Part shown: positions 1 to 64,000 of the stretch, piece after piece | Numbering within the stretch: position 1 is the stretch's first letter | Layout: every line of letters starts with the position of its first letter | NCBI GenBank assembly: GCA_965227295.1 | Contig: OZ245742.1 | Coordinates: 4,512,001-4,576,000, forward strand | From: Leptonemataceae bacterium | GTDB lineage: Bacteria > Spirochaetota > Leptospiria > Leptospirales > Leptonemataceae | Length of the DNA: 64,000 nucleotides | Direction: 5' to 3' | The notes under the pieces: model-generated | Seen by the model: the letters and a program-made list of their open reading frames with translations, nothing else | The model's database searches: none | Told to the model about the DNA's origin: nothing | Made by a program: the position numbers and the translations under genes

Positions 1-466
1 GAACATCGGCGGCTCGACCTCGCGGCCGGTGGACGCCGCCGTCGAACGCCTCCAGATTCGCATCGAAGGCCTGGTCCCGGGACGCCATGTCCTGCTCTGC
101 AACGGTGTGCAGATCCCCCTGCACGCCACGAACGTGCGCGGGGAATTCGTAGCCGGGGTGCGCTTCAAGGCCTGGTCGCCCGTGAATACCCTGCATCCCG
201 CGATTCAGGTGCACAGCCCGCTCATCTTTGATCTGGTCGATCTCCGTTCCGAACGATCCCTGGGCGGCTGCACGTATCATGTCATGCATCCGGGCGGCCG
301 AAACTATGAAACGCGGCCGGTGAACGCCGCCGAGGCCGAGGGTCGCCGGGAGGCCCGCTTCGAGCGGGCCGGACACAGCCCCGGCCCGCTGAAAAACGGT
401 GTGCCCGCGCTACGGGTAAACGCGGAATATCCCATGACCCTTGATCTGCGACGCGACGCTCCCTGA
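1..466 (+). CDS. C-terminal part of DUF2126/transglutaminase-family protein (5' end outside window)
   Basis: AGVRFKAWSP..LHPAIQVHSPLIFD..GGCTYHVMHPGGRNYETRPVNAAEAEGRR typical of DUF2126 C-terminus; operon context. Confidence 0.8.
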   Translation, partial: NIGGSTSRPVDAAVERLQIRIEGLVPGRHVLLCNGVQIPLHATNVRGEFVAGVRFKAWSPVNTLHPAIQVHSPLIFDLVDLRSERSLGGCTYHVMHPGGRNYETRPVNAAEAEGRREARFERAGHSPGPLKNGVPALRVNAEYPMTLDLRRDAP

Positions 467-516
467 CACGTCAGCGCATCCTCACGACGTAAAACTCATC
501 TCCCTTCATCGCAACC

Positions 517-3009
517 ATGGCCGAAGCTGAAACAATGATCCTCTCCGACGGGTACGCCCAACCCGGCGGCGTCTACGACGAAACCCGGGACGGCAGTACC
601 CTGCGGCCCCACTGGCGTTTCCTCATGCGTTCCCTGGAAGCACTGGGCCTCGACGAACTGAATCGCCGGAGCAGCGAGGCCGATCGCCTGCTGCGTGAAA
701 GCGGCGTCACGTACAACGTTTACAACGAACAGAACGAACGCCGGCGCCGCTGGAAGCTCGATCCGATTCCCCTGCTCATCGAGAGCGGGGAATGGAACAG
801 CATCGAACAGGGACTTATGCAGCGCGCGGAGTTGCTGGATCTGATTCTCCGCGATCTCTACGGGGCCCGGGACCTGCTGCGCAAGGGTCTGCTTCCGCCG
901 GAAGTGGTCTACAGCCATCCCGGTTTCCTGCGGCCGTGCGTGGACCCGACGCAGCCGCCGGACCGCGGCTTTCTGACGCTGGCGAACGATCTCGCCCGGG
1001 ACCGGGACGGCAACTTCGTCGTCATGGCCGATCGAGCGCAGGCGCCGTCGGGTTCGGGCTACGCCCTGGAAAACCGCATCGTACTTTCCCGGGCGCTACC
1101 GAGTTTGTATCGGGACTCCCAGGTCCATCGCCTGGCCGTCTACTTTCGCGCCCTGCGCAGCACCCTGGCCGCCCTGGCCCCGCGGAACAAGGACGACCCG
1201 CGCATCGTCGTCCTCACCCCGGGCCCGGGCAACGAGACCTACTTCGAGCACGCCTACCTGGCCAGTTACCTGGGCTACATTCTCACGGAAGGCAACGACC
1301 TCACCGTCCGCGACGGCCGGGTCTACATCCAGACCGTCGGCGGTCAGATGGACGAGGTGGACGTCATCCTCCGCCGCCTGGACGATACTTACTGCGATCC
1401 CCTGGAACTGAAGCCGGACTCCCTGCTCGGCACGCCGGGCCTGCTGCAGGCCATGCGCCTGGGCAACGTCGCCGTGGTGAATCCGCCGGGCAGCGGTGTC
1501 CTGGACAATCCGGCCCTGCTGCCGTTCTTACCCGCTCTTTGCAAACATCTACTCGGGCAGGACTTGCGTATCTCCTCGGTACAGACCTACTGGTGCGGGG
1601 ATCCGAAACAGCGCGACCACGTCATCGCTAACATAGACAAAATGATCATTAAGCCTCTGGCGCCGCAGCCCGGCGGGCGTTCCATCCTCGGCGACCGCCT
1701 GAACGAAAACGAGCGCAGTCGTCTCGTGGACCGCATTCGTTCGCGCCCCCACGCCTTCGTCGGTCAGGACCCGCTGCCGCTCTCTACGCTGCCGTGTCTG
1801 CACGCCGCCGACAATCGCCGTTTTCTGGAAGCGCGACCCATGATCCTGCGGACCTTTCTGCTCGCCCGGGACCATGAGTTCGTGTTGATGCCGGGCGGCC
1901 TCACGCGCGTCTCGGATCGTACGGACAGTCCCATCGTCTCGAACCAGCGCGGTGGTGTTTCGAAGGATACCTGGGTCGTGGCCTCGGAGCCGCTGCGGGA
2001 AGTTACGCTGCTGCATGCGGCGGAGAGTCCCGCGGCGGGCATCAATCGCGGCGGGGGCGAGGTGGCCTCCCGGGTGGCGGACAATCTGTTCTGGATCGGT
2101 CGGTACATCGAACGCGCGGACGGTATGACGCGGCTGCTGCGCGAAATCCTGCCGATCGTCCTTGAGGCCCAGGCGTCCGGCGGGGAAACCCTGGATACGC
2201 TCCTCTACAGTTTAACGCACCTTACCTCGAACTATCCGGGCTTCCTGGCAAACGAACTGCGCGAGCAGCCCGAGGAAGAACTGAGTTCCCTGATCTACGA
2301 TCGCAGTCGCAGCGGCTCGCTGGCGTTCAACCTGCATCGCGCGCTAAGTTGCGGCCGTTCCGTGCGCGACCGGCTCTCCGAGGACGGCTGGCGTATTCTC
2401 AACACCATGCACGAACACTTCGAACAACAGCGAGACCTGGGCACGGCCCTGGCCTCGCTGGAAAACCTGGCAATCTGGCTCGCCGCCTTCGCCGGCGTCA
2501 CCAACGAAACCATGAACCACGGCATCGGCTGGCGCTTCCTGGACATGGGCCGGCGCACGGAACGAACCCTGGCGACGCTTTCGATACTGCGCCAGGTCTT
2601 CGCGGCACAACGCAACGACGTACTCCTGGAAACGTTGCTCTTCTTGAAAGATAGTCTGCGCATCCATCGCCGGCGCTACCGCAATCGTATGGACGAGGCA
2701 TCCACCCTGGATACGCTGCTGCTCGACGAAAGCCATCCGCAGTCCGTCGGTTACCAGCTCGCTGTCCTCGCGGAACACGCATCCTGCCTGCCGCGACCGG
2801 CCGAGGCCGCGAGCCGCAGCCGGGAAGAGAAACTTACGATCGAAGCCCTCGCGAAACTACGCCTCGCCGAAGCCGAGGCCTTGTCCGCGGCGCCGCAAGA
2901 CCGCGAGGAGCTGCTGCGTCGCCTCGGCGATCTTACCCTGGCATTCTCGGAATCGTTGACGGAATCGTACCTGGTCCACGGCATCTTCCCGCAGCAGGTG
3001 ATCGCATGA
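517..3009 (+). CDS. Circularly permuted type 2 ATP-grasp protein fused to alpha-E domain
   Basis: QAPSGSGYALENR, LTPGPGNETYFEHAYLA, MPGGLTRV, KDTWV; C-terminal NLFWIGRYIERA alpha-E motif. Confidence 0.9.
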   Translation: MAEAETMILSDGYAQPGGVYDETRDGSTLRPHWRFLMRSLEALGLDELNRRSSEADRLLRESGVTYNVYNEQNERRRRWKLDPIPLLIESGEWNSIEQGLMQRAELLDLILRDLYGARDLLRKGLLPPEVVYSHPGFLRPCVDPTQPPDRGFLTLANDLARDRDGNFVVMADRAQAPSGSGYALENRIVLSRALPSLYRDSQVHRLAVYFRALRSTLAALAPRNKDDPRIVVLTPGPGNETYFEHAYLASYLGYILTEGNDLTVRDGRVYIQTVGGQMDEVDVILRRLDDTYCDPLELKPDSLLGTPGLLQAMRLGNVAVVNPPGSGVLDNPALLPFLPALCKHLLGQDLRISSVQTYWCGDPKQRDHVIANIDKMIIKPLAPQPGGRSILGDRLNENERSRLVDRIRSRPHAFVGQDPLPLSTLPCLHAADNRRFLEARPMILRTFLLARDHEFVLMPGGLTRVSDRTDSPIVSNQRGGVSKDTWVVASEPLREVTLLHAAESPAAGINRGGGEVASRVADNLFWIGRYIERADGMTRLLREILPIVLEAQASGGETLDTLLYSLTHLTSNYPGFLANELREQPEEELSSLIYDRSRSGSLAFNLHRALSCGRSVRDRLSEDGWRILNTMHEHFEQQRDLGTALASLENLAIWLAAFAGVTNETMNHGIGWRFLDMGRRTERTLATLSILRQVFAAQRNDVLLETLLFLKDSLRIHRRRYRNRMDEASTLDTLLLDESHPQSVGYQLAVLAEHASCLPRPAEAASRSREEKLTIEALAKLRLAEAEALSAAPQDREELLRRLGDLTLAFSESLTESYLVHGIFPQQVIA

Positions 3010-3932
3010 CCACGTATCGCATCATCCACAAGACGATCTACCGCTACGAGGACGACGTGAGCCTGAGCCACAACGAGGCCCGGCTCCTTCCGCGTAATAT
3101 CCAGGGACAATTTGTTATTGAGAGTAACTTAAGGATCTCACCCTGGCCCACCCGCGTGGACGAACGTCTGGACTACTTCGGCAATCGGGTCCATTACTTT
3201 TCTCTGGAGCAGAGCCATCGGAACATTGAGGTGACGGCGGAGTCCCTGTTGCGTACCGCCGCGCCGGCCACGGCCCCGGCGGAACGCCTGCGTTCGGAAC
3301 CGACCTACATCGCCTGGGATCAGTTCCGGGACGCTCTGCGCGGCGACACGCAGATCACACCGGCACCGCCGCGCCACGAACTCGCGGACTACCTGGGCAG
3401 TTCCCCCATGGCGGCTCCGAACGCCGAGGCCGCCGACTACGCCGCCGCCTCGTTCACTCCCGGACGCGCGCTTTTTGAGGCGTGCAACGAGCTGAACGTG
3501 CGCATCAACCAGGAGTTCACCTACGATTCGAAGTTTTCAAAGATCGGCACGCCTCTTACGAAAATCCTTAAACATCAGCGCGGTGTTTGTCAGGACTTCG
3601 CGCACCTGTTTCTGGCCGCGGTGCGACGCCTGGGGTTACCGGCACGCTACGTAAGCGGTTACCTGGAAACGAAACCGCCGCCGGGCAAACCGAAGCTCCA
3701 GGGCGCCGACGCATCCCACGCCTGGGTTTCGGTGTTCATTCCGCCGGCGGGCTGGGTCGATTTCGATCCGACGAACGGCGTGATTGCCGGCGATTCGCAC
3801 ATCGTCCTCGGCTACGGCCGGGACTACACGGACGTAACGCCGTTGAAGGGCGTCATCTTCGGCGGGGGCAAACATACCGTAAAAGTCGAAGTGGATGTGA
3901 TCCCCGTCGAGGAAGAAGCGAACGTGGTGTAG
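3006..3932 (+). CDS. Transglutaminase-like cysteine protease
   Basis: GVCQDFAH, ARYVSGY, SHAWV, FDPTN, GRDYTDV catalytic motifs; ATGA overlap with upstream gene. Confidence 0.9.
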   Translation: MTTYRIIHKTIYRYEDDVSLSHNEARLLPRNIQGQFVIESNLRISPWPTRVDERLDYFGNRVHYFSLEQSHRNIEVTAESLLRTAAPATAPAERLRSEPTYIAWDQFRDALRGDTQITPAPPRHELADYLGSSPMAAPNAEAADYAAASFTPGRALFEACNELNVRINQEFTYDSKFSKIGTPLTKILKHQRGVCQDFAHLFLAAVRRLGLPARYVSGYLETKPPPGKPKLQGADASHAWVSVFIPPAGWVDFDPTNGVIAGDSHIVLGYGRDYTDVTPLKGVIFGGGKHTVKVEVDVIPVEEEANVV

Positions 3933-3953
3933 CGCAAGACGCGCACCACTAAC

Positions 3954-4991
3954 TTACCTGTAAAAAACGTTAAGACTCTCGATGCGCTCGCGCACTTTCG
4001 GATTCTCGAACGGACGATAGTCGAACACGAGTTTTCCCGTCTTCGAATTACGCAGGCGCAGCTCGTAGCGATGCCCGAGCTTGTTCGTTAAATGATGCAG
4101 GCTCAAGAGCTCGGCTACATCCTCCGCCCATATGCGACTGCCGTACAGCGACGCGAACGGACTTTTTGCAAAACCCGCGTACAACCGCGGAGCATCTTCC
4201 ATGGGAATCTTCGGCCCACCGCCGAAGCCGTAGAACGTAAGATCATCCCGAAGCGCGAAGTCGAAGTCCGGCCGCGGTTGATTGTACGACTCCCAATAAC
4301 GATCCACGATACGCCCGGTCTGCACCAGGCGTTCCTGCATCGGACGCACGGAGGCCTCGACATAGGGCGTGAGGCGATGCACGTAATCCGCGGCGTGGAC
4401 ACCCTCGTGCAGGAGAATGTAAAACAGGGCGCTTTCTTTACCACCGACGTCGGCTTCGATTTCGCAGGGTGGCGGAGCAACGCCGTTGCGAATGAAGGCG
4501 GTATTCTCGCGCTTTAAGATTACATCACGAGCACTTAAGCGAAACATGTCCGGATGCAGGACGATCCAGACGTAGATCTTACCGCTATGCGAGTCCACGG
4601 CGTAGTCGGTCATCCCGCTGGTTAGAAAGTCGTCGATGACGTAAATGCCCAGGAGGCGTTCCTGGAAGGTCTTCCGGATGAGCGGCGGCAGGCGCCGCAG
4701 TTCTCGTTGTACGGCCCGGCGTTCGGCCGGGCTGAGTTTGTGATCGGCGTAGTCCGGCCGCTCGTCGAGCTCGCGTATGAACTTCAGGGCCGGGGCCGGC
4801 ATTGCTCCCAGGCGATCGATCGGCGAAGTGGACGGATCGAAAGCGTACTGCGAGAAATCCCGGTGCGACGGCGCGGGAGACATCCCGCTCGACGACTGAC
4901 AGGCAAGGCCGGTGACCAGCAGCACAGTCACCGACATGCATAGGACCCATCCGGGCATGGAACGGCGGGGATACTTCGCTGCCGCTCGCAT
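3954..4991 (-). CDS. Hypothetical lipoprotein, possible zincin-like metallopeptidase
   Basis: Lipobox-like GLAC after hydrophobic stretch; LLHEGVH (HExxH) and downstream AEDVAE. Confidence 0.55.
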   Translation of the reverse strand: MRAAAKYPRRSMPGWVLCMSVTVLLVTGLACQSSSGMSPAPSHRDFSQYAFDPSTSPIDRLGAMPAPALKFIRELDERPDYADHKLSPAERRAVQRELRRLPPLIRKTFQERLLGIYVIDDFLTSGMTDYAVDSHSGKIYVWIVLHPDMFRLSARDVILKRENTAFIRNGVAPPPCEIEADVGGKESALFYILLHEGVHAADYVHRLTPYVEASVRPMQERLVQTGRIVDRYWESYNQPRPDFDFALRDDLTFYGFGGGPKIPMEDAPRLYAGFAKSPFASLYGSRIWAEDVAELLSLHHLTNKLGHRYELRLRNSKTGKLVFDYRPFENPKVRERIESLNVFYR

Positions 4992-5705
4992 CTAGAACGC
5001 GTCCGGTTTCTGGCCGAGCGCGATCTGTTGAATCTCCATGATCTCGCGAATGCCTTTTTCGGCGTAGTCGAGCAGCGTATCCAATTGCGCTCGATTGAAC
5101 GCGCCCTTTTCGGCGGTGCCCTGGATCTCGATGAACTCACCGTCGCCGTTCATGGCAACGTTCATGTCCGTGTCGGCATTGGAATCGAGGGCGTAGTCCA
5201 GGTCCAGGTGCGCCTGCCCGTCCACGATGCCCACGCTGATGGCGGCCACCTGGGTTTTCAACGGCGACGCCGTGATCATGCCTTCGTCCATGGCATACGT
5301 GATCGCCTCCACGAGCGCGATGTACGCGCCGTTGATCGCGGCGGTACGCGTGCCGCCGTCGGCGCAGAGCACGTCGCAATCGCAGGTAATGGCGACACCC
5401 GGCATTTTTTCCAGGTCCACGGCGGCCCGCAACACGCGGCCGATCAATCGCTGGATTTCCGTGGCACGGCCGTCGGTACCGCGGCGTTTGCGTTCCGTGG
5501 TGGATCCGGGCAACATGTTGTACTCCGCGTGCACCCAGCCCCGCGGCGGATTGGCTTTCAACAGCCATCCCGGCGGTTCGCTGCTCACACTCGCGGTGCA
5601 CAGCACCCGCGTTTCGCCGCAGGTAACCAGAACACTGCCGTGAGCATTCGTGGGGAAACCACGCTGAAACTTCAGCGGACGCATTTCATCGATTTTTCGG
5701 TGCAT
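4992..5705 (-). CDS. rph: Ribonuclease PH
   Basis: GSVLVTCGETRVLCTAS, GWVHAEYNMLPGST, EIQRLIGRVLRA, ADGGTRTAAING, IEIQGTAE; start chosen at ATG 5705. Confidence 0.95.
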   Translation of the reverse strand: MHRKIDEMRPLKFQRGFPTNAHGSVLVTCGETRVLCTASVSSEPPGWLLKANPPRGWVHAEYNMLPGSTTERKRRGTDGRATEIQRLIGRVLRAAVDLEKMPGVAITCDCDVLCADGGTRTAAINGAYIALVEAITYAMDEGMITASPLKTQVAAISVGIVDGQAHLDLDYALDSNADTDMNVAMNGDGEFIEIQGTAEKGAFNRAQLDTLLDYAEKGIREIMEIQQIALGQKPDAF

Positions 5706-5846
5706 ACTTGCTTGATGATCCATAAGTTCGGTTCGGAGAGGATCACACACAGCGACCGTAGTTGCAAGAAGAAAGCGCTTTTCCTCTTGACTGCGATTCG
5801 ATCACGAATACAATTCAGGCCGCAAAAAAATTGTCCAGGAGATCAC

Positions 5847-6545
5847 ATGATACACAAATACAATCAATCGGCGGCACACACGTTGTACCGGACGGCCGCG
5901 CTGACACTCGCGGTAGTATTTATGAGCGCCTGCAGCATCGTCGGCGGCAGCGACGACAGCGATGATGACGGGCTCATTATCGGCGCACTGGCGGCCGTCG
6001 GGGCCAGCACTCTGCTCAATTCCGCCGCCACCAGCACGATCATTACGCTCTACTCCACCGGCACGACCACCGGCACCGCCATCGGCGGACGCACCGGCGC
6101 GGATTCCATCTGCACGAGCAACGCTCCCTCCGGAGTTACCTGCACGAACTTCCGCGCGTATCTTTCGGTAAGTTCCACGGATGAAATCCAGGACATGCCG
6201 ACGAACTACTCGGTGCCCACGAATCGTACCATTCAATCCTCGAACGGTACCACCATCGCCACAAGCTGGTCCGACGCCCTCGACGGAAGCATCTCTACTT
6301 CGCTGGATTCCGCCGGCGTCTTCTCCACGAGTTCCAGCACGTACTGGACCGGTTCCAGCAGCACGGGCGCCGTGGCCGGTACCGCCGGAACGTGCAGCAA
6401 CTGGAACACCGGCGGCGTCACCGGGGCTCGCGGCCAGTCCGATCAAACCGACGGCGACTGGATCGGCCTCGATGAAAACAACGGCCTCGGCAATTTCTGC
6501 GGCGACACCAGCGTGCATCTCATTTGCATCTGCTGGACCGGTTGA
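5847..6545 (+). CDS. DUF1554 (endostatin-like/Len-type) lipoprotein
   Basis: SD AGGAG before ATG 5847; MSAC lipobox; GADSIC, YWTGS, CSNW, HLICI pattern. Confidence 0.7.
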   Translation: MIHKYNQSAAHTLYRTAALTLAVVFMSACSIVGGSDDSDDDGLIIGALAAVGASTLLNSAATSTIITLYSTGTTTGTAIGGRTGADSICTSNAPSGVTCTNFRAYLSVSSTDEIQDMPTNYSVPTNRTIQSSNGTTIATSWSDALDGSISTSLDSAGVFSTSSSTYWTGSSSTGAVAGTAGTCSNWNTGGVTGARGQSDQTDGDWIGLDENNGLGNFCGDTSVHLICICWTG

Positions 6546-6719
6546 TCGACAGCGATTGATTTCACAGGAGGCTGAGGGGTAGAGAGGCCGCATTCCATCA
6601 CTGCGATGGAGGCGCTCTCTTCCTCTCGGCATTCTACCCTACGAGTGAATTTCGATTGACCGAGGCCGGCTCAAATATCCTGGATCCCTTGCCATTAATT
6701 TTGTGTCTCAGGACTTCAA

Positions 6720-7415
6720 GTGTCACACAATTCCTTTCCTCCCATTACACACTCACTCCGTCGATTCGCCGTGTTAGGGCTTACCCTCGTATTCATGAAC
6801 GCCTGTAGTCTGTTTGGCTTCGGCGAAACGGATGAGGAGGACGACAGTCTGATAATCGGCACCCTGGCAGCTCTGGGGGCAAGTTCCCTATTCAGAACGA
6901 CACCCACTGCCATCGTACTATATGGTACCGGTCCGACCGCGGGTACGGCTATCGGCGCGCGTAGCGGCGCCGACGCAATCTGCACGGTCAACGTCCCGTC
7001 CGGCTTCGTTTGTTCGAATATTCGCGCCTTGATCAGCGTTGATTCCGGGGACTCTGTATCAAACATGCCGTTTGTCTGGTCGGTACCGCTGGATCGTCAG
7101 CTTCAATCTGTGAACGGAACAGTCATAGCAAACACGTGGACCGACGCCCTCGACAACCGCGTTTCGGCATCTCTGGACACAGCCGGCGTCTTCACGACGG
7201 CTGCGACCTACTACTGGACCGGCACCGCAGGCAACGGCGCCGTGTCCGCCCTGAGTACCGGCACATGTGCCGGTTGGACTTCCAGCGGCAGCACCGGATC
7301 CCGCGGGCGATCCGATCAGGCCGACAGCGACTGGCTCGGCTTCGACTTTAACAACAGCAATACACACACCTGTAGCGACACCACTGCCCGCATGGTTTGC
7401 CTCTGCTGGAACTAA
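6720..7415 (+). CDS. DUF1554 lipoprotein, tandem paralogue of upstream gene
   Basis: MNAC lipobox; GADAIC, YWTG, CAGW, MVCLC; clearly similar to 5847-6545. Confidence 0.7.
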   Translation: MSHNSFPPITHSLRRFAVLGLTLVFMNACSLFGFGETDEEDDSLIIGTLAALGASSLFRTTPTAIVLYGTGPTAGTAIGARSGADAICTVNVPSGFVCSNIRALISVDSGDSVSNMPFVWSVPLDRQLQSVNGTVIANTWTDALDNRVSASLDTAGVFTTAATYYWTGTAGNGAVSALSTGTCAGWTSSGSTGSRGRSDQADSDWLGFDFNNSNTHTCSDTTARMVCLCWN

Positions 7416-7468
7416 GAACAGGAAACATGATTTTACAGAAGGATGAGAGATAGAGAACTACTCTGCTC

Positions 7469-8374
7469 TCATCCTCCCTGTTGGCTTAACCCGAGCAACA
7501 CCCGCGCTTCCGCCGGAGTCGCGGGCTCACGGCCGACGTCGCGACACATGCGCGCGGCTTTCTCCACCAGGTCGCCGTTGGACTTCGCCATCACCCCCGG
7601 CTCCACGTAGAAGTTATCTTCCAGGCCCACGCGGATGTTGCCGCCCATACTGAGGGCCGCGGCGATCAGCGCCCACTGAATGTGCGAGATGCCGATGACT
7701 TCCCAGTGTGAGCCCGCCGGAATCTGTTCCACCTGGTTCGAAAGATTCTTCGCGGTGGCGGGAATGCCGCCGAGCACGCCCATAATAAACGAAAACTGCA
7801 ACGGCGCCTCGATGAGTCCCATGTCCACGAAGGGCTGGATGTTCGTAACGTGACCGGCGTCGAAGCACTCCAGCTCCGGACGCACACCGGCTCCGCGCAT
7901 GGCTTCTAAGTAAAACTGAATCGTATCGAAGGAATTCTCGAAGACCCAGTTGAACACAAACTCCTTGCGTTTCTTCGAGTACTTCGCGTAGTTCATGGAG
8001 CCCATGTTCAGCGCGCCGATCTCCGGCTTCAGTTCGCTGATGTGTTTGACGCGTTCTTCTTTGGGAATGTCCACGGCCCCCGTCGAAAAGTTAATGATCA
8101 CGTCCGAACGCTTGCGGCATTCCTGCATGATCGCATCGTATACTTCCACGCGATGACTGGGCCGCCCGTCATCCTCCCGGGCGTGAATGTGCACCACCGC
8201 CGCGCCGGCATCCCGGGCGCGCTTCGCTTCTTCGGCGATCTCCGCGGGCGTGTACGGAATGGCGGGACACTGATCACGATTCGCGGCAACGCCGGTGAGC
8301 GCCGCGGTAATCACGACTTTTTCTTTGAGAACGGCGCCGGGATCCTGCGCCAGTTGGGCGATGTTGAGGCTCAT
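7469..8374 (-). CDS. 3-keto-5-aminohexanoate cleavage enzyme family (BKACE/DUF849)
   Basis: ITAALTG, AVVHIHAR, NFSTG, LNMGSMN, PELECFD, RVGLED motifs. Confidence 0.9.
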   Translation of the reverse strand: MSLNIAQLAQDPGAVLKEKVVITAALTGVAANRDQCPAIPYTPAEIAEEAKRARDAGAAVVHIHAREDDGRPSHRVEVYDAIMQECRKRSDVIINFSTGAVDIPKEERVKHISELKPEIGALNMGSMNYAKYSKKRKEFVFNWVFENSFDTIQFYLEAMRGAGVRPELECFDAGHVTNIQPFVDMGLIEAPLQFSFIMGVLGGIPATAKNLSNQVEQIPAGSHWEVIGISHIQWALIAAALSMGGNIRVGLEDNFYVEPGVMAKSNGDLVEKAARMCRDVGREPATPAEARVLLGLSQQGG

Positions 8375-8516
8375 AAGATAAGATTTACCACCGAGGCGCC
8401 GAGGTCACCGAGTTTAAAGCACAGAGAGCGTTCATAGCTGAAAAACGATCAGCCACAGCCCCCGATGGCCTGCTCGTCTTCCCCTCGGAGACCTCGATCC
8501 TCGGAGTTACACTTCT

Positions 8517-9923
8517 TCAGCCCCGGTTACGCCGGCGCAGATAGGCCGGGATCTCCAGGTCGTCCAGGTCGATGTCGGCCTTCGGCTTGCGCGCGGGACG
8601 TTCGGGGATGTAATCCGCCAGTTCGTCGAGATCCGTAAGCTCCGTGAGATCGGCGTCCGCCGGTTCCGCTTCGACGCTGGGCACACGGTTCGTCGGTGCC
8701 GGTCGACGCGGAACGTCCGGATCGTCGCCGTACTCGAGGCGCGCGCGGCTACCCGGGGGCAGACTGGTCCCCGAGGACGTCGGCCGACCGGCCGGACGGG
8801 GTGCCGGTTCAGGAGAGCGAATCGAAACCACGGGATGCGACTCCCGGGACGGCGCCGGCGCGCGCGAGGCCCCGTCATAGTTCTTCCAGCTTTCGCCCGG
8901 GGCCGAACGCCCGTCGCCCACGGCGCGCGGCAGTTCTTGTTCTTCGGGATACGCGGCGGAGGCACCGCGGCCGAAGCCCGTGGCAATCACGGTCACCCGA
9001 ATGCGTTCGCGCAACGCCTTATCGATGGTGAGGCCGATGATGATGTTCGCCGTCGGATCCACCTGGCGCGTGATCAATTCTGATACATCCTTCCATTCTG
9101 TGATGGACATGTCTTCACCGCCGCAAACGTTGATCAACAACGCCGTGGCCCCGTCGATGGACGTGTCTTCCAGCAGCGCGTTGTTGATGGCCTGATTCAC
9201 CGCCTCGCCTACCCGGTTCTCGCCGACGCCCTCGCCGGCCCCCATGATCGCATCTCCGGTCTCGCCCATGATCGACCTGACGTCGGCGAAGTCCACATTC
9301 ACCAGTCCCGCGGTGTTGATGAGATCGGAAATCCCCTTCACGGCATTCAGGAGAATCTCATCCACCAGGCGAAAGGCCACATCCACCGGCGTCATCTGAT
9401 CGATCACTTTGAAGATCGAATCGTTGCGAATGGTGATGAGCGTATCGACTTTTTCACGCAGGGCCTCAAGACCGCGACGGGCAAAGTCCATGCGCTTGCC
9501 GCCTTCCATGGCGAAGGGCATCGTCACAACGCCCACGGTCAAAGCACCAACTTCTCGTGCCACCTGTGCCACTATCGGCGCGGCGCCCGTACCGGTACCG
9601 CCGCCCATGCCGGCCGTAATGAAAACCATGTCGGCGCCCTTCAACGCCTGGAGAATGCGATCCCGATCTTCCATCGCGGCCTTGAGGCCGATGTCCGGAT
9701 CGCCGCCGGCGCCCATACCGCGGGTCGTCTTCTGACCCACGGCAATGCGTTCTTCGGCGGCGGACTTACGCAGCACCTGTTCGTCGGTGTTGATTACGAT
9801 GAAGTCCACGCCGCGCAGGTCCGCGGTAATCATGCGGTTCACGGCGTTCATGCCGGCCCCGCCGACGCCCACGACCTTGATTACGGTGGGAGATGTGCGA
9901 TCTTCTTCTTCCAGATGTAACAT
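8517..9923 (-). CDS. ftsZ: Cell division protein FtsZ
   Basis: [21 protein letters not shown] tubulin signature, NVDFAD, C-terminal LEIPAYLRR. Confidence 0.98.
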
Positions 9924-9956
9924 AACAAACTCCTGCTAACAGCTGACTGACAGCTA

Positions 9957-11192
9957 TTAGAGATTCTCACTGATCCAGTTTTTGATGCGTTCAAAAATGC
10001 CGCCACCGCGGCGCTCGTCCGCGTGCAACGCACCGCCCGGATCACCGGCCATACGATTCGTGTAATGGATCATGCCCACGGCCGTGGCGAACTCCGGCGA
10101 GGAGACACGATCGGTAAAACCTTCCACGGCAAAGGGACTCCGCACACTGACACTGAGCCCCAGGGTATCCTCCGCCAGTTCCTCGATACCCTCTAATAGC
10201 GCGCAGCCGCCGGTTAAGACCACGCCCCCCGCCAGGAAGTTTTTCTTCCCGGACTTCAAGAGCTCCGCATCCACCATTTCCAGGATTTCTTTCATGCGCG
10301 GTTCGATGATCTCCGCGAGTTGCTGGCGCAATACCCAGCGCGCCGGTCGGCCGGGAACCCCGGGCAGTTCGATCTTTTCGGTGGGATCGACGACGTTCAC
10401 CCGCGCGGCGCCGTAGTTTTTCTTTACGACCTCGGCGATCTCCATGGGCGCCTTGAGACCGATCGACAGATCCTGAGTCACGTGCAGGCCGCCCAGGGGA
10501 ACGATGGACGAGTACGAAACTCCGCCTTCAACGTAGAGGATGATGTCCGTGATTCCGCCGCCGATGTCGACGACGGCGACGCCCAGATCTTTTTCGCCGG
10601 GATCGAGGACGGCCTCGGCCGAGGCCAGCGAAGACATGACGCCGCCGGAGACGTGGATGTCCGCGGCCTGCACGGCTTTGTTCAGGTTTGTAAGCGCGGT
10701 TACGCCGGCGGTGACAATGTGCACATCGGCTTCGAGACGAATGCCGGTCATGCCCACGGGGTCCTTGATGCCGCCCTGGTCGTCGACGGTGAACTCGCGC
10801 GAAAGCACGTGAATGATTTCCTGATCGCCGGGAATGCGAATGTTCTGCGCGCCCTCGATGACACGATAGACGTCCGACTCGGTGACGACCCGCTCTTTGT
10901 TCGTGATGGCCACCACGCCGCGGGAGTTGTCGCCCTTAAGATGTTTTCCGGTGATGTTAATCAGCACCTCGTCGGCGGTAAGGCCGGACATGAGTTCCGC
11001 CTCGCGCACGGCCTCACTGACCGACTGGGCCGCCGCGTCAATGTTGACGATGGAGCCGCAGCGCACGCCGCGGGTGGGCGCAGTACCCACGCCGATGATT
11101 TCAATACGATCCGGATCCGCCGCGAGCGGGCGACCGACCAGAACGTGGCACAGGGACGAACCGATGTCTATGGCGCAGATATAATCTCTCAT
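9957..11192 (-). CDS. ftsA: Cell division protein FtsA
   Basis: AIDIGSS, VVDIGGG, GVVLTGG, SPEFATAVG; adjacent to ftsZ. Confidence 0.97.
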   Translation of the reverse strand: MRDYICAIDIGSSLCHVLVGRPLAADPDRIEIIGVGTAPTRGVRCGSIVNIDAAAQSVSEAVREAELMSGLTADEVLINITGKHLKGDNSRGVVAITNKERVVTESDVYRVIEGAQNIRIPGDQEIIHVLSREFTVDDQGGIKDPVGMTGIRLEADVHIVTAGVTALTNLNKAVQAADIHVSGGVMSSLASAEAVLDPGEKDLGVAVVDIGGGITDIILYVEGGVSYSSIVPLGGLHVTQDLSIGLKAPMEIAEVVKKNYGAARVNVVDPTEKIELPGVPGRPARWVLRQQLAEIIEPRMKEILEMVDAELLKSGKKNFLAGGVVLTGGCALLEGIEELAEDTLGLSVSVRSPFAVEGFTDRVSSPEFATAVGMIHYTNRMAGDPGGALHADERRGGGIFERIKNWISENL

Positions 11193-11221
11193 CGAATGTA
11201 TTTCTAAAACTCAGTCGCGCC

Positions 11222-11992
11222 TTACGGGGCACTACCCGGCACCACCACGCCGCGATCTCCGCGCAGATCAATTGTGCCGCCGCTGTCCACCTGCGCGTTT
11301 TCGTAGTACGAAACCGCGGCGTACAGCCGACGTATCGTCTCGTCGTCCAGTTCCGGCGGCAATTCCACCCGCACACGTTTCGGCGAAAGAAAGAGGCTCA
11401 ACCCGCTTCCGCCATCCAGTACCCGCAGCTCCGAAACACGAGCCGCGAGCTCCGGATACGTTCGGCGCATGCGATCCAGCGACTCCAGCAGCCGCCGCAG
11501 CCCCGGATCGTCGAACCGTTCCGCGTCGCGATGAAACGTCCCGCGCAACACCGGCACTCCGCCGCAGCGCACACGATTCTCCGCGAGAATCGTAAGATCT
11601 CGCCCGATCGCGAAGAGCACCTCGCGCCCGTCCACCCGGCCGTGGATGATCGCCGCGCATTCGCGCTCCTCGACGATCACCCGCAACCCGTCACTGCCGC
11701 GACGCTCGACGCGGGCATCCCGCACGAGCGGATGCAACCGCAATCGCTCTTCCGCCTGCTCCAGCTCTTTGTCCGGATACAGCCGACCGATTTCCAGCCC
11801 CGCGATGCGGCGCACTTCTTCCGCCGTGAGCGTCTGCGTGCCGTCGACCTGCACCCGCTGCACGACTTCCGGAATCACCGGGCCGAAAATCAACATGACG
11901 CTGCCCGCAATCAATGCGACTACGGCGAACACGAACACGACCATGAGACCGCGCGAATTCGTCCCTGCTTCCGGCAGGGAAGACAGCTTCAC
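11222..11992 (-). CDS. ftsQ: Cell division protein FtsQ/DivIB
   Basis: Single TM segment, POTRA-like region, C-terminal IDLR; upstream of ftsA. Confidence 0.8.
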   Translation of the reverse strand: MKLSSLPEAGTNSRGLMVVFVFAVVALIAGSVMLIFGPVIPEVVQRVQVDGTQTLTAEEVRRIAGLEIGRLYPDKELEQAEERLRLHPLVRDARVERRGSDGLRVIVEERECAAIIHGRVDGREVLFAIGRDLTILAENRVRCGGVPVLRGTFHRDAERFDDPGLRRLLESLDRMRRTYPELAARVSELRVLDGGSGLSLFLSPKRVRVELPPELDDETIRRLYAAVSYYENAQVDSGGTIDLRGDRGVVVPGSAP

Positions 11993-12090
11993 CCGTCTGC
12001 AATATTATGTCGCATTGCAATCGCAACAGTTTTTTCCGTTCCGCTTTTATAACGTAAAAAAACTTTCACTTAATGGATGTGTGTACCGGA

Positions 12091-13842
12091 TCAACTCAGT
12101 ATCTTCTCCACGGGCATCCCGCGGTTGTCCAGGAACTCCGGAAAGCGGTGGCGCAGCATGCGAAAAATCAGCAAGTACAGGCGCGCCATGATTCCGTTGA
12201 ACAATACGTAGTCGAGAAAACGGTACCGCGCGCGCTGGCGCATGGCGACGCGCAGGAACAATCGCAGAAAAAAACCGCGCCGCTCCGGTGACACCTGCAC
12301 GAAGAACTTATACGTACCCGGATACGCGGCGTGGTACCGCGGCAGATCTTTTTCGATCCTGCGCAAAACCTTTGCGCGACGCTTCGAGCCCTCTTTCGCG
12401 TAGATGACCTCGCGGCAGAGCGATAACAAACGAAACGTATCGTAGTGAAAACGCGCGTCGTACGGCAACTTGAGCTCGTGAGCAATTTTGCGCATCTTGC
12501 CGATACGGTCCAGGGCCTTACGCCCGGCCGTTACGGAACGCCGGGCTCCCTTGCGAGAAACGAAGAGATTGTAGAGCGTCACGAAGTGATCCGAAATCGT
12601 AACGTTGTCCCAGAAAATGTGCAGTAGCGGCGGCACGCGAGAGCGATGCACGTAGAGTTCCCGCGGAGCGAACTCGGGATCGTAGAGCAGCTCCCGGATT
12701 ACACGATCCGATAAACGCAGAAACTTGAGAAACTTTCGCACGTCTTTCTCGTTCGGCGAGGACTGCGCCGCGTTCGCGCGGTAAAACTCCGACGCCGCTT
12801 CTTTGACGGTGGCCCCGTCCCGAAAAATGCGCAGCGTCACCGCCGTATTCAATTCGTTCCAGTACGACGTATTCTTGAGAAACGTAAAGTTGCGAAAGTG
12901 CGACCAACCGCCCGTTTGCGCCCACACGTGAATGCCGGCGATGCCCTGCGCTTCCCGCAGTTGTTTGTAATAACGCCGGTACTCCCGCCCCGTGAAAGAC
13001 GGGAACTCCCCGAAGCCCTCGTACTCCCGGCGCGTCTGCAGTTCGATGAGTTTCTTTTCCGGTCCGCGCAGGAAATGCGGATTCAGCTTTAAGTATCGAA
13101 AGAAATCACTTTCGCCGTACTTCATTGAAACAATGAAGTACTCGCTCGCCCCGGTACCGCGGAAGACGCGCCGATAGGTGCGCGGATTCCACATGAGATC
13201 ACCGATGCGATACGCGCCGACACTCCAGGTACGAAAGATCATGTATCGCTTGCGGCTTTCAAAGAGGGGCAACAGTTCATGGATCCAGCGATTGGCCTGG
13301 GCCGGGGTCCGCAGCACGATGCGGCTGCGAAAATCGCCTTTCACGTCGACGCCGTCGGACTCCCCCGCGCGGAAGATGATGCCCGCGATTTCCGGAAACT
13401 CTGCGAGCACATCCTCGATGGCCGCTTTCAGTACTTCGATGAGCCTGCCCTCACGGTTCTGCGTCGCTTCTTCGATGGCAGGATGAAAGAACATGAGGTC
13501 CGTCGTGAGGAAGATGCGCATCTTCAACCGAGCTGCGATCTGAAACAGACGCCGGTAGTACTTGCGCCAGCGTTTGATCTTCTTGCGCAGTTCCGGCGGA
13601 TAAAAATCCAGGAGCGCCACCCGGCTCAGTTCATCCACGGAGATGGAGTTGTATCCGAGATCGGCGGCACGGCGTACGTAACGTTCGAAGTTCGAGCGAA
13701 TCTTCTTCTGGCGCTTCTTATGCGGCAGGCCGTCTTTTTTTTCCAGGTGATGATGCGGGACTTTGGACCAGTTGATCAGCGTGCGCGGATGTTTGACGAA
13801 GAACGGCGACGTCGTGTCGATGATGTAAAGTTTCTCGTGCAT
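12091..13842 (-). CDS. Hypothetical protein, possibly glycoside-hydrolase-like TIM barrel (GH67-like)
   Basis: 583 aa ORF; GIIFRAGESDG, IFRTWSVG, KYGESDFF, REYEGFG; family assignment is inference. Confidence 0.5.
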   Translation of the reverse strand: MHEKLYIIDTTSPFFVKHPRTLINWSKVPHHHLEKKDGLPHKKRQKKIRSNFERYVRRAADLGYNSISVDELSRVALLDFYPPELRKKIKRWRKYYRRLFQIAARLKMRIFLTTDLMFFHPAIEEATQNREGRLIEVLKAAIEDVLAEFPEIAGIIFRAGESDGVDVKGDFRSRIVLRTPAQANRWIHELLPLFESRKRYMIFRTWSVGAYRIGDLMWNPRTYRRVFRGTGASEYFIVSMKYGESDFFRYLKLNPHFLRGPEKKLIELQTRREYEGFGEFPSFTGREYRRYYKQLREAQGIAGIHVWAQTGGWSHFRNFTFLKNTSYWNELNTAVTLRIFRDGATVKEAASEFYRANAAQSSPNEKDVRKFLKFLRLSDRVIRELLYDPEFAPRELYVHRSRVPPLLHIFWDNVTISDHFVTLYNLFVSRKGARRSVTAGRKALDRIGKMRKIAHELKLPYDARFHYDTFRLLSLCREVIYAKEGSKRRAKVLRRIEKDLPRYHAAYPGTYKFFVQVSPERRGFFLRLFLRVAMRQRARYRFLDYVLFNGIMARLYLLIFRMLRHRFPEFLDNRGMPVEKILS

Positions 13843-13846
13843 ACAC

Positions 13847-15340
13847 TTAAGCCGGAACGTCGTCCTGGGTCCGCTGCCCTAAGAAGGCGCGCACACTTCC
13901 GGAAATATCACCGGCGCCGAGGCAGGCCACCACGTCTCCAGGCGACGCGGCCGCCGCAATCCCGGCAAAGGCCGCCGCATCGTTTGACGTCAGGAGCTTC
14001 GTCTCCGGTACCGCTTCCCCCGCCATGCGCAAACGTTCCAGTTCTTCCGCAATCAGTTCGCTCCCCACTCCCGGCCGCGGCTGTTCCCCCGCGGAGTACA
14101 GCGGCAACAGAAACAACCGGTCCGCCCCGCTCAGGGCCCGGGCGAAGGCGGCGTAATGCTCCGCAGTACGCGAATAACGATGCGGCTGAAATACGGCCAG
14201 GAGTTTTCCAGGTTCTTCGAGGCGCCGACGAAAGGCGGCCAGCACGGCGCGAATCTCCGTCGGATGATGGCCGTAGTCGTCGTAGTAGCGCGCGCCCTGA
14301 AATTGCCCCAGTAACTCCATGCGCCGCTCCACTCCTGGAAAAGCGTTCAAGAGCTCAATGCTCCGTTCCGGCCGGTAATCCGGACAACTCAAGAACCCAC
14401 GCCGCACCGACGCGTCGATCAGCGCAAATACGCCGAGGGCGTTGCCGGCGAAATGCCGGCCGGGCATGCGCAGTTCCAGTTCACCCGCGGCCCGGGAATC
14501 GCCGGGAGTAATGACGCGCAAACGATCGCTTTCTCCCAGGAATTCGCCGGCGTAGTGCCGCTCCGGAGCAACCTCGCGCGCGTCCGCCGCGGCGTACGTA
14601 AATATAGTATCACGTGAAGTTAGTCCGGCGGCTCGCACCGCCCCGGCCAGGTGGGCGTCGCCGGCGTTATAGACCGTCAGCGCTCCGCCGGCGGCGAACT
14701 CCCCGAACGAGCGGCTGAGATTCGCAAAGTTGCCGTAGTGCTCTAAGTGATCGTGATCGACGTTTAAGATAAGACGCAAGCGAGCCCTCGCTTTCAGGAA
14801 GGAGCCGTCGGATTCGTCGGTTTCGTAGACGCCCGTGCGACCGGCGCCGTACTCCACGCCCCCGGGCAGGTACAAGGGCCGACCGCCGACCAGAATGTGC
14901 GGCGCAAGATCCAGGCCGCGCAGAACCCAACCAACCATGGACGAACTCGACGTCTTGCCGTGGGTGCCGGCGACACAAAGCGCTTCCGGACAATCTGCAA
15001 AGCACAAATTCAGAAAGTCCATGCGATGCAGCAGACGCAGTTTCCGTTCGTCGGCCAGGCGTCGCGCGGCCTCGCGCTCGACATGATCCGTTGCGATGGC
15101 CGAACTATAGACTACGAGATCGTAACCGGCCTGAAGATGTGCGGCGTCGTGTTGCCGGTGGACGACGACGCCCTCGCCTTCCAGCTTACGCAGTTTTTCC
15201 GGTGTGATGCCGGGGTCCGAACCGTGCACCGTATAACCGGCGCGCACGGCGAAGCGCGCCAACGGTTCCATGCCCGAACCACCGACGCCGATGAGAAAGG
15301 CTCGACCGCGCGGTTTTAAGGCAGAATCAGAAAAAGTCAT
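13847..15340 (-). CDS. murC: UDP-N-acetylmuramate--L-alanine ligase
   Basis: IGVGGSGM, AGTHGKTS, ETDESDGSF, DDYGHHPTE, FQPHRYSRT. Confidence 0.95.
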   Translation of the reverse strand: MTFSDSALKPRGRAFLIGVGGSGMEPLARFAVRAGYTVHGSDPGITPEKLRKLEGEGVVVHRQHDAAHLQAGYDLVVYSSAIATDHVEREAARRLADERKLRLLHRMDFLNLCFADCPEALCVAGTHGKTSSSSMVGWVLRGLDLAPHILVGGRPLYLPGGVEYGAGRTGVYETDESDGSFLKARARLRLILNVDHDHLEHYGNFANLSRSFGEFAAGGALTVYNAGDAHLAGAVRAAGLTSRDTIFTYAAADAREVAPERHYAGEFLGESDRLRVITPGDSRAAGELELRMPGRHFAGNALGVFALIDASVRRGFLSCPDYRPERSIELLNAFPGVERRMELLGQFQGARYYDDYGHHPTEIRAVLAAFRRRLEEPGKLLAVFQPHRYSRTAEHYAAFARALSGADRLFLLPLYSAGEQPRPGVGSELIAEELERLRMAGEAVPETKLLTSNDAAAFAGIAAAASPGDVVACLGAGDISGSVRAFLGQRTQDDVPA

Positions 15341-16451
15341 CCGCTTCCAGTTCCTGACGGATGCGTTCCGCCGCCCCGGGTCGGCCCAGGTCAACGGAAG
15401 CTTTCGCCGCGGCGCGACGCAGCGCGGGTTTTTGGATCCAGGCGCGCAGGGTTTCGATGAGCAACTGCGGGTCCTCGTCGCGTTGGTCCAGGCAGACGGC
15501 CGCGCCGTGTTCTTCTAAGTAACGCGCGTTGGCGAGCTGATGGGCGTCGGCGGCGTACGGATACGGAACCAGGATCATCGGCAATCCGAAGACCAGGCCC
15601 TCGGAAAGTACGCCGGCCCCGGCGCGGCAGATCAACACGTCCGCCTGTTTGTAAAACTCATGAATACCGGGATGATAGCCCAGGAGTTCGACGTGGGGAT
15701 ACTGTCCTTTCGGCAGGCGTTGTTGCATCTCTTCGACGTGGGCCCGTCCGCACTGCACGATCCAGCGGATTTCTTTGCCGGAAAAAACACCGGCCGCCTG
15801 GACGACCATGGCATTGATCTGCGCCGCCCCCTGGCTCCCGCCGAGCACCAGGGCCGTGAGGGCCTTACTGGACTTCGTCGCTTTCTTTTTCGAAGCCGCC
15901 TTCTTTTTCCCTGCGCTACCGGTCCGCCTGCCCGCGAACTCCAGGATCTTCGGTCGCAACGGATTGCCGGCAACAACGGTGCGCGCCCGGGCACTTAGCT
16001 GAAACTTATCTGAAGTTACGGGGAAATTCAAGAACGTTCGCCGTGCCCATGAGGCGAACAGACGCGTGGCCCGGCCGGGCACGGCATTCTGTTCGCACAG
16101 GCAAAACGGCACGCCGCCCAGCATCGCCGCCGTGATGCCGGGAAAAATGGAGTAGCCGCCCATGCCGATGACCAGGTCCGCGCGGATTTCGCGCAGGAGT
16201 TTGTGCGCCGCAAACAGCGCCTTTGCAAAACGCAGGGGAAAACTGACGAGACCGCGCAGGCTGCGGCGGATGGGCGGGGCGTCGTAGGTGTGCAGGGGAA
16301 ACGGTAGATCGTTAAAGTCGGCGTACCCGCGGTCCTTGCCCAAGGTCAAAAAATGTACGGTGAAACTCTTTTGTAACTCCCGGGCCAGACCGAGGCCCGG
16401 GACGATGTGACCGCCGGTGCCGCCGGCGATGATCAAAATGCTTCTGGACAT
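15327..16451 (-). CDS. murG: Undecaprenyl-PP-MurNAc-pentapeptide GlcNAc transferase
   Basis: GGTGGH, EQNAVPG, GNPLR, GGSQGA, CRAGA, HQLANA. Confidence 0.95.
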   Translation of the reverse strand: MSRSILIIAGGTGGHIVPGLGLARELQKSFTVHFLTLGKDRGYADFNDLPFPLHTYDAPPIRRSLRGLVSFPLRFAKALFAAHKLLREIRADLVIGMGGYSIFPGITAAMLGGVPFCLCEQNAVPGRATRLFASWARRTFLNFPVTSDKFQLSARARTVVAGNPLRPKILEFAGRRTGSAGKKKAASKKKATKSSKALTALVLGGSQGAAQINAMVVQAAGVFSGKEIRWIVQCGRAHVEEMQQRLPKGQYPHVELLGYHPGIHEFYKQADVLICRAGAGVLSEGLVFGLPMILVPYPYAADAHQLANARYLEEHGAAVCLDQRDEDPQLLIETLRAWIQKPALRRAAAKASVDLGRPGAAERIRQELEADDFF

Positions 16452-16505
16452 TAAGGACAAATTACGCTTCGCCCTTTTCCAGGCCACCGAATTCCGGGCC
16501 GCCCC

Positions 16506-17711
16506 TCAGCGGCGCGGCGGCCGGGCGTGGGCGCTCGCGTTGACCAGCAGGCCGCAGAACACCAGGCTCACGATCAAACTCGATCCGCCGTAGCTCAAGA
16601 ACGGCAGGCTCACTCCGGTGGTGGGAATGAGTCCCGTTACCACGCACATGTTCACGACGGCCTGCAGCACCAGCATGACGAGCGCGCCGGAGGCAAGCAG
16701 AAAGACGAACGGATCCTCGATGCGCCGAATCATCATACTCCCGCGCCAGAGTAGCGCCGCAAAGAGACCCAGAATGACCGCAACACCGAGCACGCCGAAA
16801 TCTTCCGCGAGCAACGCAAAGATGAAGTCCGTGTGACCGTAGGTTAAGTAACGATGAGAGAATCCGTCGGCGATGTCGCCGCCGCCGAACCAACCACCCT
16901 CTCGAAAAGCGCGGAACGACGTCACGAGCTGGTAACCGCCCTCGTGGCGATACTCGTACGGATCAAACCAGACCATCAGTCGTTCCAGGCGATACTCCCA
17001 GAACACGACAAGCAATGCCAGGAGCGGCAACGTGGCGAGAAAGAGCAATCCCAATCGCAGCATGGGAAAACCGGAGAGATACACCATGCATACGAGTACG
17101 GCCAGCATACAGAGTGTCGTTCCGTACTGCGGTTCCAGCACAATCGAAGCGAGAAGAAACAGAACCAGGCCGAGCGGCGGCGCGAGTTTGCGCACGTCGT
17201 ACTCGGATTGCAATTCGCCGCCGCGAGACAGAACGTACGCGACATACAGGATCATCGCGATCTTGGCGAACTCCGACGGCTGAAAGACAATGGGCCCGAT
17301 GCGCAGCCAGCGATGGAACGCCTCCCGCGAAGAACTTACACTGTGTCCCAGGCCCGGGACAAACACGAGCAACAACACGACGATCGCGAACAACATTCCC
17401 GGCAACGCGAGACGACGCATGAGTTGCATGGGCGTCACCGCCGCGAAGAGCATGAGCACGAAGCCGGCGAAGAACCAGCCGAGCTGCCGCTTCAGAAAGA
17501 AGTCCGGATCACCCAGTTCCCGCGCGGCGATGGTCGCCGAGGCCGGATACAACACGAGCATGCCGGCGGCGGTCAGAGCCACGGCCAGGGCAAACAAAAT
17601 CATATCGCGGCCGGCCACATCGCGTGTGCGCGGCAGGATCTGAAACAATCGCCCGGTGGCGTTTGGAGGAATCGTCGCCTGGTTTGAGGACATATGCAAC
17701 GGCGTCCGCAA
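16506..17711 (-). CDS. ftsW: SEDS peptidoglycan glycosyltransferase FtsW
   Basis: RWLRIGP, FQPSEFAK, HTDFIFA, PTTGVSLPFLSYGGSS; multiple TM segments. Confidence 0.93.
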   Translation of the reverse strand: MRTPLHMSSNQATIPPNATGRLFQILPRTRDVAGRDMILFALAVALTAAGMLVLYPASATIAARELGDPDFFLKRQLGWFFAGFVLMLFAAVTPMQLMRRLALPGMLFAIVVLLLVFVPGLGHSVSSSREAFHRWLRIGPIVFQPSEFAKIAMILYVAYVLSRGGELQSEYDVRKLAPPLGLVLFLLASIVLEPQYGTTLCMLAVLVCMVYLSGFPMLRLGLLFLATLPLLALLVVFWEYRLERLMVWFDPYEYRHEGGYQLVTSFRAFREGGWFGGGDIADGFSHRYLTYGHTDFIFALLAEDFGVLGVAVILGLFAALLWRGSMMIRRIEDPFVFLLASGALVMLVLQAVVNMCVVTGLIPTTGVSLPFLSYGGSSLIVSLVFCGLLVNASAHARPPRR

Positions 17712-19148
17712 TTACGTCGGCGCGGCGTGCACGAGTTCGCGAAAGAACCGGCCCCGCTCCGCATACGAAGCAAACGCATCGAACGAAGCGCAGGCCGGGC
17801 TCAGTAAGATGATGGCCCGGCCGCCTTCGTTCCTGACATATACTTCGGCAGCTTTGCGAGCGGCCTCAAACGCTGTTTTTAGATCGGCGAAGGGCGCCGC
17901 TACATGTATTTGTGCGCGGCCCACGGCCGTGACGATGCCCGGGCCGGCCTCCCCGAACGGAAAGAGCACCACGTTCTCCCGGCCGCCCAGTTCCCGGAAA
18001 TCCGTGCCCTTGGGTTTGCCGCCGCAGAGCAGAAAGACGCGCTCACCGGCTTGAGTGAACGATGCCAGGGCCGCCGCGGCGGCCTGCACGGTCGTGGCCT
18101 TGCTGTCGTTGATGTACAGCAGATTGCCCTGCTCCGCGACGACCTCCATGCGATGTTCGAGCCCCTGAAAACTCCGTACGGCTTCGACTAACTTCGTACG
18201 ATCGACAGTCAGGCCTTCGCCGGCAACGGTATCCAGGGCTTCGAGGACGGCCAGGGCGAAGCGCAGGTTCTCCTGGTTGTGCACGCCGGGCAGCGGAAGG
18301 TCTGCCGCCGCGGTGAGATCGGCCCCGGCGTAGTGCAGGCGTTCGGGTACGCCGCTGTCTGCAATGGTGGTGATGGGACTTAGTTTCGGCGGCGATTCTC
18401 CACTGACCACGGAACGCGCTCGTTCGACAATCCAGAGCGGCGCGAGAAAGACGGCCGGCGCTCGCATCTGTTTCAGTACGTTCAACTTTGCATTGAGATA
18501 CGCGTCCAGGTTATCATAACGATCCAGATGATCGTCCGCCAGGTTCAGGATCACCGCGACGTCCGGCGCGAATTCCTGTACGAGTTCCAGTTGAAACGAA
18601 GAACACTCCACGACCAGCACATCCGCCTCATTCGCCTCCACGATCACCTGCGAAAGCGGCCGGCCGATGTTTCCGCACGCTAACGCCCGCACTCCGCAGG
18701 CGCCCGCGATCAAGTGCGCGATCAACGCCGTCGTCGTGGACTTACCGTCGGTACCGGTCACGGCGATCAGGTGCGGCATCGCCCGGCCGTCGCGCTCACA
18801 AAGCTTCCGCAGTATTTCGTACGCGAAGTCGTTCTCCCCGCGCAGTGGAATGCCCCGCGCCTGCACGGCCTGGAGCAACGGCGATGCCAACGGCACCCCG
18901 GGCGCAGTGATGACCAGGTCGAGGGCGCTTTCGTTCAAGATCTCGTCGAGCAACGCGGCATCGTCGCGAGGGCGGAGGTCCCGGGCGACGCCCGCCGCGA
19001 TGCTTGCGGCAACGGTCGGCGGCCAGGCTGCCTGTTCACTGCGGTCGGAGAGCAGCACCCGGGCCCCCAGGCGTACGCACAGTTCCGCGACAAAGCGACC
19101 GGAGAGTCCGCCCGCGCCGCAAATCAGAATGCTAAGGTTTTCCAGCAA
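17712..19148 (-). CDS. murD: UDP-MurNAc-L-Ala--D-glutamate ligase
   Basis: VTGTDGKSTT, ECSSFQL, DHLDRY, NDSKAT, LSPACASFDAF. Confidence 0.95.
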   Translation of the reverse strand: MLENLSILICGAGGLSGRFVAELCVRLGARVLLSDRSEQAAWPPTVAASIAAGVARDLRPRDDAALLDEILNESALDLVITAPGVPLASPLLQAVQARGIPLRGENDFAYEILRKLCERDGRAMPHLIAVTGTDGKSTTTALIAHLIAGACGVRALACGNIGRPLSQVIVEANEADVLVVECSSFQLELVQEFAPDVAVILNLADDHLDRYDNLDAYLNAKLNVLKQMRAPAVFLAPLWIVERARSVVSGESPPKLSPITTIADSGVPERLHYAGADLTAAADLPLPGVHNQENLRFALAVLEALDTVAGEGLTVDRTKLVEAVRSFQGLEHRMEVVAEQGNLLYINDSKATTVQAAAAALASFTQAGERVFLLCGGKPKGTDFRELGGRENVVLFPFGEAGPGIVTAVGRAQIHVAAPFADLKTAFEAARKAAEVYVRNEGGRAIILLSPACASFDAFASYAERGRFFRELVHAAPT

Positions 19149-19170
19149 ATAATTACCGGGAGCAGATTAG

Positions 19171-20283
19171 TTATTGAATGCGCAAGGTGGAGAGCGCCAG
19201 CAAACTCAAGATCACGCCGATCAGCCAGAAGCGAATGACCACGCGCGTTTCCGGCCAGCCCAGGAGTTCGAAGTGGTGATGCAACGGCGCCATCTTGAAG
19301 ATGCGTTTGCCGCGCAGCTTGAACGAGCCCACCTGCAAAATCACCGAAAGCGCTTCCAGAACAAAGACGCCGCCGGCGATCACGAGCAGGAGTTCTTTTT
19401 TTAAGATGATGGCGGTCATGCCCAGGGCGCCGCCCAGGGCCAGCGAGCCGGTATCGCCCATGAAGATGCGCGCCGGCGCGGCGTTGAACCACAAGAATCC
19501 CACACCGGCACCCGTAAGAGCGGCCAGGAAAACCGAGACCTCGTGAGCGTCGATGACCGCGGGTAAGTTGAGATAGTTCGCGGCGCGGGGCGAACCGGTG
19601 ATGTATGCCAGGATGCCCATGGTCACCGCGACGATGCAGACGTTGCCGATGGCCAGGCCGTCGAGGCCGTCGGTCAGATTCACGCCGTGACACGAGCCCA
19701 CGATGACAATCACCCAGAACGGCAACGCAATAAACGGCGTAAGATCCAGGACCTGGCCCTTAACGAACGGAACGAACAGACCGGTATTCGTGTAGGCGAT
19801 GGTGTTGTCCTCGGGAGATTCGAGCGGGGTGAGCAGATAGTACAGCACGCAGAAACCGCCGGCAACCAGGAGCGACAGCGCCATCTTCGTGCGGGCGTTC
19901 ATGCCGTTCTTAATGCGCAGCACGACCTTGGAGTAATCGTCAAGAAAACCGATGCCGCCCATCATCAGCGTGCAGATCCAGAGCAACACGAAGTGCGGGT
20001 TGTGAAAGTTACCGAACAGCAGGCACGGCACGCTGAAGCTGAGCAGAATCAAAAGCCCGCCCATGGTCGGCGTGCCCGCCTTGGACTGGTGCGACTCCGG
20101 CCCGTCGGAGCGGATCGTTTCGCGAAACTTGAGATTGCGCAGTTTGATGATGATCCAGTTGCCGGTGAGAAAGGCCACCGCCATGGCGGTCAGGCCGGCG
20201 AGCAACGCGCGAAAGCTGACAAAACCGAAGAGGCGGAACCAGGACGGCACGGAATCGAAGTGAGAATAAAAGTATTCGAACAT
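19171..20283 (-). CDS. mraY: Phospho-MurNAc-pentapeptide transferase
   Basis: GTPTMGG, NLTDGLDGLA, FMGDTGSL, MAPLHHHFE. Confidence 0.97.
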   Translation of the reverse strand: MFEYFYSHFDSVPSWFRLFGFVSFRALLAGLTAMAVAFLTGNWIIIKLRNLKFRETIRSDGPESHQSKAGTPTMGGLLILLSFSVPCLLFGNFHNPHFVLLWICTLMMGGIGFLDDYSKVVLRIKNGMNARTKMALSLLVAGGFCVLYYLLTPLESPEDNTIAYTNTGLFVPFVKGQVLDLTPFIALPFWVIVIVGSCHGVNLTDGLDGLAIGNVCIVAVTMGILAYITGSPRAANYLNLPAVIDAHEVSVFLAALTGAGVGFLWFNAAPARIFMGDTGSLALGGALGMTAIILKKELLLVIAGGVFVLEALSVILQVGSFKLRGKRIFKMAPLHHHFELLGWPETRVVIRFWLIGVILSLLALSTLRIQ

Positions 20284-20310
20284 ATCAAAAAATAATCGCG
20301 CATCAGGCGT

Positions 20311-21765
20311 TCAGCCCGTGCGCCGTTCGCGCAGAGCGTCGGCAACGCGATCCATGCGTGCGGAGCGCGAACCCTTCACCAGTACGCCGTCGAAGTCCGT
20401 GAGGCCTCCGGGAAAATTCGGGGCACGTAGTTCTTCAAAGAGCGCCGCGCCGAGGGCCTCCGCATCCGCAGCCTGGACGATCCTGCCTTCCGGGCGACGT
20501 GCGCGAAAACCGTTTTTTATTTCTTCGGCAAATTTCCCGCCGCTTACGGCCAGAAATTCGAAGCCGAGGTCCCCGGCTACCTCCCCCACCTGTCGATGCC
20601 CCGCGGCGGCATGGGCCTCACCCAACTCACCCATCTCACCGGCGACGCAAATCAATCGCCCGTGCGGGAGCAGCGCGCGCAGGGCTTCCAGAGATTTTAC
20701 GAACGAGGCCGGGTTGGCGTTGTAGCTGTCGTCGACGAGTAAGATGGGCGGGCGCTCCGTTTCGCGCGGGAGTCGAATCACTTCAAAGCGCCGGCCGGAG
20801 AGCGGTCGGATGTTCCGCGCCGCCTCTACCAGCGACTCCGGTGCGAAATCGGCAGCGGCGAGCATCTCAAGGACGCCGCGCAAATTCGAAGCCATGACGG
20901 GATTCACGTATGCCGGGGCAACGACCGTGTGACCGCGCCAGGGAAACCGCAGGCCGTGCGCGGGGTCCACGCTCACCTCACCGGGGGCGAAGCCGTTGTA
21001 GACGATCTCCACATTCCGTTCGCGCGCCAGGGCGGCGGCGACGTCGGCGAGCACGGCGTCGGCGGGATAGACCAGCGTGCCGCCGTCCATGCCGGCCAGA
21101 ATTTCCAGCTTCGCCCGCGCAATGCCCTGGATGTTCTCAAAGAACTCGATGTGAACCTCGGCGATGCTCGTGATCAACGCCAGGTGCGGTCGCGCCAGGT
21201 CCGAGAGCAGTTCAATCTCCCCGGCGTGATTCATGCCCATCTCCACAACCACGGCCGCCTCGTCCCCGCGGAAGCCGAGCAGCGTCAGCGGCACCCCGAA
21301 GTGATTGTTCAGATTGCCCCGGGTCGCGCCGACGCGATCGGCGCCGTGCAATTCCGCGAGCATGCCGTGGGCCATTTCCTTGGCCGAGGTCTTGCCGTTG
21401 GAGCCGGTGATGCCGTAGAACCTGGTCGCGCTCATGCGCTCGCGGTGAAAACGCGCCAGATCCTGGAGGGCGACGAGGCCGTCCGGTACCGAAAAGACGG
21501 TGGTACGGCCCGGCTCCGGCAGTTCCAGGCCTCCGGCTAAAAGTGCACTTTCTTCTACTATAAGACCGGCCGCGCCGGCCTGCATGGCCTGGGCGATGTA
21601 GCGATGACCGTCCGTGCGATCACCGCGCACGCAGACGAAGATCTGTCCCGGTTGGATCGTGCGGCTATCGATGGCCACGCCGGTGGCGCGCCAGTTCGGA
21701 TCTTCGGCGTGGAGCGGCGTCACGCCCAGGGCCAGCGCCAGGTCCGCCTGGTTCCAGGGACTCAC
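20311..21765 (-). CDS. murF: UDP-MurNAc-tripeptide--D-Ala-D-Ala ligase
   Basis: ITGSNGKT, NNHFGVP, EMGMNHAGEI, DDSYNANP, KGSR. Confidence 0.95.
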   Translation of the reverse strand: MSPWNQADLALALGVTPLHAEDPNWRATGVAIDSRTIQPGQIFVCVRGDRTDGHRYIAQAMQAGAAGLIVEESALLAGGLELPEPGRTTVFSVPDGLVALQDLARFHRERMSATRFYGITGSNGKTSAKEMAHGMLAELHGADRVGATRGNLNNHFGVPLTLLGFRGDEAAVVVEMGMNHAGEIELLSDLARPHLALITSIAEVHIEFFENIQGIARAKLEILAGMDGGTLVYPADAVLADVAAALARERNVEIVYNGFAPGEVSVDPAHGLRFPWRGHTVVAPAYVNPVMASNLRGVLEMLAAADFAPESLVEAARNIRPLSGRRFEVIRLPRETERPPILLVDDSYNANPASFVKSLEALRALLPHGRLICVAGEMGELGEAHAAAGHRQVGEVAGDLGFEFLAVSGGKFAEEIKNGFRARRPEGRIVQAADAEALGAALFEELRAPNFPGGLTDFDGVLVKGSRSARMDRVADALRERRTG

Positions 21766-23300
21766 GGCATGCCTCCCGGGGAACCGCTCGCGGCACAGGC
21801 CGCAAAGGCATCTTCCAGCTCGCGCCGATCCGAGAAATCGACGCGCTGCCTGCCGAAGATCTGGTAGTCCTCATGACCCTTGCCGGCAACCAACACTGCC
21901 GCCGGCCGTTCCGCCGAAGCCAGGATCATCTCTACCGAGCGCCGGATTGCTTCGCGGCGATCGCCGATCTCCAGGATACGCTCCTCTTCCGGCGCGCCGC
22001 CGGTCCGCGTGGATTGGTAGGAACTCCTGCGGGCGCCGGCCAGGATCTCCGCGCGAATGGAAGCGGGGTCCTCGGTCCGCGGATTATCGTCGCAGACAAT
22101 GACCGTGTCCGCCAGACGCCCGGCAATTTCCCCCATGGGCGCGCGCTTGCTGCGATCGCGGTCGCCGCCGCAACCGAAGACGCAAACGAGATAACGCAGG
22201 CCGAGGCCGCGGGCTTCACGCAGGGCGTTGTCGAGGGCGTCCGGGGTATGCGCGTAGTCGACAATGCCGTAGACATCGGATCGCTCCGATGAGCCGGACG
22301 GAACCGACGGCGGATCCACGCGTTCGAAACGACCGGGCACCGGCGCATGCCGGGCCAGCAGTTTCAGAGCGCGCTCGGTTTCGCCCGCGGCAACGCCCGC
22401 CGTAATTGCCAGGGACGCGTTCATGCGATTGAAGGCCGTGGGCGCCGGCAGCCGTTCGACGAACGGCGCCGGCACTGCTTCAATCTTCGCGGACGCATCC
22501 AGGGCGCGCATTTCGCTCACCAGGCGCCGGCCCGCGTCGTTGTCGACGGCGACGGTCATGGTGCCGCCGGAAGCGAGAGTCATTTCGAAAAGGCGGCGCT
22601 TGGCAAGATAGTAGGCCTCCATGTCGCCGTGATAGTCCAGATGGTCCGGCGTAAGATTCGTAAAGATTGCATGCGCGAAGGTTAAGCCTTCGAGGCGCCC
22701 CAGGGCCAGGGCCTCGGACGAAACCTCGAGGGCGACGCGGTTGACCCCGGCGTCACGCATCTCCGCGAGCAGGGCGTTCAACTGCGGGACCCGCGGCGTG
22801 GTATAACCGGTCTTGCGGTTGTGCCTGACGCCATTCGCATCCACCCACTCGACGCCGACGGTACCGATACATCCGGCGCTGTAGCCGAGGCCCTGCCAGA
22901 TTTCAAACAACATGCGGGTCACGGTGGTTTTGCCGTTGGTCCCGGTAACTCCGAACAAGACCAGTGCTTGCGAGGGCGAATCGTACAACGCGTCGGCGAG
23001 CGCGCCCTGGATTGCTAAGATGTTTTCAGTGACGATTAAGAGCGGTTGGCCGGTGTATGCCGGGGGCCGGTCCTCCGGGCGCAGGAGCACGGCCGTACAA
23101 TCGCTCCGCAATACGGCTTCCAGGTAGGTCCGGCCCTGGTCCGTGGCAACGAAGATGGTGCCGGGGCCGGCCTCCCGCGAGTCGTCGGTGAGCGCGATGA
23201 TGTCGAGGTCCGCGGCCGGCGGGGATTGCCCCGGATCGAGAAGATAACGACCGGCCGGGGCCGGGATCTTATTCAGCAGCGTGAGGAGTTTGCGTTTCAA
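21762..23300 (-). CDS. murE: UDP-MurNAc-dipeptide--diaminopimelate ligase
   Basis: VTGTNGKTT, VDYAHTPDAL, GCGGDRD, DNPR, AGKGHE. Confidence 0.96.
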   Translation of the reverse strand: MKRKLLTLLNKIPAPAGRYLLDPGQSPPAADLDIIALTDDSREAGPGTIFVATDQGRTYLEAVLRSDCTAVLLRPEDRPPAYTGQPLLIVTENILAIQGALADALYDSPSQALVLFGVTGTNGKTTVTRMLFEIWQGLGYSAGCIGTVGVEWVDANGVRHNRKTGYTTPRVPQLNALLAEMRDAGVNRVALEVSSEALALGRLEGLTFAHAIFTNLTPDHLDYHGDMEAYYLAKRRLFEMTLASGGTMTVAVDNDAGRRLVSEMRALDASAKIEAVPAPFVERLPAPTAFNRMNASLAITAGVAAGETERALKLLARHAPVPGRFERVDPPSVPSGSSERSDVYGIVDYAHTPDALDNALREARGLGLRYLVCVFGCGGDRDRSKRAPMGEIAGRLADTVIVCDDNPRTEDPASIRAEILAGARRSSYQSTRTGGAPEEERILEIGDRREAIRRSVEMILASAERPAAVLVAGKGHEDYQIFGRQRVDFSDRRELEDAFAACAASGSPGGMP

Positions 23301-23634
23301 GCGAGGCGCCCGTTTCGTTTAATACGCTTTCGGGCAGACGGATTCTGACAATTTTATTTTTCTCGAGGAGCGGCAGGGTTTCGTAGGTCTTCCAGCGCAG
23401 CGGGTCCTCGCCGGCCTGGAGGGCGAGATCAAACAATGCGCTTTTCAGGGCGCGATTGCGTTTCAGGAGCTCGTCTTTGCGCAATGCGGCCGAGCGCAGG
23501 TCCCGGTTGATGGCCGCCATCTCCACATTCAAATGCAGATAGACCAGGATCGCGAGGAAGATCGGCGCCGCGAGGGCGACAATGCGCAGCATATCACCGG
23601 TCTGGCGGAGAAGTTCCCGGAAAATGGAAATCAT
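23269..23634 (-). CDS. FtsL-like membrane/coiled-coil protein
   Basis: One TM segment plus leucine heptads; position directly after rsmH in dcw cluster. Confidence 0.6.
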   Translation of the reverse strand: MISIFRELLRQTGDMLRIVALAAPIFLAILVYLHLNVEMAAINRDLRSAALRKDELLKRNRALKSALFDLALQAGEDPLRWKTYETLPLLEKNKIVRIRLPESVLNETGASLETQTPHAAE

Positions 23635-23643
23635 GCTGTATGA

Positions 23644-24651
23644 TTATCGGTCAGTGGGCGCGCGTTCCAGACACCGGAGCTTCGCGCTGCGGGCGGCGGG
23701 GTTGCGCCCCGTCTCGGCGTCACCGGGGGCCAGGGGCTTGCGGGTGATGATGCGAAACCCGGCCTCGGCGGCCCGTCGCTGATGGGCGGGTACGCCGATC
23801 TCCCGGAACGCCTCCTTGACCAGGCGATCTTCCAGTGAATGAAACGAGATCACGGCCAGGCGCCCGCCCGGAGCCAGACGGGGCGGAATCTCCCGGAGCG
23901 CGCTTTCGATGGCGCCGAACTCATCGTTTACCGCGATGCGCAGGGCCTGAAAGACCCGCGTGGACGGATGAATCCGGCCCCCGCGATCTCCGCCGGCGTC
24001 TTTGCCGGCCTTCCCGGTTTTGCCGCGTTTCGCCTGGCGCCGGGTCTGGGCCCTGCCGGCTCCCGCCGTTGCCTGGCGAACCAGATCGGCCAGTTCTCGC
24101 GCCCCGGCAATCGGCCGGTTTTCGGCAATGACCCGGGCGATGCGGCCGGAGTACGGTTCTTCGCCGTATTGCTGGAAGATGCGCTGGAGTTCGTGCTGAT
24201 CGAGGCGGTTCACCAGATCGGCGGCGCTGTCCTCGAGTTCGGGGCTCAGGCGCATGTCCAGAACGTCGTCGCCGTAAGAGAAGCCCCGCCCGGCCCCGCG
24301 AAAGTGAAACATGGATACGCCGAGATCCAGCAGCACGAAGTCGGCCTGGAGCCCGCGCTCGTCGAGGATGGCCGGCAGCTCGCGGAAATTCGCGCGCTGG
24401 AAATCCACCCGGTCGGCCAGGCCCTGCCCCGTGATCCGCTGCCGGGCCCGCTCGAGCATCTCCGGATCGCGGTCCAGGCCGAGAACCCGCACGCCGGGAA
24501 ATTCCTGAAGCATCATGAGGCTGTGCCCCCCGTCGCCCAGGGTCCCGTCGACGTAATTTGTAGGAGTTCCTACATTTTTAGAGAGCACGGGCCGCGCCAG
24601 GTCCAGGATTTCGGCCGGGAGCACGGGTTCATGGTATTCGCCAGGTGCCAC
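23644..24651 (-). CDS. rsmH: 16S rRNA m4C1402 methyltransferase
   Basis: [46 protein letters not shown]. Confidence 0.97.
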
Positions 24652-24759
24652 GATGTTAGCCTGTGGAAAGCGGATCAGGCGGCGAGTTTTTTAATGGACA
24701 GGGGCCCGGCCGATACGGGACATAAGAAGCCCTCCTGGGAGGGTGTAGCGCAATTTTTT

Positions 24760-25587
24760 ATGAGCACTCTCGAATCACAGATCCATCCCGAGTATCAATA
24801 CCTGCACTTACTCAAGCGTATCCTGGAAACCGGGGAAGACCGCGGAGACCGTACCGGTGTCGGCACGCGGAGCATCTTCGGTGCGAACATGCGTTTCGAT
24901 TTGCGCACGGACTTTCCTCTGCTGACGACAAAGGCCGTCCACTGGAAGTCCATCGTCCACGAACTCCTGTGGTTTCTACGCGGCGATACGAACACCCGCT
25001 ACCTTACCGAGAACGGCGTAACGATCTGGAACGAATGGGCCGATGCCGACGGCGAGCTGGGGCCGGTCTACGGCGCACAGTGGCGTAAGTGGCGCGGTGC
25101 CGACGGCGAAAGCATCGATCAAATCGCGCAGCTCGTGCGGAGCCTGCGGGAAAATCCCATGTCGCGACGGCATATTCTTTCGGCCTGGAACGTCGGTGAG
25201 ATTTCCCACATGGCGCTGCCGCCGTGCCATTGCTTCGTTCAATTCTATGTGAGCGCCGACGGCCGGCTCTCGTGCCAGTTGTATCAGCGCAGCGTGGACG
25301 TGTTCCTGGGGCTGCCGTTCAACATCGCGTCGTACTCGCTGTTAACGCTGATGATGGCGCAGATCACGGGGCTTCTGCCCGGCGAGTTTCTGTTTTGCGG
25401 CGGGGACGTGCACATCTATCAAAATCATTTTGATCAGGTACGCACCCAGCTGGAACGTGAGCCGTTGCCGTTTCCGCGTGTCACGCTGAACCCGGACGTC
25501 ACGAACATCGACGACTTTCGTTTTGAAGATTTTCAGCTCGTCGATTACCAGAGCCACGCGCGCATTAAGGCGCCCATCGCGGTCTGA
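24760..25587 (+). CDS. thyA: Thymidylate synthase
   Basis: DRTGVGT, FPLLTTK, ELLWF, ALPPCH, YQRSVD, PFNIASY; real start inferred at ATG 24760. Confidence 0.97.
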
Positions 25588-25604
25588 ACGGTTTGCACTG
25601 AGCC

Positions 25605-26171
25605 ATGTCCATCGATCAAAGCGGCGCGATTCCCGGAGACCACTTCGAATTTGTCGAGGCGGCCGGTATGGTCAAAGCGGACCGGGACCTGTCGTTGACG
25701 CTCATCCTCGCGCAATCGTTGAACGGTGTGATCGGCCGGGACGGCGATTTGCCCTGGCGCATTCCGGAAGACCTCGCCATGTTCAAACAGGCCACCATGG
25801 GCGGCACGCTGATCATGGGCCGGCGAACCTTCGATTCGATCAACCGCGTCCTGCCCGGCCGCACGATGATCGTAATATCATCTCAGGTAAAGCTAAGACT
25901 CCCCGACGGCGTCGCCCACGCCCGCACGCCCCTCGGTGCCCTGGAGCTGGCCCCGCGGGAAAAGCCGGTCTTCGTCATCGGCGGGGCGCGGGTCTATGAT
26001 CACTTCCTCGACGCCGCCGATGAAATCCTGGTCACCCTGGTGAAGGACCTGGTCCCCGGGGACACGCACTTCGACACTTTCGAACGCTGTTCGCCGACGG
26101 ACTGGGAAATTGTGGAGCGTTCCAGTTTGAATGATACGGCCGAACTCCTGCAGCTACGGCGCCGTTCCTGA
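25605..26171 (+). CDS. folA: Dihydrofolate reductase
   Basis: IGRDGDLPW, IMGRRTFDSI, LPGR, IGGARVY, GDTHF; follows thyA. Confidence 0.92.
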   Translation: MSIDQSGAIPGDHFEFVEAAGMVKADRDLSLTLILAQSLNGVIGRDGDLPWRIPEDLAMFKQATMGGTLIMGRRTFDSINRVLPGRTMIVISSQVKLRLPDGVAHARTPLGALELAPREKPVFVIGGARVYDHFLDAADEILVTLVKDLVPGDTHFDTFERCSPTDWEIVERSSLNDTAELLQLRRRS

Positions 26172-26260
26172 CCGCACGGCCGCAATCAAACAAACCGTGC
26201 GTTGCCTTCTAATTGAAATAAGTTGTTTACATAGCTTTACATTTCGTATCTCTACGCTGT

Positions 26261-27316
26261 ATGATTCATGCGCGTATCGCCGGCATCGGCGCCGAGATTC
26301 CGCCGCGACGGCTCTCCAACGAAGAGTGGGAACGCATGACGGACACATCCGCCGAATGGCTGGAAAAGAACGTCGGCATTCGCACTCGCAGCCGCATCGG
26401 CGAAGACCAGAGCCTGGCGGACCTGGGCTCCGCCGCCGCCCGGCGCGCCCTGGACATGGCCGGCCTGGACGCGGCGGATCTGGACTACATCCTGTGCGCC
26501 ACGAACTCCCAGGACGATATTTTTCCCTCGACAGCATCAAAAATTCAGCAGGCCCTGGGTGCCGAAAGCGCCACCTCCTCGGACCTGCAGGCCGGCTGCA
26601 CCGGCTGGCTCTACGCCATGCAACTGGGCTGCGCCCTGGTGCGCGGCGGCGAGGCCCGGCGCGTGCTGGTGATCGGCGTGGAATCCCTCATTCGTTCGCT
26701 GTATCTTTACGATCGTGACAGCGCCCTGTTCGGCGACGGCGCTGGCGCGGCCGTGATCACCGCCGAGGACGCGGACGCCTTCAGTGCTCGCGCTAACGGC
26801 CACGCACAAGAAGTCAGCATGCCGATCTTTGCGACGAACACGGTGCCGTCCTTCGCGTTGCATCATCCTACGTACCATCACGAAGAACACAACGCCGTGG
26901 AACTGTATCTGGAAGGCCGGGACATGGCTCAGGCCCCTCGCGCCCGACCGAAGATGGACGGCAAGGCATCTATGAAACTCGCCATCAACGGCACGCTGGA
27001 CGTGGTTACGCGGCTCTTTCAGACCGCGCAGGAACGATACGGCCTCTCCCGCGAGGATGTCGACGTGTTCATGCCGCACCAAACCAACGTGCATCTGGTG
27101 AAGAAGATGTGCGAGACCCTCGGTTACAATTTCGAAGACATTCCGTTTATTCTGGATAAGTACGGCTGCATCAGCACCGCCGCAATGCCCACCGGGCTCT
27201 GGGAGCACATGCAGGCCGGCAAACTGAAGCGCGGCGACCTGGTCCTGTGTGCCGGCTACGGCGCCGGCTGGACCTGCGGGGCCATGCTCTTTCGCTGGGA
27301 TCCCGCGCAGAACTAA
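26261..27316 (+). CDS. 3-oxoacyl-ACP synthase III family protein
   Basis: AGCTGW, LFGDGAGA, PHQTN, GYGAG; YGC in place of the usual YGN catalytic Asn. Confidence 0.85.
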   Translation: MIHARIAGIGAEIPPRRLSNEEWERMTDTSAEWLEKNVGIRTRSRIGEDQSLADLGSAAARRALDMAGLDAADLDYILCATNSQDDIFPSTASKIQQALGAESATSSDLQAGCTGWLYAMQLGCALVRGGEARRVLVIGVESLIRSLYLYDRDSALFGDGAGAAVITAEDADAFSARANGHAQEVSMPIFATNTVPSFALHHPTYHHEEHNAVELYLEGRDMAQAPRARPKMDGKASMKLAINGTLDVVTRLFQTAQERYGLSREDVDVFMPHQTNVHLVKKMCETLGYNFEDIPFILDKYGCISTAAMPTGLWEHMQAGKLKRGDLVLCAGYGAGWTCGAMLFRWDPAQN

Positions 27317-27408
27317 AGACGCATTCGCACGGCCGTTTTCCGGTTGGCTCCTGTCGCGTATTTGGGGAGATGGTTGTTCCGCCGTGTCCCCGGATGCGGC
27401 GAAACTCT

Positions 27409-28113
<705 letters not shown>

Positions 28114-29341
28114 TTCTGAGATATAGCGGGGGCGGATTTCGTGGGCGCAACGGTGTTTGTAGTATACGTACGATCCCCGGCCGCTTTTGCCCTTTTGGTG
28201 GTCTGCTGTGAAGAGATTACGGTCATCTTCGCAGTGAGCGCAACGGATTAGACGGGTGAAATGTGCCTGGCGACGGTTTTTTTTGAGCCCCACGGCCTGG
28301 GTTGCGATACGCTTTTTTCTTGCCAGCCAGCGGGCTTTGTCGTAGTAAATTTGTGGTTCCAAGGCCAGCGGGTGCACATTTTGACCATCGGCGTCATAAT
28401 GGGAGCTGTAAACTTTCCCGCGCCAGATGAATTCTCCGTGGTATTCATGGCGCTCTGTTAAGAGTTTGTATATATTGCCTTTGGTCCACGCCTTGCCGGA
28501 CTGGTTCTTGAGGCCGATATCGTTCAGGTGAGCAACGAACTCGGGGAGGGTATAATTGCTGGAATCAAAATTATCGAAGATGTAACGAAGATCATATTCA
28601 GAACGTGGGTCGATCTCGTAGAGTTTTTTCTGGCGGTTATAGAGATAACCCCAAGCTCCATGACCGGGCTTTACACGCCACGAGAGCTTCTTTTGTTGGC
28701 CTTCTTGAATGCGCCAGCCTAAGTTGTCCGTCTCATGCTTGCCGATGACGCCCTGCACAAGGTACGACATTACGATGGAGGGATGAGTGTTTTCGTCGAG
28801 AGTAATGCCTAACGCATAAAAAACAATGACGATTCCTGAGCGGCGTAGTTCATCGATTCGATTAATGTCCGGCAAATTCCGGGCCGCTCGAGTAGCATCC
28901 TTAAAGTAAATCCGATCGCCGGCACAAGATAAGTGTTTGCGCACTGTAGCATAAATTGAAACCACGGACGCTGCTCTTTAGATGCGCTCTCGATGAACTG
29001 AAAGTTGTGGACGACTTCGTAACCATCACGCTTCGCTTGAGCCATACCATGTTCATTCTGGTATGCGAGACTGGTGCCGTCCTCTTGAGATGTGCTGGAC
29101 ACTCGATCTACAGTGAATGCTTTTCGAGATATAGTACGGCCAGATCTGCGCCTCAGTAATTCAACAATTGCGTTCTTCTCATTCTGCGTCATGAAGAATT
29201 CTGTGAAATCCTCCATCTTAAGCGCAAGCGAAATTCTCTTAAACGCAATCAAGGCCGTACCCTATTTGGATTACATCGCCTACTTAGAACACCAGTTTTA
29301 CTACAGCACAAGCCCCGCATTTTTTGCGCCAAAGATTCTTC

Positions 29342-30571
29342 ATGACTGACATTATAGATCGAGACGCGAGCAAAACCTCCAAAGGGTATAGACTGCAAAA
29401 ACTACGCGCGGTCGAACTAATGTTAGACAGCCTCGCCTCATCGGAAACCGCCTATGCATATGCCAGCATAGAAATCGAAGGTGATGTCCTTATCGCAGAA
29501 GCGTCCCAACGCGGGCTCAAAGAGTATTCAGAGGAAAACAAGAACTATTCCAAGTCATCTTCATTCACCCTTTCTAGCGACGAAGTAAAAAAGTCCATCG
29601 TCATTTTTTTGGACATATACTTCGCCAAACACCAAAGCCCGGAGCTCAACTTTGGATTTTACACCACAAACGGAATTGCCTCCGAAAAACAGACCAAATC
29701 TTTGAGCGAGATTGGGGTGACATTAGGCGGAGACGCCCTTTTAGAATCTCTTGTCAATGCAACCTTCAGTGATACGCAGCTTGAAAAAATAATCAAGATC
29801 GTCCTCCACACCTATAAGGCCGAGTACAAAAACAGGCCTGGTAATATCCGCGAAATTGAGAGCTGGAGCACTGCTCGGTGGCGATCTTTCTTTTCTCAGA
29901 TCCGCTGGCACTTTGGGAGCGAAGACGAAATTCAACTCATTAGCCGTATAGACAAAAAAATCCGCGAGTGCAAACACTACACAACAAACCACAGCGGAAA
30001 AGAGGATCTCATCCGTGCCGCCATAATCGAACTCTTCGATGAACGACAAAGCAATAAAACACCGACAGCACGCTTTGTGCACGGCTCTGACATTGCCTTG
30101 AAGTTTTTCCATGTTGCGGCAGGAGAAATCAAACGCACGGATCCTGTATTCAAGCTCTGGCAAGAGCTACCTCCTCCAGATGACAAGCGCAACATAAAGG
30201 ATAAGCTTCTGGGAATATCGCCGAGCCTCGATCCCAAACGGATCAAGCTATACGCTGTGGATATTGCAACGGGAGCTCTCGAACAGGAGGAATTCGCTGG
30301 TGACAGGCATTTATTGGCATTAAAGTTCCGCATTCTCAAAACTTGCCAAGAACGACTCCTCCAACTTGCCCCGCTAATCCATGCCTATTCCCCACAATCT
30401 AATCCGGAACAGGTATGCGACTGGATATCTGACCTCCAGATAGCAGCCCAGGAGACTGTTGCCGACGTCAGCCGAGCATACGCCTACCCTCTCGAAACCG
30501 AGAGCTTTATCAGGTCCCTAGTTTTAGAATTATTCGACTCTTGCTACCTACATTTTGACAATGACCCCTGA
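29342..30571 (+). CDS. Predicted PD-(D/E)xK nuclease effector (Cap4/DUF4297-like), LmuA-like
   Basis: RDASKTSKGYRLQKLRAV, EIEGDV, EENKNY motifs; first gene of 3-gene low-GC operon. Confidence 0.6.
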   Translation: MTDIIDRDASKTSKGYRLQKLRAVELMLDSLASSETAYAYASIEIEGDVLIAEASQRGLKEYSEENKNYSKSSSFTLSSDEVKKSIVIFLDIYFAKHQSPELNFGFYTTNGIASEKQTKSLSEIGVTLGGDALLESLVNATFSDTQLEKIIKIVLHTYKAEYKNRPGNIREIESWSTARWRSFFSQIRWHFGSEDEIQLISRIDKKIRECKHYTTNHSGKEDLIRAAIIELFDERQSNKTPTARFVHGSDIALKFFHVAAGEIKRTDPVFKLWQELPPPDDKRNIKDKLLGISPSLDPKRIKLYAVDIATGALEQEEFAGDRHLLALKFRILKTCQERLLQLAPLIHAYSPQSNPEQVCDWISDLQIAAQETVADVSRAYAYPLETESFIRSLVLELFDSCYLHFDNDP

Positions 30572-31100
30572 ATTAAATAAGATAAAACGAGCCATCATGT
30601 TTCTGCAACGGGAGGATTACTACTTCCTTGCATACAACATCCTTATAATTTTAAATGAACTCAATTGTGTCGAAGGAAAGAGGACCTTCCGGGACCATCG
30701 CAAACTCAGCTTCATAATAGAATTCACATCCAAAGGAAGCCTTGTGGAAATCTTACAGAGGGGGCAATCGAACGGGTCCATAAATCTCAGTGACCGTGAT
30801 AGATTATCACGCAGCTACTCTGTCGGATTGACCAGGATGAACGAGGTGCTAAGAATCACTCTCTTTCTTGCTCACAACGGCATCCTAACTGCGACCAAGC
30901 AAAGAGATGGAACATTTAATTTGAGACTCAATCCCGAGAAGCTACCTTCCGGGTTTCTTCGCTCCGAAGAATTTGCTTATGAGATCTCAAATATCCAATC
31001 TTTTCGGCGCCAAACCAACCGCCTATCAAACCTACTTGCTCGCACCTTTCTGGAACGCACTTATTCAGACAATGGCATCATGATATGGGAAGACTACTGA
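30561..31100 (+). CDS. ABC-three-component middle component (LmuC-like)
   Basis: Small ORF overlapping both neighbours, between nuclease and SMC-like ATPase. Confidence 0.5.
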   Translation: MTPELNKIKRAIMFLQREDYYFLAYNILIILNELNCVEGKRTFRDHRKLSFIIEFTSKGSLVEILQRGQSNGSINLSDRDRLSRSYSVGLTRMNEVLRITLFLAHNGILTATKQRDGTFNLRLNPEKLPSGFLRSEEFAYEISNIQSFRRQTNRLSNLLARTFLERTYSDNGIMIWEDY

Positions 31101-32998
31101 TTGAAAAGCTTAAATACTCTGGCGACTCTTTCGAATATGAATCGCCGACACTTGGACCTGGGATAAATATCCTCGAAGGGGCGAACGCTACGGGAAAGAC
31201 TACTTTCACGAATCTCATATACTATGGACTCGGCGGCCATGTAGAAGAATTCCGCGCGAATGCAAAAGAACGACATGCCGAAATAACCGGAGATAAGAAC
31301 AACTTCGTCGACCTGTTCATCCGAATCAATGAAACGCCATACCAACTTCGTCGTTACATCGGAGATCCGAACATAGGCATCACCCACGAAACAATCACAA
31401 TCACTCGCACTTTGGACCGAAGAGAGTCGAGCGAAACGTTCTCCGACTGGCTACTTGACAAGCTTGGATTCGAAATTTTTGAGATTTTTCAAGGTTCTCA
31501 CAATTGGAGGATCAACTTTACGGACCTCGCTCGCCTAATCTACCATGACCAGAACACTGGCAACGTACGAAGCATATTCAAAGCTCCAGACACATCGTTC
31601 TTCTTGTCCGACTCTGCCAGCACGAGGAAGATAATATTTGAAGTTCTTACAGGAAAGACGTTTAACGATTACTACTCCACTCTTGGCAAGACAAGGCGGG
31701 CCGACCAACAGCGACAGGTGACAAAGGAGACTCTTCGGCGATTTATTGAGATAGCCGCGACACTACACTCTGAGAATCAACCCAAGAACAGCGACTTCAT
31801 TGAAGCCGCGTTACGCGAAAAACAGACTCAGCACGAGAAGTTAGAAGAATCACGACGAGCCCTTCAATCCAACGCACCCCAAGCCGGGGCAGGACTGCGT
31901 CAGCGCATCTCTGAGAAGACGAGTGAATTGACAGCCCAGCAACATAAACGTGTTGAGTTTAACTCCAAGAGATCCAGACAAATAGGGGAAGTTGTCAAAC
32001 TCCGGAATCTTAGAGAAGATCGCATCTTAGAAGCAACTCAGATGCGGAAGATTATCTACTCCCATGACGAACTAAAGCTCTTTTCCCCAAATACTTGCCC
32101 CTACTGCCTTCGAGAAATCGACAGAAACGCCGGTGCGTGCGTCTGTGGGAAGCCTATCAATGAAGAGGACTACGAAAAATTCTTTTACGATCGCGAGGAA
32201 TATCTGGATATCTTGAAGGCGAAGCAAAAGTCCATAGAAACAATTGAGATAGCGATCGAATCAGTATCAAAGGACCTGAAAGCGACGGAGGGGCAACTAA
32301 GAAACATAGATGAATTAATAAAAGGAAGCTCAACCGAAATCGAAAACTTGTCACGAGACATCGAAACGGGAATTGACCTATCTGCATTCAATGAGATTGA
32401 AAACAAGCTTCTGGGAGTCCGCTCTGAAATACAAGACCTACAAAAGGACTTAGAACTCAGAACACAGCAGGACATCATCGAGAAAGAACACGAGGAAAAT
32501 GAAAATGAGTATAAACGACTGCTCGCCGCAAGCAAGAGTTTAGAACTAGAGGCAGCACAGGCCATGGAAGAAATACTTGAAATATTTTCCAAAAAATACA
32601 AGGAACTGATCCGCTCATCTCTGCCAGAAGTAAATACGGCCGCAATTCAAGAGGATTACATGCCTGTCATAGATGGCGGAATATATAAACAAGCAAGCTC
32701 GGCCGTACCACGCCGACTCCTCTATTACTTCGCCCTACTTCACATTTCGCTACAGCATCCTACCGTGCTCTTCCCACGTTTACTGATTATCGACACACCA
32801 GAGAACCTCGGGATAGACTATGACGTATTTATGGACACGCTTCAGGCACTAGAGGCTGTCATCCCCGCCGGCAAAGAAGAACAATATCAAGTAATTCTGT
32901 CCACAGGAGTTAATAAATATCCAGAGTCATATGCAGAGTATGTCTTCGAGAGTCTGTCCACGGACAATCGCCTACTTAAAGAAGTAGGGCCTGAATAG
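31085..32998 (+). CDS. SMC/Rad50-like ABC ATPase (LmuB-like)
   Basis: Walker A GANATGKT, coiled coils with CPYC..CVC hook, Walker B LIIDTP. Confidence 0.8.
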   Translation: MGRLLIEKLKYSGDSFEYESPTLGPGINILEGANATGKTTFTNLIYYGLGGHVEEFRANAKERHAEITGDKNNFVDLFIRINETPYQLRRYIGDPNIGITHETITITRTLDRRESSETFSDWLLDKLGFEIFEIFQGSHNWRINFTDLARLIYHDQNTGNVRSIFKAPDTSFFLSDSASTRKIIFEVLTGKTFNDYYSTLGKTRRADQQRQVTKETLRRFIEIAATLHSENQPKNSDFIEAALREKQTQHEKLEESRRALQSNAPQAGAGLRQRISEKTSELTAQQHKRVEFNSKRSRQIGEVVKLRNLREDRILEATQMRKIIYSHDELKLFSPNTCPYCLREIDRNAGACVCGKPINEEDYEKFFYDREEYLDILKAKQKSIETIEIAIESVSKDLKATEGQLRNIDELIKGSSTEIENLSRDIETGIDLSAFNEIENKLLGVRSEIQDLQKDLELRTQQDIIEKEHEENENEYKRLLAASKSLELEAAQAMEEILEIFSKKYKELIRSSLPEVNTAAIQEDYMPVIDGGIYKQASSAVPRRLLYYFALLHISLQHPTVLFPRLLIIDTPENLGIDYDVFMDTLQALEAVIPAGKEEQYQVILSTGVNKYPESYAEYVFESLSTDNRLLKEVGPE

Positions 32999-33011
32999 AA
33001 TCAAGGTGTGT

Positions 33012-33746
33012 ACCCGTCTTATCGAAGCGATCGACGGCGCCGTGGCTACGCTTCAATTTACCGGAGCCTACGCCGAACGTCTCGGCCGCCTCTTCGAGGG
33101 GGCGATGACTCAGCAAGCGTCGAATTTCAAATCGGACCAGAAGTATATCCGGTTGAAGTGCGAAAGCCTGGATCAGCAGATCCGGCGGTTATACAGAGAA
33201 TACGCGGCCAGCGAACCAGCCGCCGCGCGGCAGATCATGGAAACCATCCGCGAAATGCAGGATGAAATCAAGACGCTGGAGAAAAAAGGCCAGAGCCTGC
33301 GCGCGGAAGACTTCGAGATCAACAACACCATCCTGCGATACATTGAAGAACTGCGGACGATTCCGGAAAAGTATCTGGCGGCGCGGACCACTGCGGAGAA
33401 AGCGAAACTTCTGCGAAACATGGTGCGCGCGATCTACGTGGACGGCGACGAGGTCATTTTCGACTGGCAAGAGCCGTATGCCTTCCTGGCGGACGAAGGC
33501 ATCTATCTGGCACTCACGAAACCGCGCGGGGGCTGGAAGAGCGGTGGTAAGCTCGCGGCGCAGCGCGCCGCCGCGAGCTTACCACCGCACACCCCGCAAA
33601 TGTCAGGGTGTTCGATTCCGTTTACTTCTGCGGAGCCAGCGAAACGCAGATCGAAAAAGCTGTCCGTGGAAGCGGAGATCGCCGCGCATATCCGGCTGAT
33701 GTTTCGGTTCTGGATGGCCGGCAAGAAACTTGCTGCCCACGGCTGA
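33012..33746 (+). pseudogene. 5'-truncated duplicate of serine recombinase 3' end with alternative (attP-type) C-terminus
   Basis: Identical to 27490-28113 reversed, then continues SAEPAKRRSKK..AAHG* after the CTCCGCAGAA core. Confidence 0.75.
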
Positions 33747-33767
33747 ATTTGTGGCCACAAAGGCGGA

Positions 33768-33954
33768 GCATTTGTCGAGGCGCGTGGTGCGGTCGGCGGG
33801 AGTTTACCATGGTAAAATCTTTGGCTGACCCGGGCGTGGATCTCGTACCGGTACGGGGCGTGGGGTTGTGGTGGCCTCGCGCTACGCGCGAGTCTTCGAA
33901 GGTAGGTCCGCGGAAATCAGCCTGCCGGCGAGCGCCGCGCGCCTCGACAAATGC
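33768..33954. repeat. 187-bp segment bounded by 17-bp inverted repeats (MITE-like), absent from right arm
   Basis: GCATTTGTCGAGGCGCG 33768-33784 / CGCGCCTCGACAAATGC 33938-33954. Confidence 0.55.
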
Positions 33955-34379
33955 GTGGGGCGTGTGGCCACAGAGAACGGACGCGATCAGCGGAGCGATC
34001 ACGGAAAGAACTCACGGAAAGAACTCACGGAAAGAGGGCAAACATCACATGAGATATTGTTAGAGATTAAAGCACCAGGTGCCGCTGAAATCGAGTCCAC
34101 CTGGCAAGAACCCAACTGGATTATATATACGTCAATCGCGGCGACCAAAGACGTCCACGCTAACATATCTCGGCCGAACTCTAACCCCCGCCGCCCAGGT
34201 CGTGTCGTTTTTCTGGACAATCAAGGGAGTTCGAATTTCACGGCCAGCGCCGAGATCCCGCCGCGCACATCGTCGGTAATGCATCTGTGTATTTTGTGTG
34301 CGACGTCACGAAACCGCCGTACATAAATAGCGCGTGCAGGCGAAAACCCACCGGGTCTTCGCCTGCACGCGCGCGAACG

Positions 34380-34712
34380 TCACCAGCTCCAGCCGATTTC
34401 CTTTAACTGCTCCTTTTCTTCGGCTACGTCTTCTAACAGGTGGTCGGCGATCCGTTGCCAGTCCACTTTTTCGATGGCCCCCTGGAGTAACTCGCGCAAC
34501 AGTTCGGGAAGTTCGAGCCTGTGCAGATACTCCCGGTGACGATCTCTCAAGTGCGTGGCGAGTTGTTCTTCCTCGCCGTCACGAACACAATCGCAGGCAA
34601 TGCCCATAAACAAATCGTTGGTCGCCGTGTCTTTGTACATGCGCTCAGACACACACCACGTTTCGTAGTTGCCCCAACCGCAATAGTATTCGTTACTCCT
34701 TCCAGCCGTCAT
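34380..34712 (-). CDS. Hypothetical mobile-element protein (GWxNYETW motif, DUF7249-like), copy A
   Basis: YCGWGNYETWCV..VDWQRIA; third gene of overlapping operon. Confidence 0.6.
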   Translation of the reverse strand: MTAGRSNEYYCGWGNYETWCVSERMYKDTATNDLFMGIACDCVRDGEEEQLATHLRDRHREYLHRLELPELLRELLQGAIEKVDWQRIADHLLEDVAEEKEQLKEIGWSW

Positions 34713-34896
34713 CGCAGAGGACCTTCTCCGGCTCTTTGCCGATCAATTCCCGGAGCGGCGGACGCTTACGCAGGTCCGCCGCAATGAGATTGCGAATGTG
34801 CTGTGCCGTGTTCGCGAAGCGCGTGCGCAATTCGTAGCGCATGTCTTCGCTGATGCCGACCAGATACTGAACTGATTTTCTTCCCGGGTCTTTCAT
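34693..34896 (-). CDS. Small protein, possible ribbon-helix-helix, copy A
   Basis: MKDPGRKSVQYLVGISEDMRYELR..; SD AGGAGG; ATGA overlap. Confidence 0.45.
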   Translation of the reverse strand: MKDPGRKSVQYLVGISEDMRYELRTRFANTAQHIRNLIAADLRKRPPLRELIGKEPEKVLCDDGWKE

Positions 34897-35366
34897 GCTT
34901 CGGCCTCCTGGTCCAGGTCGTCGAAGAGCGGGTAGAAACGAGTGCTTTTCGGCGCTCCCAGGTAACACGCGCGGCGGAGTTCCTGGTCCCACTCGCAAGC
35001 GACCTGTTGAAGTTCGAGAAACACTTCTCGATTTACTTTTAAGAGGGAATTCAGCCGGGACGGCTGCGGTACCTTCACCGGGGTGTAGACCTCTTTGAAT
35101 TCACCGGTAGTTTCACTGGCGAGCAGAAACGGAAACCACTCATTGTCCGCCGTGATTTCGAACTGCATTTCGCGAGCGCACAGCCAGCGGCCGTTTGCTT
35201 GCTTGATGAACTGCGAAACGCCCAGGGCGGGGCGAGCGGTTGGACCCTCTCCCAGAAACTCGATGACGAGCAGCGGGTATTCTTCGTGCTCCACGCGGAT
35301 GGACTCGCACTGCTTGAGCGCTTCCATGCCTTCGTGACTGACGATGATTTTCTGAATTGTTTCCAT
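34893..35366 (-). CDS. Hypothetical mobile-element protein (DUF6908-like), copy A
   Basis: SD GGAGG; LVIEFLGEGP..EMQFEI resembles DUF6908 from recollection. Confidence 0.55.
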   Translation of the reverse strand: METIQKIIVSHEGMEALKQCESIRVEHEEYPLLVIEFLGEGPTARPALGVSQFIKQANGRWLCAREMQFEITADNEWFPFLLASETTGEFKEVYTPVKVPQPSRLNSLLKVNREVFLELQQVACEWDQELRRACYLGAPKSTRFYPLFDDLDQEAEA

Positions 35367-35527
35367 GTGATAGATTCCTCCGGGGGAAGGCTAAACACAC
35401 GGCGGCATACTGCAAGTTTAAACTCAAGGAAAGTTAATTTTTTGCTGACAAAAGCCCGGAGACATGCTAACATCACGAAATGTTACTCTAGTAAATGTCG
35501 ATGCACGAGGTCGCCCGCTTCTCTCTT

Positions 35528-35600
35528 TCAGGGGTGCGGGATTCGAACCCACTTCCCGGGGGACACAGTCCCGGATGTTAGCCGCATACACCAACCCCTA
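35528..35600 (-). tRNA. trnH: tRNA-His(GUG), array 1
   Basis: Loop CT-GTG-TC; GTTCGAATCC; one anticodon-stem mismatch. Confidence 0.75.
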
Positions 35601-35605
35601 TTGAA

Positions 35606-35679
35606 AATCCCGGCGAGGACTCGAACCCCGATCGACGGGGATAGAAGCCCCGTGCTTTTTCCCGTTAAGCTACCGGGAT
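35606..35679 (-). tRNA. trnR: tRNA-Arg(UCU), array 1
   Basis: CGGGG-CTTCTAT-CCCCG anticodon arm. Confidence 0.85.
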
Positions 35680-35682
35680 ACT

Positions 35683-35755
35683 TCGAAGCGGCTGGAATCG
35701 AACCAACACCAACGGCATATCAGAGCGTCGTTCTCAACCGTTAAACTACGCTTCG
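35683..35755 (-). tRNA. trnI: tRNA-Ile(GAU), array 1
   Basis: Loop CT-GAT-AT; acceptor CGAAGCG/CGCTTCG. Confidence 0.8.
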
Positions 35756-35759
35756 TATG

Positions 35760-35830
35760 CACCACGTAGGGGAGTCGAACCCCTGCTACTCGATCGACAA
35801 TCGGGCGTTCTACCGTTAAACTAATGCGGC
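35760..35830 (-). tRNA. trnD: tRNA-Asp(GUC), array 1
   Basis: Loop TT-GTC-GA; G73. Confidence 0.8.
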
Positions 35831-35836
35831 AAACTG

Positions 35837-35910
35837 TAGGGCCCGCGGGACTCGAACCCGCAATCTCCAGATTCGTAATCTGATGCCTTGATCCATTTGG
35901 CCAGGGCCCT
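35837..35910 (-). tRNA. trnR: tRNA-Arg(ACG), array 1
   Basis: TCAGA-TTACGAA-TCTGG. Confidence 0.9.
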
Positions 35911-35913
35911 GTG

Positions 35914-35987
35914 TTGGACTTGCAGGACTCGAACCTGCGGCCTTCCGCCTCGGAAGCGGGTGCTCTTTCCCTCTGAGCTAAAGTCCA
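35914..35987 (-). tRNA. trnR: tRNA-Arg(CCG), array 1
   Basis: CCCGC-TTCCGAG-GCGGA. Confidence 0.85.
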
Positions 35988-35990
35988 GTG

Positions 35991-36061
35991 TGGAGCCGGT
36001 GGGAATCGAACCCACATCTGTTGCTTGCAAAACAAAGATTCTCCCGTTAAACTACGGCCCC
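35991..36061 (-). tRNA. trnA: tRNA-Ala(UGC), array 1
   Basis: Loop TT-TGC-AA; G3:U70 identity pair. Confidence 0.85.
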
Positions 36062-36064
36062 GTG

Positions 36065-36138
36065 TACGGGCTGCTGGATTCGAACCAGCGATCTCCTGTT
36101 TGTAAGACAGGCGTTCTGACCTGCTAAACTAAGCCCGT
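36065..36138 (-). tRNA. trnV: tRNA-Val(UAC), array 1
   Basis: CCTGT-CTTACAA-ACAGG. Confidence 0.9.
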
Positions 36139-36141
36139 GTG

Positions 36142-36213
36142 TTGCGGCGAAAGGAATTGAACCTCCGTAGGACGGGTTATGAGCCCGTTGCATCGCCACT
36201 ATGCTACACCGCA
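36142..36213 (-). tRNA. trnM: tRNA-Met(CAU), initiator-like, array 1
   Basis: ACGGG-CTCATAA-CCCGT with three consecutive G-C pairs; TTCAA T-loop. Confidence 0.85.
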
Positions 36214-36219
36214 ATGTTT

Positions 36220-36294
36220 TGCCCGGTGCATGGATTCGAACCTGCAACCAGCGGTTTACAAAACCGCCGCTCTAACCATTGGAGCTAACCGGGC
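36220..36294 (-). tRNA. trnT: tRNA-Thr(UGU), array 1
   Basis: GCGGT-TTTGTAA-ACCGC. Confidence 0.9.
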
Positions 36295-36297
36295 GTG

Positions 36298-36369
36298 TGC
36301 ATCAGCAGGGAATCGAACCCTGATGATCTGCTTGGAAGACAGACATGTTGGCCGTTACATCACTGATGC
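36298..36369 (-). tRNA. trnG: tRNA-Gly(UCC), array 1
   Basis: TCTGT-CTTCCAA-GCAGA. Confidence 0.85.
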
Positions 36370-36373
36370 GTAT

Positions 36374-36447
36374 TCGTCGGGTTCGGGATCGAACCGAATT
36401 CTCTCGCTTTTCAGGCGAGCGCTCATGACCACACCTGCTCCCCGACG
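36374..36447 (-). tRNA. trnF: tRNA-Phe(GAA), array 1
   Basis: CTCGC-CTGAAAA-GCGAG. Confidence 0.8.
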
Positions 36448-36504
36448 TTCGTCTTGTTCTTCTTAAAGTCACTTTCGCTCATATTTACTCCTTAGTGCGA
36501 AATG

Positions 36505-36576
36505 TGGGTCCGGTGGGATTCGAACCCACGGCCATCCGATTAAAAGTCGGATGCTCTACCCCCGAGCTCCGGACCC
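36505..36576 (-). tRNA. trnK: tRNA-Lys(UUU), array 1
   Basis: TCCGA-CTTTTAA-TCGGA. Confidence 0.9.
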
Positions 36577-36577
36577 G

Positions 36578-36616
36578 CTATTCTCTAAATGTCTTCTTGT
36601 CATCTTCGCTCTTCAT
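36578..36616 (-). CDS. Mini-ORF MKSEDDKKTFRE between tRNA-Gly and tRNA-Lys
   Basis: SD AGGAG; identical peptide in array 2 with synonymous ACA/ACG change. Confidence 0.4.
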   Translation of the reverse strand: MKSEDDKKTFRE

Positions 36617-36641
36617 GGCGTATCTCCTGTTGCTTATGATG

Positions 36642-36714
36642 TGCACCGCAAGAGACTCGAACTCTTCCCTGCTGCATGGCACACAGCTATGCTTGCCACT
36701 AACACCAGCGATGC
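36642..36714 (-). tRNA. trnG: tRNA-Gly(GCC), array 1
   Basis: GCTGT-GTGCCAT-GCAGC. Confidence 0.8.
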
Positions 36715-36723
36715 GTTTAAACG

Positions 36724-36757
36724 AAAAAACCCTCCAGGGAGTCGGCCGGGGAGGGTT
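36724..36757 (-). terminator. Attenuator terminator before 14-tRNA cluster, array 1
   Basis: AACCCTCC..GGAGGGTT stem plus U-tract. Confidence 0.8.
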
Positions 36758-36784
36758 CTTCATGAATGCGTTTGCAGATTCTTC

Positions 36785-36901
36785 TCAGCAACGCATGCGC
36801 AGAACTCCTCCGGCGATCCGGCCGTCCTTATGGCCCGCATCGATCCGCATCCCGATAAATCGGGCGGTTCTCACAACCGTTGCTGTTACTGTTAAGCTCA
36901 T
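36785..36901 (-). CDS. Leader peptide MSLTVTATVVRTARFIGMRIDAGHKDGRIAGGVLRMRC (array 1)
   Basis: 38 codons; residues 4-33 are exclusively amino acids of the downstream tRNAs; 3' part complementary to terminator 5' arm. Confidence 0.75.
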   Translation of the reverse strand: MSLTVTATVVRTARFIGMRIDAGHKDGRIAGGVLRMRC

Positions 36902-36951
36902 GATAGAATACTCAGACGAATCCCTTGTTAAATTTCTTATAAAAATATCTT

Positions 36952-37023
36952 TGCCGACGCAGGGAATCGAAACCTGATTACCGCAGTGAAAGTGCGAGGT
37001 CCTTGCCTTTAGACGACGCCGGC
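36952..37023 (-). tRNA. trnE: tRNA-Glu(UUC), array 1
   Basis: TCGCA-CTTTCAC-TGCGG; T-stem has one mismatch in this copy. Confidence 0.75.
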
Positions 37024-37119
37024 GATTTGAGTTGAAACGTAGTTAGGTCCACGTTCCCGTTCTCGCGGCATCGCTCCAGCTGACACGTATGTACGTCCTG
37101 CGCGGTTCATTATACTATG

Positions 37120-37190
37120 AGACATGGGTGGGATTCGAACCCACGTAAACGGCTTTGCAGACCGCCCGCTGGCCTCTCGCGCACCATGTC
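37120..37190 (-). tRNA. trnC: tRNA-Cys(GCA), array 1
   Basis: GCGGT-CTGCAAA-GCCGT; U73. Confidence 0.8.
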
Positions 37191-37285
37191 GGGTTTACTC
37201 TGGCTTGCGGCGGTCGGTAACATCGTTCTCTGTCTTCCATATCTCCCTCATAACACTTGAAAAATAAGCAAAATGCCCATAAACG

Positions 37286-37319
37286 AAAAAAGGCGAGCCG
37301 TTGATCCGGGCTCGCCTTT
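37286..37319 (-). terminator. Attenuator terminator before Cys/Glu tRNAs, array 1
   Basis: AAAGGCGAGCC..GGCTCGCCTTT plus U-tract. Confidence 0.8.
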
Positions 37320-37343
37320 CGCATCCAGCAGGTTACACTGAAT

Positions 37344-37451
37344 CTAAGACGAGCGCATGACTCCCTGAAACACATCACGCTCACAACCCGCATGAATCAT
37401 GCCGGCCTTCGCGAGGTCTCGTTCCGTTCTATGTTGGCGCTTCGGCGACAT
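37344..37451 (-). CDS. Leader peptide MSPKRQHRTERDLAKAGMIHAGCERDVFQGVMRSS (array 1)
   Basis: 35 codons downstream of a TTGACG -35 box; GCTCGTCTT at 3' end pairs with terminator 5' arm. Confidence 0.55.
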   Translation of the reverse strand: MSPKRQHRTERDLAKAGMIHAGCERDVFQGVMRSS

Positions 37452-37531
37452 TCCGTTTCCTGAATACTTACTTGGTATTCGACGTCAACAACTTCATAAA
37501 GATTTAAATATTTTTTTCATGGAACTCAATG

Positions 37532-37604
37532 TTCCGGGAGATGGATTCGAACCATCAACCCCCGACTTCAAAGGCCGGTGTTCTACCCGTTGAACTACCC
37601 CGGA
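37532..37604 (-). tRNA. trnQ: tRNA-Gln(UUG), array 1
   Basis: CCGGC-CTTTGAA-GTCGG; U1-A72. Confidence 0.85.
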
Positions 37605-37612
37605 ATGAGTTG

Positions 37613-37684
37613 CACCGGAGGCAGGACTCGAACCTGCATAGAACGCATTAACATTGCGTCGCCTTACCATTAGGCTACTCCGGT
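37613..37684 (-). tRNA. trnN: tRNA-Asn(GUU), array 1
   Basis: ACGCA-ATGTTAA-TGCGT; G73. Confidence 0.85.
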
Positions 37685-37688
37685 ATTC

Positions 37689-37766
37689 TGGCAGAGGGAA
37701 CAGGATTCGAACCTGTGAACATCGGATTTGGAGTCCGACAGCTTGGACCGCTCGACTCATCCCTCT
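37689..37766 (-). tRNA. trnW: tRNA-Trp(CCA), array 1
   Basis: TCGGA-CTCCAAA-TCCGA; encoded GCCA end. Confidence 0.85.
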
Positions 37767-37769
37767 ATG

Positions 37770-37842
37770 TCGGCGTGGTGGGACTTGAACCCACGACCCC
37801 CGGTTCCCGAAACCGGTGCTCTACACCCTGAGCTATACGCCG
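37770..37842 (-). tRNA. trnP: tRNA-Pro(CGG), array 1
   Basis: CCGGT-TTCGGGA-ACCGG; C1-G72, A73. Confidence 0.9.
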
Positions 37843-37848
37843 GATAAT

Positions 37849-37882
37849 AAAAAACCCCCTCAAGCTTCCGCCGGAGGGGGTT
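37849..37882 (-). terminator. Attenuator terminator before Pro/Trp/Asn/Gln tRNAs, array 1
   Basis: AACCCCCTC..GAGGGGGTT plus U-tract, ending 7 nt before tRNA-Pro. Confidence 0.85.
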
Positions 37883-37911
37883 CTCGCGCAAACGCGCTGT
37901 TGCTCAGAGCA

Positions 37912-37983
37912 CTACACGACCACCTCCAGGCAGATGCCGGGATTCTGTTGGGGCCAGTTGCTCTGTGGGAAAAACATGCTCAT
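37912..37983 (-). CDS. Leader peptide MSMFFPQSNWPQQNPGICLEVVV (array 1)
   Basis: P/Q/N/W make up 9 of 10 consecutive codons; in-frame 6-nt indel relative to array 2. Confidence 0.8.
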   Translation of the reverse strand: MSMFFPQSNWPQQNPGICLEVVV

Positions 37984-38087
37984 CACGTTTACCTGAAGTT
38001 AAGAGACGACGGTTTTCGAGAAATCCTTAACGAAAATATATTTTTTGGAACGAAAGCTTCGCTTTGCCTCGTCTCATCTACCGTATC

Positions 38088-38156
38088 ATGAACGGTATGT
38101 TACTATCATCGCTGTATCTTCTCAGCTCCGGCGGCATGCGGGAGGCGGCGATGTAG
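38088..38156 (+). CDS. Leader peptide MNGMLLSSLYLLSSGGMREAAM (array 1)
   Basis: Ten consecutive L/S/Y codons, each a different codon; precedes Tyr/Ser/Leu tRNAs. Confidence 0.82.
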   Translation: MNGMLLSSLYLLSSGGMREAAM

Positions 38157-38184
38157 TACGCGCAGACAGTTTTCTGTCTTCGAG

Positions 38185-38224
38185 AAGCCCCTCCCGGTGA
38201 ACCCGCGAGGGGCTTTTTGTTTTT
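38185..38224 (+). terminator. Attenuator terminator before Tyr/Ser/Leu tRNAs, array 1
   Basis: AAGCCCCTC..GAGGGGCTT plus TTTGTTTTT. Confidence 0.85.
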
Positions 38225-38228
38225 AAAC

Positions 38229-38315
38229 GCGCTGCTTTCCTCCTGCCGGTCTGTAAAGCCGGGGTCGTTAAACGAGGAGGTCGGGAGACGAGAGGTTCAA
38301 ATCCTCGGCAGCGCA
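38229..38315 (+). tRNA. trnY: Atypical tRNA-Tyr(GUA)-like gene lacking canonical D-arm, array 1
   Basis: Acceptor GCGCTGC/GCAGCGC, CCGGT-CTGTAAA-GCCGG, GTTCAAATCC; only 10 nt between acceptor and anticodon stems. Confidence 0.65.
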
Positions 38316-38319
38316 TACT

Positions 38320-38403
38320 GGATAGATGCCCGAGTGGTAAGGGACCCGTTTCGAAAACGGAGGTCGGCGGTTCGTCGCGTGGGTTCGATTCCTACTCTAT
38401 CCG
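38320..38403 (+). tRNA. trnS: tRNA-Ser(CGA), array 1
   Basis: Loop TT-CGA-AA; long variable arm; G73. Confidence 0.85.
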
Positions 38404-38409
38404 CATTAC

Positions 38410-38493
38410 GGAGGGATGACCGAGTGGTAAGGTATCCGGTTGGAAGCCGGTGGTCATCGATGAGATGCGAAGGTTCGATTCCTTCTCCCTCCG
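38410..38493 (+). tRNA. trnS: tRNA-Ser(GGA), array 1
   Basis: Loop TT-GGA-AG; long variable arm; G73. Confidence 0.85.
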
Positions 38494-38499
38494 AGAAAT

Positions 38500-38584
38500 G
38501 GAACAGTGGCCGAGAGGTAAGGCAGCGGTCCGCTAAACCGTGGTCGTCGTAACAGACGCGGAGGTTCGATTCCTCCCTGTTCCG
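38500..38584 (+). tRNA. trnS: tRNA-Ser(GCU), array 1
   Basis: GCGGT-CCGCTAA-ACCGT (C33); long variable arm. Confidence 0.85.
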
Positions 38585-38587
38585 CAG

Positions 38588-38662
38588 CGAGCGATAGCCC
38601 AATCAGGCAGAGGCAGTCGACTTAAAATCGGCAGAGTGCGGGTTCGATTCCCGCTCGCTCAA
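38588..38662 (+). tRNA. trnL: tRNA-Leu(UAA), short variable loop, array 1
   Basis: GTCGA-CTTAAAA-TCGGC. Confidence 0.85.
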
Positions 38663-38665
38663 AAC

Positions 38666-38738
38666 GCATCCGTAGCCCAACGGTAGAGGCACCAGGTCGA
38701 GAGCCTGGTCAGTGCAGGTTCGAATCCGGCCGGATGCA
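38666..38738 (+). tRNA. trnL: tRNA-Leu(GAG), short variable loop, array 1
   Basis: CCAGG-TCGAGAG-CCTGG (C33). Confidence 0.75.
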
Positions 38739-38741
38739 CAC

Positions 38742-38814
38742 GGGGACGTAGCCCAACGGCAGAGGCAGCACGCTCAGAACGTGTCCAGTGTGAGTTCGAA
38801 TCTCGCCGCCCCCA
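38742..38814 (+). tRNA. trnL: tRNA-Leu(CAG), short variable loop, array 1
   Basis: GCACG-CTCAGAA-CGTGT. Confidence 0.85.
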
Positions 38815-38985
38815 TAGAGTCTCCACTGAAGAGATTTGCGACCTCGTGCATCGACATTTACTAGAGTAACATTTCGTGATGTTAGCATGTCTCCGGGCTT
38901 TTGTCAGCAAAAAATTAACTTTCCTTGAGTTTAAACTTGCAGTATGCCGCCGTGTGTTTAGCCTTCCCCCGGAGGAATCTATCAC

Positions 38986-39459
38986 ATGGAAACAATTCAG
39001 AAAATCATCGTCAGTCACGAAGGCATGGAAGCGCTCAAGCAGTGCGAGTCCATCCGCGTGGAGCACGAAGAATACCCGCTGCTCGTCATCGAGTTTCTGG
39101 GAGAGGGTCCAACCGCTCGCCCCGCCCTGGGCGTTTCGCAGTTCATCAAGCAAGCAAACGGCCGCTGGCTGTGCGCTCGCGAAATGCAGTTCGAAATCAC
39201 GGCGGACAATGAGTGGTTTCCGTTTCTGCTCGCCAGTGAAACTACCGGTGAATTCAAAGAGGTCTACACCCCGGTGAAGGTACCGCAGCCGTCCCGGCTG
39301 AATTCCCTCTTAAAAGTAAATCGAGAAGTGTTTCTCGAACTTCAACAGGTCGCTTGCGAGTGGGACCAGGAACTCCGCCGCGCGTGTTACCTGGGAGCGC
39401 CGAAAAGCACTCGTTTCTACCCGCTCTTCGACGACCTGGACCAGGAGGCCGAAGCATGA
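38986..39459 (+). CDS. Hypothetical mobile-element protein (DUF6908-like), copy B
   Basis: Identical to 34893-35366. Confidence 0.55.
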   Translation: METIQKIIVSHEGMEALKQCESIRVEHEEYPLLVIEFLGEGPTARPALGVSQFIKQANGRWLCAREMQFEITADNEWFPFLLASETTGEFKEVYTPVKVPQPSRLNSLLKVNREVFLELQQVACEWDQELRRACYLGAPKSTRFYPLFDDLDQEAEA

Positions 39460-39659
39460 AAGACCCGGGAAGAAAATCAGTTCAGTATCTGGTCGGCATC
39501 AGCGAAGACATGCGCTACGAATTGCGCACGCGCTTCGCGAACACGGCACAGCACATTCGCAATCTCATTGCGGCGGACCTGCGTAAGCGTCCGCCGCTCC
39601 GGGAATTGATCGGCAAAGAGCCGGAGAAGGTCCTCTGCGATGACGGCTGGAAGGAGTAA
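39456..39659 (+). CDS. Small protein, possible ribbon-helix-helix, copy B
   Basis: Identical to 34693-34896. Confidence 0.45.
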   Translation: MKDPGRKSVQYLVGISEDMRYELRTRFANTAQHIRNLIAADLRKRPPLRELIGKEPEKVLCDDGWKE

Positions 39660-39972
39660 CGAATACTATTGCGGTTGGGGCAACTACGAAACGTGGTGTG
39701 TGTCTGAGCGCATGTACAAAGACACGGCGACCAACGATTTGTTTATGGGCATTGCCTGCGATTGTGTTCGTGACGGCGAGGAAGAACAACTCGCCACGCA
39801 CTTGAGAGATCGTCACCGGGAGTATCTGCACAGGCTCGAACTTCCCGAACTGTTGCGCGAGTTACTCCAGGGGGCCATCGAAAAAGTGGACTGGCAACGG
39901 ATCGCCGACCACCTGTTAGAAGACGTAGCCGAAGAAAAGGAGCAGTTAAAGGAAATCGGCTGGAGCTGGTGA
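39640..39972 (+). CDS. Hypothetical protein (DUF7249-like), copy B
   Basis: Identical to 34380-34712. Confidence 0.6.
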   Translation: MTAGRSNEYYCGWGNYETWCVSERMYKDTATNDLFMGIACDCVRDGEEEQLATHLRDRHREYLHRLELPELLRELLQGAIEKVDWQRIADHLLEDVAEEKEQLKEIGWSW

Positions 39973-39982
39973 CGTTCGCGCG

Positions 39983-40028
39983 CGTGCAGGCGAAGACCCG
40001 GTGGGTTTTCGCCTGCACGCGCTATTTA
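39983..40028 (+). terminator. Long hairpin after 3-gene operon (mirror copy near 34325-34370)
   Basis: GCGTGCAGGCGAAGACCC..GGGTTTTCGCCTGCACGC followed by TATTTAT. Confidence 0.6.
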
Positions 40029-40316
40029 TGTACGGCGGTTTCGTGACGTCGCACACAAAATACACAGATGCATTACCGACGATGTGCGCGGCGGGATCTC
40101 GGCGCTGGCCGTGAAATTCGAACTCCCTTGATTGTCCAGAAAAACGACACGACCTGGGCGGCGGGGGTTAGAGTTCGGCCGAGATATGTTAGCGTGGACG
40201 TCTTTGGTCGCCGCGATTGACGTATATATAATCCAGTTGGGTTCTTGCCAGGTGGACTCGATTTCAGCGGCACCTGGTGCTTTAATCTCTAACAATATCT
40301 CATGTGATGTTTGCCC

Positions 40317-41328
40317 TCTTTCCGTGAGTTCTTTCCGTGAGTTCTTTCCGTGAGTTCTTTCCGTGAGTTCTTTCCGTGAGTTCTTTCCGTGAGTTCTTTC
40401 CGTGAGTTCTTTCCGTGAGTTCTTTCCGTGAGTTCTTTCCGTGAGTTCTTTCCGTGAGTTCTTTCCGTGAGTTCTTTCCGTGAGTTCTTTCCGTGAGTTC
40501 TTTCCGTGAGTTCTTTCCGTGAGTTCTTTCCGTGAGTTCTTTCCGTGAGTTCTTTCCGTGAGTTCTTTCCGTGAGTTCTTTCCGTGAGTTCTTTCCGTGA
40601 GTTCTTTCCGTGAGTTCTTTCCGTGAGTTCTTTCCGTGAGTTCTTTCCGTGAGTTCTTTCCGTGAGTTCTTTCCGTGAGTTCTTTCCGTGAGTTCTTTCC
40701 GTGAGTTCTTTCCGTGAGTTCTTTCCGTGAGTTCTTTCCGTGAGTTCTTTCCGTGAGTTCTTTCCGTGAGTTCTTTCCGTGAGTTCTTTCCGTGAGTTCT
40801 TTCCGTGAGTTCTTTCCGTGAGTTCTTTCCGTGAGTTCTTTCCGTGAGTTCTTTCCGTGAGTTCTTTCCGTGAGTTCTTTCCGTGAGTTCTTTCCGTGAG
40901 TTCTTTCCGTGAGTTCTTTCCGTGAGTTCTTTCCGTGAGTTCTTTCCGTGAGTTCTTTCCGTGAGTTCTTTCCGTGAGTTCTTTCCGTGAGTTCTTTCCG
41001 TGAGTTCTTTCCGTGAGTTCTTTCCGTGAGTTCTTTCCGTGAGTTCTTTCCGTGAGTTCTTTCCGTGAGTTCTTTCCGTGAGTTCTTTCCGTGAGTTCTT
41101 TCCGTGAGTTCTTTCCGTGAGTTCTTTCCGTGAGTTCTTTCCGTGAGTTCTTTCCGTGAGTTCTTTCCGTGAGTTCTTTCCGTGAGTTCTTTCCGTGAGT
41201 TCTTTCCGTGAGTTCTTTCCGTGAGTTCTTTCCGTGAGTTCTTTCCGTGAGTTCTTTCCGTGAGTTCTTTCCGTGAGTTCTTTCCGTGAGTTCTTTCCGT
41301 GAGTTCTTTCCGTGAGTTCTTTCCGTGA
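40317..41328. repeat. Perfect 13-bp tandem repeat (TCTTTCCGTGAGT), about 78 copies
   Basis: Directly visible; 1012 nt / 13; no spacers. Confidence 0.97.
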
Positions 41329-41356
41329 TCGCTCCGCTGATCGCGTCCGTTCTCTG

Positions 41357-43340
41357 GTCGCGGTAGAACGGCCGGTTGCCCGGCCGCCCCCGCACAGATC
41401 CCGGCGTGCGGTATTCTCGCACCGGGCTCTTCGAAAGCACTCGCTTCCACATAAAGTCAATTCAGAGTAAGTCGCAACTGAGATACTGGTCGTTCCATGA
41501 TGCGCGGTTTTTCGATCCGGTAGTGCGCCATCAGATCCCTCAGCCCCTGCCAGTCCAGACTCCGGCGCTGACTGCGCCGATTGAGCCACTTGTACAGATT
41601 CATTTCCACCTGATAGTAGAAGCTTCGTATACTCTTGTAGTTGCATTGGACGCCATAATAGTTATAGTATCCACGCAGCCGGGAGTTCAGAAGATTGAAG
41701 AACCTGCGCATGGGTAGATGCCGATTCGCTTTAATCCACTGCTTCACATTCTGGATCGACGCATGCAATCGCTTTGGAGCGGTGCGACGCGGAACCCACC
41801 AGAACCCCTTTCGAGAACGAGCCCAGCGGTATTCAAAGCCTAGAAATACGAACGCCTCACGCCCGGTATTGAACTTCGCGCGGAAGCCCGGGCGCTCGAA
41901 ACTTTTCACTCCTGACTTTTCCGGCGCCAGTTCCAGACCAAACTTTCGCAAACGTTTTCCAAGCGTCGCATAGAATTTCAGCGCATCGTCTTTGGATTCA
42001 AAGGCGCAAACAAAATCGTCCGCGTATCGACACATATAGGCCGGTCTCTTGCAGTGCTTCTTCACCACTTTCTCGAACCAGAGGTCCAGTACGTAATGAA
42101 GATAGACGTTCGCCAGAACCGGACTGATCACGCCGCCTTGAGGAGTCCCAGCGGTCGGGCGCGAGACCTGACCGTTTACCTCCAGCACGCCTGCTTTCAG
42201 CCACTTGCGAATCAGACCGAGAAAGGCCCGATCATCGATTCGTTGCTCCAGCATTCGCATCAACCAATCATGGTCAATGTTGTCGAAGAAACCCTTGATG
42301 TCGGCTTCCACAATCCAGCCGAGCTTCCCCGGACTCAAAGTTGAACTCAGAGTCTTCGAAGCCTCACGCGGACCGGTGTTCGGCCGATAACCATACGAAC
42401 ACGACAGGAAGTCTTGCTCATAGATCGCTTCAAGGATACGCGTCGCGCATGTTTGTACCAGTTTGTCTTCGAGGGCCGGCAATCCAAGCGGACGTTGTTT
42501 TCCGTCCGCTTTCGGGATAAAGACCCTGCGAATCAGTTTTGTTCGGTATCGTTTCTGTTTTAAGCGTTCCACCAGATCCCCGACATTTTCCGTAAGGTTC
42601 GCTTCGTAGTCGCGAAACGTTTCACGGTCCACGCCCGGAGCCGCCCGGCGATTCATTCCTGCGAACGAATCTTCGAGATTCATCTGGTTGAGCATCCCAT
42701 ACAGATTACGAAACAGATGTTTCTTACTCCTCCTCGCTTTATTTGCTATTGCCCGTAGTGAGGTTTGCATCAGTTGTTCCGATCCTGCCGTCCGGCTGAT
42801 GTTGACTCTGCGAGCTGCGTACTTTCGTCAGCCCCTTCCCCGATCATCGCGCATCGCACGCGAAGACCGAACCCGTCGAAACTCCATTCGAGTTTCATTC
42901 GATTCTGTGGACGGCTCTCCCGCCCTCTGAGTACTATGGGCTGATCCGACTCCCCGTTGATCATCATTCTTCCTTGTTCATTCGGTCAGAATTACCTTCG
43001 CTATCGTCGAAGGAACCAACGGGGTCTCCCGGGTTCCACGATGTTTCTCTGCATACATGCCGCGCTCAAGCGACCCCGACAGACCTCCAGAATCTCGCTA
43101 AAACGATTCCTTTGTGCTGGTTTCCATCTGACCAATGATGTCACCGTCTGCATCTATGGCATTTTACGAGGCTCAACAGCTTCCGGGAGTGTGGACTCCC
43201 CTACGGCCTGCATGCTTCCCTGTGTACGCTTCGTGTGGCGGTTACCCGCTTCCACGCAACACTCGGTAGAAGTTGTTCGCTAAACTTTACTTCATATGGA
43301 CTTTCACCTTATCAGAAACATCGGGCTTTGCCCGGCGCAC
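41357..43340 (-). mobile_element. Group II intron, 1984 nt
   Basis: 5' GTGCG at 43340; domain V GAGCCCGGTGCGAGAATACCGCACGCCGGGATC; 3' ..CTACCGCGAC; exons rejoin to TGGCCA|CAGAGAAC seen intact at 33965-33978. Confidence 0.95.
41457..42770 (-). CDS. ltrA: Group II intron reverse transcriptase/maturase without endonuclease domain
   Basis: IPKADGKQRPLG, SYGYRP, EADIKGFFD, PQGG, RYADD, FLGF, domain X LRGYYNYY; no C-terminal HNH. Confidence 0.95.
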   Translation of the reverse strand: MQTSLRAIANKARRSKKHLFRNLYGMLNQMNLEDSFAGMNRRAAPGVDRETFRDYEANLTENVGDLVERLKQKRYRTKLIRRVFIPKADGKQRPLGLPALEDKLVQTCATRILEAIYEQDFLSCSYGYRPNTGPREASKTLSSTLSPGKLGWIVEADIKGFFDNIDHDWLMRMLEQRIDDRAFLGLIRKWLKAGVLEVNGQVSRPTAGTPQGGVISPVLANVYLHYVLDLWFEKVVKKHCKRPAYMCRYADDFVCAFESKDDALKFYATLGKRLRKFGLELAPEKSGVKSFERPGFRAKFNTGREAFVFLGFEYRWARSRKGFWWVPRRTAPKRLHASIQNVKQWIKANRHLPMRRFFNLLNSRLRGYYNYYGVQCNYKSIRSFYYQVEMNLYKWLNRRSQRRSLDWQGLRDLMAHYRIEKPRIMERPVSQLRLTLN

Positions 43341-43505
43341 TGGCCACACGCCCCACGCATTTGTGGCCACAAATTCAGCCGTGGGCAGCAAGTTTCTTGC
43401 CGGCCATCCAGAACCGAAACATCAGCCGGATATGCGCGGCGATCTCCGCTTCCACGGACAGCTTTTTCGATCTGCGTTTCGCTGGCTCCGCAGAAAAATT
43501 GATCC

Positions 43506-43661
43506 ATGACCTACTTCGACCACTGCATAACCAACGCCGGCTCGGAAGGGATGAATTCACGAATCCAGGCGATCAAAACTCGCGCCCGGGGCTTCCGAAA
43601 CTTCGCCCATTACCGGGCCTCGATCCTCTCTCATTGCGGGGATTTAGAGCTTTATCCGTGA
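43506..43661 (+). pseudogene. ISL3-family transposase C-terminal fragment
   Basis: Translates TYFDHCITNAGSEGMNSRIQAIKTRARGFRNFAHYRASILSHCGDLELYP*, typical ISL3 C-terminus; not in ORF track. Confidence 0.8.
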
Positions 43662-43681
43662 AAATTCCTGAAGATGGACGC

Positions 43682-43799
43682 ACATGGCGGCATATTACAA
43701 GTTTAAACTCAAGGAAAGTTAATTTTTTGCTGACAAAATCCTGGAGACATGCTAACATCACGCAATGTTACTCTAGTAAATGTCGATGCACGAGATCGC
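43682..43799. repeat. ~118-bp inverted repeat flanking array 2 (partner ~47543-47660), homologous to inner ends of array 1 arms
   Basis: AAGTTTAAACTCAAGGAAAGTTAATTTTTTGCTGACAAAA..GTTACTCTAGTAAAT present at all four array ends. Confidence 0.85.
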
Positions 43800-43822
43800 A
43801 AATCTCTTCAATGGAGACTATA

Positions 43823-43955
43823 TGGGGACGGTGAGACTCGAACTCACACTAGACACGTTCTGAGCGTGCTGCCTCTACCGCGAATGTAAGCAGTTGCTCC
43901 CGGGTGGTCGCAACTGCGGCGGTTCAGACTGCTTCGCAGTCTGGGCTACGGATGC
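43823..43955 (-). pseudogene. trnL: Chimeric tRNA-Leu (5' end of GAG gene, body of CAG gene) with ~61-nt D-loop insertion, array 2
   Basis: GCATCCGTAGCCCA + insert 43881-43941 + CGGTAGAGGCAGCACGCTCAGAA..CGTCCCCA; acceptor strands do not match. Confidence 0.8.
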
Positions 43956-43958
43956 GTT

Positions 43959-44033
43959 TCGAGCGAGCGGGAATCGAACCCGCACTCTGCCGATTTTAAG
44001 TCGACTGCCTCTGCCTGATTGGGCTATCGCTCG
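43959..44033 (-). tRNA. trnL: tRNA-Leu(UAA), array 2
   Basis: Near-identical to 38588-38662. Confidence 0.85.
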
Positions 44034-44036
44034 CTG

Positions 44037-44121
44037 CGGAACAGGGAGGAATCGAACCTCCGCGTCTGTTACGACGACCACGGTTTAGCGGACCGCTGCC
44101 TTACCTCTCGGCCACTGTTCC
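44037..44121 (-). tRNA. trnS: tRNA-Ser(GCU), array 2
   Basis: Matches 38500-38584. Confidence 0.85.
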
Positions 44122-44127
44122 AATTTC

Positions 44128-44212
44128 CGGAGGGAGAAGGAATCGAACCTTCGCGCCTGTTAAGACGACCGCCGGCTTCCAACCGGATACCTTACCACTC
44201 GGTCATCCCTCC
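44128..44212 (-). tRNA. trnS: tRNA-Ser(GGA), array 2
   Basis: Matches 38410-38493 with different variable arm. Confidence 0.85.
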
Positions 44213-44218
44213 ACGCTG

Positions 44219-44302
44219 CGGATAGAGTAGGAATCGAACCCACGCGACGAACCGCCGACCTCCGTTTTCGAAACGGGTCCCTTACCACTCGGGCATCTAT
44301 CC
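44219..44302 (-). tRNA. trnS: tRNA-Ser(CGA), array 2
   Basis: Matches 38320-38403. Confidence 0.85.
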
Positions 44303-44306
44303 AGTA

Positions 44307-44443
44307 TGCGCTGCCGAGGATTTGAACCTCTCGTCACCCGACCTCCTCGTTTAACGAGTAAACTGTACCTTGCTGCGCAAGCCTTGACTTACTACCGCCT
44401 TTCAGTTGCTGGCGTTTACAGACCGGCAGGAGGAAAGCAGCGC
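44307..44443 (-). pseudogene. trnY: Atypical tRNA-Tyr(GUA) interrupted by ~55-nt insertion, array 2
   Basis: Matches 38229-38315 except extra sequence ~44358-44413 at 3' side of anticodon stem. Confidence 0.7.
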
Positions 44444-44447
44444 GTTT

Positions 44448-44487
44448 AAAAAGAAAAAGCCCCTCGCGGGTTTACCGGGAGGGGCTT
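44448..44487 (-). terminator. Attenuator terminator (Tyr/Ser/Leu cluster), array 2
   Basis: Same stem as 38185-38224; changes fall outside the closing GC stem. Confidence 0.85.
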
Positions 44488-44515
44488 CTCGAAGACAGAG
44501 AACTGTCCGCGCGTA

Positions 44516-44584
44516 CTACATCGCCGCCTCCCGCATGCCGCCGGAGCTGAGAAGATACAGCGATGATAGTAACATACCGTTCAT
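44516..44584 (-). CDS. Leader peptide MNGMLLSSLYLLSSGGMREAAM (array 2)
   Basis: Identical to 38088-38156. Confidence 0.82.
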   Translation of the reverse strand: MNGMLLSSLYLLSSGGMREAAM

Positions 44585-44688
44585 GATACGGTACATGAGA
44601 CGAGGCAAAGCGAAGCTTTCGTTCCAAAAAATATATTTTCGTTAAGAATTTCTCGAAAACCGTCGTCTCTTAACTTCAGGTAAACGTG

Positions 44689-44754
44689 ATGCACTTCCCA
44701 CAGAGCAACTGGCCCCAACAGAATCCCGGCATCTGCCTGGAGGTGGTCGTGTAG
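44689..44754 (+). CDS. Leader peptide MHFPQSNWPQQNPGICLEVVV (array 2)
   Basis: AGGT SD-like sequence upstream; P/Q/N/W run conserved. Confidence 0.8.
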   Translation: MHFPQSNWPQQNPGICLEVVV

Positions 44755-44783
44755 TGCTCTGAGCAACAGCGCGTTTGCGCGAG

Positions 44784-44817
44784 AACCCCCTCCGGCGGAA
44801 GCTTGAGGGGGTTTTTT
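44784..44817 (+). terminator. Attenuator terminator (Pro/Trp/Asn/Gln cluster), array 2
   Basis: AACCCCCTC..GAGGGGGTTTTTT. Confidence 0.85.
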
Positions 44818-44823
44818 ATTATC

Positions 44824-44896
44824 CGGCGTGTAGCTCAGGGTGTAGAGCACCGGTATCGGGAACCGGGGGTCGTGGGTTCAAGTCCCACCACGCCGA
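44824..44896 (+). tRNA. trnP: tRNA-Pro(CGG), array 2
   Basis: CCGGT-ATCGGGA-ACCGG. Confidence 0.85.
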
Positions 44897-44899
44897 CAT

Positions 44900-45076
44900 A
44901 GAGGGATGAGTCGAGCGGTCCAGGCTGTCGGACTCCAAATCCGATGTTCACAGGTTTTTGTGCATGGATGCACTTATGCCGCGGAGGACAGGAAGTCCGG
45001 GAGCGGCCGAATCCTGAAAGAGGAAGATGCTACGCATCTTTCATCTTACTGACGCGCTGCGCTTGTCCCTCTGCCA
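44900..45076 (+). pseudogene. trnW: tRNA-Trp(CCA) with two insertions (44957-45007 in T-loop; 45017-45065 in T-stem 3' side), array 2
   Basis: Alignment to intact copy 37689-37766. Confidence 0.85.
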
Positions 45077-45080
45077 GAAT

Positions 45081-45152
45081 ACCGGAGTAGCCTAATGGTA
45101 AGGCGACGCACTGTTAATGCGTTCTATGCAGGTTCGAGTCCTGCCTCCGGTG
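45081..45152 (+). tRNA. trnN: tRNA-Asn(GUU), array 2
   Basis: ACGCA-CTGTTAA-TGCGT. Confidence 0.9.
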
Positions 45153-45160
45153 CAACTCAT

Positions 45161-45294
45161 TCCGGGGTAGTTCAACGGGTAGAACACCGGCCTTTGAAGT
45201 CGGGGGCGCAAATAGACTTTTGCCTTATGGCAAAAGTCGGCGGTTCGGAGTTGTGCGGCAACGCACAACTCCGGGTCCTCACCATCTCCCGGAG
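45161..45294 (+). pseudogene. trnQ: tRNA-Gln(UUG) with T-arm 5' half replaced by 75-nt double-hairpin insert (45207-45281), array 2
   Basis: Alignment to 37532-37604. Confidence 0.8.
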
Positions 45295-45374
45295 CATTGA
45301 GTTCTATGAAAAAAATATTTAAATCTTTATGAAGTTGTTGACGTCGAATACCGAGTAAGTAATCAGGAAACGGA

Positions 45375-45482
45375 ATGTCGCAGAAGCGCCTACAGACAAC
45401 GGAACGAGACCTCGCGAAGGCCGGCATGATTCATGCGGGTTGTGAGCGTGATGTGTTTCAGGGAGTCATGCGCTCGTCTTAG
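45375..45482 (+). CDS. Leader peptide MSQKRLQTTERDLAKAGMIHAGCERDVFQGVMRSS (array 2)
   Basis: Same length as array 1 copy; residues 9-35 identical. Confidence 0.55.
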   Translation: MSQKRLQTTERDLAKAGMIHAGCERDVFQGVMRSS

Positions 45483-45506
45483 ATTCAGTGTAACCTGCTG
45501 GATGCG

Positions 45507-45540
45507 AAAGGCGAGCCCGGATCAACGGCTCGCCTTTTTT
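45507..45540 (+). terminator. Attenuator terminator (Cys/Glu cluster), array 2
   Basis: AAAGGCGAGCC..GGCTCGCCTTTTTT. Confidence 0.8.
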
Positions 45541-45635
45541 CGTTTATGGGCATTTTGCTTATTTTTCAAGTGTTATGAGGGAGATATGGAAGACAGAGAA
45601 CGATGTTACCGACCGCCGCAAGCCAGAGTAAACCC

Positions 45636-45758
45636 GACATGGTGCGCGAGAGGCCAGCGGGCGGTCTGCAAAGCCGTTTAACGTGGGTTTGTGTGCAGGG
45701 ATGCACTTATGCCGCGAAGGACAGGATGTCCGGGAGCGGCCGAATCCCACCCATGTCT
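45636..45758 (+). pseudogene. trnC: tRNA-Cys(GCA) with 51-nt T-loop insertion (45690-45740), array 2
   Basis: GGTT[insert]CGAATCC versus 37120-37190. Confidence 0.85.
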
Positions 45759-45854
45759 CATAGTACAATGAACCGCGCAGGACGTACATATGTATCAGCC
45801 GGAGCGATGCCGCGAGAGCGGGAACGTGGATCAAGCTACGTTTCAACTCAAATC

Positions 45855-45926
45855 GCCGGCGTCGTCTAACGGCAAGGACGCTGCACTTTCACTGCGGTAA
45901 TCGGGGTTCGATTCCCCGCGTCGGCA
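45855..45926 (+). tRNA. trnE: tRNA-Glu(UUC), array 2
   Basis: Loop CT-TTC-AC; intact T-arm CGGGG-TTCGATT-CCCCG. Confidence 0.85.
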
Positions 45927-45976
45927 AAGGTATTTTCATAAGAAATTTAACAATGGATTCGTCTGAGTATTCTATC

Positions 45977-46093
45977 ATGAGCTTAACAGTAACAGCAACG
46001 GTTGTAAGGACCGCCCGATTTATCGGGATGCGGATCGATGCGGGCCATAAGGACGGCCGGATCGCCGGAGGAGTTCTGCGCATGCGTTGCTGA
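45977..46093 (+). CDS. Leader peptide MSLTVTATVVRTARFIGMRIDAGHKDGRIAGGVLRMRC (array 2)
   Basis: Same peptide as array 1; differences seen (GTG/GTA, AGA/AGG) are synonymous. Confidence 0.78.
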   Translation: MSLTVTATVVRTARFIGMRIDAGHKDGRIAGGVLRMRC

Positions 46094-46120
46094 GAAGAAT
46101 CTACAGACGCATTCATGAAG

Positions 46121-46154
46121 AACCCTCCCCGGCCGACGCCCTGGAGGGTTTTTT
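46121..46154 (+). terminator. Attenuator terminator (large cluster), array 2
   Basis: AACCCTCC..GGAGGGTTTTTT. Confidence 0.8.
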
Positions 46155-46163
46155 CGTTTATAC

Positions 46164-46236
46164 GCATCGCTGGTGTCAGTGGCAAGCATAGCTGTGTGCC
46201 ATGCAGCAGGGAAGAGTTCGAGTCTCTTGCGGTGCA
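46164..46236 (+). tRNA. trnG: tRNA-Gly(GCC), array 2
   Basis: Matches 36642-36714. Confidence 0.8.
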
Positions 46237-46301
46237 CATTACAGAAAACAGGAGGTACGCCATGAAGAGCGAAGATGACAAGAAGACGTTTAGAGAATAG
46301 C

Positions 46302-46419
46302 GGGTCCGGAGCTCGGGGGTAGAGCATCCGACTTTTAATCGGATGGCGATCGGTTGAGTGCTTCGCACTCTCATCTTACTCCCGCCTTTCAGTTGGGGGT
46401 TCGAATCCCACCGGACCCA
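46302..46419 (+). pseudogene. trnK: tRNA-Lys(UUU) with ~46-nt insertion at variable loop/T-stem (~46348-46394), array 2
   Basis: Alignment to 36505-36576. Confidence 0.8.
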
Positions 46420-46477
46420 CATTTCAAGTAGCGAGGTTAATATGAACGAAAGTGACTTTAAGAATAATAAGACGGAA

Positions 46478-46550
46478 CGTCGGGGAGCAGGTGTGGTCAT
46501 TGCATCCGGTTGAAGCCCGGAGGAATTCGGTTCGATCCCGAGCCCGACGA
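46478..46550 (+). tRNA. trnF: tRNA-Phe(GAA), array 2
   Basis: TCCGG-TTGAAGC-CCGGA. Confidence 0.8.
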
Positions 46551-46554
46551 ATAC

Positions 46555-46677
46555 GCATCAGTGATGTAACGGTCAACATGTCTGTCTTCCAAACAGATCA
46601 TCAGGGTTTTTGGCCATGGATGGCCTTATGCCGCGGAGGACAGGAGGTCCGAGAGCGGCCGATTCCCTGCTGATGCA
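46555..46677 (+). pseudogene. trnG: tRNA-Gly(UCC) with 51-nt T-loop insertion (46609-46659), array 2
   Basis: GGTT[insert]CGATTCC versus 36298-36369. Confidence 0.85.
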
Positions 46678-46680
46678 CAC

Positions 46681-46755
46681 GCCCGGTTAGCTCCAATGGT
46701 TAGAGCGGCGGTTTTGTGAACCGCTGGTTGCAGGTTCGAATCCGTGCACCGGGCA
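46681..46755 (+). tRNA. trnT: tRNA-Thr(UGU), array 2
   Basis: GCGGT-TTTGTGA-ACCGC. Confidence 0.85.
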
Positions 46756-46761
46756 AAACAT

Positions 46762-46833
46762 TGCGGTGTAGCATAGTGGCGATGCAGCGGGCTCATAACC
46801 CGTCCTACGGAGGTTCAATTCCTTCCGCCGCAA
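46762..46833 (+). tRNA. trnM: tRNA-Met(CAU), initiator-like, array 2
   Basis: GCGGG-CTCATAA-CCCGT. Confidence 0.85.
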
Positions 46834-46836
46834 CAT

Positions 46837-46959
46837 ACGGGCTTAGGACGCAATATAAACGCCTGTCTTACAAACAGGAGATCGCTGGTTTTTGTGCATG
46901 GATGCACTTATGCCGCGGAGGCCAGGAGGGCCGAGAGCGGCCGAATCCGGCAGCCCGTA
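46837..46959 (+). pseudogene. trnV: tRNA-Val(UAC) with 51-nt T-loop insertion (46891-46941) and altered D-arm, array 2
   Basis: Alignment to 36065-36138. Confidence 0.85.
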
Positions 46960-46962
46960 CAT

Positions 46963-47033
46963 GGGGCCGTAGTTTAACGGGAGAATCTTTGTTTTGCAAA
47001 CAAGGGACGTCGGTTCGATTCCGACCGGTTCCA
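46963..47033 (+). tRNA. trnA: tRNA-Ala(UGC), array 2
   Basis: Loop TT-TGC-AA; G3:U70. Confidence 0.85.
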
Positions 47034-47038
47034 CAAAT

Positions 47039-47163
47039 TGGACTTTAGCTCAGAGGGACAGAGCGCCCGTTTCCGAAGCGGTAGGCCGCAGGTTTTTGGC
47101 CACGGATGGCCTTATGCCGCGAAGGACAGGAGGTCCGAGAGCGGCCGAGTCCTGCAAGTCCAA
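47039..47163 (+). pseudogene. trnR: tRNA-Arg(CCG) with 51-nt T-loop insertion (47095-47145), array 2
   Basis: GGTT[insert]CGAGTCC versus 35914-35987. Confidence 0.85.
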
Positions 47164-47166
47164 CAC

Positions 47167-47240
47167 AGGGCCCTGGCCAAATGGATCAAGGCATCAGATT
47201 ACGAATCTGAAGATTGCGGGTTCGAGTCCCGCGGGCTCTA
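47167..47240 (+). tRNA. trnR: tRNA-Arg(ACG), array 2
   Basis: TCAGA-TTACGAA-TCTGA. Confidence 0.9.
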
Positions 47241-47243
47241 CAT

Positions 47244-47314
47244 GCCGCGTTAGTTTAATGGTAGAACTCCTGATTGTCTCTCAGGGGGCGAGGGTTCGAT
47301 TCCCTCACGTGGTG
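47244..47314 (+). tRNA. trnD: tRNA-Asp(GUC), array 2
   Basis: CCTGA-TTGTCTC-TCAGG. Confidence 0.85.
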
Positions 47315-47318
47315 CATA

Positions 47319-47430
47319 CGAAGCGTAGTTTAACGGTTGAGAACGACGGTCTGATATGCCGTTGGTTAAAGACGAAGATTCAGCGTTATGCGTGAACGCA
47401 TAACGCTGGGTTCGATTCCAGCCGCTTCGA
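47319..47430 (+). pseudogene. trnI: tRNA-Ile(GAU) with ~39-nt hairpin insertion at variable loop/T-stem, array 2
   Basis: Extra TAAAGACGAAGATTCAGCGTTATGCGTGAACGCATAAC versus 35683-35755. Confidence 0.8.
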
Positions 47431-47433
47431 AGC

Positions 47434-47451
47434 ATCCCGGTAATCGGGATT
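47434..47451 (+). pseudogene. Collapsed tRNA-Arg(UCU): only acceptor-stem ends remain, array 2
   Basis: ATCCCGGTA-ATCGGGATT in the syntenic position of 35606-35679. Confidence 0.7.
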
Positions 47452-47456
47452 TTCAT

Positions 47457-47529
47457 AAGGGGTTGGTGTATGTGGCTAACATCCGGGATTGTGTCTCCCG
47501 GGCAGTGGGTTCGAATCCCGCACCCCTGA
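47457..47529 (+). tRNA. trnH: tRNA-His(GUG), array 2
   Basis: CGGGA-TTGTGTC-TCCCG. Confidence 0.8.
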
Positions 47530-47690
47530 AAGAGAGAAGCGGGCGATCTCATGCATCGATATTTACTAGAGTAACATTGCATGATGTTAGCATGTCGCCA
47601 GGTTTTTGTCAGCAAAAAATTAACTTTCCTTGAGTTTAAACTTGTAATATGCCGCCATGTATTTAGCCTTCCCCCGGAGGAAACTATCAC

Positions 47691-48542
47691 ATGGAAACAA
47701 TTCAGAAAATCATCGTCAGTCACGAAGGCATGGAAGCGCTCAAACTGTGCGAGTCCATCCGCGTGGAACACGAAGAATACCCTCTGCTCGTCATAGAGTT
47801 TCTGGGACAGGGGCCCACCGCTCGCCCCGCCGTGGGCGTTTCGCAGTTCATCAAGCAAGCGGGTAAACATCAGCCGGATATGCGCGGCAATCTCCCCTTC
47901 CACAGACAACTTTTTCGATCTACGTTTCGCTGGCTCCGCAGAAATAAATGCGAGAAACCGGCGGACGTCCGCGAGGCCTGCGTCCGCGAGGCGCTGAAGA
48001 TCATTGAAAAACACGGCGTGGAAAATCTGAGCCTGCGCCAGGTCGCCCGGCGCCTGAAGCTTTCTCATCAGGCCCCGTACAAACACTTCGCGAGCAAAGA
48101 TCATCTGCTCGCGGAAATCATTGAGCGCGGTTTTGTCACGTTCGCGGAGTATCTCGAACGCGACGCAAAATCGAAGCAGGCCAATCGCAACCTGCGCAGC
48201 CTCGGCAAGGCTTACATCCGCTTCGCCCTGGACTATCCGCTCTACTACCGGCTCATGTTCTCGTCGCCGCATCCGCCGGCGAAAGAACATCCCGGCATGG
48301 CAGCCCGCAGCAAGGCCACCTTCGAGATCTTACGCGATCGCGTCCGCGACATGCAGTCCATGACCGGAGCGCGGCGCGACGTGGACGCGGAGGCCCTGTT
48401 CATCTGGTCGACCATGCACGGCCTTGCTTCGATTCTTTCCTGGGAACACGTAAACGGACTGCCGATCGGCGGCCGGGACCGCCGACGGTACATTACGCAC
48501 GTATTGAATCGCATCGGGGATGCGTTGCGATTCAATGATTGA
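47691..48542 (+). CDS. Chimeric ORF: truncated DUF6908-like N-terminus + island end + TetR/AcrR regulator (WHG-type C-terminus)
   Basis: First ~57 aa match 38986 ORF; from ~47955 LSLRQVARRLKLSHQAPYKHFASKDHLL HTH and WSTMHG. Confidence 0.7.
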   Translation: METIQKIIVSHEGMEALKLCESIRVEHEEYPLLVIEFLGQGPTARPAVGVSQFIKQAGKHQPDMRGNLPFHRQLFRSTFRWLRRNKCEKPADVREACVREALKIIEKHGVENLSLRQVARRLKLSHQAPYKHFASKDHLLAEIIERGFVTFAEYLERDAKSKQANRNLRSLGKAYIRFALDYPLYYRLMFSSPHPPAKEHPGMAARSKATFEILRDRVRDMQSMTGARRDVDAEALFIWSTMHGLASILSWEHVNGLPIGGRDRRRYITHVLNRIGDALRFND

Positions 48543-48549
48543 GCTCTAT

Positions 48550-49803
48550 CAGGCTGCTGAAAAAGTCATTCGAAAGCGGAATCTGTGAAATTCATTTGGG
48601 CGTTGCGCCCGGCCGGGCCGCACACAAGTCGCGGTCGTAGCGACTTGTGAACCCGACGAGGCGCAAGGCGCGTCGCTCCATTCCGCCGACCGGGCGCCGG
48701 GCTGCTCCGGGCTCCGCGTTCGCTTCGGTCCTCCGTGCTTCGCACTCCGGACTGCCGCTGCGCGGCACCCTGCACATCCCTAACGCTTGTATTTCGCAAG
48801 TTAGCATTCGCGATCATGCTGCTGCCTCCTGTAGGTTTCTGATTCGCAGCAAGTTGTAGACGGCAACAGCGAAACGGAAAATCCATTGAGCGGTGCGGTG
48901 ATCGACGGCACTGGAGCGGCTCTTCTGTGCGATGTGCGGCACAATCCGGTTCGCTTTAAGTTCTTCTACGAAAGCTTTAGTATCGTAGCCTTTGTCGGCG
49001 CCCGGAGTGATGCGGCGGCGATCTTTGCTTCGGCGTAGTTCCTTCATGAAGATGGCTGCCGCATCGCGTTCCGCCGTTCCGGTCGCGTGTGTCACGCCGG
49101 CCATCACGGCGAGGCCGTGACGATTTTCCATAAGGACATGCCCCATATACACCAGCCGGGCCTCTTTGCCGTTGCCTTTGCGAAACAGCTTCGCATCCGG
49201 ATCGGTAGTGGATTCGTGCGTATCGTTGCGGCGTTTTTCACCGTGAAAACTTACGGACGGATTGCCCGGGTCACAGGCTCGCTGCGGCTTCCAGCAACGT
49301 GGCATCCACGGTGAAATGTTCGTCGCTGATCAGCCCGCGATCATCCGCCACTTCCAGAACGCCGCGAAAGAATTCGTCGGCGATGCCGCCTTCCATCAGA
49401 CGGTCGCGATTCTTTGAAGAGACGCTCGCATCCCAGACGGGATCGTCGGCGCTCAACCCGATGAACCAACGATACAGCAGATTGTAGTTCGTTTGCTCCA
49501 TCAACTGACGTTCGCTGCGGACGCTGAACAACACTTGCAGCAACAGAGCGCGCAACAGGTACTCCGGCGGAATCGAGGGCCACCCGAAAGCCGGATACAT
49601 TTCATCAAATCGATCGCTAAGATTCGCGAGGACCGCATCCGTCAACTTGCGAATGTCACGCAACGGATGGTTGGCCGGAATCCGGTCCTCCATCGAAACG
49701 TGACTCCAGATACTCGGTTGCTTTTCTTCTTCGCCGCGCATGCGACGAAATCTGAACAAGCACCGCTAAATCGCCAGGAGATTTCGACTTTTTCAGCAGC
49801 CTG
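48550..49803 (-). mobile_element. IS5-family insertion sequence, decayed
   Basis: 18-bp perfect terminal IRs CAGGCTGCTGAAAAAGTC / GACTTTTTCAGCAGCCTG; 4-bp target duplication CTAT. Confidence 0.9.
48814..49742 (-). pseudogene. IS5 transposase pseudogene
   Basis: VRSERQLME..YRWFIG, VDAT then frameshift near 49300; HESTTDPDA, GADKGYD; C-terminal region with catalytic Glu appears deleted. Confidence 0.85.
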
Positions 49804-49822
49804 CTATTCGATTCTCCCGAAC

Positions 49823-50767
49823 TCAGGCCGCGGGAATTTGCCGCGAGGTCTGCATGATCCAGGACGTGTAGAAGATTCCCAGGCTTCTTAACAGAAACAA
49901 ATCTGAATCTAAGGGTTCGCCGCTGTCCGGGGTGTAGTCCCGCAGCGAACGAACCGCGTCCCGATAGCTGGCGCGGAACTTCCAGAAACCCGTCTCGAAC
50001 GGAATGTACTGGGCCACGCGCATCATGTGTTCCGGGCCGAGGCCGTATTCCTTCAGCCACTCCACGAGCAGAGTATCGCACTTGAACTTCTTCGAAAGAA
50101 TGACCTGGGCCACCAGGGAACGATAGGCGCGGTCGAGAAAGATGAGCGAAACCTCGGGATGGTCGCGGTAGGCGTTCACGATGATCTCGTCCTGGCTCTC
50201 CAGTGCGGCCCGCATGTTGCGCATGCGAGCCAGGCGGCGCGCAAGATAGATGTAGGCCCGGAACGAACGCATGAGCCGACCGCGGTCCTGCTCCGAAAGA
50301 GCCGTGTGATGGGCCCGCCGGCCCATCTGCATAATGGTCTGCTCCGCGCTTTCCCGCGTGGGGTTGAGCGCCAGGATCTGGATGGTTTGAAATAGAATGT
50401 CGAAGGAGATTTGCCCGGCGGTGTCACCCACCGACATAATTTCTTTGCGATAGGCCGAGGCCACTTCCAGGGCCACCCGCGCAAGTTGGTCGACACGCGT
50501 CCGCCCGGCGGATTCGAGGAGCTTCTTGATGTTGCCGACCAGGGACGGATTGTACTCGGTGAAGTCGTCCTCCGAATCGCGAATGTGAGCGAGGAAGGTC
50601 TTTTTCAGGACCTGGAGACGCCCGTCCTGTACTTCCTGCCGCGCCTGCACGATGCGCCAGAGCAGCAAAGGCCGGGATGAACCTTTCGGCAGGCGTACCG
50701 AGCCAGTATAATAGAAGGAATCGCGATTTGCAGCCTTTTCGGGGGGCGCGGTTTCGGGGGAGGTCAT
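49823..50767 (-). CDS. Hypothetical protein
   Basis: 314 aa ORF with host-like codon usage; no motif recognised. Confidence 0.7.
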   Translation of the reverse strand: MTSPETAPPEKAANRDSFYYTGSVRLPKGSSRPLLLWRIVQARQEVQDGRLQVLKKTFLAHIRDSEDDFTEYNPSLVGNIKKLLESAGRTRVDQLARVALEVASAYRKEIMSVGDTAGQISFDILFQTIQILALNPTRESAEQTIMQMGRRAHHTALSEQDRGRLMRSFRAYIYLARRLARMRNMRAALESQDEIIVNAYRDHPEVSLIFLDRAYRSLVAQVILSKKFKCDTLLVEWLKEYGLGPEHMMRVAQYIPFETGFWKFRASYRDAVRSLRDYTPDSGEPLDSDLFLLRSLGIFYTSWIMQTSRQIPAA

Positions 50768-50924
50768 GGGATCACCATTTTCGCATGAAATGTTAGTTTT
50801 ATGTTAGCCGGATTGTACACATAAATGAAACAATGTCTACTACTTTTAGCTCGCCCGGTAAAATGCGCGGCGAGCTCCCCCGGTTCATCGTTGATTCCGT
50901 TCCGGGAATCATTCTCCATGGCCC

Positions 50925-53900
50925 ATGCCCGTCACGAAACTGCTCATCGCCAACCGCGGGGAAATTGCCGTACGCATCGCCCGGGCCGCCGCTGATCTCG
51001 AGCTGCCCTGCGTGGCCGTATTTTCGGAGGACGATGCCGGCGCCGGTCACCTGCGCCACGCGGATGCATCCCGGCCCCTGCCCGGCACCGGTCCCGCCGC
51101 CTACCTCAATCCCGCCGCGCTGATGGAAGCCGCGCGATCCGCCGGCTGCGATGCAGTCCACCCCGGCTACGGTTTCCTCAGTGAAAACGCCGGCTTCGCC
51201 CGGGCCTGCCGGGAAGCCGGCCTCGTCTTCGTGGGGCCGGAGCCCGAACACCTGGAACTCTTCGGCGACAAGATGCGAGCCCGCGCCCTCGCTCTCGAAC
51301 ACGGCGTGCCCGTACTCACCGGGAGTTCCGGTCCGGCCTCATTAACAGACGCTCGGCAATTGTTAATGGACGGCCCGATCATCCTAAAGGCCGTGGCCGG
51401 AGGCGGCGGACGCGGCACCCGCATCGTGCGCCGGCCCGAAGAACTGGAGCCGGCCTTCGAACGCTGCTCTTCCGAGGCCCGCCTGGCCTTCGGCAACGGC
51501 GCTCTCTACGCCGAACGTTTGCTGGAACGGGCGCGCCACGTCGAGGTGCAAATCGTCGGCGACGGGGAACGAATCACGCACTTCCACGAACGCGAATGCA
51601 GCGTGCAACGCCGGCGGCAGAAGCTCATCGAAATCGCCCCGGCCCCGGAATTGAGCCCGGCCCTGCGCGAACCATTGATCGAGGCCGCCGTAAAACTGGC
51701 CCGGGCCGTGCGCTACCGCAGCCTGGGTACGTTTGAGTTTCTCGTGGATACGCGAGCCGGTGCGTTTTATTTCCTGGAAACGAATCCGCGGGTTCAGGTG
51801 GAGCATACCGTCACCGAGGCGGCGTGCGGCGTAGATCTCGTTCAGTTACAGTTAAGGCTTGCCGGGGGTGAAAGCCTGAACGCGGCCGGCTTCGAAGATG
51901 CCGGGCCGAAGCCTTCGGGATACGCCGTGCAACTCCGCATCAACACCGAGACCATGGACGTGAGCGGCGAGGCCCGGCCCGCCGGAGACGTTACACTGGC
52001 TCGCTTCGATCTACCCGGCGGGCCCGGCGTGCGCGTGGATACCGCCGCGCGCCAGGGCGACAGCACCAACGGCAACTTCGATTCCCTGCTCGCCAAACTC
52101 ATCGTCCATCACCGCGGAACGTTTGCGCGGACTGTCGATCGTTTGCGTCGCTCCCTGGCGGAGCTCCAGGTCTCCGCGACGGACGGGCGGCCCTGTAGCA
52201 ACGCAAACTTCCTCGCCGCGATTCTTGCGCGCCCGGAGTTTGTTCAGTACGATCTCGATACCGGCTTCGTCGATGATCACGTCGAGGAACTCGTGGCCGC
52301 GACGCCAGGCGCTACTCCGGAGGGGGGCACCGCAACCGCCGCCTCGCCGACGAACTCACTCGCAGCCCCGCCGGGAACGGAGGCGATCGCATCTCCCATG
52401 CGCGGTCGGTTGATCGAAGTCAGCGTGAGTCCGGGGGAAAACGTGAGTCGCGGCGCGCAGCTTGCCGTACTCGAAGCCATGAAGATGGAACACGTCATCC
52501 AGGCGCCGTGCGCCGGCTTCGTAGAACGGCTGTTCGCATCGGCCGGAGACGCCGTGAGCGACGGACAACCGTTGCTGTTTCTGCGTCCGGGCGCGGACGA
52601 CGGGCCCGAGGCCGGCGACGAAAACGAAGCCGCGGATTTGAATGCGATTAGACCGGACTTGCAAGAAGTTATCGATCGACACTTTGCAATTTCCGACGAG
52701 GGGCGACCCCGGGCCGCGGCAAAGCGTCACAAGCGCGGCCAGCGCACGGCCCGGGAAAACCTGGCCGATCTCTGCGATCCCGGCACGTTCAAAGAGTACG
52801 GGGCCATGGCCCTGGCGGCCCAACGCTCCCGGCGTTCGTTGGATGATCTCATTCGCCTGAGTCCCGCGGATGGACTGGTGGCCGGCCTGGCCGCGGTCAA
52901 CGGTGATCGCTTTCAAGAAGAACGCTCACGCTGCGCCGTGATGTCCTACGATTATACCGTCTTCGCCGGTACCCAGGGCATGATGAATCACAAAAAGACC
53001 GATCGCCTGCTGCAAGTCGTCGAAGAGTTGCAGTTACCGATGGTCGTCTTTACCGAGGGCGGCGGCGGCCGTCCCGGTGACGTGGACGCGGTGGCCGTGG
53101 GCGCTCTCGACCTGCATACGTTTACAGCCTACGCGAAATTGAGCGGCCTCGTCCCGCGCATCGCCGTGGCCTCGGGACGTTGTTTCGCGGGCAACGCCGC
53201 GTTCTTCGGTGCCAGCGACATTACCATCGCGACGCAGGACGCGACGATCGGTATGGGCGGGCCGGTAATGATCCAGGGCGCGGGCCTGGGCCGTATCGAC
53301 GCCGAAGACGTCGGCCCGGCCGCCATGCACGCGCGGAGCGGCGTGGTGGATGTCCTGGTCCGGGACGAGGTCGAAGCCGTGCGCGCCGCAAAGCACGCCC
53401 TGTCGTTTTTCCAGGGCCCGCTACAGAACTACGAGCACGCCGATCAACGCCTCCTGCGTACCGCGGTACCGGACAATCGCCTGCGGGCCTACGACGTGCG
53501 TCGCATCATTCGACTCTTAGCTGACACTGATTCAATGTTAGAGCTGCGGCCGCTTTTCGCCCCCGGCATGATCACGGCCCTGATTCGCATCGGTGGCCGA
53601 CCGCTCGGTTTGATCGCCAACCATCCCGGCTACCTGGCCGGGGCCATCGACGCCGACGGCGCCGACAAGGCCGCGCGTTTTTTACAGCTTTGCGACGCCT
53701 TTGCTCTGCCCGTCCTCAGCCTGGTGGACACGCCGGGCATCATGGTCGGCGCGGATGCGGAACGCACCGCCCTGGTCCGTCACGCGGCCAGGCTCTTTCT
53801 CACCGGCGCGTCCGTCAACATACCGATCTTCGCCATCGTCCTGCGCAAGGGCTACGGACTGGGCGCCATGGCCATGACGGGCGGCAGCTTTCATCGATCT

Positions 53901-54212
53901 ATTTTCACCGCCGCCTGGCCGTCGGGAGAATTCGGCGCCATGGGACTCGAAGGCGCCGTGAGTGTGGGCTTCCAGAAGGAGCTGGCCGAAATCAAGGACT
54001 GGGACCAACGCGACGCGCGCTTTCGCGAACTCGTGGAAGAAGCCTACCAGCACGGCAAGGCCCTGAACATGGCCTCGTACCTGGAGATTGATGCCGTCAT
54101 AGACCCGGCGGAATCCCGGGAATGGGTTCTGCGCGGCCTGGCCTCGTTGCCACCGACGACGTACAGCCCTCAAGAATACAAAAAACGACGCCCCTGCGTG
54201 GATTCCTGGTAG
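50925..54212 (+). CDS. Multidomain acyl-CoA carboxylase (biotin carboxylase + biotin carrier + carboxyltransferase)
   Basis: IANRGEIA, HPGYGFLSEN, RECSVQRR, EAMKME biotinylation site, EGGGGRPGD, LVDTPG. Confidence 0.93.
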   Translation: MPVTKLLIANRGEIAVRIARAAADLELPCVAVFSEDDAGAGHLRHADASRPLPGTGPAAYLNPAALMEAARSAGCDAVHPGYGFLSENAGFARACREAGLVFVGPEPEHLELFGDKMRARALALEHGVPVLTGSSGPASLTDARQLLMDGPIILKAVAGGGGRGTRIVRRPEELEPAFERCSSEARLAFGNGALYAERLLERARHVEVQIVGDGERITHFHERECSVQRRRQKLIEIAPAPELSPALREPLIEAAVKLARAVRYRSLGTFEFLVDTRAGAFYFLETNPRVQVEHTVTEAACGVDLVQLQLRLAGGESLNAAGFEDAGPKPSGYAVQLRINTETMDVSGEARPAGDVTLARFDLPGGPGVRVDTAARQGDSTNGNFDSLLAKLIVHHRGTFARTVDRLRRSLAELQVSATDGRPCSNANFLAAILARPEFVQYDLDTGFVDDHVEELVAATPGATPEGGTATAASPTNSLAAPPGTEAIASPMRGRLIEVSVSPGENVSRGAQLAVLEAMKMEHVIQAPCAGFVERLFASAGDAVSDGQPLLFLRPGADDGPEAGDENEAADLNAIRPDLQEVIDRHFAISDEGRPRAAAKRHKRGQRTARENLADLCDPGTFKEYGAMALAAQRSRRSLDDLIRLSPADGLVAGLAAVNGDRFQEERSRCAVMSYDYTVFAGTQGMMNHKKTDRLLQVVEELQLPMVVFTEGGGGRPGDVDAVAVGALDLHTFTAYAKLSGLVPRIAVASGRCFAGNAAFFGASDITIATQDATIGMGGPVMIQGAGLGRIDAEDVGPAAMHARSGVVDVLVRDEVEAVRAAKHALSFFQGPLQNYEHADQRLLRTAVPDNRLRAYDVRRIIRLLADTDSMLELRPLFAPGMITALIRIGGRPLGLIANHPGYLAGAIDADGADKAARFLQLCDAFALPVLSLVDTPGIMVGADAERTALVRHAARLFLTGASVNIPIFAIVLRKGYGLGAMAMTGGSFHRSIFTAAWPSGEFGAMGLEGAVSVGFQKELAEIKDWDQRDARFRELVEEAYQHGKALNMASYLEIDAVIDPAESREWVLRGLASLPPTTYSPQEYKKRRPCVDSW

Positions 54213-54349
54213 TTTTCGCCGGGATTTTCCTAACGAAAAAATAACATTCGGTTAACAGAACCCTAGCAACTTACTACATCATTGTATTGCCTGATTTGAC
54301 CGTTCGCCCATAATTGGGTCTAAGGCTCCATGAGCAGGAAGGTCCCAAG

Positions 54350-57300
54350 ATGACACTACGACGTACAGGTTCTCGATCCTTCATTCGAAGTCTCACCGCT
54401 GCTGCGCTGTGTGGCGCAATCTCGCTGTCCAACTGCGCGAACGGCGAAGGCGGGTCCGATCCCCTGCTCTTCGGCTTTACCAGCGATCTACTCCTCGCGG
54501 CCATCACGCCGACGACGGACGAAGGCACCCAGACCTATACCACCGGCGTCACGATTCGTACTCTCGACGGCGGCTACATCATCCCGGAAAACCAGGCGAA
54601 CGGAACGCTGGACCTGACCATCGTCCTGAACAGCCCGCCCACGGCGGATGTCGTCATCCCGCTGAGCATGGCGAATCCCGCGGAATCGGCCGTGTCGCCC
54701 GAAAGCGTCACGTTCACGCCGGACAACTGGAATGTGCCGCAGAATCTCGTCATCACCGGCGTGATTGAACCGGACATCGACGGCAACCAGATCACCTCCC
54801 TGGTCTTCGGTGCCGCGGAGTCCGACGACCCGGAGTACGGCGGCCTGGTGGCTCCGTCCATTACGGGCATCATCGCCGTCGACGACGACGCGCCGAGCAT
54901 CATCGTGTCTGCGCCGCCGGCAGGTCTGGTGACCACGGAAACCGGCACCGCCGACGTCTTCGCCGTTGTACTCTCGCACGAGCCGACCGCAAACGTCGTC
55001 GTACCGGCCACCATCGTATCTTCCGATACCACCGAAGGACTGCCGGACATGACCACGCTCACGTTTACACCCGCGAACTGGAGCACACCGCAGATCGTAA
55101 CCGTCACCGGTGTCGACGACGTCTTCCTGGACGGCAACGTTAACTACACGGTGGATCTCCCGAACAGCACGAGTGCGGACGGGGATTTCAACAACCTGCA
55201 GTACTTTTCGTATCATAACACCGTGCCGTCCTCGTCGACGAACTCGGTCCAGGCCACGAATATCGACAACGAAACACCGGTCATCAACGTAACCCCCACT
55301 GTCTTAAACTTAACGGAGAACGGTGCCAACGGTACGTTCAACGTGTCGCTCGGCACGCAACCTCCCGGCAACGTAACCATCTCGGTGACGAACCCGCAGC
55401 CAGGCCGCGCGAACGTTACGCCGACGCTCCTCACGTTTACGACCGGCAACTTCAGTACCCCGCAAACGGTGACCGTCGATCCCATCGACAACGACCTGGC
55501 GGACGGCAACGTCTCGTTCGTCGTAGACCTCGGAACGGCCACGAACTATCAGAACACCGAACCGGACGACGTCACGGTCAACATCACCGACAACGAAACC
55601 GCGTCCATTGTCGTCTCGACCCTGTCACGGAACACCACCGAGGCTGGCCAGAACGCCAACTTCACGGTGGTCCTCACGTCCGAGCCCACCGCAAACGTGG
55701 ACGTAACGCTGAGCGATACCAGCGACTCGAAGAACGCGGGCAACTCCGAGGGCACCATCGACAAATACTCGCTCACGTTTACGCCGGCGAACTGGGACAC
55801 GCCCCAGACCGTTACGGTGACGCCGACGAACGAAGACATCTTTGACGGCAACGTACAATGGCTGGTCTCCGTGAGTAACGCCACCAGTGCGGACCCGGAC
55901 TACTCCGGCCTGGCGCCGACGCCGAACTTCGTTACGGTCAACAACGTGGACGACGACATCGGCGGTTTTACGATCGTCGCCAACGGGCAGACCACGAACA
56001 CCGCGGGCTCCGCGGGCACCATCAGTGGCCTGGCAACGGACGATTCGAATCAGCTCAGCAACAGTACTTACTCAAGCTTCACGATCCGCCTGCGTTCGGA
56101 GCCCACGGCGAATGTCGTACTGAACTTCACCGCCAACGGACCGAACAACGACGGCCGCTTCACGGATACGCTGACGACAACCACGTCGCGCACGTTCACG
56201 CCGGCGAACTGGGCGACGCCGCAGACCGTAACGCTCTACGGCGCCTCGGACGGCAGCAACGAGGGCAACCAGGACTACTCGGTCAGCGTCACTCCGGTGA
56301 CCACGGACGATAAGTACTCGAACACGGCTTTCGTTGCGCGCCCGTCGTTCTCGCTGCACAGTTGCGATAACGACGTCGCGAACGTCATTGTCGGTTGTCG
56401 GCGTTCCGGCAGCTTCGGCACTACGGAATCCGGCGGCACGGCGACACTGTGGATGATCACCCAGTCCGATCCGGGCGGCACGGTAACCGTCGCAGCTTCC
56501 AGTTCGGATACGACGGAGGGTGTCGTTACGACGAGCCCGGCCACGGTAACCTCGGGCAACTGGAACACCATGGGCGCCGCGGGCAGCAACCGTCTGATCA
56601 TGACCGGCCAGTCGGACGCGCTCTTCGATAACAACATTCTCTACACGTTCATCATCGATCCGCCGACCACGGGCGGGGCCATCTACACCTCGTTCAATCC
56701 GCCGGACTTTCAGCTCTATAACACCGACGACGAACAGTTGTTTGAGTTCGATACCTCCGGCTCCGCGAACACGTCGGAGGCGCTGGAAAACTCGTCGACC
56801 TTCCTCGTTCGTCTGCGGACGGCCCCGGCGGCCGACGTAACCGTCAGCATTTCGTGCGGCAACAGCGAGTGTAAGAACGTTAGTCCCACGAGCGTGACGT
56901 ATACGACCGGCAACTGGAACGTATATCAGACCGTGACTTACACCGGTAAGGACGACAACCGCGCCGACGGACCGCAGGGTCTGAGCGTGAGTTTCGGCGC
57001 GGCATCCAGTACGGACCTGACCATCAACGGCATTACGCCGCCGGCCATCACACCGGCGCAGAACCTCGACGACGACAAGGTCGTCTGGACGACGAACGCG
57101 AACTCCGGCACGGGTCTGCGCGGTAACTTCAACGCCGGACTGGGCGTCGCGGATACGTTCTGCAACGACGGCACGGACCTGAACAAACCGAACGGCTACT
57201 TCGACGGCGTGACCTACAAGGCGCTGCTGGTCGACAGCGGCACCCGCGTGGCCACCACCAGTGGCACGGACGGCACCGGTCAGTTGAACTGGGTGCTCAC

Positions 57301-57607
57301 CGCGAACACCAGCTACTACCTGGGCACCGGCGGAAGCCCGCCGTATACGTCCCTGGTGTTCACGACGAACTCCTACGGCACGTTTACGTTCGGCACGCTT
57401 ACGACTGCGTTCAGCGGCAGCGGCACCTTCTGGACGGGCCTGAATACCGACTGGACGACGAATGCGGATAACTGCTCGAACTGGACCAACGATACGGCCG
57501 GCTTCAACGGACGCTACGGCGTCGGCGGGGCCACCGGCGCCACGTCCATCAGCTCGACGACGGACACCTGTGCGACCCAGAGGCAGTTGATCTGTGTGCA
57601 ACAGTAG
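54350..57607 (+). CDS. Large surface lipoprotein with cadherin/Calx-beta-like repeats and C-terminal DUF1554 domain
   Basis: LSNC lipobox-like; repeated TFTPxNWxTPQxVTV; ADTFC..YKALL..FWTGL..CSNW..LICVQQ. Confidence 0.8.
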   Translation: MTLRRTGSRSFIRSLTAAALCGAISLSNCANGEGGSDPLLFGFTSDLLLAAITPTTDEGTQTYTTGVTIRTLDGGYIIPENQANGTLDLTIVLNSPPTADVVIPLSMANPAESAVSPESVTFTPDNWNVPQNLVITGVIEPDIDGNQITSLVFGAAESDDPEYGGLVAPSITGIIAVDDDAPSIIVSAPPAGLVTTETGTADVFAVVLSHEPTANVVVPATIVSSDTTEGLPDMTTLTFTPANWSTPQIVTVTGVDDVFLDGNVNYTVDLPNSTSADGDFNNLQYFSYHNTVPSSSTNSVQATNIDNETPVINVTPTVLNLTENGANGTFNVSLGTQPPGNVTISVTNPQPGRANVTPTLLTFTTGNFSTPQTVTVDPIDNDLADGNVSFVVDLGTATNYQNTEPDDVTVNITDNETASIVVSTLSRNTTEAGQNANFTVVLTSEPTANVDVTLSDTSDSKNAGNSEGTIDKYSLTFTPANWDTPQTVTVTPTNEDIFDGNVQWLVSVSNATSADPDYSGLAPTPNFVTVNNVDDDIGGFTIVANGQTTNTAGSAGTISGLATDDSNQLSNSTYSSFTIRLRSEPTANVVLNFTANGPNNDGRFTDTLTTTTSRTFTPANWATPQTVTLYGASDGSNEGNQDYSVSVTPVTTDDKYSNTAFVARPSFSLHSCDNDVANVIVGCRRSGSFGTTESGGTATLWMITQSDPGGTVTVAASSSDTTEGVVTTSPATVTSGNWNTMGAAGSNRLIMTGQSDALFDNNILYTFIIDPPTTGGAIYTSFNPPDFQLYNTDDEQLFEFDTSGSANTSEALENSSTFLVRLRTAPAADVTVSISCGNSECKNVSPTSVTYTTGNWNVYQTVTYTGKDDNRADGPQGLSVSFGAASSTDLTINGITPPAITPAQNLDDDKVVWTTNANSGTGLRGNFNAGLGVADTFCNDGTDLNKPNGYFDGVTYKALLVDSGTRVATTSGTDGTGQLNWVLTANTSYYLGTGGSPPYTSLVFTTNSYGTFTFGTLTTAFSGSGTFWTGLNTDWTTNADNCSNWTNDTAGFNGRYGVGGATGATSISSTTDTCATQRQLICVQQ

Positions 57608-57629
57608 AAGGAGATTGCTGACTATTAAT

Positions 57630-58349
57630 ATGCGAAACTCACGCACCTTCGGCCTTGCCGCCGCCCTGTTCGGGGCGGCGGTGCTCGTGCACTGCGAAAG
57701 CCTGGCCAACAGCAAAACCATGCAGGCCGTCACCGGCTGTCCGCCCTATCAAACCGAAGTGGCCTTCCCTTCGGTCCGCTGGATCGACGGCCTGGATCCC
57801 TTCCTGCTGGATAAGCTCTACACGAAGGTGAAAGAGGACTTCGAGGAAACCGGCGTAGAGCTGGACGAGGTCGCCAACGGCTTCCGCGCAAAGGGCATTG
57901 AGCTCAAGAAAGACGTGGGTCCCGAGGGCAACACGAAAGAGCTCATAGTCTCCCTGGACGGGGACATCGCCTTCGCCACGGGTAGTTCGCGACTCACGCC
58001 CAAGGCCAAAGAGCTCGTTTCGAAACTCGGTGCGGCGATGCTGGAGTATAAGGACACCCTGGCGAAAATCGGCGGGCACACGGACTCCGTGGGCACGTTC
58101 GCCAGCAACATCAAGCTGAGCTTTCGGCGCGCCGAAGCCGTTAAGAAAGAACTCATCGAGAATATGGGTATCGTGGAAAAGCGCATCATCGAGGTCGAAG
58201 GCTTCGCCGATACGCAGAAAGTCGTGGATACCAACGGACCGGAAGTCCGGAACCGCCGGGTGGAAATCCGACTCACGCCGGGTAAGGTCACCATCGAAGA
58301 ACCTCCGGGCGAGGCCTCGTTCCTGGAAAGGACGCGGCCGTGCGCCTGA
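57630..58349 (+). CDS. OmpA-family lipoprotein
   Basis: FATGSSRL, GGHTDSVG, NIKLSFRRAEAV, NRRVEI. Confidence 0.9.
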   Translation: MRNSRTFGLAAALFGAAVLVHCESLANSKTMQAVTGCPPYQTEVAFPSVRWIDGLDPFLLDKLYTKVKEDFEETGVELDEVANGFRAKGIELKKDVGPEGNTKELIVSLDGDIAFATGSSRLTPKAKELVSKLGAAMLEYKDTLAKIGGHTDSVGTFASNIKLSFRRAEAVKKELIENMGIVEKRIIEVEGFADTQKVVDTNGPEVRNRRVEIRLTPGKVTIEEPPGEASFLERTRPCA

Positions 58350-59662
58350 GCCGGCTGAATTCATATTATCTCATGTTACAAAAAAACAGCGCTCCTCTCC
58401 GGAAAACCACCGTCTCAATTTCTAAGCGGGTCGATTTGTGCTCCATAAGCGGCCCAATTGCCGTCTTAACATTATCTTTCTTAGCATTAGCAACCCCGCT
58501 TTTTCCCCAGGAGCCCGAGAAGACTCCGCAAGAACAACCGGCCGATGAAACTGCCCCGGCCGGAGAAGCAACGGAAGGCACCGGCGACACCACGACAGAC
58601 ACCACCGGCGAAGGCACTCCGACACCGACCGCGGACGAACCGCGGGAAAACCTGGGAAACGGATTCGCGAATCGCTTTCGGTTCCTCTTAGGATTCGGTC
58701 GCGCCACGTTTACGCCGGCGATCCTGCGCGAAGCCGGGCCGTCCTGGCAATTGAACTCGTTCTTGATTTCGGCGGTGGACGCGAATACTTCGCCGGTCGT
58801 GCAACTATCCGAGCCGGGTTCTTTACGTTCCTGGCCGCTGTATGCCGAGGGCGAGTGGACTTACAATGACCGCCTCACCGTCGGCCTGCGCTACTACGGG
58901 ATGAACCAGAGCTTCAGCCGCGACGCGCCGGCCACAGTGGATTTTTTCCATCCCGCCGGAGCCACGAAACGCTGGTCCTACTTCGAAGGTGTCCGCCTGG
59001 CAAAGTACAAAGAGCAGCATCATACCCTCGACGTGCAGTACCTCTACCCGGTTTGGCTGCGCGGATTAAAGGCCGGCGTTTACTTTGCCCGGGAATGGTA
59101 CTTCGAACGCGACGAAGTGAGCTTCGGTTCCTACGTCGCCACGAATCTCAGCGACACGGTAGCCCCCGGAACGTTGAACTGGTCTCAGGGCGCCGTTACG
59201 CCGGTGGACGTTCGTGCAAAGGGTCTGGTGTTCGGTCCGGCCCTGCGCTATCAAATCTTCGACTGGCTCGGTGTGAACTACAAGCTCACCCTGGTGAATC
59301 GCCAGGGGACACTCTCCTACTTCGGTGTGCGCACGATCCAGCAGTCCGACGAAGTCAACGGTACCTTCAACGTGTCCGCACTGATTCCGTCGGCGTTTGC
59401 AGAGTTTTCCGAAACCGGCATTCGCCATAATCTCGAAACGGTCTTTCAATTCTATTGTCGCTATTCCGTCCACCTGGGCGTACTTAAAGAGGACATCGAT
59501 CGCTCCTACAGCACGTACTTCAGCGGTACCCTCCCGCTGAATCCGACGATTCCCTTTCAACAAAAGACACCCACCGGCCTTGGAATCGGCGAGACCTCAC
59601 AAAGTTTCAAGAGCGACAAGTTAGAGATCTACATGAAATTCGGCGTGGCCTTCTTCCTGTAG
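58340..59662 (+). CDS. Hypothetical outer-membrane beta-barrel protein (start uncertain)
   Basis: Signal-like hydrophobic segment, acidic low-complexity linker, alternating beta-strands, aromatic C-terminus. Confidence 0.55.
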   Translation: MRLSRLNSYYLMLQKNSAPLRKTTVSISKRVDLCSISGPIAVLTLSFLALATPLFPQEPEKTPQEQPADETAPAGEATEGTGDTTTDTTGEGTPTPTADEPRENLGNGFANRFRFLLGFGRATFTPAILREAGPSWQLNSFLISAVDANTSPVVQLSEPGSLRSWPLYAEGEWTYNDRLTVGLRYYGMNQSFSRDAPATVDFFHPAGATKRWSYFEGVRLAKYKEQHHTLDVQYLYPVWLRGLKAGVYFAREWYFERDEVSFGSYVATNLSDTVAPGTLNWSQGAVTPVDVRAKGLVFGPALRYQIFDWLGVNYKLTLVNRQGTLSYFGVRTIQQSDEVNGTFNVSALIPSAFAEFSETGIRHNLETVFQFYCRYSVHLGVLKEDIDRSYSTYFSGTLPLNPTIPFQQKTPTGLGIGETSQSFKSDKLEIYMKFGVAFFL

Positions 59663-59678
59663 TCCGCGCCGCGCCGGT

Positions 59679-60593
59679 CTAAATCCGCCGTTCCTGCAAC
59701 AACGCATATTGCTTCGGGGAGACGTCGTAACGTTTCTTGAACTCGCGAATGAAGTGCGAGATGTTCTCGTATCCGATCTCGTAGGCCGCCTCGGTGACCG
59801 AGGTGCGGCCGTCTTTGAGCAGTTCCCGGGCCTTTTCGATGCGGCGATCCGTGAGCCAGCGCCGGGGGGTCGACTGAAACTGCCGTTTGAAGTCGCGCAG
59901 GAAGGTCGACGGGCTGCGTCCGGTTAAGTCGGCGTAATCTTCGACACTCAGCGGCTTGTCGTAGTAGCGTTCCATGAAGGATCTGAGATCGCGCTCCCGA
60001 CGTTGACCGCGGTTCGCCAGGCAGAGCAAACGATGCACGAAGTCGTCCGTGGCCTCGGCGGCTTCGACGAGCATGAGCAGTTCCAGAAGTTTGTGTTTCA
60101 GGAGGTTGCGGCGGATCTTTGCGTCCTGCACACCGGCGAAGACGGCCCGTAAGTTCTGCGCAAAAGAAGTCAGCGTGCGGCCCCAGGTGCCGCGGTGAAC
60201 GGCGAGATCGTCCGGCACCGCCTCCGCTGAGCGTCGGCGACTTACGTCCCGGGCCGCGCAGAACTCGTCGAGCAACGCGTCCGAGAAAAAAAAGATGTAG
60301 GAATCAAAGCTGTGCCCCTCTGCGGGCAAGAGATCCGAGATCATGTACAGATCGCGCGGGAGAAAGACGAACCCGTTCTCGCCCACGGTCAGGCTCACGC
60401 CGTCCGGATCGGCGATGCGTTTTTCGCCGCGTAGAATCACGCTCAACGAATGCGCCTGGGCGAAAACCTCGTCATGCACCAACGGCACGTCGAGACTTTT
60501 ATGCAGGATCGCCAGCCCCGCGTCGACGTCCGCGGCAAGGACCCGCACGCCCTTGCGCGGATTCTGCACGAGCGCGCGCGGAACAATCTTCAC
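59679..60593 (-). CDS. AraC-family transcriptional regulator
   Basis: GRSPSTFLRDFK and VTEAAYEIGYENISHFIREFKKRYDVSP HTH motifs. Confidence 0.92.
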   Translation of the reverse strand: MKIVPRALVQNPRKGVRVLAADVDAGLAILHKSLDVPLVHDEVFAQAHSLSVILRGEKRIADPDGVSLTVGENGFVFLPRDLYMISDLLPAEGHSFDSYIFFFSDALLDEFCAARDVSRRRSAEAVPDDLAVHRGTWGRTLTSFAQNLRAVFAGVQDAKIRRNLLKHKLLELLMLVEAAEATDDFVHRLLCLANRGQRRERDLRSFMERYYDKPLSVEDYADLTGRSPSTFLRDFKRQFQSTPRRWLTDRRIEKARELLKDGRTSVTEAAYEIGYENISHFIREFKKRYDVSPKQYALLQERRI

Positions 60594-61495
60594 GACTGCG
60601 CCCCGCCGCCGCTTCCGTTGACCACCCGAAAGACGGCGGAAAAATCACCGTCGCCCAGTCCGGCGTTCAGCGCACGATCGTAGAGGGCGCCCGCGGTTTC
60701 GCCCAGGGCGAGTTGTAAATTCTCTGCCGCCGCGGATTCCACCGCCAGGCGCAGATCCTTGCGCATATGCTTCAATGGAAAGTGCGTCGAGGTATCGCCG
60801 GACTCAAGGCGTTGCCGGACGAGTTGCAGCATGGGCGCGGCCACCGGCGTGGCGAGCAGTACGTTCTGCATGAGTTCATCGTTCAAACCAAGACTGCGTC
60901 CCAGTGCGCACGCCTCGGCGTATGCGGCCACGGCCTGGCCCAGCATGAAGTTCACAACGAGCTTGAGCGATGAGCCCGCCCCGTTTTCCAGGCCGGCATG
61001 CACGGTCTTCTTGCCCATGATCGCTAACATATCTTCAACACGATTTAAGTGATCCTTCATACCGCCCACCAGGAAGACCAGTTCGCCGTTCGCCGCCGGT
61101 TCACGACTGCCCGCGACCGGGGCGTCCAGAAAATCCGCGCCGGCCGCCCGGGCCGCGCCGCCCAGTTCCCGGCTGAACGCCGGGTCCACCGTCGACGCAT
61201 CGACCCACAGCTTGCCCCGGGCTCCGACCAAAAGACCGCCTTCCGGCTCCAGGGCCACCGCGCGCACCGCCGCCGGATCCGAGAGCATGGTGAAAATGAT
61301 GTCCGCCTCGCGGGCGACTTCCGCCGCCGAAACCGCGGACCGCGCGCCCTCGTGGTCTTGCCGGAACTCTTCGACGGCCGCCGTGGAGCGATTGTAAACG
61401 ATGAGTTCGTAACCCGCATCGCAGAGCCGACCGGCCATGCGACGCCCCATGATGCCCAGGCCGATCCAGCCGATTTTTGCTTTGTTTGCTGACAT
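60590..61495 (-). CDS. NAD(P)-dependent oxidoreductase, beta-hydroxyacid dehydrogenase family
   Basis: IGLGIMG, DAPVAGS, KLVVN, HMRKDL. Confidence 0.92.
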   Translation of the reverse strand: MSANKAKIGWIGLGIMGRRMAGRLCDAGYELIVYNRSTAAVEEFRQDHEGARSAVSAAEVAREADIIFTMLSDPAAVRAVALEPEGGLLVGARGKLWVDASTVDPAFSRELGGAARAAGADFLDAPVAGSREPAANGELVFLVGGMKDHLNRVEDMLAIMGKKTVHAGLENGAGSSLKLVVNFMLGQAVAAYAEACALGRSLGLNDELMQNVLLATPVAAPMLQLVRQRLESGDTSTHFPLKHMRKDLRLAVESAAAENLQLALGETAGALYDRALNAGLGDGDFSAVFRVVNGSGGGAQS

Positions 61496-61639
61496 AGATT
61501 TATTCCCCCTGGCGCCGCGGCGCCGGTCTCCGATGGTTTCCGCAGTGTAAGCGAAAACCAGGATCCGCGCTAATCGGCTCCAGGCAAAAGTAGTCGAAAT
61601 CCGTCACGGCGAAAGTTTTTTTCGCGGATTGGCGGTGAC

Positions 61640-62122
61640 TCAAGCCCTGGCATGGCGCCGGAGTGCGTCGCCGGTCAGACGATAGATCGTCCACTCCTTC
61701 TGCGGCAGGGCGCCCAGAGACTCGTAGAACCGAATGGAAGGTTCGTTCCAGTTCAGCACCGACCACTCCATGCGACCGCAACCGCGTTCCACGGCCAGGG
61801 CGGCGACGTGCAACAGCAACGCCTTGCCGTAACCACACCCGCGGTGCTCCGGATTCACAAAAAGATCTTCGAGGTATATGCCCGGCCGCCCCAGAAACGT
61901 CGAGAAGGTATGAAAAAACAGGGCGAAACCCACCGGCGTGGATCCGGCTTCCGCAATCACGGCTTCCGCGTAATGTTCTTCGAAAAGATGTTTGCGAACG
62001 AGTGCGGCATCCGCCGTGACCTGGTGTTCCAGGCGCTCGTACTCTGCCAGGGCTCGCACGAATTCTAAGATCAGATCGGTGTCGGTTTCCAGGGCAGGAC
62101 GGATGCGAAGTTCCACGGGCAT
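61640..62122 (-). CDS. GNAT N-acetyltransferase (diamine acetyltransferase-like)
   Basis: LAEYE, FSTFLGRPGIYLEDLFV, RGCGYG, WNEPSIRFY; start at ATG 62122. Confidence 0.9.
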   Translation of the reverse strand: MPVELRIRPALETDTDLILEFVRALAEYERLEHQVTADAALVRKHLFEEHYAEAVIAEAGSTPVGFALFFHTFSTFLGRPGIYLEDLFVNPEHRGCGYGKALLLHVAALAVERGCGRMEWSVLNWNEPSIRFYESLGALPQKEWTIYRLTGDALRRHARA

Positions 62123-62237
62123 AAGGTTACACAGTTTGCGTAAGCCTTCATGTGTGCAAGCAGGAGTGTGCGTTTCGGCGCAGACACGTCGCGTACGCGA
62201 CACCGGCGAAGCCCGGGACGCAGTTCGCGCCGCATAC

Positions 62238-63005
62238 TCAGAGAGCCGCGGAGACTTCCGGCTGGTCCGGCACGACATCCAGGTCGTCCACGACCAGGCC
62301 GTCCACGCCGATCACACCCATGGCCGCATCGAAGACGGCGTTGCGCTTCCGCACGCTGTCGACATCGCCCGTTAATGTGATTTTAGAATTACTTACGCGC
62401 ACGGTGACTTCGTCGGCGTCCACCAGCTTGCGGCTGCGCAGGGCGGACATGACGTTGTCGGCCAGGGTTTCATCGGCTACGGCCTCGGTGGGCACCACGG
62501 TAAGATGGTCCTCCACGAGGACGACGCCGTAGATATCTGCCGCGAGTTCTTCGGCCAACGTCTTACTCCAGAGCGTATCCGTACTGCCGCGCAGGTCCAC
62601 CACACCGGCGTTCACTTCCACCTGGATGTCCGCGGCCTCGATACCCGGATCCCAGGCGAAAAGCGCGGTAATGCGTTCTTCCAGTTCCGCGTCGGTGGGC
62701 AAACCTGCGACGGGATACTCGACGCGCAGATCGTTCTCGACACCGTATACGCCCGGGGCGAGCCAGGCTTCGTCGGCGGCCGCGTTCAGTTCCAGATAAC
62801 TGCCCACCTCGCCGCTCAGAGTGACATAGCCGTCGTCCACTTCAATTTGGACGTCCTCTCGATCCACGAGGCTCGACCAGTGTAAACGCGCCGCGATGTC
62901 GTTCTTCATGCGTTCTTCCTCCGGCGTCGGGCCGCAGCCGACGGCCAATAACAGCGCCGCGCCGAGGACGGCAAATTGCCGGTAGTTCGTTAATGCGTAT
63001 TTCAT
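62238..63005 (-). CDS. BON-domain lipoprotein (3 BON domains)
   Basis: AVGC lipobox; VEVDDGYVTLSGEV..GVYGVENDL repeats; SD AGGAGG. Confidence 0.88.
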   Translation of the reverse strand: MKYALTNYRQFAVLGAALLLAVGCGPTPEEERMKNDIAARLHWSSLVDREDVQIEVDDGYVTLSGEVGSYLELNAAADEAWLAPGVYGVENDLRVEYPVAGLPTDAELEERITALFAWDPGIEAADIQVEVNAGVVDLRGSTDTLWSKTLAEELAADIYGVVLVEDHLTVVPTEAVADETLADNVMSALRSRKLVDADEVTVRVSNSKITLTGDVDSVRKRNAVFDAAMGVIGVDGLVVDDLDVVPDQPEVSAAL

Positions 63006-63036
63006 ATATACCTCCTTTAAGTTTTCGATGCTTGAG

Positions 63037-63777
63037 TTATTGCGTGCCCGTTGTCTGTCGCAGAAGATTGTTCACGCCGGTTACGCCGAGCGTATTACGG
63101 GCCGCACGAGCCGCCGCGTAGCGGGCTTCCCAATCCGCGACGGTACCGCTTAGTTCCACGATGCCGTCCTGTACGCTGACTGTGACGTATTCGGCACGCA
63201 CCGCGGAGTCTCGCTCGATCGCGGCGATGACATCTTCCGCGATCAACTCGTCCGAACGTTGTTCCGTAGGTACGACGGCTATGCGATTCTCCACGAATAA
63301 CACACCGTCCGTCCGAGCGGCCGTTTCTTCGGCGCGCGTTTTTTCCCAGTAGGTGTCCGTGTTACCGCTCAGCCGCACCGTTCCGTTTTCCACGGTGACG
63401 TCGATGTCGCTCGCGTCCACGCTGGCGGTCCAGTCCAGGCTGCGTTCCACGGCATTGCGAATCTCGGTGTCTTCCAGCAGACCGGCTTCTCCGTAATAAG
63501 AGACACGTAAATCGTTGATGACGTAGGCCGTGCCGGGGGTCTGCCAGGCAATTCGGTCCGCCGCCTGCAGGGCGTAGTAGTCCGGAACGGTTCCCGCTAG
63601 CTTCACTTGACCGTCAGTTACTTTCACACTGACGTCGTCGGCGTCGATCCGAAAGTCGTTGCGGTATTGTTCCTTAATGTCTTCGCGCACGGAGTCGTCG
63701 ATCGGCAGGGCTACCAGGGGCAGAGCCAGACCGAAAGCGATCACTCCGATACAGAATCGATTCAATAGTTTTGTCAT
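63037..63777 (-). CDS. BON-domain protein (3 BON domains)
   Basis: Signal peptide; VTVENGTVRLSG..GVLFVENRI repeats; SD AGGAG. Confidence 0.88.
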   Translation of the reverse strand: MTKLLNRFCIGVIAFGLALPLVALPIDDSVREDIKEQYRNDFRIDADDVSVKVTDGQVKLAGTVPDYYALQAADRIAWQTPGTAYVINDLRVSYYGEAGLLEDTEIRNAVERSLDWTASVDASDIDVTVENGTVRLSGNTDTYWEKTRAEETAARTDGVLFVENRIAVVPTEQRSDELIAEDVIAAIERDSAVRAEYVTVSVQDGIVELSGTVADWEARYAAARAARNTLGVTGVNNLLRQTTGTQ

Positions 63778-64000
63778 GAATGATCTTCTCCTTAATATTT
63801 ATAGTTTCAGTTGTACTGCTGTCGTACTGCCGCGTAAAACACGGCCACCTGCGAAGTACTAAAACCCGATGGCATCGACCAGGGAGCGGCCTGGACGGCG
63901 GCCCGGATCGTTCGTATGCTGTCCCAAATGGGCGATTCCGATTCCTCCAACGAACAGTACGACGCTTTCCACCGTGACGAAGACCGGCGACGCGTCGTCA

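Follow-up and report, generated by a model that had tools for sequence, protein, structure and literature searches.

Long tRNA arrays, defined as carrying at least 20 tRNA genes at a density of at least two per kb (in the excerpted text of PMC4758250), are described as silent, with the Anabaena array being induced under impaired translation (excerpts of PMC8421152). Array 1 of the 64-kb window studied here (the whole stretch of DNA that was analyzed) is a long tRNA array by this definition, with 26 tRNA genes identified by ARAGORN within 3.3 kb (35528-38814). It lies on an island of ~50% G+C within a chromosome of ~62% G+C, adjoining tRNA-Ser (27409-27495), and the island also carries a Lamassu defence system. 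Within the array, a short ORF and a terminator precede the tRNA genes for Pro, Trp, Asn and Gln. Why should a run of codons in this ORF name almost exclusively the amino acids of the four tRNA genes behind it?

A leader ORF rich in codons for the amino acids of the four tRNAs behind it

The ORF and the tRNA genes that it precedes are arranged on the minus strand as follows:

37991..37994, minus strand: putative weak Shine-Dalgarno-like AGGU, read from the sequence, 7 nt 5' of the ATG
37912..37983, minus strand: leader ORF copy 1, MSMFFPQSNWPQQNPGICLEVVV followed by a stop, with ATG at 37983 and stop codon TAG at 37914-37912
37939..37968, minus strand: codon run PQSNWPQQNP, leader codons 6-15
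37531..37842, minus strand: the Pro/Trp/Asn/Gln tRNA genes together, presumed to be gated
37842-37769, minus strand: tRNA-Pro(cgg)
37766-37689, minus strand: tRNA-Trp(cca)
37684-37612, minus strand: tRNA-Asn(gtt)
37604-37531, minus strand: tRNA-Gln(ttg)

The leader is 23 codons long, and an alternative in-frame start, GTG at 37986, gives M(M)SMFFPQSNWPQQNPGICLEVVV and the same stop. Its run is spelled CCA CAG AGC AAC TGG CCC CAA CAG AAT CCC. A first-pass annotation of this DNA had reported that nine of these ten consecutive codons specify Pro, Gln, Asn or Trp and that these correspond exactly to the four downstream tRNAs (Pro, Trp, Asn, Gln); both observations hold, and the run lies where it was reported. 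When all stop-free 10-codon windows in the six frames of the whole 64 kb were scored, only two of 100,702 contained at least nine P/Q/N/W residues, and both are copies of this leader. In 23 long host ORFs, these four amino acids together account for 12.3% of all residues. The P/Q/N/W composition of the leader is far above chance level.

At the level of individual codons, six of the ten in the run are readable by the four downstream tRNAs. The Pro codons of the leader (CCA, CCC and CCC) are unreadable by the sole tRNA-Pro of the array, whose anticodon CGG reads CCG, so that Pro is matched at the amino-acid level and the codon-level match is confined to Gln, Asn and Trp. For the same reason, a product feedback loop cannot close for Pro. 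CCG, which is the main Pro codon of the host (67%), is missing from the leader. The leaders of the array carry host-rare codons (CCA, 2% of Pro codons; TTA, 5%; CTA, 2%; TCA, 4%; AGA, 1%), and rare codons are also used in known attenuators.

A second copy of the leader is present elsewhere in the window:

44686..44820, plus strand: leader copy 2 (MMHFPQSNWPQQNPGICLEVVV followed by a stop) with its terminator, upstream of tRNA-Pro 44824-44897 in the decayed array 2
44686-44754, plus strand: ORF of copy 2, (M)MHFPQSNWPQQNPGICLEVVV followed by a stop

The two copies (n = 2) are nearly identical, their sole differences being a 6-nt gap and three substituted bases, all N-terminal. The in-frame 6-nt indel between them had been put forward as support for coding constraint. 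The indel itself is present, but as evidence of coding it is weak, because it represents one event that would be in frame by chance in one of three cases.

A terminator and a candidate antiterminator between the leader and the tRNA genes

Four further elements on the minus strand connect the run to the first tRNA gene:

37950..37965, minus strand: region 1 (CAGAGCAACUGGCCCC, codons 7-12), pairing with region 2 in the free full-length RNA
37905..37934, minus strand: region 2, comprising the last ORF codons, the stop and a few bases further
37886..37897, minus strand: small GCGC-GUUU-GCGC hairpin immediately 5' of the terminator
37845..37885, minus strand: intrinsic terminator with a 12+3 bp stem (-24.5 kcal/mol) and U-run

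The terminator stem begins 28 nt after the leader stop codon, and the terminator ends 9 nt 5' of tRNA-Pro, which leaves no space for a promoter between them. Pairing of regions 1 and 2 is taken from the minimum free energy structure (z = -3.6). The 5' part of region 2, UCUGCCUGGAGGU, is complementary to the 5' arm of the terminator and constitutes the antiterminator arm. Complementarity between the upstream RNA and the terminator 5' arm reached -15.9 kcal/mol, compared to -8.3 ± 2.0 kcal/mol for dinucleotide shuffles, and none of the 300 shuffles was as good, which backs the proposed antiterminator. The pair singled out earlier as a candidate antiterminator in copy 2, CTGGAGGTGGT (44737-44747) with ACCCCCTCCGG (44785-44795), was likewise found, with 10 of 11 positions pairing and a duplex energy of -14.9 kcal/mol.

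The antiterminator arm falls within the final codons of the ORF and would be covered by a ribosome terminating there. The effect of ribosome position was modeled by truncating the nascent RNA before the terminator 3' arm, masking 30 nt for the ribosome and folding the remainder. The predicted probability that the terminator 5' arm is sequestered upstream was 0.77 as long as the A-site was at codons 2-14, dropped to 0.51 when it reached codon 15 and lay at 0.24-0.27 from codon 16 to codon 24; i.e., in this model the antiterminator stays while the ribosome occupies codons 2-14 and is lost at codons 16-24. At equilibrium, the full-length RNA retained the terminator in nine of the ten ribosome positions tested because the terminator (-24.5 kcal/mol) outweighs the antiterminator (-15 to -17 kcal/mol). 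Since the terminator wins in equilibrium folds, these do not discriminate between ribosome positions, and the truncated nascent-RNA folds were used instead; as modeled, the attenuator depends on kinetic competition. Without a ribosome, the truncated RNA of the P/Q/N/W unit is predicted to be antiterminated (0.76), compared to 0.33 for the divergent L/S/Y unit described below. With the antiterminator as its predicted ribosome-free default, the P/Q/N/W unit differs from both the trp paradigm and the L/S/Y unit.

Overall, the parts of an attenuator can be recognized in order: a short ORF that opens with a start codon preceded by a weak AGGU and lies 5' of the presumed gated genes, clustered sensor codons that match the product (for Pro at the amino-acid level only), an intrinsic terminator separating the leader from the tRNA genes, and, in silico, a predicted antiterminator that excludes the terminator depending on ribosome position.

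Three sister units in the same array

Array 1 has four leader-plus-terminator units, which jointly span all 20 amino acids. Besides the P/Q/N/W unit, these are:

38088..38229, plus strand: divergent L/S/Y unit, leader MNGMLLSSLYLLSSGGMREAAM followed by a stop, with L, S or Y in 10 of 10 consecutive codons
37281..37451, minus strand: unit W3, leader MSPKRQHRTERDLAKAGMIHAGCERDVFQGVMRSS followed by a stop, terminator at 37289-37319
36727..36901, minus strand: unit W4, leader MSLTVTATVVRTARFIGMRIDAGHKDGRIAGGVLRMRC followed by a stop, terminator at 36727-36758

The L/S/Y leader had been noted as lying divergently across a ~100-bp AT-rich spacer, in agreement with its distance of 104 bp and the 60% A+T of the spacer (37987-38087), whose core (38010-38050) reaches 71% A+T compared to 48% for the island. 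A promoter scan of the spacer returned no sigma-70 consensus promoter. The terminator of this unit lies upstream of a tRNA-Tyr-like element, three tRNA-Ser and three tRNA-Leu genes. Its 10/10 run is reached by three of 100,702 windows, two of which are leader copies, and its antiterminator complementarity (-21.7 compared to -12.6 ± 2.3 kcal/mol) was equaled by none of 300 shuffles. The L/S/Y unit, like the Micrococcaceae leaders presented in the next section, has a small hairpin comparable to that of the P/Q/N/W unit.

The W4 terminator lies 12 nt 5' of tRNA-Gly, which is followed by 13 more tRNAs. Of the 38 residues in its leader, 34 belong to the 11-amino-acid downstream set, all 11 members of which are present, a result matched by 22 of 58,034 windows. 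Antiterminator complementarity was -18.0 compared to -12.1 ± 2.2 kcal/mol (2/300 shuffles as good), and the predicted sequestration of the terminator 5' arm fell from 0.84-1.00 with the ribosome at codons 2-26, which contain 11/11 cognate amino acids, to 0.29-0.39 at codons 27-37.

W3 sits upstream of tRNA-Cys, tRNA-Glu and the remaining minus-strand array. Reading it as a Cys/Glu-rich leader was rejected, with only 2 of 18 residues fitting; it is better read from an upstream, Shine-Dalgarno-led ATG as a broad leader with all 13 downstream amino acids. In this form, 28 of 35 residues belong to the downstream set, a fit reached by 151 of 61,067 windows, and the codon-level match is weak (25/34 readable, p about 0.06). 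Stop-to-stem distances in the three sister units are 24, 24 and 26 nt. When leaders were cross-assigned to tRNA sets, three of the four (PQNW, LSY and W4) scored best on their own set; in the W3 row, which used the shorter reading against Cys and Glu only, its own set was not the best.

Analogous units in other tRNA arrays

Units of the same layout occur in tRNA arrays of other bacteria. In the Actinoplanes cyaneus array (L002), a 49-codon leader and terminator lie 13 nt 5' of the first tRNA, and 45 of 48 leader codons are readable by the 19 tRNAs of the array (as good: 4/22,673 windows). This leader holds 15/15 array amino acids, as do 26 of 33,777 windows, and has no N, C, F or Y, the very amino acids for which the array contains no tRNA. 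Five homologous leaders on Micrococcaceae plasmids (50-52 codons) have kept their frame despite much divergence; four contain all 20 amino acids and the fifth 19, compared to 159 of 80,427 windows (0.2%). Their last codons include GGCACCGAAG, which is complementary to the terminator 5' arm; four of the five leaders retain it, L013 having a single A-to-G change. On the megaplasmid of Pseudomonas sp. FeN3W (L008), a promoter (TTGACA-17-TAATAT), the leader MSISSSLPRSTRLMPSQA and a terminator lie in this order upstream of tRNAs Ser, Ser, Pro, Ser, Ser, Pro and others, and 14 of 17 leader codons are readable (as good: 10/16,331 windows).

A Nonomuraea leader (L003) was also picked up by the ORF-plus-terminator rule; of the 13 array loci to which the rule was applied, four (the mycobacterial L004 and L005, L007 and L010) yielded no unit. 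No clear switch emerged when the Actinoplanes and Paenarthrobacter leaders were run through the ribosome-mask model. Frame, codon bias and pairing features are retained in the non-homologous units of other arrays. A claim of covariation between leader and tRNA set in Arthrobacter caoxuetaonis was dropped, as the leader there has no Cys yet tRNA-Cys lies ~9 kb past the run.

Probable attenuation of tRNA operons and competing explanations

Composition, terminator, antiterminator, sister units and analogous units together support the earlier reading of this element as an attenuator whose leader peptide corresponds to the four tRNAs behind it. With a probability of roughly 0.7, we consider that tRNA operons in this horizontally acquired array are controlled by ribosome-mediated (leader-peptide) transcription attenuation, following the ribosome-position principle described for amino-acid biosynthesis leaders (excerpts of PMC1183508 and PMC3082878). 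The anatomy, composition statistics, mutually exclusive pairings and parallel cases are computed results; that the ORF is translated, where its promoter lies, and in which direction and to what signal the unit responds are inferred, and the steps would be as follows. Transcription would start within the AT-rich spacer common to the divergent L/S/Y unit, and the 23-codon leader would be translated as RNA polymerase nears the strong terminator. A ribosome arriving in time at the last codons and stop would mask the antiterminator arm, allowing the terminator to form and leaving the tRNA genes silent. Conversely, a ribosome delayed at the P/Q/N/W run, whether by scarce charged tRNAs or by generally impaired translation, would leave the arm free to pair with the terminator 5' arm, and polymerase would read through into the tRNA genes. 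The sensor codons of the leader would specify the amino acids of the very tRNAs under control, and the outcome would be tRNA supply on demand and silence otherwise. The benefit of extra tRNA synthesis under amino-acid starvation is not obvious, which counts against the attenuator reading, as do the unreadable Pro codons, the weak AGGU, the negative promoter scan of the spacer, the equilibrium folds that favor the terminator, the ribosome-free default of antitermination, the Actinoplanes and Paenarthrobacter leaders that show no clear switch, the four array loci that yielded no unit and the negative homologue searches given below.

An unlikely alternative is a general sensor of translational stress, in which anything that slows ribosomes, be it an antibiotic, ribosome damage or cold, acts through the ORF and terminator in the manner of the erm, cat and bmrCD leaders, with the choice of P/Q/N/W residues being meaningless. 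The predicted antitermination in the absence of a timely ribosome (0.76), the Pro codons unmatched to the array tRNA-Pro and the induction of the Anabaena array by translation inhibitors (excerpts of PMC8421152) all suit such a sensor, which nevertheless leaves unexplained why each of four leaders carries the amino acids of its own downstream tRNAs and why leader and tRNA set match at the codon level in other arrays.

Distinctly improbable is a terminator that simply keeps a cryptic acquired array off, or insulates it, preceded by a chance ORF that is not translated. Long arrays are described as poorly transcribed (excerpts of PMC8421152), and the weak Shine-Dalgarno-like element, the lack of a consensus promoter in the scan and the outcome of homologue searches fit this explanation. 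Blastn of 37843-38320 gave no match against plasmids and a single irrelevant 74-nt match against phages, and the whole array gave just single-tRNA matches to phages and plasmids, covering at most 13%. A scan of genome contigs with a fuzzy frame across Pro-Trp-Asn-Gln retrieved, among the at least 600 matches listed, only two Actinoplanes arrays, via tRNA-Pro. Against a mere silencer stand a composition far above chance (2/100,702 windows), an antiterminator complementarity equaled by 0/300 shuffles and the repetition of the pattern in three sister units and in unrelated arrays.

It is very improbable that the run is read by base pairing in an RNA-only switch that binds tRNA or protein (T-box or PyrR-type) and needs no ribosome. 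The antiterminator/terminator architecture is generic, and in 37840-38240 the top Rfam matches at E <= 10 were to the PyrR site and the rnk leader, which are sub-threshold at 16-18 bits against gathering cutoffs of 54-55 (E-values 2-5). The T-box covariance model had no match in 35000-48000 (E <= 1) or 37840-38240 (E <= 10), and no other family reached threshold; Rfam leader families had no match in 35000-48000 at E <= 1. The run also lies in frame between start and stop codons in all four units of array 1, and the divergent Micrococcaceae homologues hold their frame at 50-52 codons. Finally, it is scarcely credible, even with the ORF intact in two copies, that this is a gene for a small functional peptide that has a terminator of its own and no relation to the tRNAs, given the low complexity of its 23 residues, the lack of protein homologues in searches with the codon-aligned antisense (opposite-strand) ORF and the 46-residue array-2 form of sister leader W4, and a terminator that leaves tRNA-Pro without promoter space.

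Tentatively, and at slightly less than even odds, leader-peptide attenuation extends to a wider class of "mirror leaders", i.e., translated short ORFs that list the tRNAs (or amino acids) behind the terminator and gate mobile-element arrays in several phyla. The arrangement is modular here, where the four leaders correspond to P/Q/N/W, L/S/Y, 13 and 11 amino acids, and extends to single leaders with all 20 on the Micrococcaceae plasmids. An array so equipped may act as a self-testing backup translation kit that stays off as long as the host's own tRNAs suffice and is activated one segment at a time once certain tRNAs run out, lack their amino acid or are cleaved, and the cleavage may come from anticodon nucleases deployed in phage, plasmid and host conflicts.

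Significance and comparison with known systems

No prior description of leader-peptide attenuation of tRNA genes was found in the literature searched, and mirror leaders, if true, would be a regulatory class undescribed there. Attenuation of this kind, if true, would explain a published puzzle, the silence of acquired "cryptic" tRNA arrays, together with their recruitment when translation fails. The rule that the leader codon set mirrors the downstream tRNA set would serve array annotation and the prediction of tRNA transcription units, the leaders would be natural sensors of individual tRNA supply, and the function of tRNA arrays would be open to direct tests with reporter fusions. The arrays may be a reserve for times when translation is under stress, provide the mobile element with tRNAs for rare codons or counteract tRNA-cleaving defences.

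Leader-peptide attenuation is the textbook mechanism of amino-acid biosynthesis operons, with attenuators of this type in the trp, his, leu, thr, pheA and ilv operons and Rfam families for the Trp, His, Leu and Thr leaders. The P/Q/N/W unit resembles them in its short ORF with regulatory codons, terminator, mutually exclusive antiterminator and predicted ribosome-position signal. It differs in that they control enzymes whereas tRNA genes would be gated here, in its mixed run of four amino acids mirroring four tRNA genes, in having no sequence or covariance match to Rfam leaders and in its predicted ribosome-free default of read-through. Also comparable are the pheST (pheM) attenuator of the E. 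coli phenylalanyl-tRNA synthetase and the T-box leaders, which sense the charging of the cognate tRNA. As proposed for the P/Q/N/W unit, components of the translation apparatus are regulated through cognate tRNA charging in both, but their targets are synthetase genes and not the tRNA genes themselves; T-box leaders moreover act without a ribosome, and the P/Q/N/W unit has no T-box match.

The trn operon of Anabaena sp. PCC 7120 is, like array 1, a horizontally acquired long tRNA array (excerpts of PMC8421152). Its control is attributed to direct repeats in the promoter and the repressor TrcR (excerpts of PMC8421152 and PMC10272220), in contrast to the ORF-plus-terminator units of array 1, and the terms "leader", "attenuat" and "terminator" have no occurrence in the available text of these two sources. 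In ermBL, the mef/mel leader, bmrCD and the leaderless short-ORF attenuators of mycobacteria with polycysteine tracts, stalling in an upstream short ORF likewise relieves attenuation, as far as their excerpted accounts go. In these antibiotic-sensing and polycysteine systems the signal is a drug or one amino acid and the targets are genes for proteins, unlike in the P/Q/N/W unit, whose leader would sense four amino acids and gate the four corresponding tRNA genes.

Leader composition and downstream tRNA genes

The P/Q/N/W leader, a short minus-strand ORF followed by a terminator, lies at the head of a tRNA operon in a dense array (array 1), and a second copy is found in array 2. ARAGORN called 42 tRNA genes in the window, and array 1 agrees with the published definition of a tRNA array unit (PMC4758250). 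A spacer of 104 bp separates array 1 into two divergent branches.

35528-38814, both strands: array 1, 26 tRNA genes in 3.3 kb
Minus branch (20 tRNAs): Pro, Trp, Asn, Gln, Cys, Glu, Gly, Lys, Phe, Gly, Thr, Met, Val, Ala, Arg, Arg, Asp, Ile, Arg, His
Plus branch (6 tRNAs): three Ser, three Leu
43959-47530: array 2, a mirrored, decayed copy of array 1 with inserted repeats
37983 (ATG) to 37912 (TAG), minus strand: P/Q/N/W leader ORF, copy 1, MSMFFPQSNWPQQNPGICLEVVV and stop
44686-44754: P/Q/N/W leader, copy 2

Codons 6-15 of the leader read PQSNWPQQNP, and the four genes that follow it are tRNA-Pro(cgg), tRNA-Trp(cca), tRNA-Asn(gtt) and tRNA-Gln(ttg). At least nine P, Q, N or W in ten codons were found in only 2 of 100,702 stop-free codon windows (six frames, whole window), both of which are the leader copies; in 23 long host ORFs these four account for 12.3% of residues. 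The run before cognate tRNAs described in the first-pass annotation was therefore confirmed as exceeding chance, and the P/Q/N/W finding is real. Copy 2 differs only at its N-terminus (MHF vs MSMFF), through a 6-nt gap and three substitutions. This gap, proposed earlier as evidence of coding, does preserve the frame, but as a single event it carries little weight.

The best explanation, to which we assign a probability of about 0.7, is a ribosome-mediated attenuator gating the tRNA operon, one of four in array 1. On the four sequence features tested, the unit is a predicted member of the leader-peptide attenuator class, and it is a member of no curated leader family. The Gln, Asn and Trp codons match the downstream anticodons. 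Its Pro codons (CCA, CCC and CCC) are unreadable by tRNA-Pro(CGG), and CCG, the host's favourite Pro codon (67%), is avoided. For proline, the leader would sense host prolyl-tRNAs and not the array's own product, which argues against a strict product-feedback loop. Host-rare codons are favoured by the array 1 leaders (CCA, 2% of Pro codons; TTA, 5%; CTA, 2%; TCA, 4%; AGA, 1%). No homologue of the P/Q/N/W leader was found in nucleotide searches of plasmids and phages, among the matches listed in a genome scan, or in protein searches (antisense ORF, W4 form); this, the Pro codon mismatch and a scan of the spacer that found no sigma-70 consensus promoter are counted among the main gaps of the attenuator reading.

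RNA anatomy and ribosome position

The free RNA of the unit (38000-43, minus strand; z = -3.6) contains three folded elements:

Hairpin: region 1 (codons 7-12) paired with region 2 (last codons and stop)
Small GCGC hairpin
Terminator: U-run and a 12+3 bp stem (-24.5 kcal/mol), its end lying 9 nt upstream of tRNA-Pro

The 9-nt gap leaves no room for a promoter, so the tRNA genes are reachable only by terminator read-through. Region 2 (UCUGCCUGGAGGU) and the terminator 5' arm are complementary, with a best duplex of -15.9 kcal/mol compared to -8.3 +/- 2.0 for 300 dinucleotide shuffles of the upstream RNA, none of which was as good. The antiterminator pairing suggested previously falls within this duplex (10 of 11 pairs, -14.9 kcal/mol).

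Equilibrium folds of the whole RNA kept the terminator at 9 of 10 ribosome positions tested, hence the terminator/antiterminator decision must be kinetic. The switch model is purely kinetic and in silico: nascent RNA was cut before the terminator 3' arm and 30 nt, an assumed footprint size, were masked around the A-site codon. The modeled probability of upstream pairing of the terminator 5' arm was 0.77 while the A-site lay within codons 2-14, dropped to 0.51 on the last Pro (codon 15) and was 0.24-0.27 over codons 16-24. Delay of the ribosome within the P/Q/N/W run, or ahead of it, would leave the antiterminator in place, and its arrival at the end of the ORF would remove it. As the cut RNA likewise forms the antiterminator without a ribosome (0.76), the model would amount to 'read-through unless the ribosome arrives in time'.

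Sister units in array 1

A rule combining a terminator no more than 130 nt upstream of a tRNA with an ORF whose stop is no more than 90 nt from the stem picked out four array 1 units, in which the stop codon is 28, 24, 24 and 26 nt from the stem. Their tRNA sets jointly cover all 20 amino acids.

Unit 1: P/Q/N/W leader
Unit 2: 38088-38229, plus strand, divergent L/S/Y leader, MNGMLLSSLYLLSSGGMREAAM and stop
Unit 3: 37281-37451, minus strand, W3, MSPKRQHRTERDLAKAGMIHAGCERDVFQGVMRSS and stop
Unit 4: 36727-36901, minus strand, W4, MSLTVTATVVRTARFIGMRIDAGHKDGRIAGGVLRMRC and stop

The L/S/Y leader has L, S or Y at 10/10 consecutive codons (reached by 3 of 100,702 windows, two being leader copies). 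Behind it lie a tRNA-Tyr-like element and three tRNA genes each for Ser and Leu. All ten codons of the run differ, and eight are readable by the downstream tRNAs (10/100,702 windows as good). Its antiterminator reaches -21.7 vs -12.6 +/- 2.3 kcal/mol (0/300 shuffles as good). In the mask model, sequestration rose from 0.33 without a ribosome to 0.77-0.80 with the ribosome at codons 2-10, then fell to 0.32-0.51 once it was at codon 11 or beyond, and this unit is predicted to have a true anti-antiterminator.

W3 holds all 13 downstream tRNA amino acids, with 28 of 35 residues in the set (151/61,067 windows as good); its codon-level match is weak. W4 is followed by 14 tRNAs for 11 amino acids; all 11 are present in the leader and account for 34 of its 38 residues (22/58,034 windows as good). 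Its codons, read against the anticodons, sample all three Arg and both Gly isoacceptors. In the mask model, the W4 antiterminator persisted while the ribosome was at codons 2-26 (0.84-1.00) and disappeared over codons 27-37 (0.29-0.39). Upon cross-assignment, the own tRNA set was the best fit for three of four leaders (P/Q/N/W, L/S/Y and W4); the remaining row, a shorter W3 reading scored on Cys and Glu alone, did not fit its own set best.

Directly 3' of the L/S/Y terminator lies the tRNA-Tyr-like element (38230-38318, plus strand), called by neither ARAGORN nor Rfam. An acceptor stem (GCGCUGC/GCAGCGC), the loop CUGUAAA with anticodon GUA, a T-arm and a long extra arm are present, and an ordinary D-arm is absent. 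The array 2 copy of the element (about 44303-44440, minus strand) carries a ~50-nt insertion adjoining the anticodon arm. Short minus-strand ORFs with strong Shine-Dalgarno sequences (AGGAG, GAGGGAG) also occur inside the array: 36578-36616 (MKSEDDKKTFRE and stop) ends 1 nt before tRNA-Lys, and two others, starting at about 36490 (just after tRNA-Lys) and 37240 (just before tRNA-Cys), extend into the next tRNA gene.

Genomic island

The ~62% G+C chromosome carries an island of ~50% G+C at about 28000-49000, adjoining tRNA-Ser(cga) (27409-27495). In array 2, a ~109-nt insert is present in five copies (44926, 45659, 46578, 46860 and 47064; 61-100% identity to the reference copy), tRNA-Trp is interrupted, tRNA-Gln is truncated, and the Rfam matches of two tRNAs are stretched to 112-118 nt. 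Leader and terminator are intact there despite this decay. Other island features are:

29324-32998, plus strand: Lamassu-type defence system, including a 181-residue ORF without a match
29324-30571, plus strand: LmuA (E = 2e-19)
31085-32998, plus strand: LmuB (E = 3e-53)
27490-28112 / 33013-33635: perfectly complementary 623-nt inverted repeats bracketing a recombinase-domain ORF and the Lamassu genes
33999-35514 / 38838-40353: perfectly complementary 1516-nt inverted repeats bracketing array 1, with a DUF6908 ORF in each arm
40161 to about 41300: 13-nt tandem repeat between the arrays, ~78 or more copies
41357-43304, minus strand: group II intron, matched in Rfam by its D1-D4 domain (130.7 bits) and by domain V, with a reverse-transcriptase/maturase ORF at 41457-42770

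For the Lamassu-type system, the Atlas gives AAA_23 ATPases as nearest, Pseudomonadota being the commonest phylum. For both inverted repeat pairs, invertible DNA, recent duplication and an assembly artefact are all candidate explanations.

Analogues in other arrays

The leader-terminator design recurs, in unrelated sequence, at two Actinoplanes loci among the genome-scan matches listed and in plasmid arrays. Unannotated units precede tRNA arrays in Actinoplanes cyaneus, five Micrococcaceae plasmids and a Pseudomonas megaplasmid, for example:

L002, 8655-8865 of locus: Actinoplanes cyaneus
L006, 1612-1885 of locus: Micrococcaceae plasmid
L008, 14970-15044 of locus, minus strand: Pseudomonas megaplasmid

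In A. cyaneus, a 49-codon ORF with a Shine-Dalgarno sequence lies ahead of 19 tRNAs, with a terminator in between at 13 nt from the first tRNA. These tRNAs can read 45 of 48 codons (4/22,673 windows as good). The peptide includes every one of the 15 amino acids for which the array has a tRNA and is devoid of N, C, F and Y, for which it has none (26/33,777 windows). Homologous leaders of 50-52 codons, their Shine-Dalgarno sequence conserved, occur on the five Micrococcaceae plasmids (L006, L009, L011, L012 and L013); the reading frame is maintained in spite of several indels and a dS of 0.16-1.07 (dN/dS 0.42-0.93). All 20 amino acids occur in four of these leaders and 19 in the fifth, content of a type seen in 159 of 80,427 stop-free 50-codon windows of these loci (0.2%). 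Within their last four codons, four of the five retain GGCACCGAAG, complementary to the 5' arm of the conserved terminator, and L013 shows a single A-to-G change. On the Pseudomonas sp. FeN3W megaplasmid, a promoter (TTGACA-17-TAATAT) is followed by the leader MSISSSLPRSTRLMPSQA, a terminator and a rare-codon array whose first tRNAs are Ser, Ser, Pro, Ser, Ser, Pro, Pro, Thr, Thr, Leu. Of the 17 codons, 14 are readable if ATA is read by one of three CAU tRNAs (10/16,331 windows as good), and 13 without this assumption (21/16,331).

The rule also detected a unit on a Nonomuraea plasmid (L003). Of the 13 array loci examined, 4 yielded no unit (mycobacterial plasmids L004 and L005, Polaromonas plasmid L007 and Tsukamurella plasmid L010), and the mask model gave no clear switch for the L002 and L006 leaders, both of which count against generality.

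Comparison with known systems

Rfam returned no match at threshold for the region, neither a T-box nor an amino-acid leader family, the best being sub-threshold PyrR and rnk. Full-text searches of openly available literature yielded no account of leader-peptide attenuation of tRNA genes or arrays. The terms 'leader', 'attenuat' and 'terminator' occur 0 times in the array surveys PMC4758250 and PMC12803027 and the Anabaena papers PMC8421152 and PMC10272220, as do 'tRNA gene' and 'tRNA operon' in the premature-terminator survey PMC2965389. tRNA genes as an attenuator target appear to be undescribed, as does the design rule whereby a leader mirrors its downstream tRNA set (elsewhere up to all 20 amino acids).

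As modeled, the P/Q/N/W unit would differ from the classical trp scheme in that read-through is predicted without a timely ribosome. According to PMC8421152 and PMC10272220, the long tRNA array of Anabaena is silent and induced by translational stress via promoter repeats and a repressor, which is the same physiology achieved by another mechanism.

Follow-up and report, generated by a model that had tools for sequence, protein, structure and literature searches.

A predicted leader-peptide attenuator before tRNA genes on an acquired island of a Leptonemataceae genome, with candidate counterparts in other bacterial lineages

Why would a short ORF packed with leucine, serine and tyrosine codons, followed by a terminator, stand directly in front of a block of tRNA genes? 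The question is raised by a 64,000-nt stretch of Leptonemataceae DNA (hereafter the window), a piece of bacterial chromosome with a GC content of ~62% in which an island of ~50% GC lies at roughly 28-49 kb. The island adjoins a host tRNA-Ser(cga) gene (27409) and a recombinase-domain ORF, and contains two inverted copies of one divergent tRNA array. Array 1 (35528-38814) contains 26 ARAGORN-called tRNA genes plus a Tyr-like RNA, and it is an L-array by its density, its more than 20 supernumerary tRNA genes and its location on acquired DNA, namely the low-GC island beside tRNA-Ser 27409 and the recombinase ORF. A 390-nt gap, in which the leader A region lies, separates its two divergent operons. 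The tRNA and tRNA-like genes are arranged as follows:

37842->35528, minus strand: array 1 operon of 20 tRNA genes (Pro, Trp, Asn, Gln ... His)
38229-38814, plus strand: second operon of array 1
38229-38315, plus strand: Tyr-anticodon tRNA-like RNA, non-canonical, with an 8-bp acceptor stem, a 4-bp T stem and no ordinary D arm
38320-38814, plus strand: tRNA-Ser(cga, gga, gct) and tRNA-Leu(taa, gag, cag), the genes proposed to be controlled (ARAGORN, Rfam)
43959-47530: array 2, a degraded copy with insertions in several genes

The initial annotation of this DNA had placed Tyr, Ser and Leu tRNA genes downstream of the short ORF. ARAGORN recovered the three Ser and three Leu genes with the expected anticodons, whereas the 'Tyr' gene, called by neither ARAGORN nor the Rfam tRNA model, turned out to be only a non-canonical tRNA-like RNA whose sole Rfam match is a weak one to tRNA-Sec (21.6 bits, E=0.25). 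This RNA has a CUGUAAA loop, and 4 of its 28 pairs are compensatory relative to its homologue (4733-4819) in a related array, L011, from a Leptospirales MAG; a 6-bp helix around the anticodon arm lies at the D-arm position. The array-type tRNA-Leu genes (38588-38814) measure 73-75 nt and are without the long variable arm of ordinary bacterial tRNA-Leu, a short form also found in other arrays (L002, L005, L060 and others). The Leu-rich leaders described below argue that these short tRNAs still decode leucine.

The features of the leader A region, all on the plus strand apart from the array 2 copy, are these:

38088-38156, plus strand: leader ORF A, MNGMLLSSLYLLSSGGMREAAM plus stop, with ATG at 38088, TAG at 38154-38156 and 22 codons before the stop
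38100-38129, plus strand: regulatory run, codons 5-14, made up of ten different codons (five Leu, four Ser, one Tyr)
44516-44584, minus strand: identical copy of leader ORF A in the degraded inverted array 2 (alignment)
38101-38158, plus strand: predicted anti-antiterminator (1:2), in which 38101-38115 pairs with 38145-38158 and an inner stem joins 38126-38129 to 38141-38144
38133-38203, plus strand: predicted antiterminator (2:3), in which 38133-38149 pairs with 38187-38203, enclosing the spacer hairpin
38164-38179, plus strand: spacer hairpin between stop codon and terminator, with one compensatory pair relative to the related arrays, where its sequence differs
38181-38224, plus strand: intrinsic terminator, with a hairpin at 38181-38219 (-25.9 kcal/mol) and a T tract

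Direct reading and a script both reproduced the run of ten different Leu, Ser and Tyr codons that had first drawn attention to the ORF, and alignment bore out identity with the array 2 copy (44584->44516) over the entire ORF. The run holds codons cognate to all seven downstream anticodons, while CTA and TCA, both conserved in leader A, have no cognate tRNA in the array. How unusual is such a run? In 200 block shuffles, L/S/Y runs of at least 10 codons occurred 0.005 times per window. Taken by itself, however, the run is weaker evidence than this permutation test, proposed at the outset, suggests: a second, unrelated 10-codon L/S/Y run is present in the real window at 42722-42751, on the strand opposite a group II intron ORF. 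The weight of the evidence is in its position, its conservation and the parallel modules rather than in the run itself.

Terminator A ends 5-10 nt upstream of the first downstream RNA gene, which leaves no room for a promoter there. The leader folds better than 200 of 200 shuffled versions (z=-4.3); our terminator scanner had missed the hairpins of these leaders because their loops exceed 8 nt. The complementarity noted earlier between 38139-38149 and 38187-38196 is real, and forms the core of the longer predicted antiterminator. To model folding during transcription, we cut the RNA before the terminator 3' arm, and we represented a ribosome by masking the RNA up to its leading edge. A simulated stall at any of codons 5-13 produced the 2:3 helix (-28 to -32 kcal/mol, for RNA without the terminator 3' arm), a ribosome at the stop codon left no 2:3 helix (-4.4 kcal/mol), and RNA carrying no ribosome adopted the 1:2 helix. 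In these simulations the productive stall sites coincide with the Leu/Ser/Tyr run. The L011 leader and leader B, described below, gave the same fold pattern as leader A, and stall simulations of modules B, C and D behaved like those of A.

In full-length equilibrium folds the antiterminator never forms and the terminator wins whatever is masked, so that antitermination would have to be kinetic. Comparison with L011 and L045, a second related array from an unclassified MAG, reveals one compensatory pair (GC<->AU) and two wobble changes in the 1:2 helix; the paired bases of the antiterminator are invariant across copies, and the 2:3 helix therefore draws no support from covariation. In the folds of truncated RNA, the 1:2 and 2:3 helices are predicted to be mutually exclusive, with ribosome position deciding between them in silico.

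From sequence and folding models, we propose, with a probability of roughly 0.7, that the leader A region is a ribosome-mediated transcription attenuator of the trp/his/leu-leader type that gates tRNA genes. We infer leader translation, stalling, read-through and the physiological trigger as the following course of events. Transcription would begin upstream of 38088 and the 22-codon leader would be translated. With charged Leu, Ser and Tyr tRNAs plentiful, the ribosome would reach the stop codon and cover 38139-38160, allowing the terminator hairpin to fold, and the transcript would end before the tRNA genes. Slow decoding at any of the ten Leu/Ser/Tyr codons would stall the ribosome on the run, so that 38133-38149 stayed accessible and could pair with the terminator 5' arm at 38187-38203; with this antiterminator formed, RNA polymerase would read into the Tyr-like/Ser/Leu operon. 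If no ribosome were present, 38101-38115 would pair with 38145-38158 and termination would win again. The outcome would be negative feedback, by which an acquired accessory tRNA set could be made on demand when cognate decoding capacity drops. The core of this proposal, a translated leader whose Leu/Ser/Tyr codons gate a terminator before tRNA genes, is well supported by the fold simulations, by conservation and by parallels elsewhere.

Conservation was assessed in species-representative genomes, which we scanned with a pattern combining the T loop and the Ser D loop. Only two of the resulting 59 loci, L011 and L045, carry a homologous array together with the leader. Their leader A homologues, which are 80% identical over 148 nt, read MNGKLLSSLSLYGSSNMREVAM and MNGKLLSSLSLYSSSNMREVAM, respectively. 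Both share start, frame, length, stop and hairpins with the window, and the frame is kept in 4 of 4 copies. In L011 and L045 the sequence of the unpaired central part of the run differs, yet its coding for Leu, Ser and Tyr is retained (the three lineages have 10, 10 and 11 codons of this kind), which argues for selection on codon meaning rather than on RNA pairing or peptide sequence. The sequence elements and their conservation are thus observed, and the loss of L/S/Y enrichment in homologous leaders, named in the initial annotation as evidence that would count against it, was not seen: the L011 and L045 leaders stay rich in these codons. Within the present genome, array 2 is decaying, so the leader element may not be under current selection there.

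The related arrays also differ from the window in layout. In L011 and L045, the Pro-Trp-Asn-Gln block and its leader precede the Ser/Leu operon and share its strand, the reverse of the block's orientation in the window (L011 4150-5347 compared with window 37531-38814), suggesting that leader-plus-tRNA blocks move as modules. L011 also contains, at 2340-2612 on the minus strand, a tRNA-like gene apparently interrupted by an insert of ~200 nt, with no Rfam match at gathering score; the insert is possibly an intron.

The non-repeating codons had suggested sensing at the level of isoacceptors rather than amino acids, and this part of the earlier interpretation did not become established. Given the peptide, the probability that all ten codons are distinct is P=0.026, and that of a codon cognate to each of the 7 downstream anticodons is P=0.10. 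In the relatives some codons recur (TCA twice in each, CTA twice in L011 and TTA twice in L045) and CTG for Leu(cag) is missing, so that their runs cover 6 of the 7 downstream anticodons; this weakens the inference drawn from ten different codons. A codon-level test was uninformative and was set aside: tRNAs of the array can decode five of the six Leu codons and five of the six Ser codons, and 8 readable codons out of 10 is what chance would give. The ten non-repeating codons of the window copy could still poll individual isoacceptors.

How translation of leader A would begin was also considered. As stated in the initial annotation, no Shine-Dalgarno sequence precedes the window ATG; the mRNA may, as suggested there, be leaderless. 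A second ATG, absent in L011 and L045, would fit a leaderless start. L011 has a weak AAGG, and the actinomycete analogues described below have strong Shine-Dalgarno motifs. Promoter scans for leader A in the window and in L011 found no convincing promoter or transcription start, and the regions upstream of leader A barely align with L011. Leaders A and B both end in a Shine-Dalgarno-like GGAGG (within 38139-38156 and 37929->37912, respectively), followed 5 nt later by a start codon and at once by a stop (ATG-TAG in A, GTG-TAG in B). This start-stop mini-ORF is not kept in L011 leader B, which has GTA, and is probably a by-product of GGAGG pairing with the terminator's CCUCC.

Does leader A stand alone? 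The minus-strand operon of array 1 contains three further ORF-terminator units:

37912-37983, minus strand: leader ORF B, MSMFFPQSNWPQQNPGICLEVVV, with the run PQSNWPQQNP at 37968->37939
37852-37883, minus strand: module B terminator, 3 nt before tRNA-Pro
37344-37451, minus strand: leader-like ORF C, 35 codons, with an AGGA Shine-Dalgarno motif and then a terminator at 37319->37289
36785-36901, minus strand: leader ORF D, 38 codons, then a terminator at 36758->36727 and 14 tRNA genes

The run of leader B matches the next four tRNAs, Pro, Trp, Asn and Gln, and 9 of its 22 residues fall in {P,W,N,Q} (binomial P=2.3e-3; window null 4.8e-3). The Pro(cgg) of the array does not decode the Pro codons of leader B (CCA, CCC). 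Array 2 retains ORF B despite a 6-nt in-frame indel, and leaders A and B are weak paralogues (63% identity over 93 nt). We discarded a scenario in which fusion with the Ser/Leu operon was followed by a gain of Tyr/Ser/Leu codons in leader B of L011, since leader B of the window also has S, S and L. In leader D, 33 of 37 residues are among the 11 amino acids of the downstream tRNAs (binomial P=1.3e-4; window null 2.3e-3), and a codon is present for each of the 14 downstream tRNAs; the D leaders of L011 and L045 have 84-92% cognate residues by hand count, though only IDAGHK is conserved. ORF C has no cognate enrichment, either for the proximal tRNAs (3/34 residues) or for all downstream ones (27/34; null 0.18). 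Besides A, the array thus holds at least two modules, B and D, whose leader matches its tRNAs.

Two still smaller ORFs within the minus-strand operon have strong Shine-Dalgarno sequences: MKSEDDKKTFRE (36616->36578), which ends 1 nt before tRNA-Lys, and MSESDFKK... (36482->36423), which runs into tRNA-Phe. Neither is followed by a terminator, and each has codons for its next tRNA. Both are kept in array 2 and in L011 (MKNESDKVS and MSESDFRK..., at about 2925->2897 and from 2795 on the minus strand).

The island around the arrays is rich in repeats. Two perfect (100%) inverted repeats of 1516 nt (33999-35514 and 38838-40353), carrying a DUF6908 gene at each end, flank array 1 exactly, and a second perfect (100%) inverted pair of 623 nt occupies 27490-28112 and 33013-33635; this layout may be invertible or transposon-like. 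A perfect tandem repeat at 40317-41328, with 77.8 copies (100% identical) of the 13-nt unit TCTTTCCGTGAGT, could be a satellite or an assembly artefact. Between the arrays lies a group II intron (41457-43304, minus strand), with Rfam domains D1-D4 at 43063-43304 and a reverse transcriptase/maturase ORF at 41457-42770. A 246-aa ORF that flanks the arrays (33006-33746, 27520-28119) matches no Pfam family and shares 50% protein identity with an ORF beside the L011 array (6971-7558), and array and flanking ORF may travel together. In array 2, an insert of 46 nt interrupts tRNA-Lys, one of ~57 nt interrupts the Tyr-like RNA, and many tRNA genes have short inserts; a 109-nt repeat family with 5 copies was noted with the degraded array copies. 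In L045 (4600-6100), hairpins of ~25 nt stand in place of the T loops of several tRNAs. Short inserts in degraded arrays could reflect decay or a targeted element.

We then asked whether leaders matched to tRNAs occur beyond this lineage. A terminator-like hairpin lies at most 120 nt upstream of a tRNA in 25 of the 59 scan loci, and in most of these 25 a short ORF just before the hairpin has a composition that matches the following tRNAs. In all 18 Kitasatospora loci, Gln-Ser-(Ser)-Tyr is preceded by an ORF of 21-26 codons that follows a Shine-Dalgarno motif and has a core of the type QSYQRSSSSQ; in Dactylosporangium loci, the leaders ahead of Trp-Leu-(Ala)-Leu-Ser-Arg are rich in L, S, R, W and A. 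In L047, a Bacteroidota MAG, MYICSVNTQNLYSLLLSSYSKLNGKRSPMD precedes Leu-Leu-Ser-Tyr, and repeats among its segments allow 1:2, 2:3 and 3:4 pairing, the textbook 1-2-3-4 design. Matches in L010, L038, L049 and L051 add Bacteroidota, Gemmatimonadota, Myxococcota and Acidobacteriota. Accessory clusters outside the lineage of the window thus have analogous short ORFs, mostly with a terminator-like hairpin. One Kitasatospora locus departs from the common pattern: upstream of 4950 in L024 (Kitasatospora arboriphila), the first tRNA is called as Arg(gcg) rather than Gln(ctg) and the leader core is SYRR rather than SYQR. This may be natural co-variation of leader and tRNA; the case is ambiguous, as R also occupies the second Q site in other loci.

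Does this matching exceed chance? When 8 leader families were set against 8 tRNA sets, the resulting matrix was diagonal-dominant. Of 40320 permutations, no more than 4 equal the true pairing, and these 4 are ties from identical tRNA sets (Fisher combined P=6e-15). An unbiased pass over the 87 clusters with testable tRNA sets gave a best sense ORF at P<0.01 in 30 clusters and at P<0.001 in 16, compared with none at either threshold among antisense controls in the same clusters; many of the 30 are homologues within two genera, and they amount to about seven independent lineages. The objective ORF rule took a wrong-frame ORF in L007, L022 and L059, where Shine-Dalgarno-led ORFs are visible. Three Streptacidiphilus loci have no matching ORF, and several large arrays offered nothing testable. 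BLAST of 37400-38900 against plasmids and phages returned only short, tRNA-level matches. Two plasmid matches were considered and rejected, namely a small Curtobacterium cluster and a 28-gene array of Mycolicibacterium alvei with a different gene order, which has by eye no leader or terminator upstream and shares with the window only k-mers that are generic T-arm words; this array was left out of the 87-cluster test because its tRNA set is too broad.

These parallels lead us to a broader reading, which we favour by a little over even odds: leader-peptide attenuators may control accessory tRNA clusters in at least six bacterial phyla, the composition of each leader serving as a 'barcode' of the tRNAs behind it, such that each block would be transcribed only when its own codons falter. 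If true, this would constitute a direct feedback loop from tRNA supply to tRNA synthesis and could provide an on-demand backup against tRNA depletion or cleavage.

Could the leaders respond to something less specific than their own codons? They might be general sensors of translation stress, in which any slowing of elongation, whether by antibiotics, global starvation or an arrest peptide, causes read-through and Leu/Ser/Tyr is not the specific input. PMC8421152 describes induction of long Anabaena tRNA arrays by translation inhibitors, module C has no cognate enrichment, and leaders A and B resemble each other in their conserved C-terminal ends (MREAAM/MREVAM, LEVVV/REVVV), all of which would suit such a sensor. 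It would, however, need no match between leader and tRNAs, yet the match holds both by module and by lineage. Moreover, the C-terminal codons overlap the RNA arms of region 2, and this accounts for their conservation with no need for an arrest peptide. We therefore consider a general sensor unlikely, and prefer cognate codons as the input of the proposed attenuator.

Alternatively, the ORF might be incidental to an RNA-only switch, in which the leader RNA binds a factor such as uncharged tRNA, a protein or a small molecule. In its favour, the leader RNA is highly structured, and a Shine-Dalgarno sequence is missing from the window copy. Against it, Rfam 15 has no family, T-box or other, on these leaders, either in the window (gathering score; E<=1 in 36700-38330) or in seven related loci; the ORF retains its frame, start and stop even as its codons are exchanged among those for Leu, Ser and Tyr; and the actinomycete analogues carry strong ribosome binding motifs. 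These observations make an RNA-only switch very improbable.

We give similarly little credence to a chance ORF beside an ordinary terminator or insulator that separates two divergent tRNA operons. Hairpins ahead of tRNA genes can be the terminators of upstream genes, and the second L/S/Y run in the window shows that such runs do arise by chance. However, the region lies between divergent arrays, with no upstream gene on the same strand to terminate; the terminator leaves no promoter space before the tRNAs; L011 and L045 retain the ORF with changed codons; and enrichment appears in sense ORFs (30/87) as against antisense ones (0/87). Finally, although LLSSLYLLSS is hydrophobic and short hydrophobic peptides occur in mobile elements, a functional micropeptide (a membrane peptide or small toxin) with no link to tRNA control has hardly any probability, as residue order varies between relatives with only amino-acid class kept, and the sister leaders differ strongly in composition, each tracking its own tRNA set.

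Bacterial tRNA genes are textbook cases of promoter-level growth-rate and stringent control. Decoding feedback onto tRNA transcription would, if true, add a new regulatory layer, explain how acquired tRNA arrays can stay silent yet useful, and allow the tRNAs of each block to be predicted from sequence, even unusual ones like the short tRNA-Leu and the Tyr-like RNA. Culturable strains of Kitasatospora and Dactylosporangium carry analogous modules that have strong ribosome binding sites.

How, then, does the proposed attenuator compare with known systems? A comparable array is the trn operon of Anabaena sp. PCC 7120, which is likewise an L-array, a dense supernumerary set of tRNA genes on horizontally acquired DNA. 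According to PMC8421152 and PMC10272220, it stays silent under standard culture conditions and responds to impaired translation by induction, and its promoter is controlled through direct repeats and the TrcR repressor, unlike the leader-peptide attenuation proposed here; the terms attenuat-, leader, terminator and uORF do not appear in either paper. By analogy, silence together with induction on impaired translation would fit an attenuator that opens on ribosome stalling. Among short-ORF attenuators, the mycobacterial polycysteine ORFs, presented in bioRxiv 10.1101/834739 as leaderless, amino-acid-responsive attenuators of operon genes, resemble the leaders here in being short, amino-acid-rich and possibly on leaderless mRNAs, and differ in that they use one amino acid and precede protein-coding operons. 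T-box riboswitches also report tRNA status through a terminator/antiterminator decision in a 5' leader; they bind uncharged tRNA directly, without translation, and control protein genes, and the T-box covariance model has no match in the window at gathering score and none at E<=1 in 36700-38330.

A further likeness is found in the leader-peptide attenuator pheM-pheST, which controls phenylalanyl-tRNA synthetase. There too, a translation component is regulated by the supply of cognate charged tRNA; in that case the product is a synthetase protein and one amino acid is sensed, whereas here the product would be tRNA. To our knowledge, all described ribosome-mediated attenuators control genes for amino-acid biosynthesis, transport or synthetases, and only tRNA and tRNA-like genes lie downstream here. 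We found no description of leader-peptide attenuation of tRNA genes or arrays in the full-text literature searched, with subscription journals mostly outside that set.

Set beside the ribosome-mediated mechanism as summarised in PMC1183508, the proposed attenuator shares its architecture and departs from it in its target. Like the trpL, hisL, leuL, thrL, pheL and ilv systems, it has a short, presumably translated leader with a regulatory codon run, a predicted choice among the exclusive hairpins 1:2, 2:3 and 3:4, an intrinsic terminator ahead of the first gene to be controlled, and a stop codon placed so that a terminating ribosome would mask region 2. Unlike in those systems, three amino acids are combined in the run (as many as 11 in module D), mirroring the downstream tRNAs; several modules are chained within one array; and the genes controlled would be tRNA genes, not biosynthetic enzymes. 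The proposed system would work like a classical attenuator, but without the usual feature of protein-gene control.

Follow-up and report, generated by a model that had tools for sequence, protein, structure and literature searches.

The stretch of DNA analysed here, a window of 64 kb, contains two tRNA gene arrays, both of which were delimited with ARAGORN, Rfam and alignment. Array 2 (44824..47530, plus strand), running from Pro to His, is a redundant second array situated on an integrative island, while array 1 (35528..37842, minus strand) is its inverted paralogue and comprises 20 intact tRNA genes. When array 2 (44701-47700, plus strand) is compared by BLASTN with the reverse complement of array 1, the two correspond in collinear blocks of 88–99% identity. 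Among the genes of array 2, 11 are called intact, eight are interrupted or rearranged (Trp, Gln, Cys, Lys, Gly-UCC, Val, Arg-CCG and Ile) and Arg-UCU is absent. The region is rich in repeats, among them perfect inverted repeats (1516 bp and 623 bp) and a 13-mer present in 77.8 perfect copies.

Five precise insertions in the second tRNA array

In the BLASTN comparison, clean gaps of 51 nt interrupt the blocks at Cys, Gly-UCC, Val and Arg-CCG, and a longer gap at Trp (44957-45065) holds a 51-mer together with a second insert. The five 51-nt elements, each delimited on the plus strand by alignment, pattern, fold and covariance model, occupy the T-loops of the paralogues of tRNA-Trp(CCA) (44957..45007, at 55|56), tRNA-Cys(GCA) (45690..45740), tRNA-Gly(UCC) (46609..46659), tRNA-Val(UAC) (46891..46941), in which the D arm has been replaced too, and tRNA-Arg(CCG) (47095..47145). 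Pairwise alignments with the array 1 paralogues place every insert between GGTT and CGA, that is between T55 and C56, in the sense orientation relative to the host tRNA gene, and target bases are duplicated at none of the five sites (five filled/empty pairs). The empty sites in array 1, on the minus strand, are 37710|37709 (Trp), 37138|37137 (Cys), 36316|36315 (Gly), 36083|36082 (Val) and 35932|35931 (Arg). The insert begins with T and ends with C, each unlike the adjoining target base, so the junctions cannot be shifted. Both ARAGORN and Rfam call the five array 1 paralogues normal tRNAs, and both miss the five interrupted genes. These comparisons confirm a preliminary description, made from the sequence alone, of five 51-nt inserts at an identical T-loop position, in one orientation, without target duplication and with empty alleles in array 1. 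The consensus given there is right save for the Cys copy, which begins TGTG instead of TTTG, and so are the compensatory stem changes that it reported (GTGCA/TGCAC versus GGCCA/TGGCC; GGAC/GTCC versus GGCC/GGCC).

A degenerate 35-nt pattern matches the 64-kb window exactly five times, always on the plus strand, where 100 shuffles give an expectation of 0.00, and the covariance model adds no copies to the same five. They are 84–94% identical to one another, and their differences are confined to positions that also vary across the wider repeat family described below. There are 46 GGTTCGA sites in the window and all five filled ones lie in array 2; the hypergeometric probability of this clustering is p = 0.002 over all sites and p = 0.09 if plus-strand sites alone are eligible, and strand bias, local spread or selection is needed to explain it.

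Alignment also revealed other lesions on the plus strand of array 2. The second insert of the Trp paralogue (45017..45065, about 49 nt) is unrelated to the 51-mer, lies at the junction of T stem and acceptor, and consists of a hairpin, TCATCTTACT and some 15 nt; the Lys paralogue holds an insert of about 49 nt (46348..46396) in its variable region, which shares this architecture and the same 10-mer. The Gln paralogue has a rearranged 3' half with two perfect palindromic hairpins (45207..45281), and the variable region of the Ile paralogue holds a 42-nt insert with a perfect 12-bp hairpin (47367..47408). Three canonical terminators inside array 2 (at about 44786-44817, 45510-45541 and 46124-46154) carry no copy of the 51-mer; a promoter/terminator scanner missed the obvious long-loop terminators of this array, and its output was left unused.

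Relative to array 1, the exons of the interrupted genes differ at 11 of 580 aligned bases and the uninterrupted genes at 34 of 782, Arg-UCU being left out of the count because it has no counterpart; the five genes hosting a 51-mer differ at 10 of 364. The interrupted genes show no extra decay. Deleting the 51-mer in silico leaves a tRNA recognisable to ARAGORN in three of the five genes (Cys, Gly-UCC and Arg-CCG) and not in Trp, which retains its second insert, or Val, which has lost its D arm. Probably, the interrupted genes no longer supply translation and array 1 can.

Structure of the 51-nt element

Each window copy folds into a hairpin (P1), a UUAU linker and then helix P2, an internal loop and a second hairpin (P3), at -21 to -23.2 kcal/mol (z -2.7 to -3.6). 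Across the family the unit is 50–52 nt long and begins with (U)UUU, followed by hairpin P1, UUAU and hairpin P3, on which helix P2 forms a clamp across a GA-rich internal loop. In the family alignment 96.8% of 623 cells are paired, compared to at most 39.6% in slid controls; eight of 14 base pairs change on both sides, and the observed covariation was reached by none of 500 shuffles. Covariation supports all three helices, although for P2 it rests on few model-only matches (UA 2, AU 1, GU 1), because the scan pattern fixed 20 positions. The conserved part of the repeat is its loops, and the stems vary. It is also modular, each unit being a U-rich linker with a GGA hairpin, so that one locus (L026) has P2/P3 only and another (L036) an extra P1. 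Counted for the transcribed strand, the stems have four G-U cells against four A-C cells, plus nine A-C at the loop-closing pair. No Rfam family covers the 51-mer, either in the whole window at the gathering threshold or over 44700-47700 at E<=10. A reading of the GRA/GRGA internal loop as a k-turn is not favoured, its asymmetry being unlike the k-turn consensus.

A dispersed repeat family

Relatives of the element were sought with a pattern scan of one genome per species and then a covariance model. The scan returned 40 loci, which inspection of the flanks and of P1 resolved into 31 true members and nine chance matches, and the model (R1) at E<=1e-5 recognises 50 copies, five in the window and 45 in the loci. 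These 45 further copies are distributed over 31 loci in 23 assemblies, mostly labelled Gammaproteobacteria, and none of them is in a tRNA gene. The search shows the inserts to be copies of a dispersed 50–52-nt repeat family of Gammaproteobacteria.

Directly upstream of 19 of the 32 first copies is an intrinsic-terminator-like hairpin with its T-run, a situation found at only 5 of 600 control TTT positions; T precedes 12 of the remaining 13. Several loci are tandem arrays, which are all head-to-tail, include no inverted doublets and have no consistent terminator of their own downstream. One assembly has copies at three unrelated loci (L006, L026 and L035), and copy number differs among the orthologous loci L024, L028 and L040. 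At L026 an island-type tRNA array stands next to an RtcB ligase gene.

Phage and plasmid collections contain no match to a 59-nt query (BLASTN, distant mode), and ordinary tRNA genes are the sole matches of phages to the 3-kb array. The literature on CsrA and on REP/MITE repeats or sponges yielded, among the matches listed, no earlier description of the family, and six strings of 14–17 nt from the element are absent from the papers searched. Nor did the literature matches listed include a bacterial precedent for five tRNA genes with inserts placed precisely in their T-loops.

CsrA-type loops

Loops reading CA(N)GGA(N)G, the GGA motif that CsrA/RsmA recognises and that is repeated in CsrB, occur at P1 in 46 and at P3 in 47 of the 50 copies, and since both apical loops have this form two CsrA sites are predicted per unit. 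The published SELEX consensus of CsrA, RUACARGGAUGU, has its GGA exposed in a hairpin loop (PMC4347634), and the P1 hairpins of several loci (e.g. L004, L007 and L028) fit it at 12 of 12 positions. A CsrA dimer is described as binding two such hairpins (PMC7366521); each unit of the family has two GGA loops, about 25 nt apart, and array 2 has ten.

The real E. coli csrB (L041) contains 10 CA.?GGA.G motifs in 369 nt. A detector that required the loop on a 3-bp stem found eight hairpins in 5.5 kb, all of them inside csrB on the sense strand, and 79 hairpins in 2,955 nt of elements versus 67 in 1.25 Mb of background (both strands). The Csr/Rsm models of Rfam have no match in the window, the sole score being one of 12.5 bits for RsmY (gathering 57) at 46837-46956, and Csr/Rsm families have none in five array-bearing loci (E<=1). 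Neither the island nor the loci yielded a csrA gene in searches with Pfam and a regular expression for the CsrA N-terminal motif in six frames, over about 20 kb per genome.

Discussion

We interpret the 51-mer as a dispersed dual GGA-hairpin module, predicted to bind CsrA, that came to lie in T-loops when it entered a redundant tRNA array on an island, a reading on which our judgement is evenly poised. Because it is a copy of a scattered repeat with loops like CsrA sites, the 51-mer appears to be a small RNA module that looks mobile, rather than an intron of tRNA genes. At the RNA level, a CsrA dimer would bridge the two GGA loops of one unit, and units placed after terminator T-runs would be transcribed by read-through, as with RrA, RrB and RrF of E. 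coli, which are CsrA-binding read-through products from between dual terminators (PMC8144298). In the window, five units have inserted in the sense orientation at the 3' edge of TT in GGTT|CGA, in five tRNA genes of the second array of the integrative island. A single rule is common to terminator and tRNA sites: a G/C-rich stem strand, a T-run and then the element, without target duplication. If transcribed and end-processed like tRNAs, the interrupted genes would yield RNAs of about 125 nt, together carrying ten CsrB-type hairpins, which might act as a decoy for CsrA. It is relevant that csrA alleles are often carried by mobile elements (PMC7366521).

A more ambitious version, which we regard as speculative and probably wrong, is that the family is a mobile cassette for CsrA binding: each landing, whether in a 5' leader or behind a terminator, would rewire the Csr regulon. 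In the island it would have been captured into tRNA T-loops, with tRNA fold and processing as a scaffold, producing a stable, highly expressed ten-hairpin sponge that manipulates the global post-transcriptional regulation of the host. Evidence against the CsrA reading includes the lack of a csrA gene in the sequences searched and of matches to the Csr/Rsm models of Rfam, the clustering of all five insertions in array 2, and the further lesions of Trp and Val, as expected of plain pseudogenes, and the terminators of array 2 also count against it in having no copies, terminators being the usual site elsewhere.

Alternatively, the repeat may be a purely selfish REP/PATE-like DNA element, mobilised by a HUH (Y1) or other transposase that acts in trans, reads the hairpins in single-stranded DNA and inserts them 3' of T-runs on a single replication strand; the resemblance of the loops to CsrA sites would then be coincidental and the five tRNA genes knocked out. 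This seems to us possible but rather unlikely. Precise, oriented insertion without target duplication accords with it, as do the many copies at unrelated loci of single assemblies (L006, L026, L035), the variable copy number at orthologous loci (L024/L028/L040), and the confinement of the five window insertions to the plus strand while 16 equivalent sites of array 1, on the minus strand, are empty (p = 0.002 for all sites, 0.09 with one strand eligible). The additional lesions of Trp and Val point the same way, and the wobble counts in the stems (four G-U, four A-C) do not favour the RNA strand and therefore leave room for hairpin recognition at the DNA level. Against this, the 141 island ORFs include no linked Y1, RAYT or other transposase, Pfam identifying a serine integrase, a group II reverse transcriptase and IS5 fragments only; clustering of 1021 ORFs from 31 loci produced no protein family recurring near copies beyond orthologous synteny, and 55 ORFs near copies in seven loci are housekeeping genes (Pfam). 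A Y1 (HUH) transposase was found neither among island ORFs, nor within about 10 kb of copies, nor among the other window ORFs scanned, from a Pfam set of 21, and a PHROGs search of 14 island ORFs returned neither a linked transposase nor csrA. The element itself has no 5' GTAG, inverted pairing or terminal inverted repeat, its conserved loops and variable stems are the opposite of REP and IS200/IS605 ends, and its modular units of U-rich linker and GGA hairpin resemble the architecture of Csr/Rsm RNAs.

That the 51-mer is a removable intervening sequence, excised from the pre-tRNA or cleaved to leave a two-piece tRNA so that the five genes are functional, we consider highly improbable. The exons of the host genes have diverged little (10/364 aligned bases), insert removal restores an ARAGORN-recognisable tRNA in three of five genes, and an RtcB ligase gene adjoins the other island-type tRNA array at L026; however, 45 copies of the element occupy sites outside tRNA genes, any self-splicing core is much larger than 51 nt, and Rfam has no intron or ribozyme family with a match over 44700-47700 at E<=10. 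Folds of the Cys, Gly and Arg precursors contain no bulge-helix-bulge, the junctions lying in a multiloop closed by the T stem, while Trp and Val are defective even after removal and the island has no RtcB gene (Pfam, 141 ORFs). Bacteria are not known to have the tRNA splicing endonuclease. An assembly artefact, with the inserts or the second array as mis-joined repeats of a metagenome assembly, we would set aside almost entirely. The region is indeed repeat-rich (inverted repeats of 1516 and 623 bp, 77.8 copies of the 13-mer) and the pattern scan of the species-level collection did not recover the genome of the window itself. Set against this, the five copies differ mutually (84–94% identity) at family-variable positions only, and the flanks carry independent substitutions relative to array 1 around an identical T-loop bond each time, a pattern that assembler error would not produce.

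The interpretation offered in the preliminary description survives in part. A repeated, structure-constrained mini-element that behaves as if mobile is borne out by five precise insertions in one orientation, without duplication and with empty paralogous sites, and the remark that a group I or II intron would need more sequence than this also holds, there being no Rfam match. The proposal that it targets tRNA genes is not supported, the 45 further copies in 31 loci being all outside tRNA genes and typically after intrinsic terminators or in tandem arrays; nor is that of a removable intervening sequence, with no intron or ribozyme match (E<=10), no bulge-helix-bulge and only three of five genes restored. 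As to membership of a known REP/MITE family with no tRNA preference, no description of the family was found among the literature matches listed, and the absence of preference is real. Among the ORFs scanned, neither a transposase nor a reverse transcriptase, for which a search had been suggested, was found linked to the element; the group II intron in the window is not adjacent to it.

In the usual view, a small number of dedicated genes for sponge RNAs tune Csr/Rsm regulation. If the CsrA reading is true, a dispersed, apparently mobile two-hairpin unit would be a new route by which CsrA sites spread through genomes, and the pile-up of copies behind terminators would be explained. Engineered 'tRNA scaffolds' would have a natural counterpart in the RNAs of the interrupted tRNA genes if these are stable, and the RNAs would also be a sponge on a mobile element. 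Should the CsrA reading fail, the family stands as a new structured repeat, a unit conserved by covariation in at least 23 assemblies, whose rule of landing at the 3' edge of T-runs that follow a G/C stem is unusual.

Comparison with known systems

CsrB, CsrC and RsmX-Z resemble the element in that each RNA has several short hairpins, variable in the stem and reading CA(N)GGA(N)G in the loop, with U/A-rich linkers between them, and the hairpins of E. coli csrB have the same form as P1 and P3. Csr/Rsm RNAs are, however, single-locus genes with their own promoter and terminator, whereas the element is a dispersed 51-nt unit, often tandem or after the terminator of another gene, that has an extra clamping helix (P2), lies inside tRNA genes in the window and is not matched by the Rfam Csr/Rsm models. 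RrA, RrB and RrF are likewise small RNAs after a first terminator, made by read-through, with GGA hairpin loops, CsrA binding in vitro and a link to stable-RNA operons, but they belong to three rRNA-operon loci in one lineage and are neither a dispersed repeat nor an insert within a tRNA body (PMC8144298).

REP/BIME sequences with RAYT, and the mini-elements of IS200/IS605, are similarly short extragenic hairpin repeats at gene 3' ends, present in many copies or arrays and without target duplication. A REP is an imperfect palindrome headed GT(A/G)G, often in inverted doublets; the element lacks both a GTAG head and inverted doublets, has no Y1 gene linked to it that we could find, and conserves loops rather than stems. 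In the alignments it has instead a TTT(T) head and head-to-tail arrays. Two further classes were rejected: a classical MITE, the ends (TTTG... and ...GCGGC) having no terminal inverted repeats and the five filled/empty pairs no target-site duplication, and an integron attC-type junction (G|TT), the 3' junction reading GCGGC|CGA.

Group IIC introns also land directly after an intrinsic-terminator hairpin and its T's, in the orientation of the terminator (PMC1702495); each is a ribozyme, about 2 kb long, that comes with a reverse transcriptase, and the 51-mer has no intron domains. The sole intron match of Rfam in the window is at 43063-43304, and the group II intron there (41.4-43.3 kb) is not adjacent to the element and has no visible link to it. 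The mobile bulge-helix-bulge introns of Thermoproteales are a case of a single small insert that has spread through several tRNA genes. Group I introns in the T-loop of tmRNA offer another parallel, being inserted there after U (PMC11915505). Both kinds of intron are spliced, by themselves or by an endonuclease, whereas the element has neither a catalytic core nor a bulge-helix-bulge and occurs outside tRNAs as well.

The tRNA arrays and their insertions

Two inverted paralogous tRNA arrays lie in the window: array 1 (35528-37842, minus strand), in which ARAGORN called 20 genes intact, and array 2 (44824-47530, plus strand), which has the same gene order and only 11 genes called. BLASTN aligned the two as collinear blocks of 88–99% identity. 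Between blocks lie four gaps, each exactly 51 nt long (45690-45740, 46609-46659, 46891-46941 and 47095-47145), and, in tRNA-Trp, one of 109 nt that opens with a fifth 51-mer (44957-45007). Pairwise alignments placed all five 51-mers between GGTT and CGA of the T-loop (T55|C56), with unambiguous junctions and no duplication of target bases. A degenerate pattern retrieved only these five from the 64 kb, against 0.00 expected. Each copy folds into a 5' hairpin (P1, 5 bp), a UUAU linker and a second hairpin, in which a 5-bp helix (P2) and a 3x4 internal loop clamp a 4-bp helix (P3); fold z-scores range from -2.7 to -3.6. Since gaps, junctions, pattern count and folds agree, the preliminary description of five structured inserts at one T-loop position is correct.

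Array 2 is not simply rotting, because its uninterrupted genes score at least as high with the Rfam tRNA model as their array 1 partners (Glu 59.1 vs 49.7 bits, Asp 61.1 vs 51.2 bits), and because, relative to array 1, 11 of 580 aligned exon bases differ in interrupted genes and 34 of 782 bases in uninterrupted ones, a count that leaves out Arg-UCU as it has no array 2 counterpart. Besides this loss of Arg-UCU, array 2 has further lesions: the D arm of Val is replaced, Gln and Ile carry perfect palindromic hairpins, and a second family of ~49-nt inserts occurs in Trp (45017-45065, at the T-stem/acceptor junction) and Lys (46348-46396, in the variable region). The ~49-nt inserts consist of a short hairpin, a common 10-mer (TCATCTTACT) and ~15 nt ending in TTG, and their stems differ in a compensatory manner (AAGATGC/GCATCTT vs GAGTGC/GCACTC). 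The palindromic hairpins, two in Gln (45207-45281) and one in Ile (47367-47408), have stems of 10, 11 and 12 bp. The Rfam tRNA model still matches the Ile and Lys paralogues (48.6 and 49.4 bits), as tRNAs whose extra arm is long.

Of the 46 GGTTCGA sites that the window offers, the five occupied ones all belong to array 2 (hypergeometric p = 0.002; p = 0.09 where plus-strand sites alone are eligible). Such clustering could arise from a bias towards one replication strand, from local spread, or from selection that protects array 1. Three good terminators within array 2, read from the sequence at ~44786-44817, 45510-45541 and 46124-46154, carry no copy.

A dispersed family behind terminators

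A pattern with 20 fixed positions, scanned over a species-level genome collection (one genome per species), matched 40 loci, the window's own genome not being among them; these loci are designated here by L-numbers. Nine were chance matches with coding-like flanks and no P1. The full element was present in 31 loci from 23 assemblies, mostly labelled Gammaproteobacteria (Woeseiaceae, Oceanospirillaceae, Cellvibrionales, Sedimenticola and unclassified bins). Trained on 34 distinct copies, a covariance model recovered 50 at E<=1e-5, five in the window and 45 in the loci, the latter including copies missed by the pattern, such as three more in L036. In the model alignment 96.8% of 623 cells are paired, compared with at most 39.6% in slid controls; changes on both sides occur in 8 of 14 base pairs, and none of 500 shuffles reached the observed covariation. 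That P2 is invariant in matches found with the pattern is circular, and its few covariations (UA 2, AU 1, GU 1) come from matches made by the model only.

The preliminary proposal of a tRNA-targeting element was not borne out, as none of the 45 copies outside the window lies in a tRNA gene. Instead, the usual position is behind terminators: with the first copy of each site considered, 19 of 32 sites directly follow a GC-rich hairpin and T-run (orthologous loci L024/L028/L040 and L006/L018 being counted separately), compared with 5 of 600 controls taken from the same loci at positions that begin with TTT, and T precedes 12 of the remaining 13. The T-rich head always faces the terminator, so that the element lies in the terminator's sense, and the upstream gene is co-oriented at 19 of the 30 sites for which a crude ORF call found one. 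The common rule is a G/C-rich stem strand, at least two T, then the element, without duplication; the five precise sense insertions in the window likewise stand at the 3' edge of TT (GGTT|CGA). Group IIC introns are described as having the same landing site (PMC1702495); the 51-mer resembles them in this respect and has no intron features.

Head-to-tail arrays with a period of 50–52 nt occur at several sites (4.5 units in L028; also L010/L021, L040, L020, L035 and L023-25), and unit number varies between orthologous loci. Units are modular, L026 having P2/P3 only and L036 one extra P1. No copies were found in plasmid and phage collections, no transposase recurs near copies in the loci that carry them, and Rfam 15 holds no family for the element.

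Several loci merit individual description. L016 (3611-3826) and L030 (5318-5533), two contigs of one assembly, share at 98% identity a 216-nt repeat whose 5' end is the 51-mer; hence a longer composite repeat exists in this genome. The tandem array of L028 (9974-10330; orthologous to L024 and L040, Woeseiaceae bins) lies 3' of phaR, the PHB accumulation regulator gene, from which it is separated by a promoter-like TTGACA-18-TAATTT, a ~100-nt transcript and a strong terminator. Units stand ~45 nt upstream of a start codon in L025 (9830-10051, Woeseiaceae bin), where the product is putatively Obg-like as judged by eye, and ~50–60 nt upstream of a conserved start codon in L022 and L039. The partial copy in L026, from a Pseudomonadota bin, is just upstream of another tRNA array (3393-10037, 18 genes), which encloses a GOLLD-like RNA with a tRNA inside (141 bits vs a gathering score of 150) and adjoins genes for an RtcB RNA ligase and an HNH endonuclease.

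Loops resembling CsrA sites

Stems vary and the apical loops are conserved, CA(N)GGA(N)G being present in 46 of 50 P1 loops and 47 of 50 P3 loops. Judged by sequence, this is the recognition motif of the global regulator CsrA/RsmA, for which the SELEX consensus is given as RUACARGGAUGU with GGA in a hairpin loop (PMC4347634); P1 of several copies matches 12 of 12 consensus positions (e.g. AUACAGGGAUGUAU, GUACAGGGAUGUAC). In the E. coli K-12 sponge RNA gene csrB the CA.?GGA.G motif occurs ten times, within hairpins such as CACCAGGATGGTG. A detector set to find a CA(N)GGA(N)G loop on a 3-bp stem reported eight hairpins in a 5.5-kb csrB locus, all inside csrB on the sense strand. In the elements it reported 79 within 2,955 nt, compared with 67 across 1.25 Mb of background (both strands); because sequence was what identified the family, this enrichment is partly by construction. 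The five window copies amount to ten CsrB-type hairpins within 2.2 kb.

Proposed function and alternatives

The element is a unit of two hairpins, dispersed and under selection for its structure, with loops of the CsrB type. Such units would function at the RNA level, as binding partners of CsrA dimers; those behind terminators would be made by read-through, an otherwise odd position with a published precedent in RrA/RrB/RrF, which are described as read-through CsrA-binding RNAs (PMC8144298). Units in tRNA genes would be transcribed as part of the array and may owe defined, stable termini to the tRNA ends.

That the element is instead purely selfish and acts at the DNA level is a possibility we entertain with some doubt: it fits the one-strand pattern without duplication, and a wobble test does not favour RNA, yet no linked enzyme was found in the island or near the copies, and conservation of loops rather than stems would go unexplained. 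The removable intervening sequence, also raised in the preliminary description, is very unlikely despite the T-loop being a known bacterial intron site in tmRNA (PMC11915505), given the 45 non-tRNA copies, the absence of catalytic and bulge-helix-bulge features, and in-silico removal that restores only three of five genes (Cys, Gly-UCC and Arg-CCG). An assembly artefact is hardly credible, because the five copies differ among themselves only at family-variable positions.

Keyword searches found no description of the family among the matches listed, and no papers were found with any of six 14–17-nt element strings. As far as sequence can indicate, the CsrA-binding candidate brings together two kinds already known, the dispersed hairpin repeat of REP-like type and the Csr/Rsm-type mimic module; the T-loop insertions are its most unusual manifestation.

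The genomic island around the arrays

Both arrays are carried by a low-GC island (47–55% GC, ~27.5-48 kb; 60–65% outside) that adjoins tRNA-Ser(CGA) (27409-27495). A large serine integrase, apparently split, is encoded there, as is a group II intron together with its reverse transcriptase; the island further holds IS5 fragments and long perfect inverted repeats. Its flanks carry ordinary housekeeping genes, the closest look-alikes of one flank protein being mostly from Pseudomonadota. The integrase appears to be divided between two overlapping ORFs on the minus strand (27316-29252; Recombinase domains 27316-28965, Resolvase N-terminus 28812-29252). At the opposite edge are IS5-type transposase pieces (DDE_Tnp_1, DUF772; 48817-49759, minus strand). 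An in-frame fusion joins a DUF6908 N-terminus to a TetR gene (47691-48539). The group II intron appears complete (41364-43339, minus strand), with Rfam D1-D4 at 43063-43304 (130.7 bits) and an RT/maturase ORF at 41460-42770; its end, domain V (~41420-41455) and 5' GTGCG (near 43339) were positioned by eye.

Directly 3' of this intron, a 13-nt unit is repeated 77.8 times at 100% identity (40317-41328), which could have arisen by recent expansion or else as an artefact of assembly. Read on the minus strand, each unit contains ACGGA, and a 2.8-copy version lies at the other inverted-repeat arm (33999-34035). The arms concerned (33999-35514 / 38838-40353; 1516 bp, 100% identical) flank array 1 and its divergent Ser/Leu tRNA genes, and a second perfect inverted pair of 623 bp (27490-28112 / 33013-33635) starts at the 3' end of tRNA-Ser(CGA). 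Together with an 80–140-bp segment present three times (33626-33765, 43356-43495 and 47865-47948), the inverted repeats suggest invertible or nested island modules.
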